Assembly: GCA_019323655.1 (NCBI GenBank) | Contig: JAHWGX010000063.1 | Coordinates: 1-43,026 of the forward strand | Direction of reading: 5' to 3' | Length of the DNA stretch: 43,026 nucleotides | Source: Candidatus Woesearchaeota archaeon | GTDB taxonomy: Archaea; Nanobdellota; Nanobdellia; Woesearchaeales; GW2011-AR4 | Shown: in pieces, positions 1-43,026 of the stretch | Layout of the letters: each line of letters begins with the position of its first letter | Numbering within the stretch: the stretch's first letter is position 1 | The notes under the pieces: model-generated | Databases searched by the model: none | The model's input: the letters and a program-made list of their open reading frames with translations, nothing else | What the model was told of the DNA's origin: nothing | Program-made: the position numbers and the translations under genes

Positions 1-21
1 AGGCTGTTTAAGGTGTTTCAT

Positions 22-402
22 ATGAAAACAAAATTTTCAAGTTCATGGGCAGGAAGCAAGCAACCAAGGAAACAAAGGAAGTACAGGCATAATGCCCCGC
101 TGCACACAAAACAAAAATTTGTTGGTTCGCACCTCTCAAAGGAGCTGCGCAAAAAATACAACAAGAGAAGCATTGGCATAAGAAAAGGTGACAGCGTTAA
201 GGTAATGAGGGGGCAATTTAGGAACAAAAAAGGGAAGGTCGAGGAAGTCAGTTTAAAGATGACCTTGGTCTATGTCAGCGGCATTGAAGTTTTAAAGAAA
301 GACGGCACCAAATCCAGATACCCGCTCCACCCGTCAAATTTAATGATTACAGAACTTAACATGGAAGATAAAATGAGGGGTAATATATTCAAAAGGAAAT
401 AA
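22..402 (+). CDS. rpl24: 50S ribosomal protein L24 (uL24)
   Basis: Translation MKTKF...GDSVKVMRGQFRNKKGKVEEV has the KOW motif typical of archaeal L24. The ATG at 22 is preceded by AGGTG (11-15). It is the first gene of the conserved L24-S4e-L5-S14-S8-L6 order. Confidence 0.9.
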   Translation: MKTKFSSSWAGSKQPRKQRKYRHNAPLHTKQKFVGSHLSKELRKKYNKRSIGIRKGDSVKVMRGQFRNKKGKVEEVSLKMTLVYVSGIEVLKKDGTKSRYPLHPSNLMITELNMEDKMRGNIFKRK

Positions 403-403
403 A

Positions 404-1093
404 ATGTCAAAACACCTTAAAAGAAATTTCGCACCAAGAAACTGGAAAATTAATAAGAAAGGGATAAAGTTTATTGCTAAACCCAGTCCCGGCCCACATA
501 AAATGAGCATGTCTTTACCACTAAATGTCATTATGAGGGACATTTTAGATTATGCAAATACAAACCGAGAGGTAAGGTTTATACTGCAAAATAAAGATGT
601 CAGGGTTGATGGCTCCAGGATAAAAGACTATAGGTTTCCTGTGGGTTTATTTGATGTCTTATCATTAGATGAAGTGGATGAGCATTTTAGAGTAATTTTA
701 GACAAAAAAGGAAAATTAGACCTTATTAAAATAGGGAAAGGTGAAAGCAATCTAAAGCTGTGCAGGATAGCAGGAAAAACCATCGTTAAGGGGAAGACCC
801 AATTGAATTTGTATGATGGAAAAAATATTATTGCAGGGGAGGGAAATTATAAAGTAGGAGATTCTGTTTTGCTTGCCCTAGGCAAAAATGAGCTGAAGGA
901 AAGTATAAACCTTGGGAAAGGCGTTTTGATATACCTTATAGGTGGAAAACATACAGGCCACATCGGAAAAGTCCAGGATATAATAGGCAACAGAATCCTA
1001 TACAAAACAGAAAAAGGGGATATTGTTGAAACTTTAAAGGCGTATGCGTTTCCAGTAGGCAAAGACAAGCCATTAATAACCTTAACAAAATAA
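404..1093 (+). CDS. rps4e: 30S ribosomal protein S4e (eS4)
   Basis: 229 aa with the N-terminus MSKHLKRNFAPRNWKI typical of S4e. It lies 1 nt after L24, in the canonical operon position. Confidence 0.92.
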   Translation: MSKHLKRNFAPRNWKINKKGIKFIAKPSPGPHKMSMSLPLNVIMRDILDYANTNREVRFILQNKDVRVDGSRIKDYRFPVGLFDVLSLDEVDEHFRVILDKKGKLDLIKIGKGESNLKLCRIAGKTIVKGKTQLNLYDGKNIIAGEGNYKVGDSVLLALGKNELKESINLGKGVLIYLIGGKHTGHIGKVQDIIGNRILYKTEKGDIVETLKAYAFPVGKDKPLITLTK

Positions 1094-1094
1094 G

Positions 1095-1604
1095 ATGAAC
1101 CTAATGAGAGAGATAAGTGTAGAAAAAGTCACCTTAAACATCGGTGCCGGAAAAGATCAGGCTAAATTAGACAAGGGAATAAAGCTGATAAAAAACATAA
1201 CGAGCTATGCTCCTGTAAAAACATTTACAAAAAAAAGGATACAGGAATGGGGGCTAAGACCAGGATTGCCAATAGGGTGCAAGCTGACTTTAAGGAAAAG
1301 AAAAGCCCTGGATTTACTGAAAAAGTTATTTGAAGCAAAGGATAACCTGCTGCAAGAATCCAACATTGACAATGAAGGTAATGTCTCTTTTGGCATAGGC
1401 GAATATATTGATATCCCCGGGGTGAAATATGACCCGGACATAGGGATTATGGGCCTTCAGGTTTGCATTACACTCAAAAGGAATGGATTCAGAATAAAGC
1501 ACAGGTCCATAAAAAGACGTTTGATCCCAAAGAAACACAGAATAAAAAAAGAAGAGGCTATTAATTTTTTAAAAAACCAGTTTAATCTGAAAATAGGCGG
1601 TTAA
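1095..1604 (+). CDS. rpl5: 50S ribosomal protein L5 (uL5)
   Basis: 169 aa; the motifs [14 protein letters not shown] and [17 protein letters not shown] are characteristic of uL5. Operon position fits. Confidence 0.92.
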
Positions 1605-1605
1605 A

Positions 1606-1836
1606 ATGACGTACAGCAATCACAAAAAGGAATTCAAACAGCTCAAAGCTAAACCTACCAAGATGAAAAAATTCCTTAAGCATAACGTTCCTAAAAAAAG
1701 AAGCTGCGGGAGAAGCCTTAGGAAGTGCAAGAGATGCGGCAGGATAAGGGGGCATATAAGCAGTTATGGGCTTGGATTATGCAGGCAGTGCTTCAGAGAG
1801 GTCGCAACAGATCTTGGATTTAAAAAATACAGTTGA
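1606..1836 (+). CDS. rps14: 30S ribosomal protein S14 (uS14, zinc-ribbon type)
   Basis: C-terminal CKRCGR...LCRQCFRE...GFKKY zinc ribbon typical of archaeal S14. The N-terminus is about 20 aa longer than usual; an alternative ATG at 1663 is possible. Confidence 0.85.
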
Positions 1837-1843
1837 GGTTAAA

Positions 1844-2236
1844 ATGTCACTAAACGATTCATTGGCTAATGCATTATCAGTAATTTTGACGGATGAGAAA
1901 GTAGGTAAAAGCGAAAGCAGAATCAGCCCATCTTCAGAAGTCATAAAAAAAGTGCTTGATGTCATGAAAAGAAATGATTATGTCGGGGAATTTGAGGAAA
2001 TTAAAGACAGAAAAGGCAACATAATCAAGCTAAAACTTGTGGGAAATATAAACAAGTGCGGCGTAATAAAGCCCCGATACAGTGTAAAAAAAGATGAATT
2101 TGAAAGGTTTGAAGAGAGGTACCTTTTAGCAAGAGGAATGGGGATACTAATCGTATCAACACCCTCGGGCATCATGGCCCATAATGAAGCAAAGAAGAAG
2201 AATATAGGGGGAAAACTTCTGGCCTATTGCTATTGA
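1844..2236 (+). CDS. rps8: 30S ribosomal protein S8 (uS8)
   Basis: The track ORF 1766-2236 overlaps S14. The internal ATG at 1844 gives MSLNDSLANALS..., an uS8-type N-terminus, and the C-terminus ...GGKLLAYCY. Confidence 0.9.
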   Translation: MSLNDSLANALSVILTDEKVGKSESRISPSSEVIKKVLDVMKRNDYVGEFEEIKDRKGNIIKLKLVGNINKCGVIKPRYSVKKDEFERFEERYLLARGMGILIVSTPSGIMAHNEAKKKNIGGKLLAYCY

Positions 2237-2238
2237 AA

Positions 2239-2805
2239 ATGAAAGACAAAAAAATTAAAAGCGGGGGGTTAAGCATAGAAATTAAACTTGAACCTAATTT
2301 AAATGCAGAGTTAGCCGGCAGCATATTAAGCCTAAGAGGGCCTAAAGGGGAAATAAAAAAAGAATTTCTGAATAAAAATATAGCTATGACGATTAAAGAG
2401 GGGGCTGTAACCCTTAAAGCATCCAAGCTAAACAAAATGAATAAGAAATTCATAAAGTCTTATGCTGCCCATATAAAGAATATGGTGGAAGGCGCCTCAA
2501 AGGGGCATAGGTACACTTTAAAGATATGCTCAGGCCATTTTCCAATGAATGTTTCTGTAAGCAACGGGCAGTTAATTGTAAAAAATTTTCTTGGGGAAAA
2601 AGTCCCAAGAACACTCAAATTAAAGCCTGGTGCAGAAGTCAAAGTTGAAGGGGACACCATTTTTGTGGAGAGCCCCAGCAAAGAGATTGCAGGGCAGGTA
2701 AGCGCTGACATTGAGAAGCTTACAATAAGGACGGGATACGACGGAAGGGTCTTTCAGGACGGTATTTGGATATCTTCAAAAAACGGGGAAGAATACAAGC
2801 AGTAA
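2239..2805 (+). CDS. rpl6: 50S ribosomal protein L6 (uL6)
   Basis: About 188 aa with a two-domain uL6-like sequence (RTLKLKPGAEVKVEGDTIFVESPSKEIAGQ). The ATG at 2239 sits just after the S8 stop; the track start at 2227 is TTG. Confidence 0.9.
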   Translation: MKDKKIKSGGLSIEIKLEPNLNAELAGSILSLRGPKGEIKKEFLNKNIAMTIKEGAVTLKASKLNKMNKKFIKSYAAHIKNMVEGASKGHRYTLKICSGHFPMNVSVSNGQLIVKNFLGEKVPRTLKLKPGAEVKVEGDTIFVESPSKEIAGQVSADIEKLTIRTGYDGRVFQDGIWISSKNGEEYKQ

Positions 2806-2806
2806 A

Positions 2807-3388
2807 ATGGGCTCAATAAAAGAACTTTTGGAATTAAGAAAGCAAATTAAAGCTAAAAAACCTAATTTTATCAGGCAGGATACCAATAAAAAGAAAAGGC
2901 TAAAAAAAAAATGGAGAAAGCCAAAGGGGTTGCATTCAAAGCTCGGGGCAAAGCTAAAGGGGAGGCCTAAACATGTGTCTAAGGGCTACAGAAGCCCGAA
3001 AAAAGCAAGGAATCTGCATAAAAGCGGGCTGCAGCAATGCATCGTTAATTCAGCAGGAGGCTTGGAGCAGCTGGATGCAAAAAAGAATTGCGTGGTTATT
3101 TCATCTTCTGTTGGAGACAGGAAGAGGATTATAATACTAAAGAAAGCGAAAGAAGAAGGCTTTAATGTGGTAAATATCAAAAATGTTGATGATTATATAA
3201 AAAAGGCAGAAGAGAAAATCCAACTAAGGAAAAAATCAAAGGAAGAAGAAAAAGGAAAGGCAAAGGAAACCAAAGCGGTAGAGAAAAAAGAAGTAGAAGA
3301 AGAATTAACAAAAAAAGTAGAAGAAGAATCAAAGAAGGAGACTGAAAAGAAGGAAAAAGACAAAATTTTGACTAAAAGGTCCAGATAA
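2807..3388 (+). CDS. rpl32e: 50S ribosomal protein L32e (eL32) with K/E-rich C-terminal extension
   Basis: The N-terminal ~130 aa match L32e (KPNFIRQD..KKRL..KWRKPKG..SK). The last ~60 aa are a low-complexity Lys/Glu tail. Confidence 0.85.
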   Translation: MGSIKELLELRKQIKAKKPNFIRQDTNKKKRLKKKWRKPKGLHSKLGAKLKGRPKHVSKGYRSPKKARNLHKSGLQQCIVNSAGGLEQLDAKKNCVVISSSVGDRKRIIILKKAKEEGFNVVNIKNVDDYIKKAEEKIQLRKKSKEEEKGKAKETKAVEKKEVEEELTKKVEEESKKETEKKEKDKILTKRSR

Positions 3389-3389
3389 A

Positions 3390-3836
3390 ATGAAACTCAC
3401 AATACAAAAAAGGCTTGCTGCACAGATTTTGAAATCTTCAGAGAATGCTATCTGGTTAGACCCAAATAGGCTTGAGGAGATAAAAGAAGCAATAACGAAA
3501 GCTGATATAAAATCCCTGATAAAAGACGATGCCATTAAAGCCAGAAGAAAAAGAGGAATTTCGCGGTACAGAGCAAGAAAAAGAAAAAAACAAAAGGGGA
3601 AGGGCAGGAGAAGAGGCCGGGGGTCTGTCAAAGGAGGCAAGCAGGCAAGGCTAAGGGAAAAAACACGGTGGATTAACCGCAGCAGGCTACAAAGAGCATT
3701 CCTCCAAAATTTAAGGGATAAAGGCATTATAAATAAGTCCTCCTACAGAATGCTCTATAGGAAGAGCAAGGGAGGAATTTTCAGAAGCGTAAGGCACATT
3801 AAAATTTATATGAAAGAGCATGGAATTGGAAAATGA
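3390..3836 (+). CDS. rpl19e: 50S ribosomal protein L19e (eL19)
   Basis: MKLTIQKRLAAQILK...IWLDPN is a typical L19e N-terminus, followed by an R/K-rich centre. Operon position fits. Confidence 0.9.
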   Translation: MKLTIQKRLAAQILKSSENAIWLDPNRLEEIKEAITKADIKSLIKDDAIKARRKRGISRYRARKRKKQKGKGRRRGRGSVKGGKQARLREKTRWINRSRLQRAFLQNLRDKGIINKSSYRMLYRKSKGGIFRSVRHIKIYMKEHGIGK

Positions 3837-4420
3837 AAAAAAGCAGCATTTATACAGTGCAGTTTAGGAGGAAAAGGGAAAGCCTGACAAATTACAGAAA
3901 AAGGCTGAAGACTTTATCGTCAAATAAGCCCAGGCTTGTTGTAAGAAAATCATTAAAAAACATACAAGCTGCAATAGTGATATATGATAAAAAGGGGGAT
4001 ATTGTCAAGGCAGCATCACATTCTTCTAACTTAAAAAAGTTTGGCTGGACTTATGGCACAGGAAATCTGCCGGCTGCTTATTTAGTAGGATTTTTACTTG
4101 GAAAAAAGGCAAAAAATGCAAAATTGGATGACGCTGTACTGGATATAGGCCTGAATAAATCAATAAAAGGCTCAAGAATCTATGCTGTTTTAGCCGGAGC
4201 TTTGGACGCTGGCTTAAACGTTCCCCACAGCGATGAGATTTTGCCCAACAAAGAAAGGCTTACTGGAAAGCACATAATGGATTATGCAAAGGTATTAGAA
4301 AAAAATTCAGATTTGTTTAAAAGGCAATTTGGCGCCTGCTTAAAGAATAAAAGCAATCTCTCTGACATACTAAAAAAATTTGAAGAAGCAAAAGGCAATA
4401 TAGCTAAGACTACAAAGTAA
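3833..4420 (+). CDS. rpl18: 50S ribosomal protein L18 (uL18)
   Basis: FRRKRE..TNY.KRL....KPRLVVRKS.KNI.AQ is an uL18 signature. There is an ATGA start/stop overlap with L19e. Confidence 0.88.
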   Translation: MKKSSIYTVQFRRKRESLTNYRKRLKTLSSNKPRLVVRKSLKNIQAAIVIYDKKGDIVKAASHSSNLKKFGWTYGTGNLPAAYLVGFLLGKKAKNAKLDDAVLDIGLNKSIKGSRIYAVLAGALDAGLNVPHSDEILPNKERLTGKHIMDYAKVLEKNSDLFKRQFGACLKNKSNLSDILKKFEEAKGNIAKTTK

Positions 4421-4421
4421 A

Positions 4422-5210
4422 ATGGAAAAGAAAAAGATGGAAGAAGAGGAAATTTTAGAGACTAAAGGTAAAAAGGATGATGATGAACGTACTAGTACAA
4501 AGAGTGCCAGTTTTGAAAAAGAAACCTGGAAGCCCAAGACATCTTTGGGCATTAAAGTAAAATCCGGGGAAATTGACAACATAGACTATATACTGAACAA
4601 CAGGCTAAAAATTTTAGAGCCTGAAATTGTAGATATATTAATGCCTAATTTGACTACAGACCTGCTGCTTGTAGGGCAGTCAAAAGGAAAGTTTGGCGGT
4701 GGCCAAAGGAGAGTTTTCAGGCAAACACAAAAAAAAACCCAGGAAGGAAACAAGCCTAAATTCGGGACTTTTGCAATAGTTGGAAATGAAGAAGGTTATG
4801 TGGGCATTGGCTATGGAAAAAGCAAAGAGACTGTTCCGGCAAGGGAAAAAGCCAATAGGAATGCCAAACAGAACATTATAAGGATATTAAGAGGGTGCGG
4901 AAGCTGGAAATGCGGGTGCAACAACCCACATAGTGTTCCTTTTGCTGTTGAAGGAAAATGTGGTTCAGTGAAGATCAGATTGATACCTGCGCCAAGGGGG
5001 ACAGGCTTATGCATAGGGGAAGAATGCGGCAAGATCCTAAAGATTGCAGGGATAAAAGACGTGTGGAGCAAAACATTCGGGCAAACTAAAACAAAGGTCA
5101 ATTTGGTTTATGCCTGCTTTGATGCTTTGAAAAAGCTTATGGAGATAAGGCTGCAAAAAGAAGCTGCTGGGAGGCTTGGTGTTTTGGAGGGACAGGCAGA
5201 CAAGCAATAA
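4422..5210 (+). CDS. rps5: 30S ribosomal protein S5 (uS5) with acidic/basic N-terminal extension
   Basis: The core FAIVGNEEGYVGIGYGKSKE..A..KA and RGCGSWKCGCNNPHSVPF are typical of archaeal S5. There is a charged leader of about 40 aa. Confidence 0.9.
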   Translation: MEKKKMEEEEILETKGKKDDDERTSTKSASFEKETWKPKTSLGIKVKSGEIDNIDYILNNRLKILEPEIVDILMPNLTTDLLLVGQSKGKFGGGQRRVFRQTQKKTQEGNKPKFGTFAIVGNEEGYVGIGYGKSKETVPAREKANRNAKQNIIRILRGCGSWKCGCNNPHSVPFAVEGKCGSVKIRLIPAPRGTGLCIGEECGKILKIAGIKDVWSKTFGQTKTKVNLVYACFDALKKLMEIRLQKEAAGRLGVLEGQADKQ

Positions 5211-5211
5211 A

Positions 5212-5655
5212 ATGGAAAAGGAAAAAAATCAAAAACTGGCTATCATAAGGGTCAGAGGGCTCACCGGGGTAAAGATTGGTATTGACCAGACTCTTAAGAA
5301 GCTGAAACTGTATAAAAAAAATTATTGTGTTGTTGTTCCAAAGAACCAAAGCTATTTAGGAATGATAAGAAAAGCCAAAGACTATGTCACATGGGGGGAA
5401 ATAGACGAAAAGACTTACAATGCCTTAACAGGAAAAAGAGGGGAAGAGTACACTGCAAAAGTATCTGACAAAAAAGGAAAAATAAATTACGGCAAGTTTA
5501 TAGATATTGGCGGGAAAAAAATAAAGAACTTTTTTAGGTTAAACAGCCCGAAAAAAGGCTATGGAAGGAAGGGCGTAAAGGCTTCGTTTACTGAGGGCGG
5601 AGCCTTGGGGTACAGAGGAGAAAAGATAAATGATATTTTGTCAAGGATGATTTAA
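5212..5655 (+). CDS. rpl30: 50S ribosomal protein L30 (uL30)
   Basis: The ATG at 5212 follows the S5 stop directly. LAIIRVRGLTGV....TLK.L.L is an uL30 signature. Confidence 0.88.
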   Translation: MEKEKNQKLAIIRVRGLTGVKIGIDQTLKKLKLYKKNYCVVVPKNQSYLGMIRKAKDYVTWGEIDEKTYNALTGKRGEEYTAKVSDKKGKINYGKFIDIGGKKIKNFFRLNSPKKGYGRKGVKASFTEGGALGYRGEKINDILSRMI

Positions 5656-6093
5656 ATGACTGTAAACAAAAGGAAAAAGTCCGCAAGGTACAGGGGAAGC
5701 AAAACCCACGGCAAGGGCTCCAAGAAAAAGCGCAGAGGCAGCGGCAACAGGGGAGGCAAGGGAAGGGGAGGCAGCGGCAAAAGGGCAGACAGCAAAAAGC
5801 CTTCTTTATGGAGAAAAAGATACTTCGGTAAGCACGGGTTCACAAGCAGAGACAAAGGGAGTGTTAAAGCAGTAAGCATAAAATATCTAGACGAGAACAC
5901 TATGGAGTTGATTTCCCAAAAGCTGATGGATAAAGATGGAGAAATTTTTTCTGTTGACTTAAAAAAGCTAGGTTTTAACAAACTTTTAAGCGATGGGAAA
6001 GCTGTAAATAAATACAGGGTAGAAGTTCCCTATGCTTCCAAAAAAGCGATTGAAAAAATAAAAAGCAAGGGGGGAGATGTTATTTTAAAATAA
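5656..6093 (+). CDS. rpl15: 50S ribosomal protein L15 (uL15)
   Basis: The Gly/Arg/Lys-rich N-terminus (KTHGKGSKKKRRGSGNRGGKGRGG) is typical of uL15. It precedes secY, as in all archaea. Confidence 0.88.
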   Translation: MTVNKRKKSARYRGSKTHGKGSKKKRRGSGNRGGKGRGGSGKRADSKKPSLWRKRYFGKHGFTSRDKGSVKAVSIKYLDENTMELISQKLMDKDGEIFSVDLKKLGFNKLLSDGKAVNKYRVEVPYASKKAIEKIKSKGGDVILK

Positions 6094-6154
6094 GGGATAA
6101 AGCTAGATAGATTTTTATAAAAAAGTTATAAAGATACAATTTCAGCCTAATAAA

Positions 6155-7570
6155 ATGTCAATCTGGAAAACAATTTTGAATAACCTGCCGGAAGTTGAAG
6201 GCCCGTCCCAGAAATTTTTAGCATTTAAGGAAAAATTAAAGTGGACATTGGTTGTTTTGGTTATTTTCTATATCCTTGGTGTGATGCCCTTATTTGGCCT
6301 GGGGCAGAATCAGCTTGAAAGGTTTGAATTTTTTTCTGTTATTTTAGGTGCAGAATTCGGAAGCCTGATAAGCTTAGGCATAGGGCCTATAGTAACTGCT
6401 TCTATTGTCCTGCAGCTGCTTAACGGCTCTGGGATTTTAAAAATGGACCTTACAAGCCCTGAGGGGAAAAAAACTTTCCAGGGAATACAGAAATTACTGG
6501 CAATATTTTTTATAATATTTGAGGCAGCAATCTATGTTTTGATGGGTGGTTTGGCTCCTCCAACCGAACTTGTAGGTACTGCGCTTTATTCACAATTGCA
6601 GCTAATACTTATATTCCAGCTTTTTTTAGGGGGCATCATGATTTTGTTCATGGATGAGGTTGTAAGCAAGTGGGGTTTCGGCTCTGGTGTAGGGTTGTTC
6701 ATAGCTGCTGGTGTCAGCAAAGGCATTTTTGTGCAAGCCTTAAACTGGCTTCCAGGCCCTTCAGGTATTGCTGGTGTAACCTACTCCTCTGGTGCAATTC
6801 CGGCATTATTCCAAAGTCTGACTGCGGGAGACCCTCTTACTGCGGGGATTAAGTTTGCCGCTTTGCTTTTTACAGTTATAGTTTTTGTCATGGTGGTTTA
6901 CACTCAGGCAATGAAAGTAGAGATACCTTTATCATTCGGAATGGTACGAGGCCATGGTGTAAGATGGCCCCTATCCTTTTTTTATACAAGCAATATACCT
7001 GTGATATTGGTTTCTGCTCTTATTGCAAATTTCCAGCTTCTGGGAAGCTTTCTTGATAATAGGGGCATTCCTTTGTTGGGGTCATTCAGCAGCACAGGCC
7101 AGCCTATCAGCGGGTTTATTTTTTGGGTAAGGCCCGTAAACATTGTAGAAATGATTATTGAACAAAAAAGCTTGCTTGTGGGCGCCACTCCTTATTTGCA
7201 AGCCCTTTTTTACATATTATTCCTTATGGTAGGAGCAATGATATTCAGCATTTTTTGGGTGCAAACATCCGGAATGGATGCCAGGAGCCAAGCAAAACAG
7301 ATAATGTCATCTGGATTGCAAATCCCTGGTTTCAGGAGGGATGAGAGGGTTCTTGAAAGGCTACTTAACAGATACATATGGCCACTTACCATAATGGGCG
7401 GCCTGGCAATAGGTTTCCTTGCTGGTTTTGCCGATATAACCGGGACATTAAGCAGCGGCACTGGAATTTTACTGGCAGTTATGATTGTGTACAGGCTTTA
7501 TGAAGAGATTTCAAGACAGCATATGATGGACATGAACCCTATGATGAGGAGATTCATGGGAGGCAGCTAA
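6155..7570 (+). CDS. secY: Protein translocase subunit SecY
   Basis: 471 aa with about 10 hydrophobic segments. It has SecY motifs (LGIGPIVTASIVLQLL, MDEVVSKWGFGSGVGLFIAAG) and sits after L15. Confidence 0.95.
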   Translation: MSIWKTILNNLPEVEGPSQKFLAFKEKLKWTLVVLVIFYILGVMPLFGLGQNQLERFEFFSVILGAEFGSLISLGIGPIVTASIVLQLLNGSGILKMDLTSPEGKKTFQGIQKLLAIFFIIFEAAIYVLMGGLAPPTELVGTALYSQLQLILIFQLFLGGIMILFMDEVVSKWGFGSGVGLFIAAGVSKGIFVQALNWLPGPSGIAGVTYSSGAIPALFQSLTAGDPLTAGIKFAALLFTVIVFVMVVYTQAMKVEIPLSFGMVRGHGVRWPLSFFYTSNIPVILVSALIANFQLLGSFLDNRGIPLLGSFSSTGQPISGFIFWVRPVNIVEMIIEQKSLLVGATPYLQALFYILFLMVGAMIFSIFWVQTSGMDARSQAKQIMSSGLQIPGFRRDERVLERLLNRYIWPLTIMGGLAIGFLAGFADITGTLSSGTGILLAVMIVYRLYEEISRQHMMDMNPMMRRFMGGS

Positions 7571-8320
7571 ATGGTTTTTGAAAATTTGCTAAACCCTATT
7601 TTTTTGCCTTTGCTTAATCTGCCCACTCTCTGGGCTATAGTCCTTCTTTCTTTTTTGATATCCTTAATCGTAACTTTGCTTTATAAGTACACTACTGACC
7701 AAAACCTAATGAAACAGCTAAAGGGGGAGATGAAAGAATTCCAGAAGGAAATCAAGGAGTTAAGGAAAGATCCTGAAAAGGCTATGCAGGTGCAAAAAAA
7801 AGCTATGCAGACAAATATGAAGTACATGACTCATTCCATGAGAAGCACTTTGTACACTTTTATTCCGATAATTATTATTTTCAGCTGGATGAACGCACAT
7901 CTTGCTTACGAGCCTATACTGCCGGGACAGGATTTCACAACAACAGCCCTTTTTGAGGAAAATACCCAGGGCACAATAGAGCTAAGCGTTCCTGAGGGGA
8001 TCACAATCAATGGAGATGCAAAAAAAGATATAGATGACAGCATGGTCAAGTGGATTTTGAGAGGAGAGGAAGGGGAGTATCTTCTTGAGTATCTCTTTGA
8101 CGGGGCAAAGTACAGCAAGGAAGTTTTGATTACTGAAAAAAATATGTACAAGGAGCCTGTAAAAAAAATAAAAGGGAGCAGTATAAAATCAATAGAAATT
8201 GCGCATAACCCTAAAAAACTTCTTAACTTGGTTTGGTGGAAACCGGGATGGCTGGGGACTTATATAATCTTTTCAATAATTTTCAGCATGGTTATAAGAA
8301 AGATAATTAAGGTTTACTGA
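7571..8320 (+). CDS. DUF106/EMC3-TMCO1-like membrane protein (archaeal YidC/Oxa1-superfamily insertase candidate) with inserted soluble domain
   Basis: TM1, then a basic coiled coil (KEFQKEIKELRKDPEKAMQVQKKAMQ), then TM2, as in the Mj0480-type DUF106 family. A ~115-aa non-hydrophobic insert then precedes the last TM. The gene starts directly after the secY stop. Confidence 0.7.
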   Translation: MVFENLLNPIFLPLLNLPTLWAIVLLSFLISLIVTLLYKYTTDQNLMKQLKGEMKEFQKEIKELRKDPEKAMQVQKKAMQTNMKYMTHSMRSTLYTFIPIIIIFSWMNAHLAYEPILPGQDFTTTALFEENTQGTIELSVPEGITINGDAKKDIDDSMVKWILRGEEGEYLLEYLFDGAKYSKEVLITEKNMYKEPVKKIKGSSIKSIEIAHNPKKLLNLVWWKPGWLGTYIIFSIIFSMVIRKIIKVY

Positions 8321-8327
8321 GGAATCA

Positions 8328-8831
8328 TTAGCTCTCACAAACCTCTACTTTTTCGGCCTTTACTGAATTTCTTACACATATTTCTATTGAGTCTTCTGTT
8401 TTTACTTTTGGAATAAACTGAATGTGCTTTATAGCCCCGTAGGCATTGAAGTCATATTCGACAGTATTGTCCCTGATTTCCAAAAGAGTGCCTCTCTCTA
8501 TGGAAAAATCATTAAAGTCCAGCAACTTTGTTCCCTTCTCCCCTGTAATCCACAGCCCCAGCCCGTTAACATCAGCGTTTCCTTTATTGTCCAGAATGAA
8601 ATGTATATAGCGGCTTTTTCCGGAGCCGGAATAACATACCTCTGCGCCATTTAGGTTCCTCAGCTTTAGATTAATGTCATAACACACATCCTCCTCTTTT
8701 AAGAGATCAAAATTGCTGCCCCAGTTCATCACAACTGCCCCAAGAGCCACGGCAAAAGAAATTAGCAAAACTGTTGCTATTAAAGGGCTCACACCTCTTT
8801 TGTTAAAGTGTGCGTCTGATTTCAGTACCAT
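8328..8831 (-). CDS. Archaeal type IV pilin-like protein (class III signal peptide)
   Basis: The N-terminus KRGVSPLIATVLLISFAVALGAVV is the canonical archaeal pilin/archaellin-type prepilin motif. The rest is a beta-rich domain with a CARDB-like ILDNKGNADV motif. Confidence 0.65.
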   Translation of the reverse strand: MVLKSDAHFNKRGVSPLIATVLLISFAVALGAVVMNWGSNFDLLKEEDVCYDINLKLRNLNGAEVCYSGSGKSRYIHFILDNKGNADVNGLGLWITGEKGTKLLDFNDFSIERGTLLEIRDNTVEYDFNAYGAIKHIQFIPKVKTEDSIEICVRNSVKAEKVEVCES

Positions 8832-8855
8832 CTTATTTAAACACTAAGGTTGATG

Positions 8856-8863
8856 TATATAAA
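8856..8863 (-). promoter_or_regulatory. TATA box candidate for the pilin-like gene
   Basis: The minus strand reads TTTATATA about 25 nt upstream of the ATG at 8831, which is archaeal leaderless-type spacing. Confidence 0.4.
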
Positions 8864-8919
8864 GATTTCTAATAAGTGATAAGCGACCGGAGAATGTTCT
8901 GTGCTCAAATAAGAAAAGC

Positions 8920-8927
8920 TTTATAAA
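8920..8927 (+). promoter_or_regulatory. TATA box candidate for rpl34e-rpl14e
   Basis: TTTATAAA lies 23 nt upstream of the ATG at 8950. Confidence 0.4.
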
Positions 8928-8949
8928 CATTTTTCGTTTTCCATGCAAA

Positions 8950-9219
8950 ATGCCAGAACCATACAAAAGATCAAGAAGCCTGAGAAGACTCCAGTTGAAA
9001 GTTCCTGGAGGAAGGACAGCTTTGCACTATAAAGAAAGAAAGCCCAAAAAAGCGATATGCGGCAAATGCGGCTCTTTGCTTAAAGGCGTTCCTCGGGAAA
9101 GGCCTCTTAAAATGCAGAAACTGCCAAAAACAAAGAAAAGGCCGGAGAGACCTTATGGAGGCAATTTGTGCAGCAAATGCATGAGAGCATTAATTGTAGA
9201 AAAAGCAAGGTCACAATAA
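8950..9219 (+). CDS. rpl34e: 50S ribosomal protein L34e (eL34)
   Basis: The sequence RSRSLRR...PGGR...Y.....K..CG.CG..L.GV...........K...RP.R.YGG.LC..C matches the L34e zinc-ribbon pattern. Confidence 0.88.
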   Translation: MPEPYKRSRSLRRLQLKVPGGRTALHYKERKPKKAICGKCGSLLKGVPRERPLKMQKLPKTKKRPERPYGGNLCSKCMRALIVEKARSQ

Positions 9220-9317
9220 AAGAGCACAATTAATTGTTCAATAAAGGTATGAATTAAAATCAATGAAATCTCTTGGGTTAATGGTGACGTGCCCTAACAA
9301 AGAGATTGGAGGGAAAA

Positions 9318-9809
9318 ATGATTGAAATAGGAAGATTATGCATAAAGACTGCTGGCAGGGACGCTGGCTTAAAATGCGTTGTTGTTGATATTCTCGATAA
9401 CAGATTTGTTTTAATAGACGGTGAAACAAGAAGAAGGAAATGCAATATCCTGCATTTGGAGCCTTTAGAGCAGACTGTCAAGATAAAAAAGAAGTGCAGC
9501 CATGAGGAGGTTTCCAAGGCATTAAAGGCTATTGGCATAATTGCCCGCGAGACTAAACCCAAGCAAAAAACTGAGAAGCCAAGAAAAAAGGAAAATACTT
9601 CTGAGGAGCCAAAAGGCAAAAAGGAAGGGAAGAAGAAAGAGAAAAAGAAGCTTGGGAAAGCGCTTAAGCCAAAACGAAAAGGAGAGGCAGGGAAAGAGAA
9701 AGCGGAAGAGGGTGGAGAAAGCCTGGAAGAGAAGGCTGGCTTAGCGAAGGATGCCAAGAAAAAAGGCGGCAAAGAAACAAAAAGGACCCGCAAAGCTCCG
9801 AAGAAATAA
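9318..9809 (+). CDS. rpl14e: 50S ribosomal protein L14e (eL14) with long K/E-rich C-terminal tail
   Basis: MIEIGRLCIKTAGRDAGLKCVVVDILD..FVLIDG is a typical L14e KOW core. About 85 aa of Lys/Glu/Gly low-complexity tail follow. The ATG at 9318 is preceded by GGAGGG. Confidence 0.8.
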   Translation: MIEIGRLCIKTAGRDAGLKCVVVDILDNRFVLIDGETRRRKCNILHLEPLEQTVKIKKKCSHEEVSKALKAIGIIARETKPKQKTEKPRKKENTSEEPKGKKEGKKKEKKKLGKALKPKRKGEAGKEKAEEGGESLEEKAGLAKDAKKKGGKETKRTRKAPKK

Positions 9810-9811
9810 TT

Positions 9812-11464
9812 TTACCTGCAAAGAAGCGCATACAACTCGCTCAAATTCAGCTCAAAAGCTGTTACAGGCATTTCCAGTTCCCAGTTTTGTATGACTAAGG
9901 GGCTTATTTCCCCCAGGTAAGCAATCTTCTTTCCATTTACGATAACTCTTCCTACACGGCCTTTGATAAAAGAATTGTGCTCTGCTTCAATTATTTCGTA
10001 TTTCAGGCCTAAACTTCTAAACAGGTAGTCTATGGCCTGCCTTATTTCTGTGTAGTCTGTTTTTTCAGATGCAATAGCTACTGCAAGCCTGTCATTTTCT
10101 TCTATATTTGTCTCAAATTTATTGTTTTCTTTGAAGATCGTACCTATTGCAAATATTTTCTGAGGGTATTCATAGTGCTTGTTTCTGCCTAAGATTTCAA
10201 CCAAAGAAGGCAATACCCATGCTCTCAGGACACTGTAATCAGAGGAGATTGAGTTAGCCAGGCTTATCAGAGGGATGCTTATATTCATCTTTCTGCATTG
10301 GGACTCCATACTGGTGAGGTTATAAGTGGTAGTTTCCATTATCCCCAAACCTGCCAACAAAAGTGATACCTTGCTTTTAAAATTTTCAAATTTATCCTCT
10401 TCTGCAATTGTTGCCACATTCGGGATTGATTCCTGGAAGTTTTCGTATCCGTAGGCTATTGCAATATCTTCAGCCAAATCCGCCTGATGCAATATGTCTG
10501 TCCGGTATGGCGGAATCAAGACTTTTTTATTTTTGTATGCGCAGCCCATCCTTTCAAATAAGTTTTTGATTTCTTTTTCCTTTAAGTTTAAGCCTAACAG
10601 CTTATTTATGTAACCAATGTCTACATTCATTATCTCAGGGTTCATGTCAGGAGTGGTAAATCTTTTACTCCCATATACCAATTCCATAGAGTAAATCCTG
10701 CCGCCCATCTCGGATAACGCTGCTGCAATAATGTTAAGGCATTTTTTCAGGACTCTGAAATCAAAACCAGAGCATTCTATAAAGACCTCTTTTGTTTTTT
10801 CTGAGATTTTGCCGGTTTTATGGGAATTGATTATAGGAGGCATGGATAATACCTCATTGTTGGCATCTAAAAAAACAGGAAACTTACTCATGCCTTCCAA
10901 CAAAGGGCCATAATCCCTTCCGGCCGGGTGGCTGCTGAGAATCTGCCTTCCATTAAGCTCTCTGGGGAATTCCAGCGGCTGGAATTTAATTTCCTCAGGA
11001 TTTTTTGCAGTAAACCTTATAGGGGGCCTTATTTTTTCGAAAGGGTAAATCCCTATTGCTGCTTTTTTTCTGTTTCTGCCGTAGGTTATGTGGAGCTTTT
11101 CCTGTATATCTATTACCTCTTTTATTTTTTCGTCGTCAAAATGCAAATTTTTTATTATGGCGCATGCCGTATAAGGCCTTACATCGGCAACTGATTTGTC
11201 AATTATTACTTTTTCCCTTGAAGGCTCTACCTTGTACTGCCTCAGCCCTTTCTTTATGCCCACAAAAGATGAAAACGCACGGGCAAACCCCTGGACAGAG
11301 AGCATATCCGGCCTGTTAGGGAAAATCTCCGCAGTGATTTCATTTTCATTTACGCTTTCCAAGTCTGTTCCAAGATAGCTAATCCTGCCTCTTAGTTTTT
11401 CCACAGGCATTGTTTTTCCAACAAGCTTTTCAAAAACTTTTCTGTTAACGGTTATTGTGGGCAT
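9812..11464 (-). CDS. pheT: Phenylalanine--tRNA ligase beta subunit (archaeal type)
   Basis: 550 aa with the N-terminus MPTITVNRKVFEKLVGK...LESV and archaeal B3/4-B5 architecture. It lies immediately downstream of pheS. Confidence 0.92.
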   Translation of the reverse strand: MPTITVNRKVFEKLVGKTMPVEKLRGRISYLGTDLESVNENEITAEIFPNRPDMLSVQGFARAFSSFVGIKKGLRQYKVEPSREKVIIDKSVADVRPYTACAIIKNLHFDDEKIKEVIDIQEKLHITYGRNRKKAAIGIYPFEKIRPPIRFTAKNPEEIKFQPLEFPRELNGRQILSSHPAGRDYGPLLEGMSKFPVFLDANNEVLSMPPIINSHKTGKISEKTKEVFIECSGFDFRVLKKCLNIIAAALSEMGGRIYSMELVYGSKRFTTPDMNPEIMNVDIGYINKLLGLNLKEKEIKNLFERMGCAYKNKKVLIPPYRTDILHQADLAEDIAIAYGYENFQESIPNVATIAEEDKFENFKSKVSLLLAGLGIMETTTYNLTSMESQCRKMNISIPLISLANSISSDYSVLRAWVLPSLVEILGRNKHYEYPQKIFAIGTIFKENNKFETNIEENDRLAVAIASEKTDYTEIRQAIDYLFRSLGLKYEIIEAEHNSFIKGRVGRVIVNGKKIAYLGEISPLVIQNWELEMPVTAFELNLSELYALLCR

Positions 11465-11465
11465 T

Positions 11466-12998
11466 TTATCTTATCCAGATTTTTGCTTCCTTGAGCTGTT
11501 TTAAATCATTTTTGTAAACATCGCGTATATCTGTTATTTTGTAATATTCCATTATTGTCCTTTCCATGCCCAGGCCCCATGCGAGCACAGGAACTGCCTC
11601 TCCGAGCAGGGGCTTAACGACTTCAGGACGGAAAATTCCAGAGCCTCCAAGCTCAACCCACTGCTTTTTCAGTGGGTGCATCACATCAACTTCTGCAGAC
11701 GGCTCGGTGTAGGGAAAATGGCCCGGCCTTATCCTCACATTAGGAAAGCCCATTTTTGCAAAGAACTCTTTCAAATAGCCCTTGAGATGCACAAAATTGG
11801 CATTTGGATCAACTACAATGCCTTCGACCTGTACAAACTCGAACAAGGATTTCCACGATAAGGTTTCATTGCGGAAAACTTTTCCCACTGAAAAAAACTT
11901 TGCGGGAAGATCTTCTTTTTTGAGTTTTGCTATTGTTTGTGCAGACAGAACTGTTGTATGAGTCCTTAACAAATTTTCTTTTGCAACTGATTCTGACCAC
12001 TTGTATTGCCACCCCTTGCTGCCTGTGTTCCATCCATTTTCATGAGTCGCTCTTACTTTTTCCGGAATTTCCTTGGGCAGCCTCCCGCATGCCGGCTCTT
12101 TGACATAAAATGTATCCTGCATGTCCCTTGCCGGGTGATCCTGCGGCACAAACAAGGCATCCAGATCCCAAAAGGAAGTCTGAACCATGCTCCCGGTCAT
12201 TTCCTTAAATCCCATATCAAGCCATATTCTCTTGATGTACTGGATTGCCTGATTGACAAAATGAATCTTTCCGCCGGAGATATTAGGCACGTTTATTTCC
12301 ACGTCATAGCTCCTAATCTTTTTGTTTTTCCATCCGCCTGATTTAATCAAGGAGGGCGTCAGCCTGTCTATGACATTTTCGTCATCAATTTTCTTGGTGA
12401 TTAAGCTTTTGCCTAAACCTGTAAGCTCTGCATCAATTATCTTCGCTATATTGACCTTTATTATCCTGTTTCTTTTTCTCAGATTTTCAAATGCCAGTTT
12501 TTCCAAATCCTTTAAGTCAGAAGTGTTTAGCGGAAACTTCTTTTTCAGGAATTCCTCTTCCGGAAACCCCTTTTCAAGAATTTTTTTCCCATTATCGGTA
12601 ATGGAAACAACTATCTCCTTTTCCCTTTTTATTTCTATTGCAGCTTTTGACTTTAGAATTCCCAGGCTGATGCTCAATTCGTGCTTGCTTAAATTATATC
12701 TTTTTTCAATTATGCCCAATGAGCATGGGCCCTTAGCTACCTCCCCAAGAAAGGTTTTTTCCGGAAGGCCGTTGTTCCTATACTTTATTCCGTTCTCATC
12801 CAGATCAGCCTGCTCCTGCAGTTTTTGGCTTATCCTAACAAGTTTTTTGTTTTGCAGCCACTGCAATGCCCTCATTACCTCAACTTTCTGCAGCTTAGTT
12901 TTTTCAGCTATTTTTTCAAAAGAAGTTGTGTTTTTCAGGACAGGGAGGACTTTTCTTTCGAATGCGTGCAGAGTTGAGATTATTTTTTCTATTTCCAT
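11466..12998 (-). CDS. pheS: Phenylalanine--tRNA ligase alpha subunit (archaeal/eukaryotic type)
   Basis: Class II motifs are present (FVPQDHPARDMQDTFY, RTHTT, FRNE, GxGxER: AWGLGMERT). The N-terminus has winged-helix repeats. Confidence 0.93.
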   Translation of the reverse strand: MEIEKIISTLHAFERKVLPVLKNTTSFEKIAEKTKLQKVEVMRALQWLQNKKLVRISQKLQEQADLDENGIKYRNNGLPEKTFLGEVAKGPCSLGIIEKRYNLSKHELSISLGILKSKAAIEIKREKEIVVSITDNGKKILEKGFPEEEFLKKKFPLNTSDLKDLEKLAFENLRKRNRIIKVNIAKIIDAELTGLGKSLITKKIDDENVIDRLTPSLIKSGGWKNKKIRSYDVEINVPNISGGKIHFVNQAIQYIKRIWLDMGFKEMTGSMVQTSFWDLDALFVPQDHPARDMQDTFYVKEPACGRLPKEIPEKVRATHENGWNTGSKGWQYKWSESVAKENLLRTHTTVLSAQTIAKLKKEDLPAKFFSVGKVFRNETLSWKSLFEFVQVEGIVVDPNANFVHLKGYLKEFFAKMGFPNVRIRPGHFPYTEPSAEVDVMHPLKKQWVELGGSGIFRPEVVKPLLGEAVPVLAWGLGMERTIMEYYKITDIRDVYKNDLKQLKEAKIWIR

Positions 12999-13079
12999 TT
13001 TTAATCAGAAGGTATTGTGTTGATTTAAAAATATTGTTGTTTTTAGAATTGAGATTTACTTTTTATTTATAGGGGCCTA

Positions 13080-13595
13080 TTAGTTTCTTCTACTAAAACA
13101 ATCTTCTTTATATCCACACCTTTCACATTTATGTTTCTTAATAGGTTTTGGGCAGTCTCCTAAATTAGTGTAATGCCTCATTTCATGCATTGTTTTTATT
13201 AAAAATAATTTCATACTCTTAGTATAAGGAATGGAGAAAGGTTGTCCTCCCATGTATTGTATAAAACCATATTTTGGCTTTATGCCCTTTACTTCCTCAA
13301 TCAATAAGCAATAAGATATTAGTTGCATGACATGGGAAAAATAGGGTTGGCGGGGTCTTTTTGAATGTTTGATTTCTAGAGGTAATAGCCCATCTTTTGT
13401 GTGAAGAATAAAATCTGGTTTCCCTACTAATCCATATTTGTACGAAAATAACGCCTTTTCAGGTTTTTCTTTATGGTCTGAATAGATTGTTTTGCTTTTG
13501 TATATTGGTTTTGGGACTTTTGTTGATTTTAATAAAACAAATAAAAATAGTAAAATGATACTTGTAACTAATATCATTGCATCTATGATGTTCAT
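13080..13595 (-). CDS. Cas4/RecB-like PD-(D/E)xK nuclease, C-terminal part with N-terminal TM anchor
   Basis: It carries GKPDF (Asp), LEIKHSK (ExK), QLISY (QxxxY) and the C-terminal cysteines CPKPIKKHKCERCGYKEDC, as in the Cas4/DUF83 family. A hydrophobic helix precedes the nuclease core. The ATG at 13595 overlaps the upstream stop (ATGA); the track start at 13610 is also possible. Confidence 0.6.
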   Translation of the reverse strand: MNIIDAMILVTSIILLFLFVLLKSTKVPKPIYKSKTIYSDHKEKPEKALFSYKYGLVGKPDFILHTKDGLLPLEIKHSKRPRQPYFSHVMQLISYCLLIEEVKGIKPKYGFIQYMGGQPFSIPYTKSMKLFLIKTMHEMRHYTNLGDCPKPIKKHKCERCGYKEDCFSRRN

Positions 13596-13816
13596 AATAA
13601 AAACCTGCATACAACAAGAGTTGTAAGAAGGGCAATACTAATTATAATACAAACATAAACAAATCTAGCTTTCGGCTGGTTTTCTGAAACAAGAGTATGG
13701 TGTCTTTTTCCTTCATTAATTACTTGTGTTATTTTAACACCTTTTGTTTTTCCAATCCACCAGCTAACAGGACAGAAAAGATAATTTGCTATCTCACTTG
13801 ATTTGATTGTTCTCAC
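13592..13816 (-). CDS. Cas4-like N-terminal fragment (first Fe-S cysteine helix) with C-terminal TM anchor
   Basis: SEIANYLFCPVSWWI resembles the Cas4 N-terminal Cys-containing helix. It ends in the hydrophobic segment FVYVCIIISIALLTTLVVC. The start is GTG, and the stop overlaps the downstream ATG. Confidence 0.5.
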   Translation of the reverse strand: MRTIKSSEIANYLFCPVSWWIGKTKGVKITQVINEGKRHHTLVSENQPKARFVYVCIIISIALLTTLVVCRFLL

Positions 13817-13998
13817 AGTGAAAGGAAGTAGATTGATTATTAATATTTTGTCTATTATTTGGCTCGCGACTCTAAATAAAGAATATCCATATACACTATT
13901 TATATGCCCTTAATTACAGAGGAACGCCATCCGCAGTATAAGAAACTCCTCTGATGCGGTTCTCAAACATGTTATTTCCTTCAATTTGAAGTACCATG

Positions 13999-14970
13999 TT
14001 ACTTTAAAGATATTTCTTTTTTCTTAACAAATTCCCTCACTTTCTCTGCAACATGCTCTGCACTTAAACCATACTTGTCGTACAGCTCAGCAGGCTTTCC
14101 TGATTCAGCATATTTATCTTCGAGACCAATTCTTTTGAGAATGCAGGGATAATTTTCCGAAAGAACTTCTGCGACAGCGCTTCCAAGCCCTCCGATTATA
14201 TTATGGTCTTCTGCTGTTATGACGCAATTTGTTTTCTTTGCCAAATCTATTACAAGCTCCTTGTCAATCGGCTTTATTGTAGGGGTATTAACAACACAAA
14301 CATCTATTTTTTCTTTATTCAGCAATTCTGATGCTTTTAATGCCTCGTGAACCATGCTGCCTGTGGCAAAAATAACCGCATCTTTTCCTTTTTTCAGAAT
14401 TTCCCCTTTGCCAATTTCAAACCTATAATTTTTATCATGGATTATCGGTATAGGGTTCCTTAGCAGCCTAATGTAAGCCGGCCCGTTGTAATCCATCAAA
14501 GCTATTGTTGCTTTTTCTGCCTCTACTGAATCCGCTGGCTGTATGACAACAAAATTGGGCAAGGTTCTGTAAATAGAGATGTCTTCTATTGCCTGCGCGC
14601 TCTTTCCGTCCTCTCCGGTAAATATGCCGGCGTGGCTTCCGGCTATTTTTACATTTATCCTGTTTCTGGAAATAATATTTCTTGTTAATTCAAAAGCCCT
14701 TTCGGTAAAAATTGCAAAGCTGCTTGCATAAGGTATTTTCCCGCACAACGCAAGGCCGGCAGCTGTGGCGATCATATCCTGCTCTGCAATGCCCATGCTG
14801 AAAAATCTTTCCGGAAACTCTTTTTTGAACAGCTCGCTTCTTGTACTGTCGCTAAGGTCTGCATCCAAAGCTACAACATTCCTATTTTTCCTGCCTGCAG
14901 CTACAAGCCCTGCCCCATAGCCGTCTCTTGTCGCAGCTTTCTCCTTCTTTTCTTCTGCAATAACCGCCAT
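13999..14970 (-). CDS. Transketolase, C-terminal (pyrimidine-binding) subunit
   Basis: TRDGYG..L......N..VV.LDADL..ST plus FFSMGIAEQDM are transketolase Pyr and C-terminal domains. It is split-gene type; a TTG alternative start lies at 14979. Confidence 0.9.
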   Translation of the reverse strand: MAVIAEEKKEKAATRDGYGAGLVAAGRKNRNVVALDADLSDSTRSELFKKEFPERFFSMGIAEQDMIATAAGLALCGKIPYASSFAIFTERAFELTRNIISRNRINVKIAGSHAGIFTGEDGKSAQAIEDISIYRTLPNFVVIQPADSVEAEKATIALMDYNGPAYIRLLRNPIPIIHDKNYRFEIGKGEILKKGKDAVIFATGSMVHEALKASELLNKEKIDVCVVNTPTIKPIDKELVIDLAKKTNCVITAEDHNIIGGLGSAVAEVLSENYPCILKRIGLEDKYAESGKPAELYDKYGLSAEHVAEKVREFVKKKEISLK

Positions 14971-14971
14971 T

Positions 14972-15796
14972 TTAGTCAAATTTTTTTAATTCTTCCATAG
15001 CACGCTGAAATTCTTCATCGGTTGGAGCTTTTCCGTGGAACTTGTGGTTCAGCTCCATAAATGAAACTCCTTTGCCTTTTAGCGTATTAGCTATGATCAT
15101 CGTTGGTTTTCCTTTTAGCTGCCCTGCTTTGTCCAGGGCATTGACAATCTGCTCCATATCATGACCATTAATCTCAATCACATTAAAACCAAAAGCTTTC
15201 CATTTTTCTGCCACATCGCCTAAGTCCATAACCTCTTTTACATTTCCTGTTTGCTGCAATTGGTTTTTGTCCAGTATGTAAACTAAGTTATCTAAATTAT
15301 AAAAAGCTGCTGCCATTGAGGCTTCCCAAACCACGCCTTCCTGGCTTTCCCCGTCTCCTATTAAAACATAGACTCTGTAATCTTTTTTGTCCAGCTTTCC
15401 TGCAAGCGCCATTCCATTTGCAACAGGAACGCCCTGACCTAAAGAGCCTCCTGCATAGTCTACTCCGGGAGTTTTAAGCTCGGGATGCCCCTGCAGCAAG
15501 CCGTTTAGTTTCCTGTAGCTCTCCAGCTGTTTTTTATCAAAAAAACCTTTCATCGCAAGAGCTGCGTAATAAGCTGGAGATGCGTGTCCTTTGCTTAAGA
15601 CAAACCGGTCTCTGTCTTGCCAATCTGGCTTTTTTGGATCCAGCCTTAATTTATAGAAATACAGGGCAGCTAAAATTTCCGCTTCTGACAAGGAACCGCC
15701 TGGATGGCCTGATTGAGCGCGGTGAATCATTATTAATGATTCTTTCCTTATTTCATTTGCTGTTTTTTTCAAATCCCTGATTTGTTCTTTGTCCAT
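14972..15796 (-). CDS. Transketolase, N-terminal (TPP-binding) subunit
   Basis: GHPGGSLS, RDRFVLSKGHA and the GDGESQEG TPP-binding motifs are present in a 274-aa split form. Confidence 0.9.
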   Translation of the reverse strand: MDKEQIRDLKKTANEIRKESLIMIHRAQSGHPGGSLSEAEILAALYFYKLRLDPKKPDWQDRDRFVLSKGHASPAYYAALAMKGFFDKKQLESYRKLNGLLQGHPELKTPGVDYAGGSLGQGVPVANGMALAGKLDKKDYRVYVLIGDGESQEGVVWEASMAAAFYNLDNLVYILDKNQLQQTGNVKEVMDLGDVAEKWKAFGFNVIEINGHDMEQIVNALDKAGQLKGKPTMIIANTLKGKGVSFMELNHKFHGKAPTDEEFQRAMEELKKFD

Positions 15797-15864
15797 TTTT
15801 CGGAATACTAAAACCAGGATAAATGCCTATTTTATAAGCCTTTTGCTTAAAAATGAAAAAAGAA

Positions 15865-16686
15865 TCAGATTTTCTTAAGAACTTCCTTTGCCGGCTTCAT
15901 AGTCTTCCATGCTATCTCAAATAAATTCTCCAATGCGCTCGCAAAAAACGGCGAGTTAATCCAGACTCCGACATCATATGTTGGATGAACAGTAGCGTCG
16001 TCCATTATCATAAAGATAACCTCTTTGGAATCGACAATCACAAACCTTGCTTTTGTGTCTACATTTTTTATTTCGGCAACGCTGCCAATGTCTTTTACTG
16101 CACTTATTGTCTCTTTTGTTAAGGGCGCTGCAATCCTTATTTTTACGCCTCTCTTTTTCAGCTTTTCAAATGTCGGCTTGAAACCCTCTATCTTCCTCAT
16201 CAGCCCCTGGCTTGTGGTCATCACAGAAACAGACTCTTCTGCATTTCTTATTGTAAGCTCGAGATGGTTATATAGGTTATGCCTTCCTCTCAAAGAGCCG
16301 GATAAATCTGCAGGCTCCACTAGCTCGATGCCTTGGGTATGCAGGGTATTTAACTCATTTACAATTTCTGTTTTTTTAAGTTCCTCAAGCTTTGCTATCT
16401 GATTTTTTGCATCTTCGTGCACATTTTTCTTTACCCTTTCAAGAACCTCCTTTGGCGGAACTGCAAGGTATTTTATCGGCTTGCCAAGCTTCATAACAAC
16501 AAAGCCCTTTTTTTCCAAACTTTCAAGAACATCATAGCTTCTGCTTCTTGGGACATTTGCTATGTCAGAAAGCTCTCCTGCTGTTGAAACACCGCGGCTC
16601 AGTAAAGCTGTCCAGATTTTTACTTCATACAGATTTAAAGAAAAATATCTTCTTAGCTTGCTTAAAAATTCTTCTTTTACTATCAT
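15865..16686 (-). CDS. TrmB-family transcriptional regulator
   Basis: LNLYEVKIWTALLSRGVSTAGELSDIANVPRSRSYDVLESLEKKGFV is a TrmB-type wHTH. The C-terminal effector-like domain is about 150 aa. Confidence 0.85.
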   Translation of the reverse strand: MIVKEEFLSKLRRYFSLNLYEVKIWTALLSRGVSTAGELSDIANVPRSRSYDVLESLEKKGFVVMKLGKPIKYLAVPPKEVLERVKKNVHEDAKNQIAKLEELKKTEIVNELNTLHTQGIELVEPADLSGSLRGRHNLYNHLELTIRNAEESVSVMTTSQGLMRKIEGFKPTFEKLKKRGVKIRIAAPLTKETISAVKDIGSVAEIKNVDTKARFVIVDSKEVIFMIMDDATVHPTYDVGVWINSPFFASALENLFEIAWKTMKPAKEVLKKI

Positions 16687-16863
16687 TAAAACCTACCCCC
16701 CTTTTTTTTATTAAAAGGGGATGAATAAATTGATACTACTATTAATATGTTACGTTTTTTTACCCCATTGCAGTACTTTCATTGAGGTTTAGTTAAATCC
16801 TATTTTAACTCGGTAGTTAAAACATATTAAACATAACTTATATATAAAGTTTTTGAAAGATTT

Positions 16864-18816
16864 TTACTTTATTTCACCTTTTTGCAATTCTTGGACAATA
16901 TCCGGATTTGCTAAAGTGGCTATATTGCCGTACTCTTTGGTGCCTTCAGCAATCGCCTTAAGAATTCTCCTCATTATCTTGCCGCTTCGTGTTTTTGGCA
17001 AATCTTCTGCAAACTGTATCTTTTCCGGCTTTGCTATGGGCCCTACCTCATGTGAAACATGCTTTAGTAGCTCTTCTTTTAAGCCATCGCCCTTTTTATA
17101 GCCTTTCTTTAAAACAACGAAGGCGTAAATTGCCTGGCCTTTTATTTCATGCGGATAGGGCACTACAGCCGCTTCTGCAACTGCCTTATGGCTTACTAAA
17201 GAACTTTCAACTTCTGCACTTCCGATTCTATGGCCTGCCACTTTGATTATGTCGTCAGTTCTGCCCATAATCCAAAAGTATCCGTCCTCATCTATTTTTG
17301 CATTATCCCCTGTCAAATACCTCCCAAATTTTTTGAAGTAAGTGTCTTCATACCTTTTGGGGTCATTCCAAATCGTTCTCAGCATTCCTGGCCAAGGTTT
17401 TTTGATAACTAAGTAACCCCCTTCATTAAATTTGGCTTTGTTTCCGTCTTCTTTTAAAATATCTGCCTCTATCCCAAAAAAAGGCTTTGTAGCAGAGCCT
17501 GGCTTCAAAGGAGTTGCTCCCGGCAAGGGTGTTATCAGAATTCCTCCAGTTTCAGTCTGCCACCAAGTATCTACTATTGGGCATTTTTTCTTTCCAATAA
17601 CCTGATAATACCACAACCAAGCTTCCGGGTTTATGGGCTCTCCAACTGTTCCCAGCAATCTTAAGCTGCTTAAGCTGCATTTGTTTGGCCAATCATCCCC
17701 TTCTTTTGCCAGAGCCCTTATTGCTGTTGGCGCAGTATAAAAAATAGTGGCTTTGTGCTTATCAACTATTTTCCAAAACCTGTCTGGAGCCGGGTACTTA
17801 GGCGCGCCTTCATACATAATTGTCGTGGCGCCGTTGGACAGAGGCCCGTAGACAATATAAGAATGTCCTGTTATCCACCCAATGTCCGCAGTACAGAAAT
17901 AAATATCATCTTCCCTTATATCAAAAATCCATTTAAAAGTCAGGTAAGTGTAAAGCAAATACCCTGCCTGGGTATGCAGGATTCCTTTTGGCTTCCCTGT
18001 TGTGCCGCTTGTGTAAAGGATAAATAAGGGGTCTTCTGAATCCATACTCTCTGCTTCACAAAAATCCGCTATTTCTTTTTCGTTGATTAAGTCGTGATAC
18101 CAGTAATCCCTCCCAGTTTCCATTTTTATTTTTTTGTTGGCTCTTTTTACAACAACCACTTTTTTTATAGTAGGGCAGTCAATAATTGCTTCATCCGCAT
18201 TTTCTTTTAAAGAGTATATCTTTCCGTTCCTAAATCCAGCATCTGCTGTTATCAGCAGTTCTGCTTTTGAATCCTGAATGCGATCTTTCAGCGAACCAGA
18301 GCTAAAACCTCCGAAAACAACAGAATGAATCGCGCCTATACGCACACATGAAAGCATTGCAATCAAAAGCTCAGGAATCATTGGAAGGTATATCTGAACA
18401 ATAGATCCTTTTTTGGCTCCTAATTTTTTAAGAAGATTCGCAAACCTGCATACTTCCTTTAGCAATTGCCCGTAAGTATATGTCTTGGCTTTTCCGGACT
18501 CTGGTTCCCAAATAAGCGCTATTTTATCTTTTCTTGCTTCAATGTTTCTGTCAATGCAGTTGTAGCACACATTAAGCTTGCCGCCTTCAAACCATTTGAA
18601 AAAATATCCTTCCTGTTTTAATGCTCTGTCCCACTTCCTTATCCAGTCTAAGTGAGAGGCTTTCTCAGCCCAAAATGCCTCTGGGTCTTCAATTGATTTT
18701 TTATACAGCTTTTCGTAATCCTGCATGCTTTTTATGCAGGCTTTTTTAGAAAACCCTTTTGGGGGATAAAAAACTCTTTTTTCTTCCATAATTGAAGTAA
18801 TGTAATCGTCTTCCAT
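16864..18816 (-). CDS. acs: Acetyl-CoA synthetase (AMP-forming)
   Basis: About 650 aa with YTSGTTGKPKG, WWQTETGG and the C-terminal PKTRSGKIMRR motifs. The ATG is at 18816; the track TTG is at 18834. Confidence 0.93.
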   Translation of the reverse strand: MEDDYITSIMEEKRVFYPPKGFSKKACIKSMQDYEKLYKKSIEDPEAFWAEKASHLDWIRKWDRALKQEGYFFKWFEGGKLNVCYNCIDRNIEARKDKIALIWEPESGKAKTYTYGQLLKEVCRFANLLKKLGAKKGSIVQIYLPMIPELLIAMLSCVRIGAIHSVVFGGFSSGSLKDRIQDSKAELLITADAGFRNGKIYSLKENADEAIIDCPTIKKVVVVKRANKKIKMETGRDYWYHDLINEKEIADFCEAESMDSEDPLFILYTSGTTGKPKGILHTQAGYLLYTYLTFKWIFDIREDDIYFCTADIGWITGHSYIVYGPLSNGATTIMYEGAPKYPAPDRFWKIVDKHKATIFYTAPTAIRALAKEGDDWPNKCSLSSLRLLGTVGEPINPEAWLWYYQVIGKKKCPIVDTWWQTETGGILITPLPGATPLKPGSATKPFFGIEADILKEDGNKAKFNEGGYLVIKKPWPGMLRTIWNDPKRYEDTYFKKFGRYLTGDNAKIDEDGYFWIMGRTDDIIKVAGHRIGSAEVESSLVSHKAVAEAAVVPYPHEIKGQAIYAFVVLKKGYKKGDGLKEELLKHVSHEVGPIAKPEKIQFAEDLPKTRSGKIMRRILKAIAEGTKEYGNIATLANPDIVQELQKGEIK

Positions 18817-18864
18817 TTCGCCCTTGTTTTGCAAAATCCTATTTAAATTTTTTGGGGGGTAATT

Positions 18865-19932
18865 TTAATATGCAAGTTTGAACCTTAAAATTGCTGCTAT
18901 TCCCCCTAAACCATCTAATTTTTTCCCTGCTTCGTGCTCTGAACTCACTATTAAGATGTCCCCTTTTGTTTTATCCACAGCCCTCATAGTTTCTTCTATT
19001 TCCCCATATGTGTTTTCCATTCTTCTCTGCTGTATGAAGCTATCTGTTATTAACAATATCCTTACAGCGCCTGCAACAGCTGCATTTTTTGTTTCCCTTA
19101 AACCATAGGATGCTAAATTATTTTTGGCTATTTCTGCAAAAAGCTCTTCAACGCATTTGTACTCTCTGGCAATCCTTTCCTGCTTCAGCGCATTAGCAGT
19201 TTCTGGCCTTTTCAAGACTTCGCTGATTGCATTTTCTCCAACAGAAGAGCAGGTTGCCAAGATTATTTTGTCTTTGATATTTTTGTCTTTAATCTCTTTC
19301 ATTAATTCCTCTTTCCAGAATGCAGGGCTTGCAATAATAATCTTATTCAAAGTGTATCTGCTGTCATACTCTTCCAGCTGTTTAATTGTTTCCCTATAGA
19401 AGCTGCTTTCTATTTTTTTAAGGTCTGCTTTTTTTTGGACTGTCCCTTTAACGTTTGCAAGCAGCTGGTAACCATATTTTTTCATTAATGCAAAATATGC
19501 CTCTTCCCTGTCATGCACGCAAATCAGTATTTTTGCTGTGGTTTCTTTGCTTGCCTCCTTCAGCCTGTCAATCTGGAATTTGAGCCAATTTTGCTTTATT
19601 ATTTTAATGACAGAATTTTCTTCAATGTTGAGTGTATGGTGGGAGCCTAAAGGCACATCCTCCGGGCCTTCCTTTACCAAACCGGAAACCCTCATTATGC
19701 TATTAGAGGTTTTGCTAAACTCAATTTTCTCTACTTGTATAACCAGGAAAACGGCTTTTTTGACTATTTTCTGCTTTCTTTGGTTTTCTTCCCCCAGCTT
19801 TATTTTCCTGAAAGTTTTTGCCTTTACAAAATCATTTTTTTCTATTATTTGGCTCAGATACCATAAATCGTCCAGATTTTCAACCTTTACCTTTGCTTCT
19901 CCTTTTTTGAAATCAGAGTGGATAATCTTCAT
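18865..19932 (-). CDS. Pelota/Dom34 (mRNA surveillance, aRF1-related)
   Basis: 355 aa with MKIIHSDFKKGEAKVKVENLDDLWYLSQII, a typical pelota N-domain, and eRF1-like central and C-terminal domains. Confidence 0.88.
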   Translation of the reverse strand: MKIIHSDFKKGEAKVKVENLDDLWYLSQIIEKNDFVKAKTFRKIKLGEENQRKQKIVKKAVFLVIQVEKIEFSKTSNSIMRVSGLVKEGPEDVPLGSHHTLNIEENSVIKIIKQNWLKFQIDRLKEASKETTAKILICVHDREEAYFALMKKYGYQLLANVKGTVQKKADLKKIESSFYRETIKQLEEYDSRYTLNKIIIASPAFWKEELMKEIKDKNIKDKIILATCSSVGENAISEVLKRPETANALKQERIAREYKCVEELFAEIAKNNLASYGLRETKNAAVAGAVRILLITDSFIQQRRMENTYGEIEETMRAVDKTKGDILIVSSEHEAGKKLDGLGGIAAILRFKLAY

Positions 19933-20016
19933 TTTACTGCTTTATTGCTGTATTTCCGGTAAATGCATTGTCTTCTTCCTTGGATTTTAGCCGGCTTAAA
20001 GAGATTAATCAAAACA

Positions 20017-20024
20017 TTTATATA
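20017..20024 (+). promoter_or_regulatory. TATA box candidate for the envelope-protein cassette
   Basis: TTTATATA lies 56 nt upstream of the TTG start at 20080. A GGTGA Shine-Dalgarno-like motif at 20069-20073 sits 6 nt before that start. Confidence 0.35.
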
Positions 20025-20079
20025 TTAAACTATTCATTTTTTACAGCAAAGTAAATAAAAATCCAAAAGGTGATAAATC

Positions 20080-21273
20080 TTGAGAAAATCGCAAGGAGGC
20101 GTTAATGCAGCAATTTTAGTTGCTGTTATAGCTGGCTTGATTATTTTATACATACTGTTTCTTCCGGAAGCTGAAAGAAAGGCGCTGCTTGAAAACGAAA
20201 GCGTTGAAGATAAGAATGGCGGTGCTGATGGTGAAGAGGAGGATATATTGCTAAGGGTATTCCCAGGAAGGCTTGACACAGTTGAGGGAATGATAGACAA
20301 AACAATCCCCAATATATTCCTGTTCGAGAAAACTGACGCTGAAGTTCTTGAAAAAATAAACCCTTTTATAGTAAGGAACGGATGGTTTGATGAAAAGAGC
20401 AGGACTGTTGACTTCAGCATAGATGATTTGGAGAATACTGATAATGTTATTCTGTCTTTTAAAGCTAAAAGCCATGAGGGCATTTTGACAATAAAGCTGA
20501 ATGGCGCGATTGTGTTTGAAAATGAGATTGCGTCAGAAAATGCTGAGCCGATAAGATTGGGCAGAAATCTGCTTAAAGATTACAACACTTTTGATTTCAG
20601 CGTTTCTTCTGTCGGGATTAGATTTTGGAAAACAAATGAGTACAGCCTTGAGGATATAAGGGTAATAGGCGATATAACTGACAGGAGCAAGCAGGAAAGC
20701 AGGAACGTCTTTACTTTGACTGCAACAGAGCTGTTTAATATTGAGGAAGCCGACCTGAAATTTGTCCCTTACTGCGGGAATGTGGCCAGTGTTGGAGTCC
20801 TGGATGTTTCTATTAATAATAGGGATGTATATTCGGCTGTCCCTGTTTGCGAGGACCCGACTAAAGTTCCAATACCCTTAGGAATCTTGGATGAGGGGGA
20901 AAACAGGGTGATTTTCAAAACCAACAAAGGCAGCTACAGTGTGGAGCAGATTAAAGTGGAGTTTAATGAGAAAGAAACAAAGGCTGATGTTTATTTTTTT
21001 GAGGTGAATGAAAGCGTAATAGAGGGCATAGAGGACGAGGAAATAGATATTGTTTTGACAATAGAATTTGTTGATGGCGAAAGCAACAAAAGGGCTGACT
21101 TAAACATCAATGACCGGCTGTCTTCAATAGACCAGGAAAAAAGAATTTTCACAAAAACCCTTAATGATGATGACGATCCTGATTATATAGAAGAAGGTAA
21201 TAATTTTATTGAAATAAGGCCTAGAACTAGGCTTGATATTGTTGAGCTGAAAGTAGCAATAGAAGATCGGTAG
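20080..21273 (+). CDS. Uncharacterised N-terminally membrane-anchored, acidic surface protein with three ~100-aa tandem repeats
   Basis: TTG start with a GGTGA RBS. The N-terminus MRKSQGGVNAAILVAVIAGLIILYILFL is a signal anchor. Repeat ends are visible as EYSLEDIRVIGD / SYSVEQIKVEFN / RLDIVELKVAIE. I recognise no family. Confidence 0.6.
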   Translation: MRKSQGGVNAAILVAVIAGLIILYILFLPEAERKALLENESVEDKNGGADGEEEDILLRVFPGRLDTVEGMIDKTIPNIFLFEKTDAEVLEKINPFIVRNGWFDEKSRTVDFSIDDLENTDNVILSFKAKSHEGILTIKLNGAIVFENEIASENAEPIRLGRNLLKDYNTFDFSVSSVGIRFWKTNEYSLEDIRVIGDITDRSKQESRNVFTLTATELFNIEEADLKFVPYCGNVASVGVLDVSINNRDVYSAVPVCEDPTKVPIPLGILDEGENRVIFKTNKGSYSVEQIKVEFNEKETKADVYFFEVNESVIEGIEDEEIDIVLTIEFVDGESNKRADLNINDRLSSIDQEKRIFTKTLNDDDDPDYIEEGNNFIEIRPRTRLDIVELKVAIEDR

Positions 21274-21323
21274 ATAAAGAGGTGGTTTTGGAAAGAATTC
21301 TAAAGTTTTAGTTAGGCAAGAAA

Positions 21324-23810
21324 ATGGCGATTAGAGAGACGTTAGGGCAGGGTTATGAGAAAGTTAGAGATAAAGCGACAGATGGCTACAAAATTCTAAG
21401 GGAAAAAACAGAAAGGATCCCAAAAAAAGCGTACGGCATGGCTGCTGCAGCAGGCGGGGGCCTGATGGTTGGGCTGGCAAGCGCCAAAGACAGAGCCAAA
21501 GAAACTGCAGCCAATGTAAGCGGCGACACTGGCAGCTTATTTGTGATTATCCTTTTTATTATGTACATAGTAGACCTAGCCGATTTTGGAGGGGGCAGGT
21601 ATACTGGTTTTGTTTTTCAGTTGCCTGCGTTTTCATCGACCTATGCATGGAATGTCCTTACTTCTGTGATTTTCGGATTTTTTGTGCTCATATATTTTTT
21701 AGACAAGATAGTAAGAAATGAGTGGGACTGGGTAAGCCGTGAGACTTTTAGTTTTTTTTTGTTTGCTTTTATTATGAGTTTCCTCCTAATTTTTAACCAG
21801 TGGTTTGCAAGCCCTAAAGCAATCTTTCATTTCATATTTATTGTGGTTTTTGGATTCACTTTTGTAAGAAGCTGCGACGGGCCTTTCAGCTCTTACCTTT
21901 ATATATCTACCTTCTTATTCTTAGATTTTTTTGGGTATGCTTACTTTCAGCAGATTGTCGCCTTTAAGTATGTGCCCTTTGCTTACTTATGGATTGCATT
22001 GTATATCTACAGAAAAACGCAAAATCTTCTTTCACTTATTGCAATAGTCTCTATTTTATTTATATTGTTCCTATTTGTTTACAAAGACGCTAATGAGATT
22101 AGCGGGGGGTATTTCTGGGTAAAAAGCACTGATGGCCTGACATTGGAAGAAACTATGGGTGATTTGCGCCAAGGAATAGGAAGCTTTATTGATGCGTGGC
22201 TTGGGACTCTGGAAAGGCAGATGCAATATGCAATTACCGGGAAGGTTGAGGAAAACAAATATGAGCCTCTGGGCGTTTATCTGGTAGAGCTACAGCCGTC
22301 GCAGCCTGTATATTTCCAGGATGAGAATGTGATTATATTAGGAACAGTAGAGGCAAGAACATTAAATGACCCTATCAAGATAGAGATGGGGTGCAGAATC
22401 AAGGGAAAGAAAAAGGAGGGAGATAAAGAGGCTGACGAAGTGGATACTGAGAAATTTTCCGTGTACACTTCTGAGCAACAGCCTTTTGCATGCAAATTCG
22501 ACAGGTGTTGCAAGCCTAACGAATGTACTAAAGAAGTACTTTCTAACTGCGTGTTAAAGGAGGGAACTAACACAATAATAGCTTATGCGGACTTTAATTT
22601 TGAAACTTTATCGTATCTAAAGACTTATTTTATGAGCCGGGAAAGAATAAGGGCAATGGTCAGGGAAAATATAGACCCATTTAATGAGTTTGGAATTACA
22701 GATAAAAATCCTATTGCTGTTTATACCAACGGCCCTGTTGAGATAGGGATGTCAGTAACAACTTCTTTAACTGGAGCGTCCTTGGTTGGCGTCAGCATAG
22801 CAGAAGGTGCAGAAGATGTATATGCCGGCTATCCTACTTTAAGCATTTCTTTAAGGAACAGAGAAGGCTGGGAGGGCAAGATAAAAAATATAAGCTCATT
22901 CTTGCTGTTTTTTCCGAAAGGCATTGAGCTGGAGAATCCTGAAGAAGACTGCTATGGCTGGGTATTTAAAAATGTTGAAGATTCTAAATATTCCAAAGCT
23001 TGCAAAGAAAAATTTTGCGGAAAGCTGCAGGAAGGAGAATGTTCAGAAGTATGCGACACTATCCAGGGGTATTATTTGGATGTAGAGAATAAGGAAGTCC
23101 AGAAAAAATTAGATGATTTTGAAAAATTCAGCTTTTTCAGGTGCAGGCTCAAGCCCAATAAGGATGCTTTAGAGGGCACTCCAATAACAACAAAAATCTT
23201 TGCAGTGGCTGCAGAATATAACTACACCTTGGAGAAATCCGTTGTTGCAAGTGTACAAAAGATTCCGGAAGAGGATATTGTGGAAGCCGGAGAGGGCATG
23301 GAAGGTGAATGCCCAAGCTACGCGTGCCTTGAATACGAAGGTGATTGGTGGTCGGTGACAGGCAATGTTGACAGTTCTTATGAGGGAGATAAATGGAAAG
23401 TCAATGAATGTTATTATAGTAAAAATGAATATTGTGAATCAAAAAATTGTGGAAAATCTGGTAAATGTATAGAAGAGGAAAGTGGGGAGGTTTGTGGAGA
23501 TGGAGTTTGTGGTTCTGGAGAAACTTGTGGTTTAATTGATATCGAAAAGTGTTCTCATACTTCATGTACCTCGCCAAAATGTTATTATGGCTGCCAAGAA
23601 ACCCCATTGCCAGCTGGGAGCACTAATGATGAATGCAAAGATGGTCGGGCTTGTGATGGAGAAGGCAATTGCATATCCCAAGAAAGAATCTGTATGGGAG
23701 AATGTAAAGAGGGATGTTATTGTGGGCCTAGTGTCTGTGAAGTGGCAAGACTCAACACTAACTGTGAGGAGTCTGGAAAAACTTGTTGCATTCCGAAAGA
23801 TAGAGAATAA
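21324..23810 (+). CDS. Uncharacterised polytopic membrane protein with large ectodomain and Cys-rich C-terminal tail
   Basis: 828 aa. Residues ~70-270 contain about 7 hydrophobic helices. The following ectodomain shares motifs with the next two genes. The last 166 aa contain 24 cysteines. Confidence 0.65.
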   Translation: MAIRETLGQGYEKVRDKATDGYKILREKTERIPKKAYGMAAAAGGGLMVGLASAKDRAKETAANVSGDTGSLFVIILFIMYIVDLADFGGGRYTGFVFQLPAFSSTYAWNVLTSVIFGFFVLIYFLDKIVRNEWDWVSRETFSFFLFAFIMSFLLIFNQWFASPKAIFHFIFIVVFGFTFVRSCDGPFSSYLYISTFLFLDFFGYAYFQQIVAFKYVPFAYLWIALYIYRKTQNLLSLIAIVSILFILFLFVYKDANEISGGYFWVKSTDGLTLEETMGDLRQGIGSFIDAWLGTLERQMQYAITGKVEENKYEPLGVYLVELQPSQPVYFQDENVIILGTVEARTLNDPIKIEMGCRIKGKKKEGDKEADEVDTEKFSVYTSEQQPFACKFDRCCKPNECTKEVLSNCVLKEGTNTIIAYADFNFETLSYLKTYFMSRERIRAMVRENIDPFNEFGITDKNPIAVYTNGPVEIGMSVTTSLTGASLVGVSIAEGAEDVYAGYPTLSISLRNREGWEGKIKNISSFLLFFPKGIELENPEEDCYGWVFKNVEDSKYSKACKEKFCGKLQEGECSEVCDTIQGYYLDVENKEVQKKLDDFEKFSFFRCRLKPNKDALEGTPITTKIFAVAAEYNYTLEKSVVASVQKIPEEDIVEAGEGMEGECPSYACLEYEGDWWSVTGNVDSSYEGDKWKVNECYYSKNEYCESKNCGKSGKCIEEESGEVCGDGVCGSGETCGLIDIEKCSHTSCTSPKCYYGCQETPLPAGSTNDECKDGRACDGEGNCISQERICMGECKEGCYCGPSVCEVARLNTNCEESGKTCCIPKDRE

Positions 23811-23813
23811 AAA

Positions 23814-24797
23814 ATGAACAAGAAAATAATTTTTGGCTTTATTGCAATAGGATTGTTTTTTATTGCGGGGTGCAATGTCAATGTTGGTGGCGGCAACAAC
23901 CCTAAAACAGATGCTGATGTAAAGAAAGGGACAGGAGGGCTTACAATGGAGTTTGTGAAAAATGCTCCGCCAATAAGTGTTTTTGAATATACTGTTTTTC
24001 CTATAGCGCTGAACTTAAAGAATGCAGGGGCGTTTGATATAGGCGATGAAATTGAAGGCACTAGTAAAAAAGGGAAGCTTGTTCTAGGGCTTGAAAAAAA
24101 TTATATGGATGTTGCGGAATTAGGAGAGGGAAAACAAGATTTCGAGATTAATGGCAAGTCCATTTATAACCTAAATGGGGATGAAGAGCTAATAACTATA
24201 AACGCAAAAGCAAAAAGCATCGGGGCGCAAAGCGAAACCCGTTCTGTGAATATCCTCGCGACTGCCTGCTATCCCTATAAGACTTTTTTCGGGAGCTCTG
24301 TATGCATTGACCCTGATGTTTACGGCATGAGGAGAGGGGCAAAAGCGTGCAGCATTGCGGATTTGGGATTTGACAAGGGGCAGGGAGCTCCTGTTGCAAT
24401 AACAAGAATAGAATCCAGAATGCTTATGGAAGCAGATAAAAATGTAATAAAGCCCAACTTCGTGATTTATATTGAGAATAGGGGAAACGGGGAGGTTATA
24501 AGCCTTAATAAGATAGATGATGCTTGTTCGCAAGAACCTTTGAGCTATGAGGACTTTAACACATTGATAATAAAAGCATCATTAGCCGGAAACAAGCTGA
24601 AATGCAATATCGTTGACGGAGCCCAGCAAACGACAATAAAGCTCAGAGGTAAAAAGGACAGGGTTATGTGCACTTTAGATGACGGCGTTGACATGAACCT
24701 TGATGCTTACACAGCACCGTTGGATATAGAGCTATCTTACGGCTATACTACCACCATATCCAAAAATATAATCATAGAGAGGCTTTTAACTTACTAA
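23814..24797 (+). CDS. Uncharacterised lipoprotein (paralog 1)
   Basis: MNKKIIFGFIAIGLFFIAGC has a lipobox (IAGC). It has two CARDB-like strands (LNLKNAGAFD, IYIENRGNGEV). The gene starts 3 nt after the upstream stop. Confidence 0.65.
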   Translation: MNKKIIFGFIAIGLFFIAGCNVNVGGGNNPKTDADVKKGTGGLTMEFVKNAPPISVFEYTVFPIALNLKNAGAFDIGDEIEGTSKKGKLVLGLEKNYMDVAELGEGKQDFEINGKSIYNLNGDEELITINAKAKSIGAQSETRSVNILATACYPYKTFFGSSVCIDPDVYGMRRGAKACSIADLGFDKGQGAPVAITRIESRMLMEADKNVIKPNFVIYIENRGNGEVISLNKIDDACSQEPLSYEDFNTLIIKASLAGNKLKCNIVDGAQQTTIKLRGKKDRVMCTLDDGVDMNLDAYTAPLDIELSYGYTTTISKNIIIERLLTY

Positions 24798-24810
24798 CCG
24801 GATTAAGAAA

Positions 24811-25806
24811 ATGAAAAAAATTAAAGTGAGTTTCGCGATTTTACTTGCCTTTTTGCTGATTTTTTCTGCTGCTGGGTGCATAAAAAAAACTGGCGGCAGT
24901 GTTGACTACAAGGCTGAAACAGATGGCCTGAAAATAAAATTTCTTGAAAGAACACTGAAAGACCGGTATGTAATAGGCGAAAGAGATATTTACCCCATGA
25001 TTGTAGAGCTGGAAGTGGAGAATAAAGGTGGGTTCCCAAAAAAAGAGGACTTGCGCAGCGGCAGCAGGTGGAGCAACTTAATGATGCCTCAGATTAAGCT
25101 TAGCGGATTTGACAAGAATATAATTACCGATGTGAAAACCAAAGACAGGTTAGTCTGGGATTCTCTTTTAGGAGTGGACTATTCAAACCCTGAGGGAAGC
25201 CTTGACACGATTTTATTTTCCGCGTGGATTCAAAGTAAAAAGATAACAGACAGCTATGAGCCGAATATAATGGCTACTATCTGCTATCCTTATGCGACAA
25301 AGGCAGAGCCGGAGGCTTGTATTGACCCGCGGCCATCCGAAGAGGATGAGCATAAAGTCTGCAGTATTGGAACTAAAACATTAACAAGCCAGGGTGCTCC
25401 TGTTGCAATAACAAAGATTGAGCAGGAAGCCTCTTCAGACAAAATGCAGTTTAAGATTCACATAAAGAACATAGGAAACGGGGAAGTGATAAAATTTGGA
25501 TCTTTATGGAAATGCAGCTCTCAGGAAGCGAGGCTGGAAAAAGATGATTTTGACAGGATAAACCTGGCAAGCGTGGAAATTGGCTACGATAAGCCTGTAA
25601 AGCTTGACTGCAAGCCTTTTGCCGACGGGAGTAATAACTTAATAAGGCTCTATGAAGGGGAAGGTGTAATAATATGCTCCTTTGACATGTCTGACTCAGA
25701 TGTTAAATATGAATATACAACGCCGCTCAAAATTGTTCTGGAATACGGCTACAGCACCACAATTTCGAAAAATATAAAAATATTAAAGATGGTTGAGGTT
25801 GATTAA
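24811..25806 (+). CDS. Uncharacterised lipoprotein (paralog 2)
   Basis: MKKIKVSFAILLAFLLIFSAAGC has a lipobox (AAGC). It is collinear with the previous gene: ATICYPYATKAEPEACIDP, QGAPVAITKIEQE, YGYSTTISKNIKI. Confidence 0.65.
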   Translation: MKKIKVSFAILLAFLLIFSAAGCIKKTGGSVDYKAETDGLKIKFLERTLKDRYVIGERDIYPMIVELEVENKGGFPKKEDLRSGSRWSNLMMPQIKLSGFDKNIITDVKTKDRLVWDSLLGVDYSNPEGSLDTILFSAWIQSKKITDSYEPNIMATICYPYATKAEPEACIDPRPSEEDEHKVCSIGTKTLTSQGAPVAITKIEQEASSDKMQFKIHIKNIGNGEVIKFGSLWKCSSQEARLEKDDFDRINLASVEIGYDKPVKLDCKPFADGSNNLIRLYEGEGVIICSFDMSDSDVKYEYTTPLKIVLEYGYSTTISKNIKILKMVEVD

Positions 25807-25846
25807 GAATAATTTTTATATAAAAAACAAATAAAAGGTGGCAAAA

Positions 25847-26722
25847 ATGGGAAAAAAACAGGCTTTTGGTTGGTTGGCTGTAGTAATGATGTTTGTTTTG
25901 GCTGCAGGTTTTGTTAGTGCTCTGTGTCCTGATTACGATTGTCAATTTCAGAAAAGTGGTGTTTTCTCGTATTCCAAGTATGACAGTTCTTACCCCCACA
26001 ATTTTACTGACCCAGTGAGGGCAGGCACTTGTATTAGAGCACAATACAACTACTGGAAACTTTGCGGATACGAGGAGGAAACATGTGATAGAACTACCGG
26101 GAAATGTGTGGAAGAGGATGACAGCAACGGGGGAAGCACAACCTGCCCAGATAGATGCTATGGTCCAGATAGGTGGGGCAATAACTTTGTAGTGTCCATG
26201 AATAAACTGCCCTCTGGCAACGATTGTTCAGTCCCCTTTGAGGGTTGCACCTATACTAACTGTCTTAAGTGCGAATCGGCAGAATGTGCAAATGCCAAAT
26301 GTGCAGAAGGAAGGGGCAGCACTGGCGGGGACACGGGTGATGAGGGTGTAGGTCTAAGCGCAACTTTAGGATCATTTTCTACGCCTAAATCCTACAGGAG
26401 CGCCGGGGAAACAGCAGAATTGAGCGTTAATGTGCGAAATACCGGAAATGCTGCATTTGATGAAACTACAAAAGTATGGTTCTTTGTTAAGAAGCCGGGC
26501 AGCACAGATTATGAAGCTGTTTCAAGCAAATCTGTCAGCGGTCTTATGTACACTGGACAGGCAAGCATTAAGGATGTTTATTATTACTGGCAGATTCCAA
26601 AAGATGCTGTAGGGGGCAAGTATGAATTCGTTGCCCAGGTATTTGCAGTTAAAAAAAATGGTGAATACTATCCCCTTAGTAACACTCCCGCATTGACTAT
26701 TAATGTTGAGGGAAGTGACTGA
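25847..26722 (+). CDS. Uncharacterised secreted Cys-rich protein with C-terminal CARDB/Ig-like domain
   Basis: The ATG at 25847 is preceded by AAGGTGG. It has a signal peptide (...LAAGFVSA), 14 Cys in the first ~130 mature residues, and a C-terminal LSVNVRNTGNAAFD... beta-sandwich-like region. Confidence 0.6.
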   Translation: MGKKQAFGWLAVVMMFVLAAGFVSALCPDYDCQFQKSGVFSYSKYDSSYPHNFTDPVRAGTCIRAQYNYWKLCGYEEETCDRTTGKCVEEDDSNGGSTTCPDRCYGPDRWGNNFVVSMNKLPSGNDCSVPFEGCTYTNCLKCESAECANAKCAEGRGSTGGDTGDEGVGLSATLGSFSTPKSYRSAGETAELSVNVRNTGNAAFDETTKVWFFVKKPGSTDYEAVSSKSVSGLMYTGQASIKDVYYYWQIPKDAVGGKYEFVAQVFAVKKNGEYYPLSNTPALTINVEGSD

Positions 26723-26736
26723 GTATTGGCTTAGGA

Positions 26737-28130
26737 CAGACATCCCGAAAGTAGCTAATTTTATTAATTCTCAAATCCAGAGACAGTAATAAGGAGTTGA
26801 TTTTGGCATTATATCAATTTGAAATCTCTTAATTTCTCATTTATTGCTTGTGGTGGCAACTCCTTAAAAAATTAAGGAGGGGATTACCACCACAAACAAA
26901 CAAATCGACAAAAGTACTCAAGAGTTTGCCCATAAAAATATTTCTATTGCCCCTAACGTAGTATTTAGCATTCCTATGATTTTGCTTGTTTTAGTGTGTG
27001 CAGCCCAAGAGGGGCATAGTGTCAATGCAACAGCATCAGCACCTGATGCTGACAGTGTCTTTTACAGAATTGACACGTCAATTCGAAAAATGCAAGACCA
27101 GTTTTGGGGCCAGACTTTAAAACTTCTACGTCGGAAAAAGAAGAAGCTAGCTAAAGTGAAATGCTACATAACAGTAGACGAAACTTATGATTCATACACT
27201 GGAAACCTCCATAAAAAGCCAGTTAGAGAATTAACAAGAGAGCAAAAAACAATAAGGCAGTATATTCATGAATACCAGCCAAAGAAAGGAGATACTGGTT
27301 CTTTCAAGTATTTGGTTTTTGCTCTTGTGTACGGCAGGAAGAAAATGGTTCTCCGTGCTAAAGCTTTAAGAAGAAAAGAAGAGTACTGGTCGCTTGTAGT
27401 TAGAACACTTAAAGAATTATCATCAGAGCTGAAGTTTGAATGCGCCCTTATGGATAGGGGATTCTATGTTGCAGAGCTTATAGATCAGCTACAAAAGGAA
27501 AGTATTCCTTTTGTTGTCCGCGCATGCATTTGCGATTACATGAAAATAATCCTCGGCATTTATCGGGAATGGAAAATTTATGAGTATGATGTTGCAGGCT
27601 GGGCTAAAACAAAACTTATTCTTGGAAGGGATTTCAGAGGTTATCCGTGGGGATTTGTTACAAACCTTTCATTTAACCATCTAGAAGATATACGTTTCTT
27701 ATACAAGAAACGATGGAATATCGAGAATATTTTCAAAGCTACAGATGGGATACAGCTGAAAGTTGCAACATCTAACCACATCACAAGAATGTTTGCAGTT
27801 TGCTTGTCTTTTTTGATCTATAACGCATGGCAAAATAAGAATATGAAACCAACTCTGCTTGACTTTATAAAGAAAATTTTTCAGGTTCTGTTTGCATTTA
27901 TAAGGAAAATCAGTCCTTACAGAGATAAGTTCAAACTCAACTTGCCTTTATGGGATTTTTTGGAGAAATGAAGTAGAAGGCAGAATAAATTTTTTCATGT
28001 TACATGCGCTTTAATTTAATTCGCGATTGAGGTTAGGGGTATATTCTTCTCTAATGCGATTTCAATTCTTAGTGAGCAGATAAAATCTGCTCAAATTTGT
28101 GTTAGGGTTTGGTCAATTTCGGAATCTCTG
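26737..28130. mobile_element. Candidate IS element (DDE transposase flanked by imperfect terminal inverted repeats)
   Basis: CAGACATCCCGAAAGT (26737-26752) matches the reverse complement of 28115-28130 (CAGAGATTCCGAAATT) at 13/16 positions, and the pair brackets the transposase ORF. I found no target-site duplication, so the boundaries are tentative. Confidence 0.3.
26976..27971 (+). CDS. IS4/IS5-superfamily DDE transposase
   Basis: A DDE triad is visible: ITVDETY, ALMDRGFY, YKKRWNIENIFK (Y-x2-R-x3-E signature). The N-terminal DNA-binding region looks short. The frame is open upstream to 26868 without a canonical start. Confidence 0.75.
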   Translation: MILLVLVCAAQEGHSVNATASAPDADSVFYRIDTSIRKMQDQFWGQTLKLLRRKKKKLAKVKCYITVDETYDSYTGNLHKKPVRELTREQKTIRQYIHEYQPKKGDTGSFKYLVFALVYGRKKMVLRAKALRRKEEYWSLVVRTLKELSSELKFECALMDRGFYVAELIDQLQKESIPFVVRACICDYMKIILGIYREWKIYEYDVAGWAKTKLILGRDFRGYPWGFVTNLSFNHLEDIRFLYKKRWNIENIFKATDGIQLKVATSNHITRMFAVCLSFLIYNAWQNKNMKPTLLDFIKKIFQVLFAFIRKISPYRDKFKLNLPLWDFLEK

Positions 28131-28155
28131 AATACAAGCAATTTACCTTCGTTCT

Positions 28156-28692
28156 ATGCCTCAACACAGAATGAACAGACAATTAATTGCTCAGAGGGTA
28201 AGAAAACCATTAGAGAGTCTTGTTAGTGATCTGGAAAAGATATATACACATGCCGTAAAGGAAGGGCTATATCACAGTCTGAGTCCACATGAAATTTATC
28301 AAAATATTGGCAAAGGCCTCATTAACTACCATCTTTCTGAGGAATATGGATTCTTCTCTGATTTGAGAGAAGACTTTGGGCGTCTGGGTTGGAGTGTTGC
28401 GTATTTAACAGAGCGGTATAAAGATGGCGGACTCGCTCTTGAAGAGCTTGCATGGTTAGGTTTGAAGAGGACAGAATACTTATGGGAAAACCAAAAAGAT
28501 CCAAACAGCGAATTGCCAGAAAAAGACATTCTTGAGATTTCGGACAATCTTAAATCTAAACCCCCAATTAAAGATTGTAATGAAAATGAATTAAGGATTT
28601 TATTGGATAGTTATTTGGGGGGTAAAGCAGATTACCTTACATATAAATATCCGTATGGAACCAGGGAGACCTTAACAAAAGCATTAATATAA
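28156..28692 (+). CDS. Hypothetical protein (no recognisable family)
   Basis: 178-aa ORF beginning 25 nt after the candidate IS end. The composition is non-repetitive and I recognise no motifs. Confidence 0.45.
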   Translation: MPQHRMNRQLIAQRVRKPLESLVSDLEKIYTHAVKEGLYHSLSPHEIYQNIGKGLINYHLSEEYGFFSDLREDFGRLGWSVAYLTERYKDGGLALEELAWLGLKRTEYLWENQKDPNSELPEKDILEISDNLKSKPPIKDCNENELRILLDSYLGGKADYLTYKYPYGTRETLTKALI

Positions 28693-28809
28693 ATAAAAAC
28701 ATACAAGCCAAATTCTCCTCTCAATGTTTTAAGACCTCGAATTTAGCGTACTTAATTCTAGGCTACGCCTTAAGTTTATTAAAATTGTACCCTCTCAAAA
28801 CAGAACCCC

Positions 28810-29475
28810 TCACCTAATCCTCCTGACTCCTGCCCTTTTGCAGTACTTCCTTATGGGGCATCTGGAGCAAAAGGGGCTTATTGGAAAACAGATGTTCTGG
28901 CCATGGGCTACAAGCAGATTATTTAAGCCATGCCAATATTTTCTTGGAATTATTTTCATCAGGGCAAATTCTGTTTTTTCAGGTGTTTTTGTTTTTACCC
29001 AGCCAAGCCTGTTTACAACTTTAAACACGTGTGTATCAACAGGTATATTTGAGTTTTTGCCAAAGCCATAACACATTACAATGCCCATGCACTTCCTTCC
29101 AATGCCGGGCAATTTCAACAATTCATTTTCATTATTTGGCACTTTTCCATTGTAATTTTTAATCAATATTTTACATATTTGCTTAATCCACTTTGCTTTT
29201 TTTGGGTAAAAGCCTACTGGATAGATTGCTTTTTCAATTTGCTTTTCTGATAATTTTAACATTTGTTTGGGGGTTTTTGCCAGTGAAAATAATCTTTTTG
29301 AGGCTGCTGCTGTTACAGCATCTTTTGTTCTTAAACTTAACAAGCAGGAAACCAGAACAAGAAAAGGGCCTTTTGTTTTTTCTGCTATATCTGTTGAAAG
29401 GGGGTTTTCAAATTGCTTTGTTTCTTTTTTTAGCAAAGAGATTATTTTAGCTATGTTTTTTATTGGTTTTGGCAT
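28810..29475 (-). CDS. nth: Endonuclease III (HhH-GPD DNA glycosylase/AP lyase, 4Fe-4S)
   Basis: LLSLRTKD, the HhH motif LPGIGRKCMGIVM, DTHVFKVVNRLGW, and the C-terminal CFPISPFCSRCPIRKYC cluster are all present. Confidence 0.9.
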   Translation of the reverse strand: MPKPIKNIAKIISLLKKETKQFENPLSTDIAEKTKGPFLVLVSCLLSLRTKDAVTAAASKRLFSLAKTPKQMLKLSEKQIEKAIYPVGFYPKKAKWIKQICKILIKNYNGKVPNNENELLKLPGIGRKCMGIVMCYGFGKNSNIPVDTHVFKVVNRLGWVKTKTPEKTEFALMKIIPRKYWHGLNNLLVAHGQNICFPISPFCSRCPIRKYCKRAGVRRIR

Positions 29476-29623
29476 TTTGCAACATAATTAATTTCCAATA
29501 TTTGTAAAGTTTTTGGTATCTGGCCGATTTATTTTCTCTACTTTAGGCTTTTCACTAAAATAATCAAATTTTTTAAATGTGGTTAGATTAGAAAAAGTTG
29601 AAGAAACAAAAATCCCCAATAAT

Positions 29624-30208
29624 TTAGGTTGTATGCCCGCCTATATAGCTAAGTGTTCTATGATAGGGTATCTTGGATACTAATTCGTAGCAGACTTCCC
29701 CCATAGGACTGTTGCCTTTTTCTATTTTGACAGTGATTTTATTAACTTCGGAATCCAGAGTTAAACCTTCAGGCCCATTGCCAGTTTTTACCCTTGCTCC
29801 ATTAACAGCGTGTGCAGGAAAAATCCAGTCTTTAATACAGACAGCTTCATTTAATGCATTCCAATCAGATTTTCTTTCTTCGTTTGGAGCAGTAAGGTAA
29901 CTAAGAGCTTCTGAAGAGCTGTTTATACCTTCTAAAATAGCATCCTCTGAAAGATCTTTTATCTTTCTCAAAAGCTTTTCTAAATAAGAAGTATGGATAG
30001 CAAACAAACCATGTTCCTTAATCAAATTTCTATACCAATGCCTTAAACTCCTATAACCATCGCTTGAAGGACCATAACCTTCAACTTCCAGGATAGGAAC
30101 TCCTAACCTAAAGAAATAGCTCCCAACAAGAGTGTCTGCTAAATTAAGATCTACCTTTAGTGTTAATTCTGGACCATGTTCTACAATAATTAAGGTACCA
30201 AGACTCAT
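29624..30208 (-). CDS. Hypothetical protein (no recognisable family)
   Basis: ~194-aa ORF (ATG at 30208; the track GTG is at 30217). It looks soluble, and I recognise no motifs. Confidence 0.45.
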   Translation of the reverse strand: MSLGTLIIVEHGPELTLKVDLNLADTLVGSYFFRLGVPILEVEGYGPSSDGYRSLRHWYRNLIKEHGLFAIHTSYLEKLLRKIKDLSEDAILEGINSSSEALSYLTAPNEERKSDWNALNEAVCIKDWIFPAHAVNGARVKTGNGPEGLTLDSEVNKITVKIEKGNSPMGEVCYELVSKIPYHRTLSYIGGHTT

Positions 30209-30399
30209 GAAAAACACCTTTTAAGCTAGAAGCGGCATAGAAATCAATATTTCAACTGATTGACAGCCATTTTCTGCATTTCTGGAAAGGGCTACCTCTT
30301 TTTAATTTTTACTGTTTTGTTGATTTACAATTTTGAATATTAAACTGAAATCATAAACTTATGGAGGGGTGTATACACCCATGAAAGTAGAATTCAACC

Positions 30400-31458
30400 T
30401 CATTCCCAAACACCAGCTATTTTCTCACTGCATTTCCTGCATTTTCCTTTTTCAAGGTTTTTTATGGTTGTATAATAGCCGCTTCTTTTTATAAGCAGAG
30501 CATTGCATTTAGGGCAGTAAGTGTTTGAATGCTCCTCATCAAGAATATTTCCAACATAGGCATATTTTAAACCTGCTTTCTTTCCAATATTGTAGGCTTT
30601 AATCAAGGTTTTGTAAGATGTGGGGGGAACGTCTGACATTTTATAAGTGGGGGAGAATGCTGTTACATGCCACGGAATATTTTCGTCAATGCCTGCTATA
30701 AACTCCGCTATTTTTTTCAGCTCTGAATCAGAGTCGTTTTTTGTCGGGATTACCAAAGTGGTAATCTCAACCCAGATTCCAAGCTCATAGGCTAATTTTA
30801 TTGTTTCCAAGACCGGCTGCAGGCTTGCTTTGCATATTTTTTTGTAGAATTCATCGCTAAAGGACTTTAAGTCAATGTTCACTGCATTAAGGCAGGGTTT
30901 AATTAGCCTTAAGGCTTCTTCTGTTTCGTAGCCATTAGTGACAAAAACATTTTTTATTCCTTTTTTATGGGCAAGCTTTGCAGTGTCGTAGGCATACTCA
31001 AAAAATATGGTTGGCTCGTTATAGGTATAAGCAATGCTAGATATATTTTTTTCTGCGCATATTTCCACAATTTTTTCCGGCAGCAGCTCATAGCCCATGC
31101 TGCTTACTTCAGCATCCATTCGCTCTATTTTTTTCTCTTTCAGCAGCTTTTTGCGCAGCTCTTTTGTAATCTGGGAAATATCCCAGTTCTGGCAGAAATC
31201 ACATGAGAAATTGCAGCCAACAGTGCCTAAGGAAAATATTTCTGTTCCGGGCATGAAATGGAACAGGGGCTTTTTTTCAATCGGGTCTATGTTAAAGGAA
31301 ATTGCTTTTCCGTAAACCAGCAGGTATAGCTTTCCATTTTTGTTCTGCCTTACCCCGCAGATGCCTGTGTTATCTGGAGCTATAATGCATTTCTGGCTGC
31401 ATGCTGTGCAGGCAACTTTTTTGTTTTCAAGCTTTTTGTATAGAATTGCTTCGTGCAT
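30400..31458 (-). CDS. AmmeMemoRadiSam-system-type radical SAM enzyme (PflA-like activase family)
   Basis: CNFSCDFCQNWDISQ is a radical SAM CxxxCxxC. It also has an N-terminal Cys cluster (CTACSQKC...ICGVRQN) and a C-terminal CPKC...CRKC ribbon. Confidence 0.85.
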   Translation of the reverse strand: MHEAILYKKLENKKVACTACSQKCIIAPDNTGICGVRQNKNGKLYLLVYGKAISFNIDPIEKKPLFHFMPGTEIFSLGTVGCNFSCDFCQNWDISQITKELRKKLLKEKKIERMDAEVSSMGYELLPEKIVEICAEKNISSIAYTYNEPTIFFEYAYDTAKLAHKKGIKNVFVTNGYETEEALRLIKPCLNAVNIDLKSFSDEFYKKICKASLQPVLETIKLAYELGIWVEITTLVIPTKNDSDSELKKIAEFIAGIDENIPWHVTAFSPTYKMSDVPPTSYKTLIKAYNIGKKAGLKYAYVGNILDEEHSNTYCPKCNALLIKRSGYYTTIKNLEKGKCRKCSEKIAGVWE

Positions 31459-31552
31459 ATTGCCTTAGTTGTTTTAAAAGTTTAAAAATATTGTTGAAAA
31501 TTAATTAGAGAATAAGCATTGGACAAAAAACTTTAATTATGTTTTATTTTCC

Positions 31553-31650
31553 AATCTGCTCTGCGAGTTTACTGCGGGGCGTAGCTTCCCTGCCATAGCG
31601 CTCCGCACCGCTTATTTATTATGGATAGGTAATTGAATTTGGTCCTAAAA
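31553..31650 (+). repeat. GC-rich hairpin element, copy 1 (candidate sRNA or cis-regulatory module)
   Basis: AATCTGCTCTGCGAGTTTACT, then GCGGGGCG (31574-81), a 22-nt loop, CGCACCGC (31604-11), TTATTTATT, 11 nt, and ATTGAATTTGGTCCTAAAA. It is about 80% identical to 37937-38097. Confidence 0.5.
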
Positions 31651-31709
31651 TTAGTGTCAACTATTAAATGCTAGAAAATTTAATAAAAGGACATATTTAA
31701 CAGCTGGTT

Positions 31710-32045
31710 ATGAGATGGCTCTTAAGGTCAAAGATACACAAGGCTGTTGTAACTGAGTCGAATGTTGATTATACAGGCAGCATTACAATTGACAAAGATT
31801 TAATGGAAAAAGCTGGCTTGTGGGAAAATGAAAAAGTGCTTGTTACAAGCCTGACTTCAGGTGCAAGGGTTGAGACTTATGCTATTCCCGGAGAATCTGG
31901 TGTCATCTGCATTAACGGTGCTGCTGCGCATCTGATTAAGGCTGGGGAAGAGATAATTGTAATGGGCTTTGAATTAACTGATAAGCCGATAAAGGCAAAA
32001 AAGATTCTTGTGGATAAGGAGAATAAGTTTGTCAGGTTTTTGTGA
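31710..32045 (+). CDS. panD: Aspartate 1-decarboxylase (pyruvoyl-dependent, bacterial type)
   Basis: LRSKIHKAVVTESNVDYTGSITID contains the Gly-Ser self-cleavage site, and NGAAAH is present. 111 aa. Confidence 0.88.
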   Translation: MRWLLRSKIHKAVVTESNVDYTGSITIDKDLMEKAGLWENEKVLVTSLTSGARVETYAIPGESGVICINGAAAHLIKAGEEIIVMGFELTDKPIKAKKILVDKENKFVRFL

Positions 32046-32771
32046 TTATTTTAAAATCCTCCCTGTTCTTCTGCTCCAGAGCAATAAGTCAAGCTCGTCC
32101 ATTGGAATGCCTATATCATTGCTGAATAGTTTCATTTTCTGCTCTGTTTCAGAGTAAACTCTGCCTGTCAGGGGGGTTTTAATTTCATCTATAACCTTAA
32201 ATTCGAGCAAAGAGCTGAGTATGTGCTTGTCAAGGATTGCATAGCCCTTAAAGCCTATGTTCCTTAAAAAGTGGGATGCCTCTTTGTATCCCAAGCCTTT
32301 TATGCCTTTGTTGAAGGCAAAGAAACTCCTCAATTCCTCCGGGTTTTGCTTTAAGGATTCTATCTTTTCCTTTAATTTAAAGTCTAACTCATTTTTCAGG
32401 TAATCCCTTGTATGGACAATGTAAGAGGGCCTTAATGTGCTGAAGCGGTAGATTCCCTCAAGCTTTTTTTTCATTTCATCTGCAGTTCCGCTAACCAGCA
32501 AGTCCCTTATAGCACCAATTGCCTTTAGCCCCATCTCTGCGCTTGTATTGGCAGTAAGAATGCAAAAACAAATCTCTTCAAAAAGCCTTTCATCATCATT
32601 TTTGGCTGTTTTTTTTAAAATCAAATTTCCGTTTTCATAAAACCATGAATAAGGCTCAGTATAAAACTTGTCAAATTCCTTCAGCCTTTGGATGATTTTG
32701 TATTTTTTGAGGCTGTATTCTTTTTTCAGGCTTCTTATGCCAGAGCTGTCTGAGAGTTTTATAGTTTGCAT
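32046..32771 (-). CDS. ogg: N-glycosylase/DNA lyase (archaeal 8-oxoguanine glycosylase, Ogg2 type)
   Basis: HhH-GPD with IKGLGYKEASHFLRNIGFKGYAILDKHI (catalytic Lys/Asp context of the Ogg2 family). Confidence 0.8.
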   Translation of the reverse strand: MQTIKLSDSSGIRSLKKEYSLKKYKIIQRLKEFDKFYTEPYSWFYENGNLILKKTAKNDDERLFEEICFCILTANTSAEMGLKAIGAIRDLLVSGTADEMKKKLEGIYRFSTLRPSYIVHTRDYLKNELDFKLKEKIESLKQNPEELRSFFAFNKGIKGLGYKEASHFLRNIGFKGYAILDKHILSSLLEFKVIDEIKTPLTGRVYSETEQKMKLFSNDIGIPMDELDLLLWSRRTGRILK

Positions 32772-32773
32772 TT

Positions 32774-33307
32774 TTATTTTATTTTGGCATACAGTATTGT
32801 ATCCAATAACTTTCCATCTTTTAATTGGTATTTTCTCATTAATCCCTCACGCTTATACTTGTTTTTTTCTAAAACACGAACAGAAGACTTATTTTTTGGG
32901 TATACATAGGCATAAATTCTTTTTAATTTTAATTGTTTAAACCCGAAATGGGTAATAATCTCTACAGCCTCTGTCGCGATGCCTTTTCTCCAATATTTTT
33001 TGCCAAGCCAACAACCTATTTCTGCTTTGTGGGGCTGTATGCCCATTAGGCTTATGCCTCCAATAACCCCCTCAATGTCAATTGCAAAATTTATCTCAGT
33101 TTTATTTTTCTTTTTAGCCAGATTTTTGCAACGTGCAATCCACTGTTTTGCATCTTTTAGCTTGTAAGGGTAAGGTATCCTGTGCGTATACTTAGAGACG
33201 TCCTTATCATTTATGTTTTTTATGAGAGAATATTCATCGCCTTTTTTGTAAGGCCTTAATATAAAGTTTTTTGACTTGATTGTTTTACCCATTCTAGACG
33301 CCAGCAT
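32774..33307 (-). CDS. GNAT family N-acetyltransferase (RimJ/RimL-like)
   Basis: ILRPY...D......IN.........IPYPY is followed by the acetyl-CoA motif YWRKGIATEA. There is a 2-nt gap to ogg. Confidence 0.85.
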   Translation of the reverse strand: MLASRMGKTIKSKNFILRPYKKGDEYSLIKNINDKDVSKYTHRIPYPYKLKDAKQWIARCKNLAKKKNKTEINFAIDIEGVIGGISLMGIQPHKAEIGCWLGKKYWRKGIATEAVEIITHFGFKQLKLKRIYAYVYPKNKSSVRVLEKNKYKREGLMRKYQLKDGKLLDTILYAKIK

Positions 33308-33319
33308 TATTTATTGGCC

Positions 33320-35233
33320 CTATCTGAGACCCTTTAACCAGTTGGTCAGGTTAATCTGCTCTTCCCTAACACCCCTTAAGAATAAAACCTGATCTGGCCT
33401 GCTGCCGAAGCGGTAAATGGAGATTCCCTTGCAGCCAAGATTGTATGCAAGCATGTATGTTTTTTTAATATCCTCTACTGTTGCTGTTTTCGGCAGTGTT
33501 ACTGTCTTTGATACAGCGTTATCCACGTGCTTCTGGAAGGCAGCCTGTATTTTTACATGGTATTCCGGGCTAATGTCATAGGAAACAACAAATATTTTTC
33601 TTATTTCCTTGGGTATTGAAAGCATATGCTGTATGGTGCCTTTTCTTGCTATGTATTTCATGAAATCCTTATTGTAAAGCTTTTTCTTCTCCAATGCTTC
33701 CTTAAAGTTTTTATCAACTGTCAAAAGCTCTGTGCCGTCGCTTAAAAGACGGACAAAGCTCAAAGCAAACAACGGCTCTATCCCAAAAGAGGTGTTTGCG
33801 ATAATGCTTATGCTTCCTGTAGGCGCTAACGTAAGCCTTGTTGCATTCCTCAGCTCAAGATGCTTTCCCTTAAAGTATTTGCTTTTTTTATTGTAAATGC
33901 TTTCATCCCAGCTGGGGAACACCCCCCGGTCTTTGGCTAAGCCTACAGATGCGCTGTCAGCTTCCTTCCTTATAAAAGCCATTATTCTTTCGGCTGTTTT
34001 TACGGCCTTTTCTGAATTGTAGGGAATTTTTAACTTTACCAGCATATCAGCAAAGCCCATTACCCCTAATCCAATTTTCCTGTTTGCATGGACAATCTCT
34101 TTTGTTTCAAAATTGGGATAGTGGCACATATCTATAACATTGTCCAGAAAATGCACTGATGCGCTTATAGTGCGTTTTAATTTATCAAAATTAATTTTTT
34201 CATTGATTACCATATGAGACAGGTTGATTGAGCCCAAATTGGCTGACTCGTAAGGCAACAGAGGCTGTTCGCCGCAGCTGTCAGTGGCTTCCAGCATGCC
34301 AAGCTTAGGAGTGGGATTGTCCCTGTTCATTTTATCCAGAAATATTAATCCCGGATCTCCGGTTTTATGGGCAGTTTCACATATCAGCCCAAAAATTTTC
34401 TCTGCATTTTCAGCCCTTTCCTTTTCCTGAGTTCTGGGATTAATAAGATCATAGTCTCTCCTGCTTTTTACTGCTGCCATAAACCTGTCTGTGACAGCTA
34501 CAGAAATGTTAAAATTTTCCAGGACTTTTTCCCTGGCTTTTATTGTGATGAACTCCTCTATGTCAGGATGGTCCACCCTTAAAATCCCCATGTTAGCTCC
34601 TCTTCTCAACCCTCCCAGCTTTATCTGCTCTGTAACAGCGTCGAAAATCTTCATAAAAGACAAAGGGCCGGAGGAGAAGCCAGTTACTGAGCTTATCACA
34701 TCGTTTTTCGGCCTTAGCCTTGAGAAGTTAAAGCCGGTTCCTGAGCCTGATTTTGATATCTTGGCTGCGTAATGCAATGCCTTAAATATAGAATCCAAAT
34801 TGTCTTCAACAGGCAGGACAAAGCATGCTGCAAGCTGCTGTAAGGACCTTCCTGCATTGAACAAGGCTGGGGAGTTTGGCAGAAAATCAAGGCCTGCCAT
34901 CAGCCTGTAAAAGTCCTCTTCTGTTTTTTTTACCCTGCTTTTGGCTTTTTGGCTCTTATTGAGCAGATTCTGGAATTCTTTTGTTTTTGCAAACTCAAAG
35001 TATTCTTTTCCGCCTAAATCCATCTCTTCCTTAAGCAAATATTTTGCATCTGCCAGCGCTATATTGCCTGCTACGCGCCTGAACAAGTCTTCCGGCTTTT
35101 CAGCCACATTTCCCTCAGAATCCTTTATCAGGTACCTCTTTTCAAGAAGCTTTAATGCATTTTTGCTTAGTTTCAGGGATTTTCCTTTACTGCTCACAGA
35201 GCCTCCGGCTCTGGATTTTTTTGGCTTTGGCAT
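33320..35233 (-). CDS. nrdJ: Adenosylcobalamin-dependent ribonucleotide reductase (class II, NrdJ)
   Basis: LLEKRYL, ACFVLPVEDNLDSIF, GGLRRGANMGILRVDHPDIEEFI and the thiyl-radical loop SCGEQPLLPYESANLGSINL are present. The ATG is at 35233; the track TTG is at 35245. Confidence 0.9.
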   Translation of the reverse strand: MPKPKKSRAGGSVSSKGKSLKLSKNALKLLEKRYLIKDSEGNVAEKPEDLFRRVAGNIALADAKYLLKEEMDLGGKEYFEFAKTKEFQNLLNKSQKAKSRVKKTEEDFYRLMAGLDFLPNSPALFNAGRSLQQLAACFVLPVEDNLDSIFKALHYAAKISKSGSGTGFNFSRLRPKNDVISSVTGFSSGPLSFMKIFDAVTEQIKLGGLRRGANMGILRVDHPDIEEFITIKAREKVLENFNISVAVTDRFMAAVKSRRDYDLINPRTQEKERAENAEKIFGLICETAHKTGDPGLIFLDKMNRDNPTPKLGMLEATDSCGEQPLLPYESANLGSINLSHMVINEKINFDKLKRTISASVHFLDNVIDMCHYPNFETKEIVHANRKIGLGVMGFADMLVKLKIPYNSEKAVKTAERIMAFIRKEADSASVGLAKDRGVFPSWDESIYNKKSKYFKGKHLELRNATRLTLAPTGSISIIANTSFGIEPLFALSFVRLLSDGTELLTVDKNFKEALEKKKLYNKDFMKYIARKGTIQHMLSIPKEIRKIFVVSYDISPEYHVKIQAAFQKHVDNAVSKTVTLPKTATVEDIKKTYMLAYNLGCKGISIYRFGSRPDQVLFLRGVREEQINLTNWLKGLR

Positions 35234-35234
35234 T

Positions 35235-35849
35235 TTAATATTCAATACCTTTCCTTGCTTTTATACCTTTCTGCCAGGGGTGCTTTATATTTTTTACGAA
35301 TGAAACATAGTCTGCTTTCTGGATTATCTCCTCCGGAGCGTCCCTGCCTGTAAAGACAAGCTCAACATTGCCGTGGCTTTCTATTAAATCCGTAACATCC
35401 TTCAGGGATATTAAGCCTTTGTTCAATAGGACATTTATTTCATCCAAAATCACCAGGTCGTATTCCCTGGAGCTTATTATTTTTTTTGCTTGCTGCAAGC
35501 CCTGCATAGCCGCATCCTTTTCCTCGGTATCAGGGTTAAAGACAAATTTGCTTCCCTTATCCTGGAAAGCACTGAGCTTTTGCTGCCTTTCCCTTACAGC
35601 ATCAACGCCAAACTGCATTATTTCAATGCCGGGGAGGTATTTCCTTATTGTATTAAGCTCGCCTGTTTTTGCTGATTTAAGGAACTGTATCAAGCATGTC
35701 CTGAGGTTGCTTCCAAGAGCCCTTACAGAAAGGCCTAATGAAGAGGTGGTTTTTCCCCTGCCGTTGCCTGTTATAACATGAACCATCCCAAGATGCTCCC
35801 GGTTCTCATCCCCCTCGACAACTATCTTTTCATGTATCTTTGTGACCAT
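35235..35849 (-). CDS. cobA: Cob(I)yrinic acid a,c-diamide / cob(I)alamin adenosyltransferase (CobA/BtuR type)
   Basis: The P-loop TGNGRGKTTSSLG, LVILDEIN and the C-terminal KHPWQKGIKARKGIEY are typical of CobA/CobO. Confidence 0.88.
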   Translation of the reverse strand: MVTKIHEKIVVEGDENREHLGMVHVITGNGRGKTTSSLGLSVRALGSNLRTCLIQFLKSAKTGELNTIRKYLPGIEIMQFGVDAVRERQQKLSAFQDKGSKFVFNPDTEEKDAAMQGLQQAKKIISSREYDLVILDEINVLLNKGLISLKDVTDLIESHGNVELVFTGRDAPEEIIQKADYVSFVKNIKHPWQKGIKARKGIEY

Positions 35850-35874
35850 ATTGCACTAGAATGAGGCTATATAT

Positions 35875-37050
35875 TTAATGGTTTTTGAAATATTTTAAGA
35901 AATATCTATCAAAAGATGCCGCCACCCTTTGCCTCAACGTAGGGCGTATTCCCAGTTCTTTCAAGAGCCGTATTCCATCAATCCCGCGTTCAATTTTTTC
36001 TCCATTATCAATTCCCTCGCGGGTAATCTTATAGGATTTAGAATACTCCATTATTCTGTCCCGAATTAGCTCTTTAGTTAAATGCTCGGGGAAACCTGAA
36101 ACTTCTTTAACTGCAAAGCTTCCAAGCACGCTGGCTAAAAAGGCTGTTTCATATATTGTCAGACCATTTGCATATCCTGCTACAAGGCCTGCATCAAAAG
36201 CATCGCCTGCCCCAAGGGAATTGACATAATTTTCTGGTTTTACTGCAGGGACCATTAACCCCACATTTTCTTTTGTATCCAGAATATAACTGCCTTTCTC
36301 TCCTCTTGTTATTACGATTCTTTTTGCACCATAGTTCTCTGCAATTTCTTTAGCAACATGGTATAAGTCACCATCCTCTAGGGTTTTAGTACTGGGGTCG
36401 TCAATCTCTATTCTTTTTTTGTACAGCTCGGTGAGGAAAACAGCCTCTCCTTCATTTATTTTTAAAACATCTAACTGCTTGTAGACTTCTATTGTGTTAT
36501 TAACCACCTCTTCTAGGGCTTCTTCTTCCAACCCCTTCATCTCTTTTATTGTTACTGGCCTAATGTTGTCATCATAAATAACAATGCCCCCGCTTTTCTT
36601 GGCTTCTTTTATTTTTTCCAGAATCCAAGGGGGATTCTGTTCTAATATCGCGCGGGAGTGTATGTAAAGAACAGTTTTATTTTCTTGCAATAAGCCAGAT
36701 ATGTCCCCATAAGGAGCTTTCATTACAGCGTCTGCGTTTTTTAATCGGGTTATTACTGGCGCTTGTGGTTTAGTGACATCAATTCCATAGGTTCTGGATT
36801 CACCCTCTACCGCTACTATATGCGATTTATTTATACCTAGTTCATCCAGCTTTTCTTTAAGCTTGCCAGCATACATATCATTGCCCATTTTAGAAACAGG
36901 GGTTATCCTATTGGGATCGTCCAAGAACTTTGCCAAGTATCCACTTACATTACCTATTGCGCCAGGAAATGGGCCTTTAGTTCCTTCTTGGTTTACTATA
37001 AAGTCTGCTGTTATGTTGCCAATAAGAACAAGATAATAATTTTGTTCCAT
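35875..37050 (-). CDS. PfkB-family carbohydrate/nucleoside kinase with ~70-aa C-terminal extension
   Basis: It has YDDNIRP and the GAGDAFDAG anion-hole motif. Substrate cannot be assigned by eye. Confidence 0.8.
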   Translation of the reverse strand: MEQNYYLVLIGNITADFIVNQEGTKGPFPGAIGNVSGYLAKFLDDPNRITPVSKMGNDMYAGKLKEKLDELGINKSHIVAVEGESRTYGIDVTKPQAPVITRLKNADAVMKAPYGDISGLLQENKTVLYIHSRAILEQNPPWILEKIKEAKKSGGIVIYDDNIRPVTIKEMKGLEEEALEEVVNNTIEVYKQLDVLKINEGEAVFLTELYKKRIEIDDPSTKTLEDGDLYHVAKEIAENYGAKRIVITRGEKGSYILDTKENVGLMVPAVKPENYVNSLGAGDAFDAGLVAGYANGLTIYETAFLASVLGSFAVKEVSGFPEHLTKELIRDRIMEYSKSYKITREGIDNGEKIERGIDGIRLLKELGIRPTLRQRVAASFDRYFLKYFKNH

Positions 37051-37204
37051 GGAATTTTGAATAGGAAACAGCTTTAAAAATCTTTCTATTTTTGACTACT
37101 TTTTAGTAGTTATTTAGTGCCTTGCTGGATTCTAAAACAAATAAACGAGTTTATTAAAATCTAAAGAAATATTACCAAATTGGCATAAAATCTTCTTATA
37201 GAAA

Positions 37205-37615
37205 TCAAACAAACTTCTTAATCTTTTCCTGAACGGATTTCATTTCCTTGTCTGTGTATTTCTTATGGGACCATGCTATTCTCAGCCTGTCCCCCTCAAA
37301 CCTGGGTATTACATGGAAGTGGGCATGGCTTACAAGCTGGCCTGCCGCTTTGCCGTTGTTCATAATAATATTGTAGCTGCCATTGCCTATTGACAATGAC
37401 AATGCTCTTGTTATTCTTTTTGCTACTTGAATCATGCCTGCAAGAAGGTCATCCGGAATCTCAAGCAAGGTTTCGTAATGCTTTTTTGGAGCAACAAGGC
37501 AGTGCCCTTTGTTGGCCGGCAGAATATCAAGAAAGCTTATTACAGCATCATCTTCATAAACTTTTGCTGAAGGTATTTCCCCATTAACTATTTTACAGAA
37601 AATGCAGTCTTCCAT
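37205..37615 (-). CDS. HIT-family (histidine triad) nucleotide hydrolase/transferase
   Basis: MEDCIFCKIVNGEIP...HAHFHVIPR is a histidine triad. The track ORF extends to 37756 but that part overlaps tRNA-Ala. An alternative ATG lies at 37636. Confidence 0.88.
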   Translation of the reverse strand: MEDCIFCKIVNGEIPSAKVYEDDAVISFLDILPANKGHCLVAPKKHYETLLEIPDDLLAGMIQVAKRITRALSLSIGNGSYNIIMNNGKAAGQLVSHAHFHVIPRFEGDRLRIAWSHKKYTDKEMKSVQEKIKKFV

Positions 37616-37679
37616 TTTTTTCCTCTTTTTTTTCATTTTTGGGAAAATAATCCTATTTTTAAGGGTTTTTATTTTGAAA

Positions 37680-37788
37680 TGGACCGGCCGGGATTTGAAT
37701 TTCCGTGCAAAAAATCTCTCCTGACTTTCAGCATCCCGGAGTCTTTCCCTAGCCAAGGGAACACGATACCAGATTTCGCCACCGGCCC
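37680..37788 (-). tRNA. tRNA-Ala (anticodon GGC) with ~35-nt non-canonical intron in the T-arm
   Basis: The reverse complement reads GGGCCGG-TG-GCGA-AATCTGGTA-TCGT-G-TTCCC-TTGGCTA-GGGAA-AGACT-CCGGG-[35 nt, about 37701-37735]-TTCAAAT-CCCGG-CCGGTCC-A. The G3:U70 pair and A73 are alanine identity elements. Position 37 is T, which is unusual. Confidence 0.8.
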
Positions 37789-37936
37789 ATGCAACTTAGG
37801 GATTTATGCTAGTTTAAAAACATTATTAATTAATCGTCAAAGTACAATAAAATATAATTGTTGAAACAATGTCATCCATAAATTAATTAGCGACATAAGT
37901 AATTGGTCAATTAAGTTGTATTATGCCCTATTTTTT

Positions 37937-38097
37937 AATCTGCTCTGCAAGTCTAGTGCGGGGCGTCGCTCTTCGTGCATATCGCTCCGCCCCGCCTATT
38001 TATTGTTTACAGATCTGAGGCAAAAATTTCTTGGCAGGAAAAATTTTTGCCGAAACTAAATTTTGCCGCGAAGCGGCAGATTGAATTTTGTCCTAAA
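37937..38097 (+). repeat. GC-rich hairpin element, copy 2 (with 73-nt insertion)
   Basis: AATCTGCTCTGCAAGTCTAGT, then GCGGGGCG (37958-65), a 22-nt loop, CGCCCCGC (37988-95) and CTATTTATT. An insertion carrying two perfect hairpins (38019-38051, 38064-38078) follows, then ATTGAATTTTGTCCTAAA. Confidence 0.5.
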
Positions 38098-38156
38098 GCT
38101 AATATATTCTATTAGATTACAAAATAATTATAAACAAAATAGCATTTTCCGGAAAA

Positions 38157-40082
38157 ATGGCAAAAGAGCTCAAAGAGATTCTGTTTCCCCATGAAAAAAT
38201 ACGCAAGACTCAGGATGCTATGATTTCTGATGTGCATGACGCGATAAAAAACAAAAAAAACATCATAGTTCACGCTCCTACCGGAATTGGGAAGACTGTT
38301 TCTGTGCTGGCTCCTGCGTTAAGTTATGCCATAGGCAAAGACGTTTCAATTTTCTTTTTGACATCAAAACATACCCAGCATAAGATAGCGATAGAAACCC
38401 TAAAGCAGATAAAGAAAAAATATGCTCGGAAACCAACAGACAAACTTGACTCGGTTTCCGGCACCAACCTCGTTGGCAATAACGAGTTTAATGCTGCAGA
38501 CATCATAGGCAAGAAATGGATGTGCCTGCAGGGTGTTGAGGCTCTGAATTCCGGTGATTTTGCTGATTACTGCAAAAAGCTAAGGGATGAAAACAAATGC
38601 GAGTTTTGCCTGAATACAATCAAAAAATCAAGAATGCCTACAGTTCTGGCGGAAAACAGCCTGAATGAGCTTAAGGTTTCAGGGCCAATGCATGTTGAGG
38701 AGCTAGTGGAAATATGCAGGAAAGCAAAGCTGTGCCCTTATGAAATGGCTTCGATGCTGGCTAAAGAATCAAAGGCGGTTATTGCAGACTACAATTATAT
38801 TTTTAATAGTGACATAAGAGACAGCTTTTTTTCCAAAGCAAACAAAAAACTGGAGAATTCCATAATCATAATTGACGAAGGGCATAACCTGCCTGCAAGG
38901 GCCCGCGAACTGCTTACTGCAAAATTATCTTCTTTTATTCTGGACATGGCAATTAAGGAAGCAAACAAGCTTGAGCTTTTTAATGCTCTTGTTGCCTTAA
39001 AAAAAATTAAGGAAGTTTTTGACGAGATGGGCTTTGGCCTGGATTTTAACAGAGAGGAAAAGCTTGTAAGGAAGCACGAGTTTGTGGATAAGGTAAATGA
39101 AAGGCAAAGTTATGACAACACTATTGCAGAGCTTAGTTTTGCAGGAGACCTGGTGAGGGAAAAGCAGAAGCAAAGCTATGTTGGAAGCGTTGGAAAATTT
39201 CTTGAGGCGTGGCTCAACCAGGACAATGGCTTTGCAAGGATACTTACAAAAAATTTTAGCAATGGAAATTTAACTTTGAGCTACAGATGTTTGGATCCTT
39301 CATTAATTACAAGAGAGGTTATAACAAGGAGCTATTCAACAATAATTATGTCAGGCACTTTGACGCCTACTGCAATGTACAAGGATATTCTGGGTTTTGA
39401 AGAGGCTGTTGAGAGAGCTTATGAAAACCCCTTTCCCAAGGGCAACAGGCTGTGCCTGATAATTCCAGAAACTACAACAAAGTTTACAAGAAGGGGCAAT
39501 GAGGAGTACAATAAAATTGCAGAAGTATGCAACAAAATTGTAAATAAAATCCCGGGGAATGCTGCTTTGTTCTTTCCAAGCTATGATTTAAGAGATAAGG
39601 TGTACAAGAACTTTTATGGTTTATGCAAAAGGAAGATGCTCATAGAAAAGCAAAATTTAGGCAAAAAGGAAAAGGAAAAAATACTGGATGAGTTTAAGAA
39701 GCATAAAGACAAAGGCGCTGTTTTGCTTGGCGTATCCACAGGAAATTTTGGAGAGGGCATAGACCTGCCCGGGGATTTCTTGAAAGGTGTCATTATTGTC
39801 GGGCTGCCATTGGAAAAGCCGGATTTGGAAACAAAGGAGCTGATTGACTATTATGAGGAAAAATTCGGGAAAGGATTTGACTACGGCTATATTTTTCCTG
39901 CCATGACAAAATGCCTGCAGAATGCTGGCAGGTGCATAAGAAGCGAGACAGACAAGGGCGTTATAATATTTTTAGATGAGAGGTTTGCATGGAATAATTA
40001 CCTAAGATGCATTCCTGAGGATATGAATTTCAAGATAAGCAAGATGTATGAGGAGAGGATTGAGAGGTTTTTTGGAGGATAG
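38157..40082 (+). CDS. xpd: XPD/Rad3-family ATP-dependent 5'-3' DNA helicase (Fe-S domain)
   Basis: Walker A HAPTGIGKT, DEGHNL, four Cys in the insertion (MCLQ..YCKK..KCEFC..LCPYE), and C-terminal helicase motifs (GNFGEGID, QNAGRCIR). Confidence 0.9.
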   Translation: MAKELKEILFPHEKIRKTQDAMISDVHDAIKNKKNIIVHAPTGIGKTVSVLAPALSYAIGKDVSIFFLTSKHTQHKIAIETLKQIKKKYARKPTDKLDSVSGTNLVGNNEFNAADIIGKKWMCLQGVEALNSGDFADYCKKLRDENKCEFCLNTIKKSRMPTVLAENSLNELKVSGPMHVEELVEICRKAKLCPYEMASMLAKESKAVIADYNYIFNSDIRDSFFSKANKKLENSIIIIDEGHNLPARARELLTAKLSSFILDMAIKEANKLELFNALVALKKIKEVFDEMGFGLDFNREEKLVRKHEFVDKVNERQSYDNTIAELSFAGDLVREKQKQSYVGSVGKFLEAWLNQDNGFARILTKNFSNGNLTLSYRCLDPSLITREVITRSYSTIIMSGTLTPTAMYKDILGFEEAVERAYENPFPKGNRLCLIIPETTTKFTRRGNEEYNKIAEVCNKIVNKIPGNAALFFPSYDLRDKVYKNFYGLCKRKMLIEKQNLGKKEKEKILDEFKKHKDKGAVLLGVSTGNFGEGIDLPGDFLKGVIIVGLPLEKPDLETKELIDYYEEKFGKGFDYGYIFPAMTKCLQNAGRCIRSETDKGVIIFLDERFAWNNYLRCIPEDMNFKISKMYEERIERFFGG

Positions 40083-40183
40083 TTCTATTATTCTTATTTA
40101 CTTAATAGTAGTTACAAATAGAAAGGCTTAAATACTAGTTTGGATTATGCTGCAAAAGTTAATTAGAATTTATAATGTAAAAA

Positions 40184-41059
40184 ATGGAAGCTTTAGTACA
40201 CAGACCTTGGAATGGAAACCCTACAATTGAAGAAATAATAAGAGCCAACTATAGGGAACCTCTTACTCAAGCTAGGAATGTTGTTATAAAGGCAGGCACT
40301 GATGTTTTATTGACTAAAGAAGGCACTTTAGATATGGTGACAATGTCCAGCCTTATAGAGCAAATAGCATACTTAATGAAAAAGGGATACAGAGTTACAT
40401 ATATTACATCAGGAGCTGTTGCAGCTGGAAAGGGGTGCCTTGGAGAAAAAGCAGAAGGAACAGACCCAAGGATTTTGTCTGCTATTGGGCAAGCAAGATT
40501 AATGGAGGTTTATAATGCTTTAATGATAAATTATCTCAGGCAATATGCAGAGCAGGTGCTAGTAGAAAAAGAACATTTCTCAGGCATAAGAAGAAAAGAA
40601 ACAAAACAGTTTTTTGATGAATCTTATGAAAGAGGCGTCTTAGCAATTGTAAACGCGAATGATCCTATATGGCCTAAGGAATTGCCTAATATCCCAAAAC
40701 GTTCTGATAATGACCAGATTGCGCGGTGGGTATATGACTTATTAAATGCAGATTTAGCGATTTATTTGACTTCTGTAGAAGGACTTATGTATAATTTTAG
40801 AGGAGAAAACGAGAGAAAAATTGATTTGGCATTAGGTATATCTCATCGTACTTATGATCTTGTTGGAGAGTTTAATTCAGCAGGGGGCACTGGTGGAATG
40901 AGATCAAAATTAAAAAGGATTAAGGCAATATTAGAAGAAAAAAATGGTCAAGCAGTAATTGCAGATGGAAAAAAGCCGAATGTAATTCTCAATATCCTAA
41001 ATGGAGAAAATGAGGGCACTTATTTTGCAAGAGGAAAGAGGCTTAGTGCTTATCTGTAG
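40184..41059 (+). CDS. proB: Glutamate 5-kinase-like amino-acid kinase (no PUA domain)
   Basis: VVIKAGTDVL, ITSGAVAAGKG, NANDP, SDNDQIA, LTSVEGL and GGTGGMRSKL parallel the ProB motifs. Confidence 0.75.
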   Translation: MEALVHRPWNGNPTIEEIIRANYREPLTQARNVVIKAGTDVLLTKEGTLDMVTMSSLIEQIAYLMKKGYRVTYITSGAVAAGKGCLGEKAEGTDPRILSAIGQARLMEVYNALMINYLRQYAEQVLVEKEHFSGIRRKETKQFFDESYERGVLAIVNANDPIWPKELPNIPKRSDNDQIARWVYDLLNADLAIYLTSVEGLMYNFRGENERKIDLALGISHRTYDLVGEFNSAGGTGGMRSKLKRIKAILEEKNGQAVIADGKKPNVILNILNGENEGTYFARGKRLSAYL

Positions 41060-41154
41060 TTATATTAGTTAAGAACCCCTAATTCTTATTACTAATTACT
41101 AAACTAGTATACAAAAACGTAATATTTATATAGGAGTAATGATTTACAGGCAGA

Positions 41155-41559
41155 ATGGTTGTTTTATTTGACAGGTTTAACCTGCCTGAAGATATTTACG
41201 AAGTTATTTTCGCGACAAAACAGCAGATTATTGTAGCCAAGCTGCTGATAGAGATGATAAAGGAAAACAACGGAGAGATAAATAAAACAGAGATGTCTTT
41301 GTTTGCTACAAAGCTGCATGAAGGAAATTTGGTAACGACGCTGATTGACGAGCCTCCGTACAAGGGCAAAAAGGTAAAGATAAGCTACAACAAGCGGCAG
41401 TTTTATGACCGCATTTTGACGCCTATGAAAAGCATGGGCTTGATAGATTACGACCTATATAAAAAAACTTACAGGATAAGCGACAATTTCAACAAGGAGA
41501 TGATAAAAATAGGCCTGTTATGGCTGAAAGAAATGAGAAAGCCTGCAAAAACATCATGA
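41155..41559 (+). CDS. Hypothetical protein (possible winged-helix fold)
   Basis: 134-aa ORF. I recognise no family; the YDRILTPMKSMGLIDYD segment is reminiscent of wHTH wings. Confidence 0.4.
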   Translation: MVVLFDRFNLPEDIYEVIFATKQQIIVAKLLIEMIKENNGEINKTEMSLFATKLHEGNLVTTLIDEPPYKGKKVKISYNKRQFYDRILTPMKSMGLIDYDLYKKTYRISDNFNKEMIKIGLLWLKEMRKPAKTS

Positions 41560-41565
41560 TTTTTT

Positions 41566-41875
41566 AGGCCCCCACGCTCGAATTCTTTTCGAAACCACCC
41601 CAATAAATCAAACCCGGGGGCCGCTTATTTTATCGAAAGCCGTGTTTAGCAAGATAAACACGGAATTCAGGGAAAAAGAGGTGATGCGGGTGGATTAAAT
41701 GGGGGTAGTATTATTTCTAACTATTTGACATGATGGCTGTGCCGGAGCAGAACTGAAGTAAAAATGGGCTATCAGGATAGTGCTTTGTTAATCTGTTTGC
41801 TAACAACACGCACCATTTTGGTTAATATCATTTTTTTATTCTGCCCACCCGCCTCCCCTAAATCAGGCACAGCCT
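41566..41875. ncRNA. Candidate structured RNA (class unassigned; SRP RNA or reduced RNase P RNA are size-compatible guesses)
   Basis: ~310 nt without an ORF of 60 aa or more, noticeably G/C-richer than its surroundings. Helices: GGCCCCC (41567-73)/GGGGGCC (41616-22); CCGTGTTTA (41640-48)/TAAACACGG (41655-63); GAGG..GCGGGTGG (41678-93)/CCACCCGCCTCC (41845-56); GGCTGTGCC (41735-43)/GGCACAGCC (41866-74). Confidence 0.35.
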
Positions 41876-41942
41876 CTTATTCTTAACAAGTTTACTTTGC
41901 AAAAAAATAAAATTTAAAAACAACTAATTATACAGCGAGTTT

Positions 41943-42572
41943 ATGATTGATATAGGCAAGCTGAAAAAAGAGCAGCTGAAGCTGGCAGAAAAAGTAACCT
42001 TAAGTGACGGCTTTAAGAGAATAAAAACAATTGGCGGCGCTGACCAGGCTAGTGTGGGCAGTAAAATAATTTCTTCAATCGCTGTTTGCGATTATAAAAA
42101 TCTGGAGGCTATCGAGGAAAAACATGCAATAGCCGATGCAGCAATCCCTTATATAAGCGGATTTTTGTTTTATAAAGAAGGGCCTGCAATAATAGAAGCT
42201 TTTAATTTGCTGGAGAACAAGCCGGATGTGCTTATTGTAAAGGGAAACGGCATATTGCACCCAAGAAGGATAGGCATGGCAAGCCAGCTTGGTGTTTTGC
42301 TGGATACAGCCACTATAGGAGTTGCAAAGAACCTTATGCTTGGTCAAGTAAGGGAAAAAACAGTTTATGTTGAAAAAGAGGCAAGAGGGTACGAGCTAAT
42401 TACAAGGGAATATGCAAATCCCATTTATATAAGCCCGGGCAATAAAATTTCACTGAAAACAAGCCTTGAAGTGGTGAAAAAGTGCTTAAGGTATCCGCAT
42501 AAGCTGCCAATGCCCCTACATCTGGCGCATAAAAACACAAATAAGGTAAAAAAAGAAATTGCCGATGGTTAG
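41943..42572 (+). CDS. nfi: Endonuclease V (deoxyinosine 3' endonuclease)
   Basis: GGADQA, PYISGFLFYKEGP, GNGILHPRRIGMASQLGV and IGVAK are typical Nfi motifs. Confidence 0.9.
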   Translation: MIDIGKLKKEQLKLAEKVTLSDGFKRIKTIGGADQASVGSKIISSIAVCDYKNLEAIEEKHAIADAAIPYISGFLFYKEGPAIIEAFNLLENKPDVLIVKGNGILHPRRIGMASQLGVLLDTATIGVAKNLMLGQVREKTVYVEKEARGYELITREYANPIYISPGNKISLKTSLEVVKKCLRYPHKLPMPLHLAHKNTNKVKKEIADG

Positions 42573-42610
42573 AAAATATTTTTAAAACCCTGTTGCTTCT
42601 GTGCTTTTGA

Positions 42611-42683
42611 GGGCCCATGGTCTAGCGGCTATGACGTTTCCTTCACAGGGAAAAGGTCCCCAGTTCAAATCTGGGTGGGCCCA
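42611..42683 (+). tRNA. tRNA-Val (anticodon CAC)
   Basis: GGGCCCA-TG-GTCT-AGCGGCTA-TGAC-G-TTTCC-TTCACAG-GGAAA-AGGTC-CCCAG-TTCAAAT-CTGGG-TGGGCCC-A. It folds as a canonical cloverleaf; CCA is not encoded. Confidence 0.93.
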
Positions 42684-42704
42684 TTTACATATTGGATTCT
42701 AAAA

Positions 42705-42857
42705 GGTGTCGGTGCGAAAGCCTAATCCGCGCTTGTGCGGAGCCTTAGCATGCCTCTCAGCTTCGCAACATTTCATATTGCTCAGGTCGCGCATCACAAT
42801 CCTGCGGAGCTTTATGATTTGGCAAATTACGCACAAGCACCGGCTTTCGCACCAACC
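42705..42857. repeat. GC-rich element closed by long inverted repeats (ncRNA or MITE-like candidate)
   Basis: GGTGCGAAAGCC (42711-22) pairs with GGCTTTCGCACC (42842-53), and GCTTGTGCG (42731-39) pairs with CGCACAAGC (42830-38). Together they enclose ~90 nt of G/C-rich sequence immediately 3' of tRNA-Val. Confidence 0.35.
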
Positions 42858-42904
42858 AGAATTCTACAAAAACCTTTAAATACAGACAAGATTGCCCTGT
42901 TTTT

Positions 42905-43026
42905 ATGAGAAGAAAAGATGACGGGGGAAAATGGAAAAAGTTTTTAGTTTACTTTATCGGCTTTGTCATGATCGCAAGTGTTTTCGGAGTGATTTTTTGG
43001 GGAGGTGACAGCACAGTAAGGATGAA
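42905..43026 (+). CDS. Partial CDS (5' end): small basic N-terminus followed by a TM helix; product unknown
   Basis: The ATG at 42905 opens MRRKDDGGKWKKFLVYFIGFVMIASVFGVIFWGG..., which runs off the window end. Confidence 0.3.
   Translation, partial: MRRKDDGGKWKKFLVYFIGFVMIASVFGVIFWGGDSTVRM

What the first reader, a model, noticed from the sequence alone, without database searches (positions are those of the whole stretch)
13080..13816. Cas4-like nuclease split into two translationally coupled, membrane-anchored halves; no CRISPR-Cas nearby
The upstream 74-aa ORF carries the Cas4 N-terminal cysteine helix (NYLFCPVSWW) and ends in a TM helix. Its TGA overlaps an ATG (TTATGAAC, 13592-13595) that opens the second ORF. 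The second ORF begins with a TM helix and then has the PD-(D/E)xK core (GKPD, LEIK, QLISY) and the three C-terminal cluster cysteines (C-x8-C-x2-C-x5-C). The Cas4 4Fe-4S cluster needs the N-terminal Cys plus the C-terminal ones, so both halves would have to reassemble. The positive-inside rule (QPKAR before TM1, KSTKVPKPIYKSK after TM2) puts both soluble parts in the cytoplasm. A membrane-tethered, split, standalone Cas4-family nuclease is unusual. It could act on incoming DNA at the membrane; that is inference.
Basis: partly seen in the sequence, partly recalled or inferred. Interest (0 to 1): 0.7.

Follow-up and report, generated by a model that had tools for sequence, protein, structure and literature searches.

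The report
Split, membrane-anchored solo Cas4 nuclease
Two small overlapping genes in this archaeal genome together encode one Cas4-type DNA nuclease. It is cut in two inside a membrane-spanning hairpin, and the same layout is conserved in many archaea and bacteria, so it is a real but undescribed variant of a known enzyme, not a sequencing error.

Summary
On the minus strand, a 74-aa ORF (13816..13592) and a 171-aa ORF (13595..13080) overlap in ATGA. ORF2 passes the curated Cas4 cut-offs. ORF1 matches the first ~45 positions of Cas4 profiles, so together they cover the whole family profile. Each carries one strongly hydrophobic helix next to the split point.

The split is not an artefact. Of 80 species-representative genomes with a relative, 46 have the two halves adjacent in different frames, 10 have gene(s) between them, and 4 (Thermoplasmata) have one fused gene with 2 or 8 membrane helices. 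ATGA is kept in the close Woesearchaeota relatives. A search of 1.84 billion protein cluster representatives (one per 50%-identity cluster) finds 459 stand-alone N-halves at E<=1e-10.

C15, G36 and H40 of ORF1 are invariant or nearly so, as are D61, E74, K76, Q91, Y95 and the CxxC of ORF2. An AlphaFold model of the joined halves (pLDDT 85.5) best matches Cas4 structures.

The window has no CRISPR array and no other cas gene, so this is a solo-Cas4. It is most likely an obligate two-chain nuclease on the cytoplasmic face of the membrane. Its biological role is unknown. Gene neighbours hint weakly at DNA repair. I found no description of this architecture in the literature I searched.

The parts
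13592..13816 (-). ORF1, the N-half gene: 74 aa, GTG start at 13816, TGA stop at 13594-13592. It encodes the Cas4 N-terminal segment plus membrane helix TM1.
   Evidence: Searches give the ORF. A homologous small ORF lies directly upstream of the C-half in relatives. It is called as a 74-aa gene in public records L081, L083 and L084. The family has 459 cluster representatives at E<=1e-10, and the best 150 are all 65-146 aa.
13694..13804 (-). Cas4 N-terminal segment, ORF1 residues 5-41. It includes the Fe-S ligand Cys15 (13772-13774) and the G36-x3-H40 motif (His40 at 13697-13699).
   Evidence: It matches PADLOC Cas4 model PDLC01447 at positions 4-45 of 161, E=2.5e-4, and TIGR00372 at positions 2-40 of 180. 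The family profile aligns to Cas4 8d3l_I residues 11-57 and to Pcal_0546 residues 56-108, with the Cys and G..H in register. S7, C15, W19, G36 and H40 are invariant in 36 sequences from three phyla.
13598..13663 (-). TM1, ORF1 residues 52-73 (FVYVCIIISIALLTTLVVCRFL).
   Evidence: The 19-residue Kyte-Doolittle score is 2.75. A comparable segment is present in 50 of 51 N-halves. The mean K+R count is 2.29 in the 12 residues before it and 0.63 after it. The AlphaFold model makes one helix from residue 29 to residue 70.
13592..13595 (-). ATGA overlap: the ORF2 start codon ATG (13595-13593) overlaps the ORF1 stop codon TGA (13594-13592).
   Evidence: One search shows the sequence. The same ATGA junction occurs in L001-L006, L008-L010 and L013 (Woesearchaeota) and recurs in Chloroflexota L024, L027, L049, L056 and L077.
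13080..13595 (-). ORF2, the C-half gene: 171 aa from the conserved ATG at 13595. It encodes membrane helix TM2 plus the Cas4 nuclease core. An in-frame ATG at 13610 is not conserved in relatives.
   Evidence: The protein search found 96 homologues, almost all 153-177 aa and starting at the same MN(I/T)(I/L)D.
13530..13589 (-). TM2, ORF2 residues 3-22 (IIDAMILVTSIILLFLFVLL).
   Evidence: The Kyte-Doolittle score is 2.85. A comparable segment is present in 47 of 51 C-halves. The mean K+R count is 0.08 before it and 3.33 in the 12 residues after it. The model has a helix at residues 75-98 of the joined sequence.
13098..13481 (-). Cas4 / RecB-like PD-(D/E)xK nuclease core, ORF2 residues 39-166. 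Catalytic motifs: GKPD (D61), LEIK (E74, K76) and QLISY (Q91, Y95).
   Evidence: It matches PF01930 at profile positions 48-159 of 160 and TIGR00372 at 51-178 of 180. D61, E74, K76, Q91 and Y95 are invariant in 30 homologues. Model pLDDT is 94-98 over this region. The best Foldseek hits are Cas4 8d3l, Dna2 and the Cas4-Cas1 fusion 7mi4/7mi5.
13098..13154 (-). C-terminal cysteine cluster: C148, C157, C160 and C166 (C-x8-C-x2-C-x5-C).
   Evidence: C157 is invariant and C160 nearly so. All Chloroflexota relatives carry exactly CxxCx5C. In the Woesearchaeota clade the last Cys and the extra upstream Cys largely substitute for each other.
13836..13849 (-). TATA-box-like element aaaatattaataat, 20-33 nt upstream of the ORF1 GTG. 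This is an inferred archaeal promoter that would give a leaderless or near-leaderless ORF1-ORF2 transcript.
   Evidence: The sequence is. Similar ttttaata elements lie about 30 nt upstream of ORF1 in L001, L002, L005 and L006. This is inference only; no transcript data exist.

Best explanation
The two genes encode the two chains of one Cas4-family nuclease that sits in the cytoplasmic membrane.

How it probably arose (inferred). A soluble Cas4 acquired a transmembrane helical hairpin between its N-terminal helices and its RecB-like core. This unsplit state survives in Thermoplasmata. The gene was then cut in the short extracytoplasmic loop of the hairpin.

What each chain carries. Chain 1 (ORF1) has the first Fe-S cysteine (C15), the invariant G36-x3-H40 motif, and TM1. 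Chain 2 (ORF2) has TM2, the D61/E74/K76/Q91/Y95 catalytic motifs and the C-terminal CxxC...C.

Expression (inferred). ORF1 is probably translated from a leaderless mRNA. ORF2 would be translated by termination-reinitiation at ATGA, which would give about equal amounts of the two chains.

Assembly (inferred). Chain 1 inserts with its N-terminus in the cytoplasm and its C-terminus outside; chain 2 inserts the other way round. The two membrane helices pair, the N-terminal helices dock on the core, and one [4Fe-4S] cluster is ligated by one cysteine from chain 1 and three from chain 2. The His-bearing helix runs straight into TM1, so the active site is held against the inner face of the membrane.

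Activity and role (inferred). By homology the enzyme is a metal-dependent nuclease for single-stranded DNA or DNA ends. It has no link to CRISPR. I think the most likely role is housekeeping DNA-end processing, that is repair or recombination of DNA close to the membrane. Degradation of entering foreign DNA is the main alternative.

Shown here: the homology, the conserved split, the hydrophobic helices, the charge bias and the invariant residues on both chains. Inferred: the order of events, assembly, the shared cluster, nuclease activity and the biological role.
For: Homology. ORF2 exceeds the curated Cas4 cut-offs. ORF1 matches the Cas4 N-terminus. The joint profile hits three solved Cas4 structures in two collinear pieces.

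Conserved split. Of 80 species-representative loci, 46 are split and adjacent, 10 are split with gene(s) between, and 4 are fused. Junctions vary (ATGA, GTGA, TAAnATG, 5-15 nt spacers), which is not what one sequencing error would give. The N-half is called as a 74-aa gene in three public records of relatives (L081, L083, L084). The N-half family has at least 2477 hits in the 90%-identity protein database. It has 1286 cluster representatives at E<=1e-3 and 459 at E<=1e-10, and the best 150 are all 65-146 aa.

Unsplit relatives. 973 hits to a fused query, the top 120 all 242-349 aa. These have 2 or 8 membrane helices between the halves, always an even number.

Both chains needed. C15, W19 and G36 (chain 1) and D61, E74, K76, Q91, Y95 and C157 (chain 2) are invariant in the joint alignment, and H40 is nearly so (>=90%) (H40 is invariant in the N-half-only alignments). 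Chloroflexota relatives always have exactly 1 + 3 cysteines.

Structure. The AlphaFold2 model of the joined window sequence has pLDDT 85.5 and pTM 0.77. Residues 1-20 score 92-96 and the core 94-98. The best Foldseek match is Cas4 8d3l_J, with TM-score 0.63 over 259 columns that span both halves.

Topology. Membrane helix scores are 2.75 and 2.85. Mean K+R counts are 2.29 and 3.33 on the sides facing the soluble domains, against 0.63 and 0.08 on the loop side.

Solo status. No CRISPR array and no other cas gene in 43 kb.

Role. The window and L082 share a housekeeping context of acetyl-CoA synthetase, TrmB and transketolase. In Anaerolineae the pair sits between SSB, DUF3467 and a translin-like gene on one side and NAD kinase and RecN on the other.
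Against: - No experiment shows that the chains associate, bind a cluster or cut DNA.
- The model was built from a joined sequence with a mostly unpaired alignment, and I could not inspect inter-residue errors or Cys-Cys distances.
- Which histidine ligates the metal is not settled. SSO0001 uses His62, at the position of the G..H motif, but Pcal_0546 uses His146 (PMC12501428). The Pcal_0546 residue aligns with H88 of ORF2.
- 16 of 80 loci, mostly Chloroflexia, have no N-half within about 4 kb. The C-half may work alone there, or the partner may lie elsewhere.
- In the Woesearchaeota clade 12 of 90 C-halves have fewer than three C-terminal cysteines, so the cluster may be dispensable in some.
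- dN/dS of ORF1 against close relatives is only 0.31-0.70.
- The repair-type neighbourhood is seen only in Anaerolineae and could be inherited synteny. The Woesearchaeota and Thermoplasmata contexts say nothing about function.
Confidence: 0.7

Rival explanations
1. It is a sequencing or assembly frameshift, or a recent pseudogene: an ordinary single Cas4 gene broken at the T5 run.
For: A T5 homopolymer (13599-13603) lies 4 nt upstream of the junction. Raw reads were not available.
Against: The same two-frame arrangement, with the same ATGA, is present in 10 independent Woesearchaeota assemblies. Varied junctions occur in about 40 Chloroflexota and Methanotrichaceae genomes. There are 96 C-half homologues that start at the same Met and hundreds of stand-alone N-half clusters. 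Key residues are conserved in both frames.
Confidence: 0.02
2. Programmed -1 ribosomal frameshifting near the T5 run yields a single fused ~245-aa protein, at least in Woesearchaeota. The two ORFs would then be only a coding device.
For: ORF2 is in the -1 frame relative to ORF1. The T-rich stretch AGG TTT TTA is conserved just before the junction in the Woesearchaeota clade. Fused proteins with the same hairpin exist in Thermoplasmata.
Against: In the ORF1 frame the sequence AGG|TTT|TTA|TTA|TGA has no canonical X XXY YYZ slippery heptamer. The T-run is explained by the conserved R-F-L residues. ORF2 has its own conserved ATG and conserved N-terminal residues. In Chloroflexota the halves are separated by spacers, or by whole genes such as a YkuD L,D-transpeptidase, so two chains are clearly viable.
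Confidence: 0.05
3. The C-half is a self-sufficient membrane-anchored nuclease. The 74-aa protein is a separate small membrane protein, for example a regulator or assembly factor, and not part of the catalytic fold.
For: The window's C-half has four cysteines of its own (C148, C157, C160, C166) and could in principle bind a cluster alone. It also has a histidine (H88) that aligns with the metal ligand His146 of Pcal_0546 (PMC12501428). 16 loci lack an adjacent N-half. ORF1 is only mildly constrained by dN/dS.
Against: ORF1 is homologous to the Cas4 N-terminus itself. C15, G36 and H40 are invariant across phyla. Most relatives have only three C-terminal cysteines and so need a fourth ligand. 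Fused relatives hold the same N-terminal segment in one chain. The model packs residues 1-20 at pLDDT 92-96, and Foldseek aligns both halves to Cas4.
Confidence: 0.08
4. The architecture is as in the best explanation, but the role is different. The enzyme would be a defence or DNA-entry nuclease that degrades phage, plasmid or imported DNA as its free end emerges at the inner face of the membrane. In DPANN archaea, which depend on a host, it might scavenge nucleotides.
For: Cas4-family enzymes act on DNA ends and some stand-alone relatives work in defence, for example ACE1 with Argonaute (PMC12094033). Membrane tethering places the active site where foreign DNA enters. The patchy distribution across distant phyla is consistent with horizontal transfer, which is typical of defence genes.
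Against: None of the examined loci lies in a defence island or next to a channel or uptake gene. In Woesearchaeota the pair sits in syntenic housekeeping DNA. In Anaerolineae the neighbours are SSB, RecN and a translin-like gene.
Confidence: 0.25

Closest known systems
Solo-Cas4 of DPANN archaea and Chloroflexi (Hudaiberdiev et al. 2017, PMC5704561)
   Same: It is a Cas4-family nuclease encoded away from any CRISPR-cas locus. That paper notes that most DPANN archaea encode solo-Cas4 and that Chloroflexi carry a monophyletic solo-Cas4. Those are the same lineages in which I find this family.
   Different: The main text of the paper never uses the words 'transmembrane' or 'split'. It states that all Cas4 proteins contain four conserved cysteines, and that short fragments and disrupted sequences were discarded. 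Here the fourth cysteine is on a separate 74-aa chain, and both chains carry a membrane helix.
Unsplit, membrane-inserted Cas4 of Thermoplasmata (database names 'CRISPR-associated exonuclease Cas4' and 'Dna2/Cas4 domain-containing protein'; L058, L035, L051, L069; P0217-P0336)
   Same: The order of parts is the same: N-terminal Cys/His segment, membrane helices, then the RecB-like core with CxxCx5C. The core shares 38-39% identity.
   Different: These are single polypeptides of 242-349 aa with 2 helices, or about 560 aa with 8 helices. The window's version is cut between helix 1 and helix 2.
CRISPR-associated Cas4 (type I-C Cas4 in PDB 8D3L; SSO0001, PDB 4IC1; Pcal_0546, PDB 4R5Q)
   Same: The fold, the D...ExK and QxxxY motifs, and the 1 + 3 cysteine Fe-S module are shared.
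   Different: Those enzymes are soluble single chains of about 200 aa and work with Cas1-Cas2 in spacer acquisition. This one has no cas partners, about 70 residues of membrane hairpin inserted at profile positions ~40-51, and two chains.
Solo-Cas4 of Methanosarcina mazei (PMC12501428)
   Same: It is a stand-alone archaeal Cas4 with a [4Fe-4S] cluster and an unknown role.
   Different: It was purified as a soluble SUMO fusion, and the paper mentions no membrane or split. It is a single chain.
Fe-S 'iron staple' nuclease domains of Dna2 and AddB
   Same: They share the PD-(D/E)xK core, in which a cluster ties an N-terminal cysteine to three C-terminal ones. Dna2 is among the top sequence and structure hits.
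   Different: Those are domains of large helicase-nucleases. They are soluble, and the staple lies within one chain.
Split protein genes of Nanoarchaeum and other DPANN archaea (PMC3491384)
   Same: This is a DPANN genome in which a protein that is normally one chain is encoded as two genes.
   Different: The Nanoarchaeum halves are usually scattered in the genome and are taken as a sign of genome reduction. Here the halves are adjacent and overlapping, and the same split occurs in large Chloroflexota genomes.

Membership tests
Cas4 family (PF01930 / TIGR00372 / COG1468) | Profile score above the curated cut-off | tested here: met
   ORF2 scores 55.1 bits against PF01930 (cut-off 22.7) and 77.6 bits against TIGR00372 (cut-off 65). 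The joined sequence scores 85.6 bits. ORF1 alone is below the cut-off but matches Cas4 profile positions 2-45.
Cas4 family (PF01930 / TIGR00372 / COG1468) | RecB-like PD-(D/E)xK motifs (D, ExK) and the QxxxY motif | tested here: met
   GKPD (D61), LEIK (E74, K76) and QLISY (Q91, Y95) are present. They are invariant in 30 homologues.
Cas4 family (PF01930 / TIGR00372 / COG1468) | Fe-S module of four cysteines, one N-terminal and three C-terminal | tested here: met
   C15 is on ORF1, and C157, C160 and C166 (plus the extra C148) are on ORF2. C15 and C157 are invariant. The feature is met only across two polypeptides. Cluster binding itself was not tested.
Cas4 family (PF01930 / TIGR00372 / COG1468) | Cas4 / RecB-nuclease three-dimensional fold | tested here: met
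   The AlphaFold2 model has pLDDT 85.5. The top Foldseek hits are Cas4 8d3l_J (E=1.9e-7, TM-score 0.63), Dna2 and the Cas4-Cas1 fusion 7mi4/7mi5. This is a predicted structure, not a solved one.
Cas4 family (PF01930 / TIGR00372 / COG1468) | A single soluble polypeptide of about 160-220 aa | tested here: not met
   There are two ORFs in different frames, each with a membrane helix. The arrangement is conserved. This is the respect in which it is a variant.
Cas4 family (PF01930 / TIGR00372 / COG1468) | Metal-dependent DNA nuclease activity | not testable with these tools
   It requires purified protein.
CRISPR-associated Cas4 (adaptation module) | Encoded next to cas1/cas2 or a CRISPR array | tested here: not met
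   The window has no repeat array. No Cas1, Cas2 or effector hit appears among the 39 window proteins scanned against PADLOC and Pfam, or in the eight neighbouring genes (five on one side, three on the other, plus two overlapping alternative reading frames) scanned separately. No related locus examined has cas genes either.
Solo-Cas4 (sensu Hudaiberdiev et al. 2017) | A Cas4-family gene outside any cas locus and not in a recognisable mobile element | tested here: met
   The context is acetyl-CoA synthetase, TrmB, transketolase N and C, [pair], PheS, PheT. The window also carries ribosomal proteins and SecY.

The most novel reading that the evidence does not exclude
This would be a previously unrecognised class of membrane-embedded, obligately two-chain Fe-S nuclease, spread across DPANN archaea, Chloroflexota, Methanotrichaceae and (unsplit) Thermoplasmata. 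The [4Fe-4S] cluster bridges two separately inserted membrane proteins and so makes nuclease assembly depend on iron, redox state or membrane state. The enzyme would process DNA ends exactly where DNA meets the membrane, for example imported, injected or membrane-attached chromosomal DNA. That would be a DNA-processing step for which no enzyme is currently assigned in these lineages.
Probability: 0.2. Interest if true: 0.8.

Novelty: new variant of a known kind. Interest (0 to 1): 0.6.

Why it matters
Solo-Cas4 is one of the most widespread archaeal nucleases with no known function, and it is nearly universal in DPANN archaea. A large clade of it turns out to be membrane-anchored, and in most lineages examined it is split into two chains that must share the Fe-S cluster and probably the active site. 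This gives the first concrete clue to where these enzymes work, namely at the inner face of the membrane.

It also corrects database annotation. Thousands of 75-90-aa proteins, mostly unnamed or called 'hypothetical', are the missing first quarter of a Cas4. The C-halves annotated as 'Cas4' are incomplete on their own.

The family is a natural example of a protein split inside a transmembrane hairpin, with fused and split forms both available for comparison. Finally, it warns that counting 'four conserved cysteines per Cas4 protein', or discarding short fragments, will miss this clade.

Tried and rejected
- AlphaFold2 on the joined sequence without an alignment gave a useless model (pLDDT 53).
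I replaced it with a block alignment of permitted fused, N-half and C-half proteins.
- The first protein search, with the joined query, returned only C-halves. It did not list ORF1 or any N-half. A separate profile search was needed.
- tblastn with the single ORF1 sequence missed the N-half in 26 loci. A profile HMM recovered 6 of them.
- My first 'fused' classification was wrong because it counted ATGA overlaps as fusions. I corrected it with a frame test.
- dN/dS for ORF1 (0.31-0.70) is only weakly informative.
- Pfam has no family for ORF1.
- I did not use the sigma-70 promoter scan because the organism is an archaeon.
- Six literature searches and targeted reads of the two main solo-Cas4 papers found no mention of a transmembrane or split Cas4. 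This is absence in the searchable library only.
- Rejected readings: a sequencing frameshift, a pseudogene, a CRISPR adaptation role, and an extracellular nuclease. The last is rejected because of the Fe-S domain, the charge bias, and the absence of any recognised signal peptide (the only N-terminal hydrophobic segment reads as a signal-anchor helix; no signal-peptide predictor was run).
Full report
**What is in the sequence**

On the minus strand there are two ORFs. ORF1 runs 13816..13592. It is 74 aa with a GTG start, and reads MRTIKSSEIANYLFCPVSWWIGKTKGVKITQVINEGKRHHTLVSENQPKARFVYVCIIISIALLTTLVVCRFLL. ORF2 runs 13595..13080 and is 171 aa. It reads MNIIDAMILVTSIILLFLFVLLKSTKVP...GKPD...LEIK...QLISY...C-x8-C-x2-C-x5-C.

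The ORF1 stop (TGA) and the ORF2 start (ATG) share the four bases ATGA at 13595-13592. Two details differ. The T5 run is at 13599-13603, and the cysteine pattern holds four cysteines, not three.

**Homology**

ORF2 scores 55.1 bits on Pfam Cas_Cas4 (cut-off 22.7) and 77.6 bits on TIGR00372 cas4 (cut-off 65, E=1e-21). It covers profile positions 51-178 of 180.

ORF1 alone is weak on those models: TIGR00372 positions 2-40, E=0.076. It matches PADLOC Cas4 model PDLC01447 at positions 4-45 of 161 with E=2.5e-4. Relatives of ORF1 match the same positions at 1e-5 and 3e-7. ORF2 matches positions 34-159 of that model. Together the two ORFs therefore tile one Cas4 profile. About 70 residues are inserted at profile positions ~40-51, and these are the two hydrophobic helices.

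A profile of the joined halves hits three solved Cas4 proteins in two collinear pieces: 8d3l, 4r5q and 7mi4. The FC...W and G..xH motifs of ORF1 are in register with SGLQHFQFCKRQW...EGQHLH of 8d3l and FEYCPRLLW...RGRILH of Pcal_0546.

**Is the split real?**

The protein search found 96 homologues of ORF2, from Woesearchaeota and Nanoarchaeota assemblies. Almost all are 153-177 aa, and those aligned begin with a short Met-led tail running straight into the membrane helix, MN(I/T)(I/L)D in the close Woesearchaeota relatives.

A scan of one genome per species returned 80 loci. I classified them with tblastn and a profile HMM of ORF1:

| Arrangement | Loci | Lineages |
|---|---|---|
| N-half directly upstream, in another frame | 46 | 13 DPANN, 30 Chloroflexota, 2 Methanotrichaceae, 1 unclassified archaeon |
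| N-half upstream with one or more genes between | 10 | 9 Chloroflexota, 1 DPANN |
| One fused reading frame | 4 | Thermoplasmata |
| No N-half within about 4 kb | 16 | mostly Chloroflexia |
| Contig ends too close to tell | 4 | 3 Chloroflexota, 1 DPANN |

The junction is ATGA in the window and in L001-L006, L008-L010 and L013. It recurs in five Chloroflexota loci. Elsewhere it is GTGA, TAAnATG or a 5-15 nt spacer. Public gene calls list the 74-aa gene independently.

A profile search with the N-half found at least 2477 proteins, and the best 120 are all 73-88 aa. An exhaustive search of 1.84 billion cluster representatives found 1286 at E<=1e-3 and 459 at E<=1e-10. The best 150 are all 65-146 aa, with the match ending at the C-terminus. 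A sequencing frameshift or a recent pseudogene is excluded.

**Unsplit relatives**

A fused Thermoplasmata protein used as query found 973 proteins, and the top 120 are all 242-349 aa. The fused forms carry two membrane helices (L058) or eight (L035, L069; a four-fold repeat of the hairpin) between the N-terminal segment and the core. The number is always even, as it must be if both soluble parts stay on the same side. The split forms are cut exactly between helix 1 and helix 2. The likely order of events is therefore: soluble Cas4, then insertion of a hairpin, then fission in the outer loop. This order is an inference. I did not build a rooted tree, so the number of fission events is open.

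**Membrane helices and topology**

The best 19-residue Kyte-Doolittle windows score 2.75 (ORF1 residues 52-70) and 2.85 (ORF2 residues 3-21). The rest of ORF2 peaks at 0.88. A comparable segment is present in 50 of 51 N-halves and 47 of 51 C-halves.

The mean K+R count is 2.29 in the 12 residues before TM1 and 0.63 after it. It is 0.08 before TM2 and 3.33 in the 12 residues after it. By the positive-inside rule, both soluble parts are cytoplasmic. That also fits cytoplasmic Fe-S assembly.

**Residues on both chains**

S7, C15, W19, G36 and H40 of ORF1 are invariant in 36 N-halves from three phyla. They are invariant again in 50 database N-halves. In the joint alignment, C15, W19, G36, D135, E148, K150, Q165, Y169 and C231 are invariant, and H40 and C234 nearly so. 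In ORF2 numbering these are D61, E74, K76, Q91, Y95, C157 and C160.

All Chloroflexota relatives have exactly one N-terminal cysteine plus CxxCx5C. This is the canonical Cas4 ligand set, divided 1 + 3 between the chains.

SSO0001 binds Mn2+ through His62, Asp99, Glu113 and a backbone carbonyl. Pcal_0546 uses His146 instead (PMC12501428). By motif position, H40 of ORF1 corresponds to SSO0001 His62. H88 of ORF2 (FSHVMQL) aligns with Pcal_0546 His146. Whether the active site, as well as the cluster, is shared between chains is therefore likely but not settled.

**Structure**

The joined window sequence gave an AlphaFold2 model with mean pLDDT 85.5 and pTM 0.77. I used a block alignment of 45 fused, 44 C-half and 49 N-half database proteins. 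Residues 1-20 score 92-96 and the core 94-98. Helix 29-70 runs without a break from the G..H motif into TM1, and helix 75-98 is TM2.

Foldseek against the PDB ranks type I-C Cas4 first (8d3l_J: E=1.9e-7, target TM-score 0.63, 259 aligned columns spanning both halves). Next come Dna2, the Cas4-Cas1 fusion, MGME1, Pcal_0546, RecE and ACE1. I could not inspect predicted errors or atomic distances.

**Context**

The window is archaeal chromosome with 38.9% G+C. It carries ribosomal proteins, SecY, ribonucleotide reductase, an XPD-type helicase, Ogg and endonuclease V. The local gene order, all on the minus strand, is acetyl-CoA synthetase, TrmB, transketolase N, transketolase C, ORF1, ORF2, PheS, PheT. 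Part of this order is shared with relative L082.

There is no CRISPR-like repeat array and no other cas gene. By definition this is a solo-Cas4.

A TATA-like element lies 20-33 nt upstream of the ORF1 GTG, with similar elements in relatives. This suggests a leaderless bicistronic mRNA. ORF2 would then depend on reinitiation at ATGA. That is inference.

**Clues to function**

I clustered the neighbours in the 80 loci and scanned them against Pfam. In Anaerolineae this shows a recurrent, co-directional order:

- SSB (10 loci)
- DUF3467 (11 loci)
- a translin-like gene immediately upstream (25 loci; its Pfam score is just below the cut-off)
- the N-half and C-half
- NAD kinase (12 loci)
- RecN (11 loci)

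In six Chloroflexota loci a YkuD L,D-transpeptidase-type gene lies between the halves (Pfam-confirmed for the L059 protein; assigned to the others by similarity and the HGC(I/V)R motif, and L075 appears truncated). In L087 two other genes do. Woesearchaeota and Thermoplasmata contexts are uninformative. No locus lies in a defence island.

I therefore rank housekeeping DNA-end processing at the membrane first, and attack on entering foreign DNA second. Both are held with low confidence.

**Comparison with what is known**

Hudaiberdiev et al. 2017 report that most DPANN archaea encode solo-Cas4 and that Chloroflexi carry a monophyletic solo-Cas4. Their text never mentions 'transmembrane' or 'split'. 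It states that all Cas4 have four conserved cysteines, and that short or disrupted sequences were discarded. The M. mazei solo-Cas4 study purified a soluble single chain and mentions no membrane. Six full-text searches found no description of a membrane-inserted or two-gene Cas4.

Where the databases give a name, the C-half is called 'Cas4'; the N-half is called 'hypothetical protein' or, in some JGI records, 'Cas4 (RecB family)'.

The family membership is clear. The architecture is a new variant: a membrane hairpin, a two-chain enzyme and a shared cluster.

**Verdict**

The artefact explanation is excluded. The biological role is unknown. Interest is 0.6. This is a widespread, conserved and apparently undescribed variant of a well-known nuclease, and it makes the long-open question of what solo-Cas4 does more testable. 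It is not a new kind of system.

Noticed in passing
window 13098-13154 (-); proteins P0001-P0091: In the Woesearchaeota clade the third C-terminal Fe-S cysteine seems to swap position. Of 90 C-halves, 39 have CxxC plus the terminal Cys only. 29 have CxxC plus an extra Cys 8 residues upstream (G-x-C-P) only. 10 have both, including the window, 8 have neither, and 4 lack CxxC. All Chloroflexota relatives keep the canonical CxxCx5C. The counts are not corrected for phylogeny.
   Followed up: partly
L018-L080 (Anaerolineae loci), e.g. L040 3104-3751, L045 4512-7658, L072 2656-3078: The gene order around the split Cas4 is conserved and co-directional: SSB, DUF3467, a translin-like gene (25 loci, immediately upstream; Pfam Translin E=2.8e-5, just below the cut-off), N-half, C-half, NAD kinase, a zinc-ribbon membrane protein, RecN. 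This may reflect a DNA-repair role, or only inherited synteny.
   Followed up: partly
L021, L037, L055, L059, L074, L075 (between the two halves); L087 6393-7512: In six Chloroflexota genomes a 250-280-aa L,D-transpeptidase-type gene with an N-terminal membrane helix sits between the N-half and the C-half on the same strand; Pfam YkuD was confirmed only for the L059 protein (E=7e-15), the others rest on similarity and the HGC(I/V)R motif, and the L075 copy looks truncated. In L087 two other genes with no Pfam hit on record lie between them. The halves therefore tolerate separation but stay in one apparent operon.
   Followed up: partly
L035 626-2317, L051 2747-4426, L069 79-1809, L058 3599-4495: The fused Thermoplasmata versions carry either 2 membrane helices or 8 between the Cas4 N-terminal segment and the core. 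The 8 look like a four-fold tandem repeat of the hairpin.
   Followed up: partly
L025, L029, L030, L032, L034, L041, L042, L044, L047, L048, L054, L060, L063, L070, L073, L076: Sixteen loci, mostly Chloroflexia, have a C-half with its membrane helix and CxxCx5C but no detectable N-half within about 4 kb. Seven loci of this Chloroflexia group (five of these sixteen, plus L034 and contig-end L062) have an M48 peptidase gene upstream instead. The partner may lie elsewhere in the genome or may have been lost.
   Followed up: no
window 20080-28689 (+): Seven consecutive same-strand ORFs (397, 828, 327, 331, 294, 331 and 178 aa) have no Pfam match at E<=1e-5. This is an unannotated block in an otherwise housekeeping region.
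   Followed up: no
window 30400-31455 (-) and 38157-40079 (+): One window protein gives a weak match to PADLOC viperin-like models (best E=1.9e-10), most likely the radical SAM protein at 30400-31455; another matches the PADLOC 'type IV DinG' model (E=1.5e-111), most likely the XPD/Rad3-type helicase at 38157-40079. PADLOC reported these per family, not per protein, so the assignment is inferred from the Pfam domains. Both are most likely housekeeping genes, not defence genes.
   Followed up: no
window 13999-15796 (-): Transketolase is encoded as separate N-terminal (14972-15796) and C-terminal (13999-14979) genes that overlap by 8 nt. Relative L082 also encodes separate N- and C-terminal transketolase genes, there about 350 nt apart. 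From my own knowledge this split is common in archaea. It lies directly upstream of the Cas4 pair.
   Followed up: no
ORF2 residue D40 (window 13476-13478, -): An Asp in a Y-x-D motif between TM2 and the Cas4 core is invariant in 30 C-halves, with Y38 nearly so. It lies outside the canonical Cas4 catalytic motifs (D...ExK, QxxxY), and its role is unknown.
   Followed up: no

Follow-up and report, generated by a model that had tools for sequence, protein, structure and literature searches.

A conserved operon of outward-facing envelope proteins in Woesearchaeota and Nanoarchaeota, a candidate contact and cell-wall-breaching scaffold

Few uncultured archaea are as widespread as the Woesearchaeota, yet we know of no account of their hosts or of the way in which they attach. 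Those that carry the operon described here are tiny and probably host-dependent. Among the closest described systems are large, extracellular Woesearchaeal lytic proteins (2021, fam00969; Vigneron et al. 2022; Strock et al. 2025), which carry an SLT or another peptidoglycan (PG) hydrolase domain and have been proposed as tools to attach to or attack bacteria (PMC8204110, PMC9723730, PMC12352652). Comparable sets of parts are found in three further systems. The Sus-like SGBPs of Bacteroidota (SusE/F-type) are lipid-anchored Ig-like proteins encoded together with a CBM-type binder and a surface-tethered glycan hydrolase. Gram-positive conjugation and type IV secretion systems (T4SS) combine a polytopic, VirB6-like membrane protein with a tethered, VirB1-like peptidoglycan hydrolase (SLT/CHAP, e.g. 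PrgK/TcpG) that opens the wall locally, and CARDB/Ig-like modules (PF07705) occur in adhesins such as those of the MSCRAMM type.

Here we analyze five genes in a 43,026-nucleotide stretch of a Woesearchaeota contig (hereafter, the window), which an earlier note had singled out from the sequence as a candidate novel cell-surface system. We found no description of this operon in the literature searched, and both the operon and its protein families appear to have been undescribed so far.

The locus and its conservation

All five ORFs are on the + strand and are separated by 50, 3, 13, and 31 nt, as the earlier note had described them (co-directional, gaps of 3–50 nt): g1 (20080..21273, 397 aa, TTG start), g2 (21324..23810, 828 aa), g3 or lipC (23814..24797, 327 aa), g4 or lipD (24811..25806, 331 aa), and g5 (25838..26722, 294 aa). 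Every one of the five products carries an export or anchor signal. An IS transposase adjoins g5, and a divergent spacer of 147 nt, common to g1 and pelota, separates these two genes. It contains a putative TATA-like box, TTTATATATTAAA (20017..20029, + strand), about 50 nt upstream of g1 and exactly where one had been suspected. An SD-like GGTGAT (20069..20074, + strand) precedes the TTG start of g1 by 5 nt, and this start is supported because g1 homologs begin M-R-K-A-Q-G-G. GGTG motifs had been pointed out ahead of both g1 and g5, and both are present; the ‘GTG’ of g5, however, more likely belongs to its SD than serves as its start, which would then be the ATG at 25847. The spacer upstream of g5 may contain a TATA-like box of its own (putative, 25812-25826, + strand).

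Four of these five genes belong to a conserved cassette, g1-g2-lipC-lipD-(lipE). Of 64 species-representative loci recovered, about 50 show this order, where contigs reach far enough. In the window, g1-g4 represent this operon, which is conserved throughout the recovered relatives from Woesearchaeota and Nanoarchaeota, and the co-occurrence check that had been suggested for the five genes gave a very strong result for this set, at about 50 species-level genomes. The carriers are Woesearchaeota and Nanoarchaeota genomes in which the cassette usually diverges from pelota, and its order persists in divergent genomes that lack the pelota neighbor. The operon was found in every relative recovered and is located next to housekeeping genes, with pelota, acetyl-CoA synthetase, RFC, and tRNA synthetases as neighbors across loci. 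The conserved unit is not the set of five genes in the earlier note: g5 is a near-orphan add-on outside the cassette. The usual fifth gene, lipE, encodes a third lipoprotein paralog and has been lost from the window, in which no remnants of lipE or of an RFC gene were found.

A provirus or mobile-element origin was rejected, as the locus is chromosomal and syntenic and viral relatives are absent: PHROGs gave nothing significant, IMG/VR contained no g1 relative, and a Foldseek search of BFVD with g2 returned none at E ≤ 1e-3. In none of the loci examined does the cassette have a T4SS gene linked to it, be it for a VirB4 or VirD4 ATPase, a relaxase, or another component, and no ATPase or other energy source linked to the operon was found.

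The earlier note could name no family for any of the products, and the searches agree with it. None of the five proteins gave a match above threshold in Pfam, NCBIfam, PHROGs, or PADLOC, and sequence searches of the PDB with single sequences and with profiles built from 6–89 sequences yielded no E below 0.004 and no meaningful match. Foldseek searches with the AlphaFold models of g2 and g3 led to generic Ig-like β-sandwiches only, and neither these nor the profile searches gave a confident match with a characterized family. S-layer relatives were likewise absent from the Pfam, NCBIfam, and PDB sequence matches, and no S-layer chain appears among the listed top 50 Foldseek PDB matches of g2 and g3. 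The description of the locus as a novel, outward-facing cell-surface system holds.

The membrane platform, its tip, and the lipoproteins

The AlphaFold model of g2, a protein with 89 homologs, has a pLDDT above 90 over residues ~65-650. It contains seven TM helices within residues 69-259, a stalk helix (residues 274-310), and a β-rich ectodomain (residues 317-645), which, together with the cysteine count given below, bears out the earlier picture of an 828-aa protein with about seven TM helices, a large ectodomain, and a 24-Cys tail. The TM domain (residues 65-262; 21516..22109, + strand) was delimited from the model, from conservation, and from the positive-inside count. The N-terminus is charged and predicted to be cytoplasmic, and the positive-inside count made from the sequence gives an N-in, C-out topology. 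D84, H169, and D201 are the sole highly conserved polar residues of this domain and are predicted to be near the outer leaflet. Two possible identities of the TM domain were rejected: a SWEET-like transporter, because an internal 3+1+3 repeat was sought and not found and a SemiSWEET match of the g2 profile (E 0.66) is not significant, and a prepilin peptidase acting on g1, because the domain lacks a GxGD motif and its conserved D/H/D site points to the outside. In the PGAP annotation, two g2 homologs bear the names ‘MreD’ and ‘EpsG family’, which Pfam searches at E ≤ 0.01 did not reproduce.

The conserved ectodomain (residues 312-648; 22257..23267, + strand) is two-lobed and Ig-like, and no other part of the family is as well conserved. 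Foldseek searches of PDB and BFVD with g2 returned only generic Ig-like domains with TM-scores of at most 0.12. The C-terminal lobe is co-linear with the C-terminal domain of lipC (hhalign E 4e-4 over 131 columns), and the models of both proteins contain the same two strands of about 24 residues. The ectodomain of g2 and the lipoproteins are thus probably paralogs, if distant ones.

Beyond the ectodomain, g2 varies. The window's tail (residues 650-828; 23271..23807, + strand) has a pLDDT below 50, is unique to this genome, with no BLAST match to any of the collected homologs, and carries 24 cysteines within the last 180 residues of the protein. It occupies the position at which many g2 homologs carry a hydrolase: 28 of the 45 long homologs end in a peptidoglycan hydrolase belonging to one of four unrelated folds, namely SLT, GH73 glucosaminidase, phage tail lysozyme, or M23. 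In the eight homologs that were checked, the hydrolases are located past the ectodomain (residues ~675-1090) and score above the Pfam cut-offs. Other tails are crystallin or fn3 modules, and the shortest homologs (490–515 aa) have no tail at all. As the window's g2 has no hydrolase and the shortest homologs are tail-less, wall cleavage cannot be the core function. Pfam found no peptidoglycan hydrolase catalytic domain anywhere in g1-g5. In other genomes, extra modules have been added to lipD and lipE as well as to g2, and no sequence is common to the g2 tail, g5, and the extensions in neighboring genomes.

Both g3 and g4 had been read as lipobox lipoproteins, and the lipobox is indeed kept across their orthologs. 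The pattern, [LVI][ASTVI][GAS]C at the end of the N-terminal signal peptide, is represented by IAGC in g3 and, in a relaxed form, by AAGC in g4, with predicted lipidation of both. Its strict form is found in 29 of 43 lipC, 32 of 43 lipD, and 32 of 37 lipE proteins (67–86%), and the relaxed form in 88–95%. Archaeal lipoproteins of this class are AliA-dependent. AliA has been reported in DPANN (PMC12462473). The two window proteins are paralogs (31% identity, BLASTP E 2e-31), and profile comparison extends the paralogy to lipE (hhalign E from 5e-71, for lipC against lipD, to 4e-36). The model of g3, a member of the lipC family with 136 homologs, has a pLDDT of 91.7 and is all-β, with two Ig-like β-sandwich domains that match integrin calf/thigh, complement MG, and transglutaminase barrel structures of the PDB domain by domain only. 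The possibility that g3 is an ABC substrate-binding lipoprotein was rejected given its all-β Ig-like model and the lack of an SBP match in Pfam or NCBIfam; in the PDB profile searches, a periplasmic binding protein came up only once, at E = 1.

The last gene of the window, g5, encodes a protein described earlier as secreted, with 14 cysteines and a CARDB/Ig-like end. All 14 are present, and in this lineage-specific protein the near-orphan Cys-rich N-terminal domain is followed by a C-terminal CARDB domain assigned through transitive homology: residues ~183-270 match stretches of P0332-P0338 that are themselves CARDB, with E-values as low as 5e-21, whereas the direct CARDB (PF07705) score is 15.9 bits, short of the 22.7 that Pfam requires. 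No g5 homolog was found across 71 loci, and a set of 1.84 billion representatives contained one partial homolog (P0331), the remaining matches covering only residues ~183-270.

The acidic anchored protein g1

The 590 homologs of g1 are all hypothetical proteins of Woesearchaeota and Nanoarchaeota. The window's protein is acidic (81 D+E vs 45 K+R) and signal-anchored, as the earlier note had it, and it comprises three β modules that weakly resemble CBM or jelly-roll folds; that these are three repeats is weakly supported (hhalign E 9e-5 and 2e-3). PF14683 CBM-like matches occur in 10 of 24 g1 homologs, all below the Pfam thresholds, and a search of g1 against PDB sequences gave no match.

The first 34 residues (20080..20181, + strand) comprise an [RK]-K-[AG]-Q motif, the TM helix, and a juxtamembrane R33. 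The helix, NAAxLVAxIAGLIILYIxFLP, is nearly invariant and R33 is invariant, as judged from the alignment and from position counts over 143 sequences, which were picked by a regular expression that required the Q. The motif followed by about 20 hydrophobic residues is present in nearly all g1 homologs, and the alignment shows that its Q is absent from the most divergent ones. Judged by this sequence pattern, which fits a plain N-in signal anchor too, the N-terminus may be either such an anchor or a class III (prepilin-type) signal. No other member of the cassette is as conserved as g1. Its mean identity to orthologs is 55%, vs 63% for pelota, a level of conservation more in keeping with a core part, structural or functional, than with an adhesin that evolves fast.

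Possible functions of the operon

Combining these findings, we tentatively propose, with a little less than even confidence, that g1-g4 form a membrane-anchored, outward-facing assembly that acts as a contact and cell-wall-breaching scaffold. In the structural model, the 7-TM platform of g2 bears the Ig-like ectodomain on the long stalk helix. The paralogous lipoproteins, two or three in number (lipC, lipD, and lipE), have the same two-domain Ig-like architecture and are predicted to be anchored beside it via their lipobox cysteines, and g1, with its three β modules and weak CBM-like signals, is held by its almost invariant TM helix. A swappable module, most often a peptidoglycan-cleaving enzyme, forms the distal end of g2 and, in some genomes, that of lipD or lipE. 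All these proteins may form one complex, in which the helix and R33 of g1 might dock on the D84/H169/D201 site of g2, as conservation patterns hint. In such a complex, glycan binding would fall to g1, and the variable tip would be kept against the wall of a bacterial partner by the Ig-like parts. In the window's genome, the tip would consist of the disulfide-rich tail and the secreted Cys-rich/CARDB g5, which suggests binding rather than hydrolysis. The host interaction suspected by the earlier note, a function that we too infer, gains indirect support from the hydrolase tips of the long g2 homologs, but the housekeeping-like conservation of g1 is unusual for host-contact proteins. A bolder version, which we regard as rather unlikely, would see in the operon a lineage-defining host-contact organelle of Woesearchaeota, a new kind of apparatus for contact between cells of different domains, to which nothing in bacteria, other archaea, or viruses would be homologous. 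In it, a hetero-oligomeric stalk of four paralogous Ig-like subunits and a glycan-binding, pilin-like protein would stand on a 7-TM base, and an exchangeable tip (murein hydrolases, crystallin-like, fn3, or Cys-rich) would set the bacterial partner to be attacked or attached to.

The same conservation of g1, nearly that of pelota, and the presence of the operon beside housekeeping genes in every relative recovered can also be read as signs of an envelope-building, S-layer-like lattice, in which the Ig-like lipoproteins, the g2 ectodomain, and g1 tile the surface as its principal structural coat and the hydrolases and Cys-rich modules are secondary decorations. Several paralogous, membrane-anchored Ig-like subunits could make a pseudo-symmetric lattice, which requires no energy source. 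We nevertheless consider a lattice doubtful: a 7-TM domain with a conserved D/H/D site would be superfluous for a simple anchor, no solved S-layer protein was matched, and known archaeal S-layer proteins are fast-evolving and usually consist of one or two large glycoproteins. Furthermore, murein hydrolases of four different types have repeatedly been acquired at a single position, which points to action on the wall of another cell.

Hydrolase tips on g2 homologs, together with the CBM-like signals of g1 and the outward-facing polar triad in the g2 membrane domain, may also suit a machine for scavenging glycan or murein, a single-membrane analog of the Sus-like systems, in which g1 and the lipoproteins capture wall fragments, the g2 tip cuts them, and the 7-TM domain takes up or senses the products. 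Woesearchaeota are predicted to recycle cell debris (PMC9723730), and the very weak SemiSWEET match would agree with uptake. This match is not significant, however, and the 3+1+3 repeat is absent; no transporter family matches, many members, including the window's, are devoid of a hydrolase, and the lipoproteins do not resemble substrate-binding proteins, all of which makes scavenging improbable. We hold still less to pilin-like display or processing of a bindosome type, in which a g1 with a class III signal would be cleaved after K-A, leaving an N-terminal Gln, and be assembled or presented with the help of the g2 membrane domain. The g1 motif with its hydrophobic stretch fits the [KR][GA]/Q pattern that Szabo et al. 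(2007) reportedly described for substrates of the EppA-type archaeal prepilin peptidase, and a helix so extremely conserved suggests that it packs specifically against other helices. Against this reading, which we consider very improbable, the Q is missing from the most divergent homologs, the residues after it do not fit the DUF361 QxSxE pattern, the conserved polar residues of g2 face away from the cytoplasmic cleavage site, and neither the window nor the 10 kb around the operon in any of the 74 loci contains a pilus ATPase, a PilC-like platform, or a prepilin peptidase.

Comparison with known systems

The operon provides defined marker genes and antigens with which to locate contact sites, to predict the type of partner from the tip module, and to ask whether bacteria are targeted; if it encodes a cell coat instead, it would identify the unknown envelope proteins of the order.

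Its likeness to Sus-like systems is an analogy only, since there is neither a sequence nor a specific fold match, a TonB-dependent transporter and an outer membrane are lacking, and the lipoproteins are anchored by an archaeal lipobox. The pairing of a polytopic membrane protein with a tethered peptidoglycan hydrolase recalls the T4SS. The cassette, however, has no VirB4/VirD4 ATPase, relaxase, or Pfam matches, and it is chromosomal and syntenic rather than mobile; its housekeeping neighbors and the absence of a linked ATPase place it outside type IV secretion and conjugation systems. The C-terminus of g5 is CARDB, and tandem Ig-like domains such as those of ClfB, RbmA, integrin calf, and complement MG are similar to the models of g2 and g3, but the likeness of g2 and g3 to Ig-like adhesins is at the level of domains only, with whole-chain TM-scores of 0.1–0.23.

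As for the large Woesearchaeal lytic proteins, many g2 homologs are of this kind, large, extracellular, equipped with an SLT or another PG hydrolase and from the same lineages. The published papers describe the hydrolase domain but not its carrier. In the present operon, the carrier is a conserved 7-TM/Ig-like platform, invariably encoded among four or five genes, and the hydrolase is a tip that it may or may not bear. What earlier work saw as isolated ‘large lytic transglycosylase’ proteins is here placed at the tip of a conserved membrane platform in a fixed operon.

Conservation of the cassette and its operon structure

The ORFs g1 (20080-21273), g2 (21324-23810), g3 (23814-24797), g4 (24811-25806) and g5 (25838-26722) are all located on the + strand and, as the earlier note described, are closely packed, with spacers of 50, 3, 13 and 31 nt. 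GC skew is positive over this region, as it is wherever else the window has blocks of + strand genes. The TATA candidate proposed near 20017 is present as a TATA-like element, TTTATATATTAAA (20017-20029), in the divergent spacer common to pelota and g1, and a GGTGAT motif lies 5 nt 5′ of the g1 TTG start.

Homologs of g1 (590), g2 (89) and g3 (136) are without exception unnamed and come from metagenomes of Woesearchaeota, Nanoarchaeota or Nanobdellota, and a scan of GTDB species representatives located g1 in 64 genomes. The gene-order check suggested earlier was run by HMM mapping on fetched loci. The order g1-g2-lipC-lipD-lipE, in which lipC and lipD correspond to g3 and g4 and lipE is a third lipoprotein gene, was found in about 50 loci, wherever the contig was long enough, usually with divergent pelota on one side and convergent RFC-small/PRC genes on the other. 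One divergent genome keeps this order where pelota no longer adjoins, which favors functional linkage over inherited synteny alone. As lipE is also missing from three close relatives, the core consists of four genes. The cassette is a real, conserved and unrecognized cell-surface operon, the unit of which comprises g1 to g4, joined in other genomes by lipE; g5, originally counted as its fifth member, falls outside this unit, with no homolog in 71 loci.

Paralogy of lipC, lipD and lipE is clear (hhalign E 5e-71 to 4e-36); all three have retained the lipobox, and AliA, an archaeal lipoprotein lipidation factor, has been reported in DPANN (PMC12462473). Mean identity of orthologs to the window’s proteins is 63% for pelota, 55% for g1, 41% for lipC, 37% for lipD and 32% for g2. 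Genes for an ATPase, a pilus or secretion were not linked to the cassette in any locus, and no g1 relatives were found on viral contigs. A YidC/Oxa1-type insertase gene (EMC3/TMCO1-like, E 6e-18; 7571-8320) directly follows SecY (6155-7570) at the end of a ribosomal-protein block, an ordinary setting which shows that the window is core chromosome.

The 3′ end of the cassette in the window

Neither lipE nor the RFC block is present in the window, and no remnant of either was found. The place of the relatives’ lipE and convergent RFC-small/PRC-barrel/Cas4-like genes, where g5 also stands, is occupied (26723-28692) by an ISH3/IS4-type DDE transposase gene (26976-27971) and an orphan ORF of 178 aa without matches (28156-28692). 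The 3′ end of the cassette is therefore rearranged. The Cys-rich N-terminal domain of g5 is covered by only one protein among 1.84 billion representative proteins; the remaining matches are limited to residues ~183-270 and fall in CARDB regions of other proteins, in agreement with the CARDB-like end assigned previously. The g2 tail with its 24 Cys is also unique in comparison with the homologs collected.

The probable start of g5 is ATG 25847, 9 nt 3′ of the listed start; the sequence of the spacer favors it, and so does the gene call in the public database (P0330, 291 aa). In that case GGTGG, 5 nt before this ATG, would be its SD. The g4-g5 spacer also contains a TATA-like run, TTTTTATATAAAAA (25812-25826), so g5 may be transcribed alone, from its own promoter. 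Elsewhere, a short ORF with a Cas4 domain (13080-13610, minus strand, 176 aa) falls within the lowest-GC kilobase of the window (13001-14000, 0.31). Relatives have a Cas4/PDDEXK gene of about 281 aa downstream of the cassette, and the ORF may be a copy of it that was moved or truncated.

Predicted structures and the variable tip of g2

Residue counts confirm the composition reported earlier: g1 is acidic (D+E 81 vs K+R 45), g2 carries 24 Cys within its final 180 residues, and g5 has 14 Cys. None of the five proteins scored above threshold against Pfam, NCBIfam, PHROGs or PADLOC, the single hint being CARDB in g5 (E 0.015), and searching PDB sequences, whether with individual proteins or with family profiles, gave no matches or insignificant ones.

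The g2 model, built from 89 homologs (pLDDT >90 for about residues 65-650), starts with a charged helix on the cytoplasmic side. Seven TM helices (69-259) come next, then a stalk helix of 37 residues (274-310), a β ectodomain with two lobes (317-645) and an unpredictable tail (660-828); about seven TM helices and a large ectodomain had been described earlier. The g3 model (74 input sequences, pLDDT 91.7) comprises two β-sandwich domains past the lipobox signal. Foldseek matched both models to generic tandem Ig-like domains only (whole-chain TM-scores 0.1-0.23); the likeness to ClfB, RbmA, integrin calf/thigh, complement MG and transglutaminase barrels is of this generic kind, and the g2 model had no match in a viral library at E<=1e-3. 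The statement that no family can be named thus held in the profile and Foldseek searches, which gave no confident match to a characterized family. Considering that the g2 ectodomain aligns co-linearly, through its C-terminal lobe, with the lipoprotein family’s C-terminal domain (hhalign E 4e-4, 131 columns), and that two unusually long strands (~24 residues), one closing each lobe, are common to both models, the g2 ectodomain is probably a fourth, distant paralog of the lipoproteins, which we propose with moderate confidence.

The N-terminus of g1 reads M-[RK]-K-[AG]-Q-G-G-x-N-A-A (143 sequences, chosen by a pattern requiring the Q) and leads into a TM helix with hardly any variation, after which come P29 and invariant R33. 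The helix and juxtamembrane R33 (within 20080-20181) are essentially invariant over >140 homologs. The only highly conserved polar residues of the g2 membrane domain, D84, H169 and D201 (codons 21573-21575, 21828-21830 and 21924-21926), are all predicted near the outer leaflet. Together, this conservation suggests what could be a specific intramembrane g1-g2 docking contact, or a site or active site at the outer membrane face. Kinship among the three g1 modules, described earlier as repeats, is weak. A putative CBM-type jelly-roll signal recurs in the family, always below threshold: of 24 homologs, 10 show PF14683 (best E 7e-4), with a sialidase N-terminal domain in three, and CBM_35, BetaGal_ABD2 and BcsB once each.

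Among 45 long g2 homologs, the tip, i.e. the C-terminal part beyond the ectodomain, carries SLT (18), GH73 glucosaminidase (5), phage tail lysozyme (2), SLT_2 (2) or M23 (1) domains; further members have β/γ-crystallin or fn3. Eight homologs were checked, and in these the hydrolase domains exceed Pfam cut-offs and occupy residues ~675-1090, past the ectodomain. As judged from these domain assignments, the recruitment of four unrelated murein-cleaving folds to one position indicates that cutting of bacterial peptidoglycan is a selected activity there. In other genomes, lipD, lipE or g2 bear added modules, and accretion is therefore not confined to g2: close relatives (L074, 10736-14228; L008, 10788-16994) display a lipD insertion with 31 Cys, a 240-aa lipE extension, an 822-aa lipD with fn3, and fn3-like g2 tails. 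The Ig-like parts thus behave like a scaffold on which the outward modules can be exchanged.

Possible functions of the cassette

In the best-supported reading, a surface scaffold common to the lineage would hold a variable distal module against the bacterial cell wall. In many genomes this module would cut the wall; in the window genome, the role would probably be binding alone, via the disulfide-rich g2 tail and g5. We infer complex formation, localization and activity of the cassette proteins. Three points speak against such a scaffold and keep an envelope-lattice role a serious rival: g1 is conserved like a housekeeping protein, g2 also occurs in forms of 490-515 aa that have no tail, and the window’s own g2 is without a hydrolase. 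Two weaker alternatives are murein scavenging by the cassette and pilin-like display for g1. Of the novel cell-surface system for host interaction put forward earlier, the unrecognized, conserved surface operon stands, and the host-interaction function, which we infer, now rests on the hydrolase tips rather than on topology alone.

Large SLT proteins have been proposed as the means by which Woesearchaeota attach to bacteria or prey on them (PMC8204110, PMC9723730, PMC12352652); no description of the carrier or its operon was found in the literature searched. The scaffold reading agrees with these earlier SLT proposals, to which it adds the carrier and its operon.
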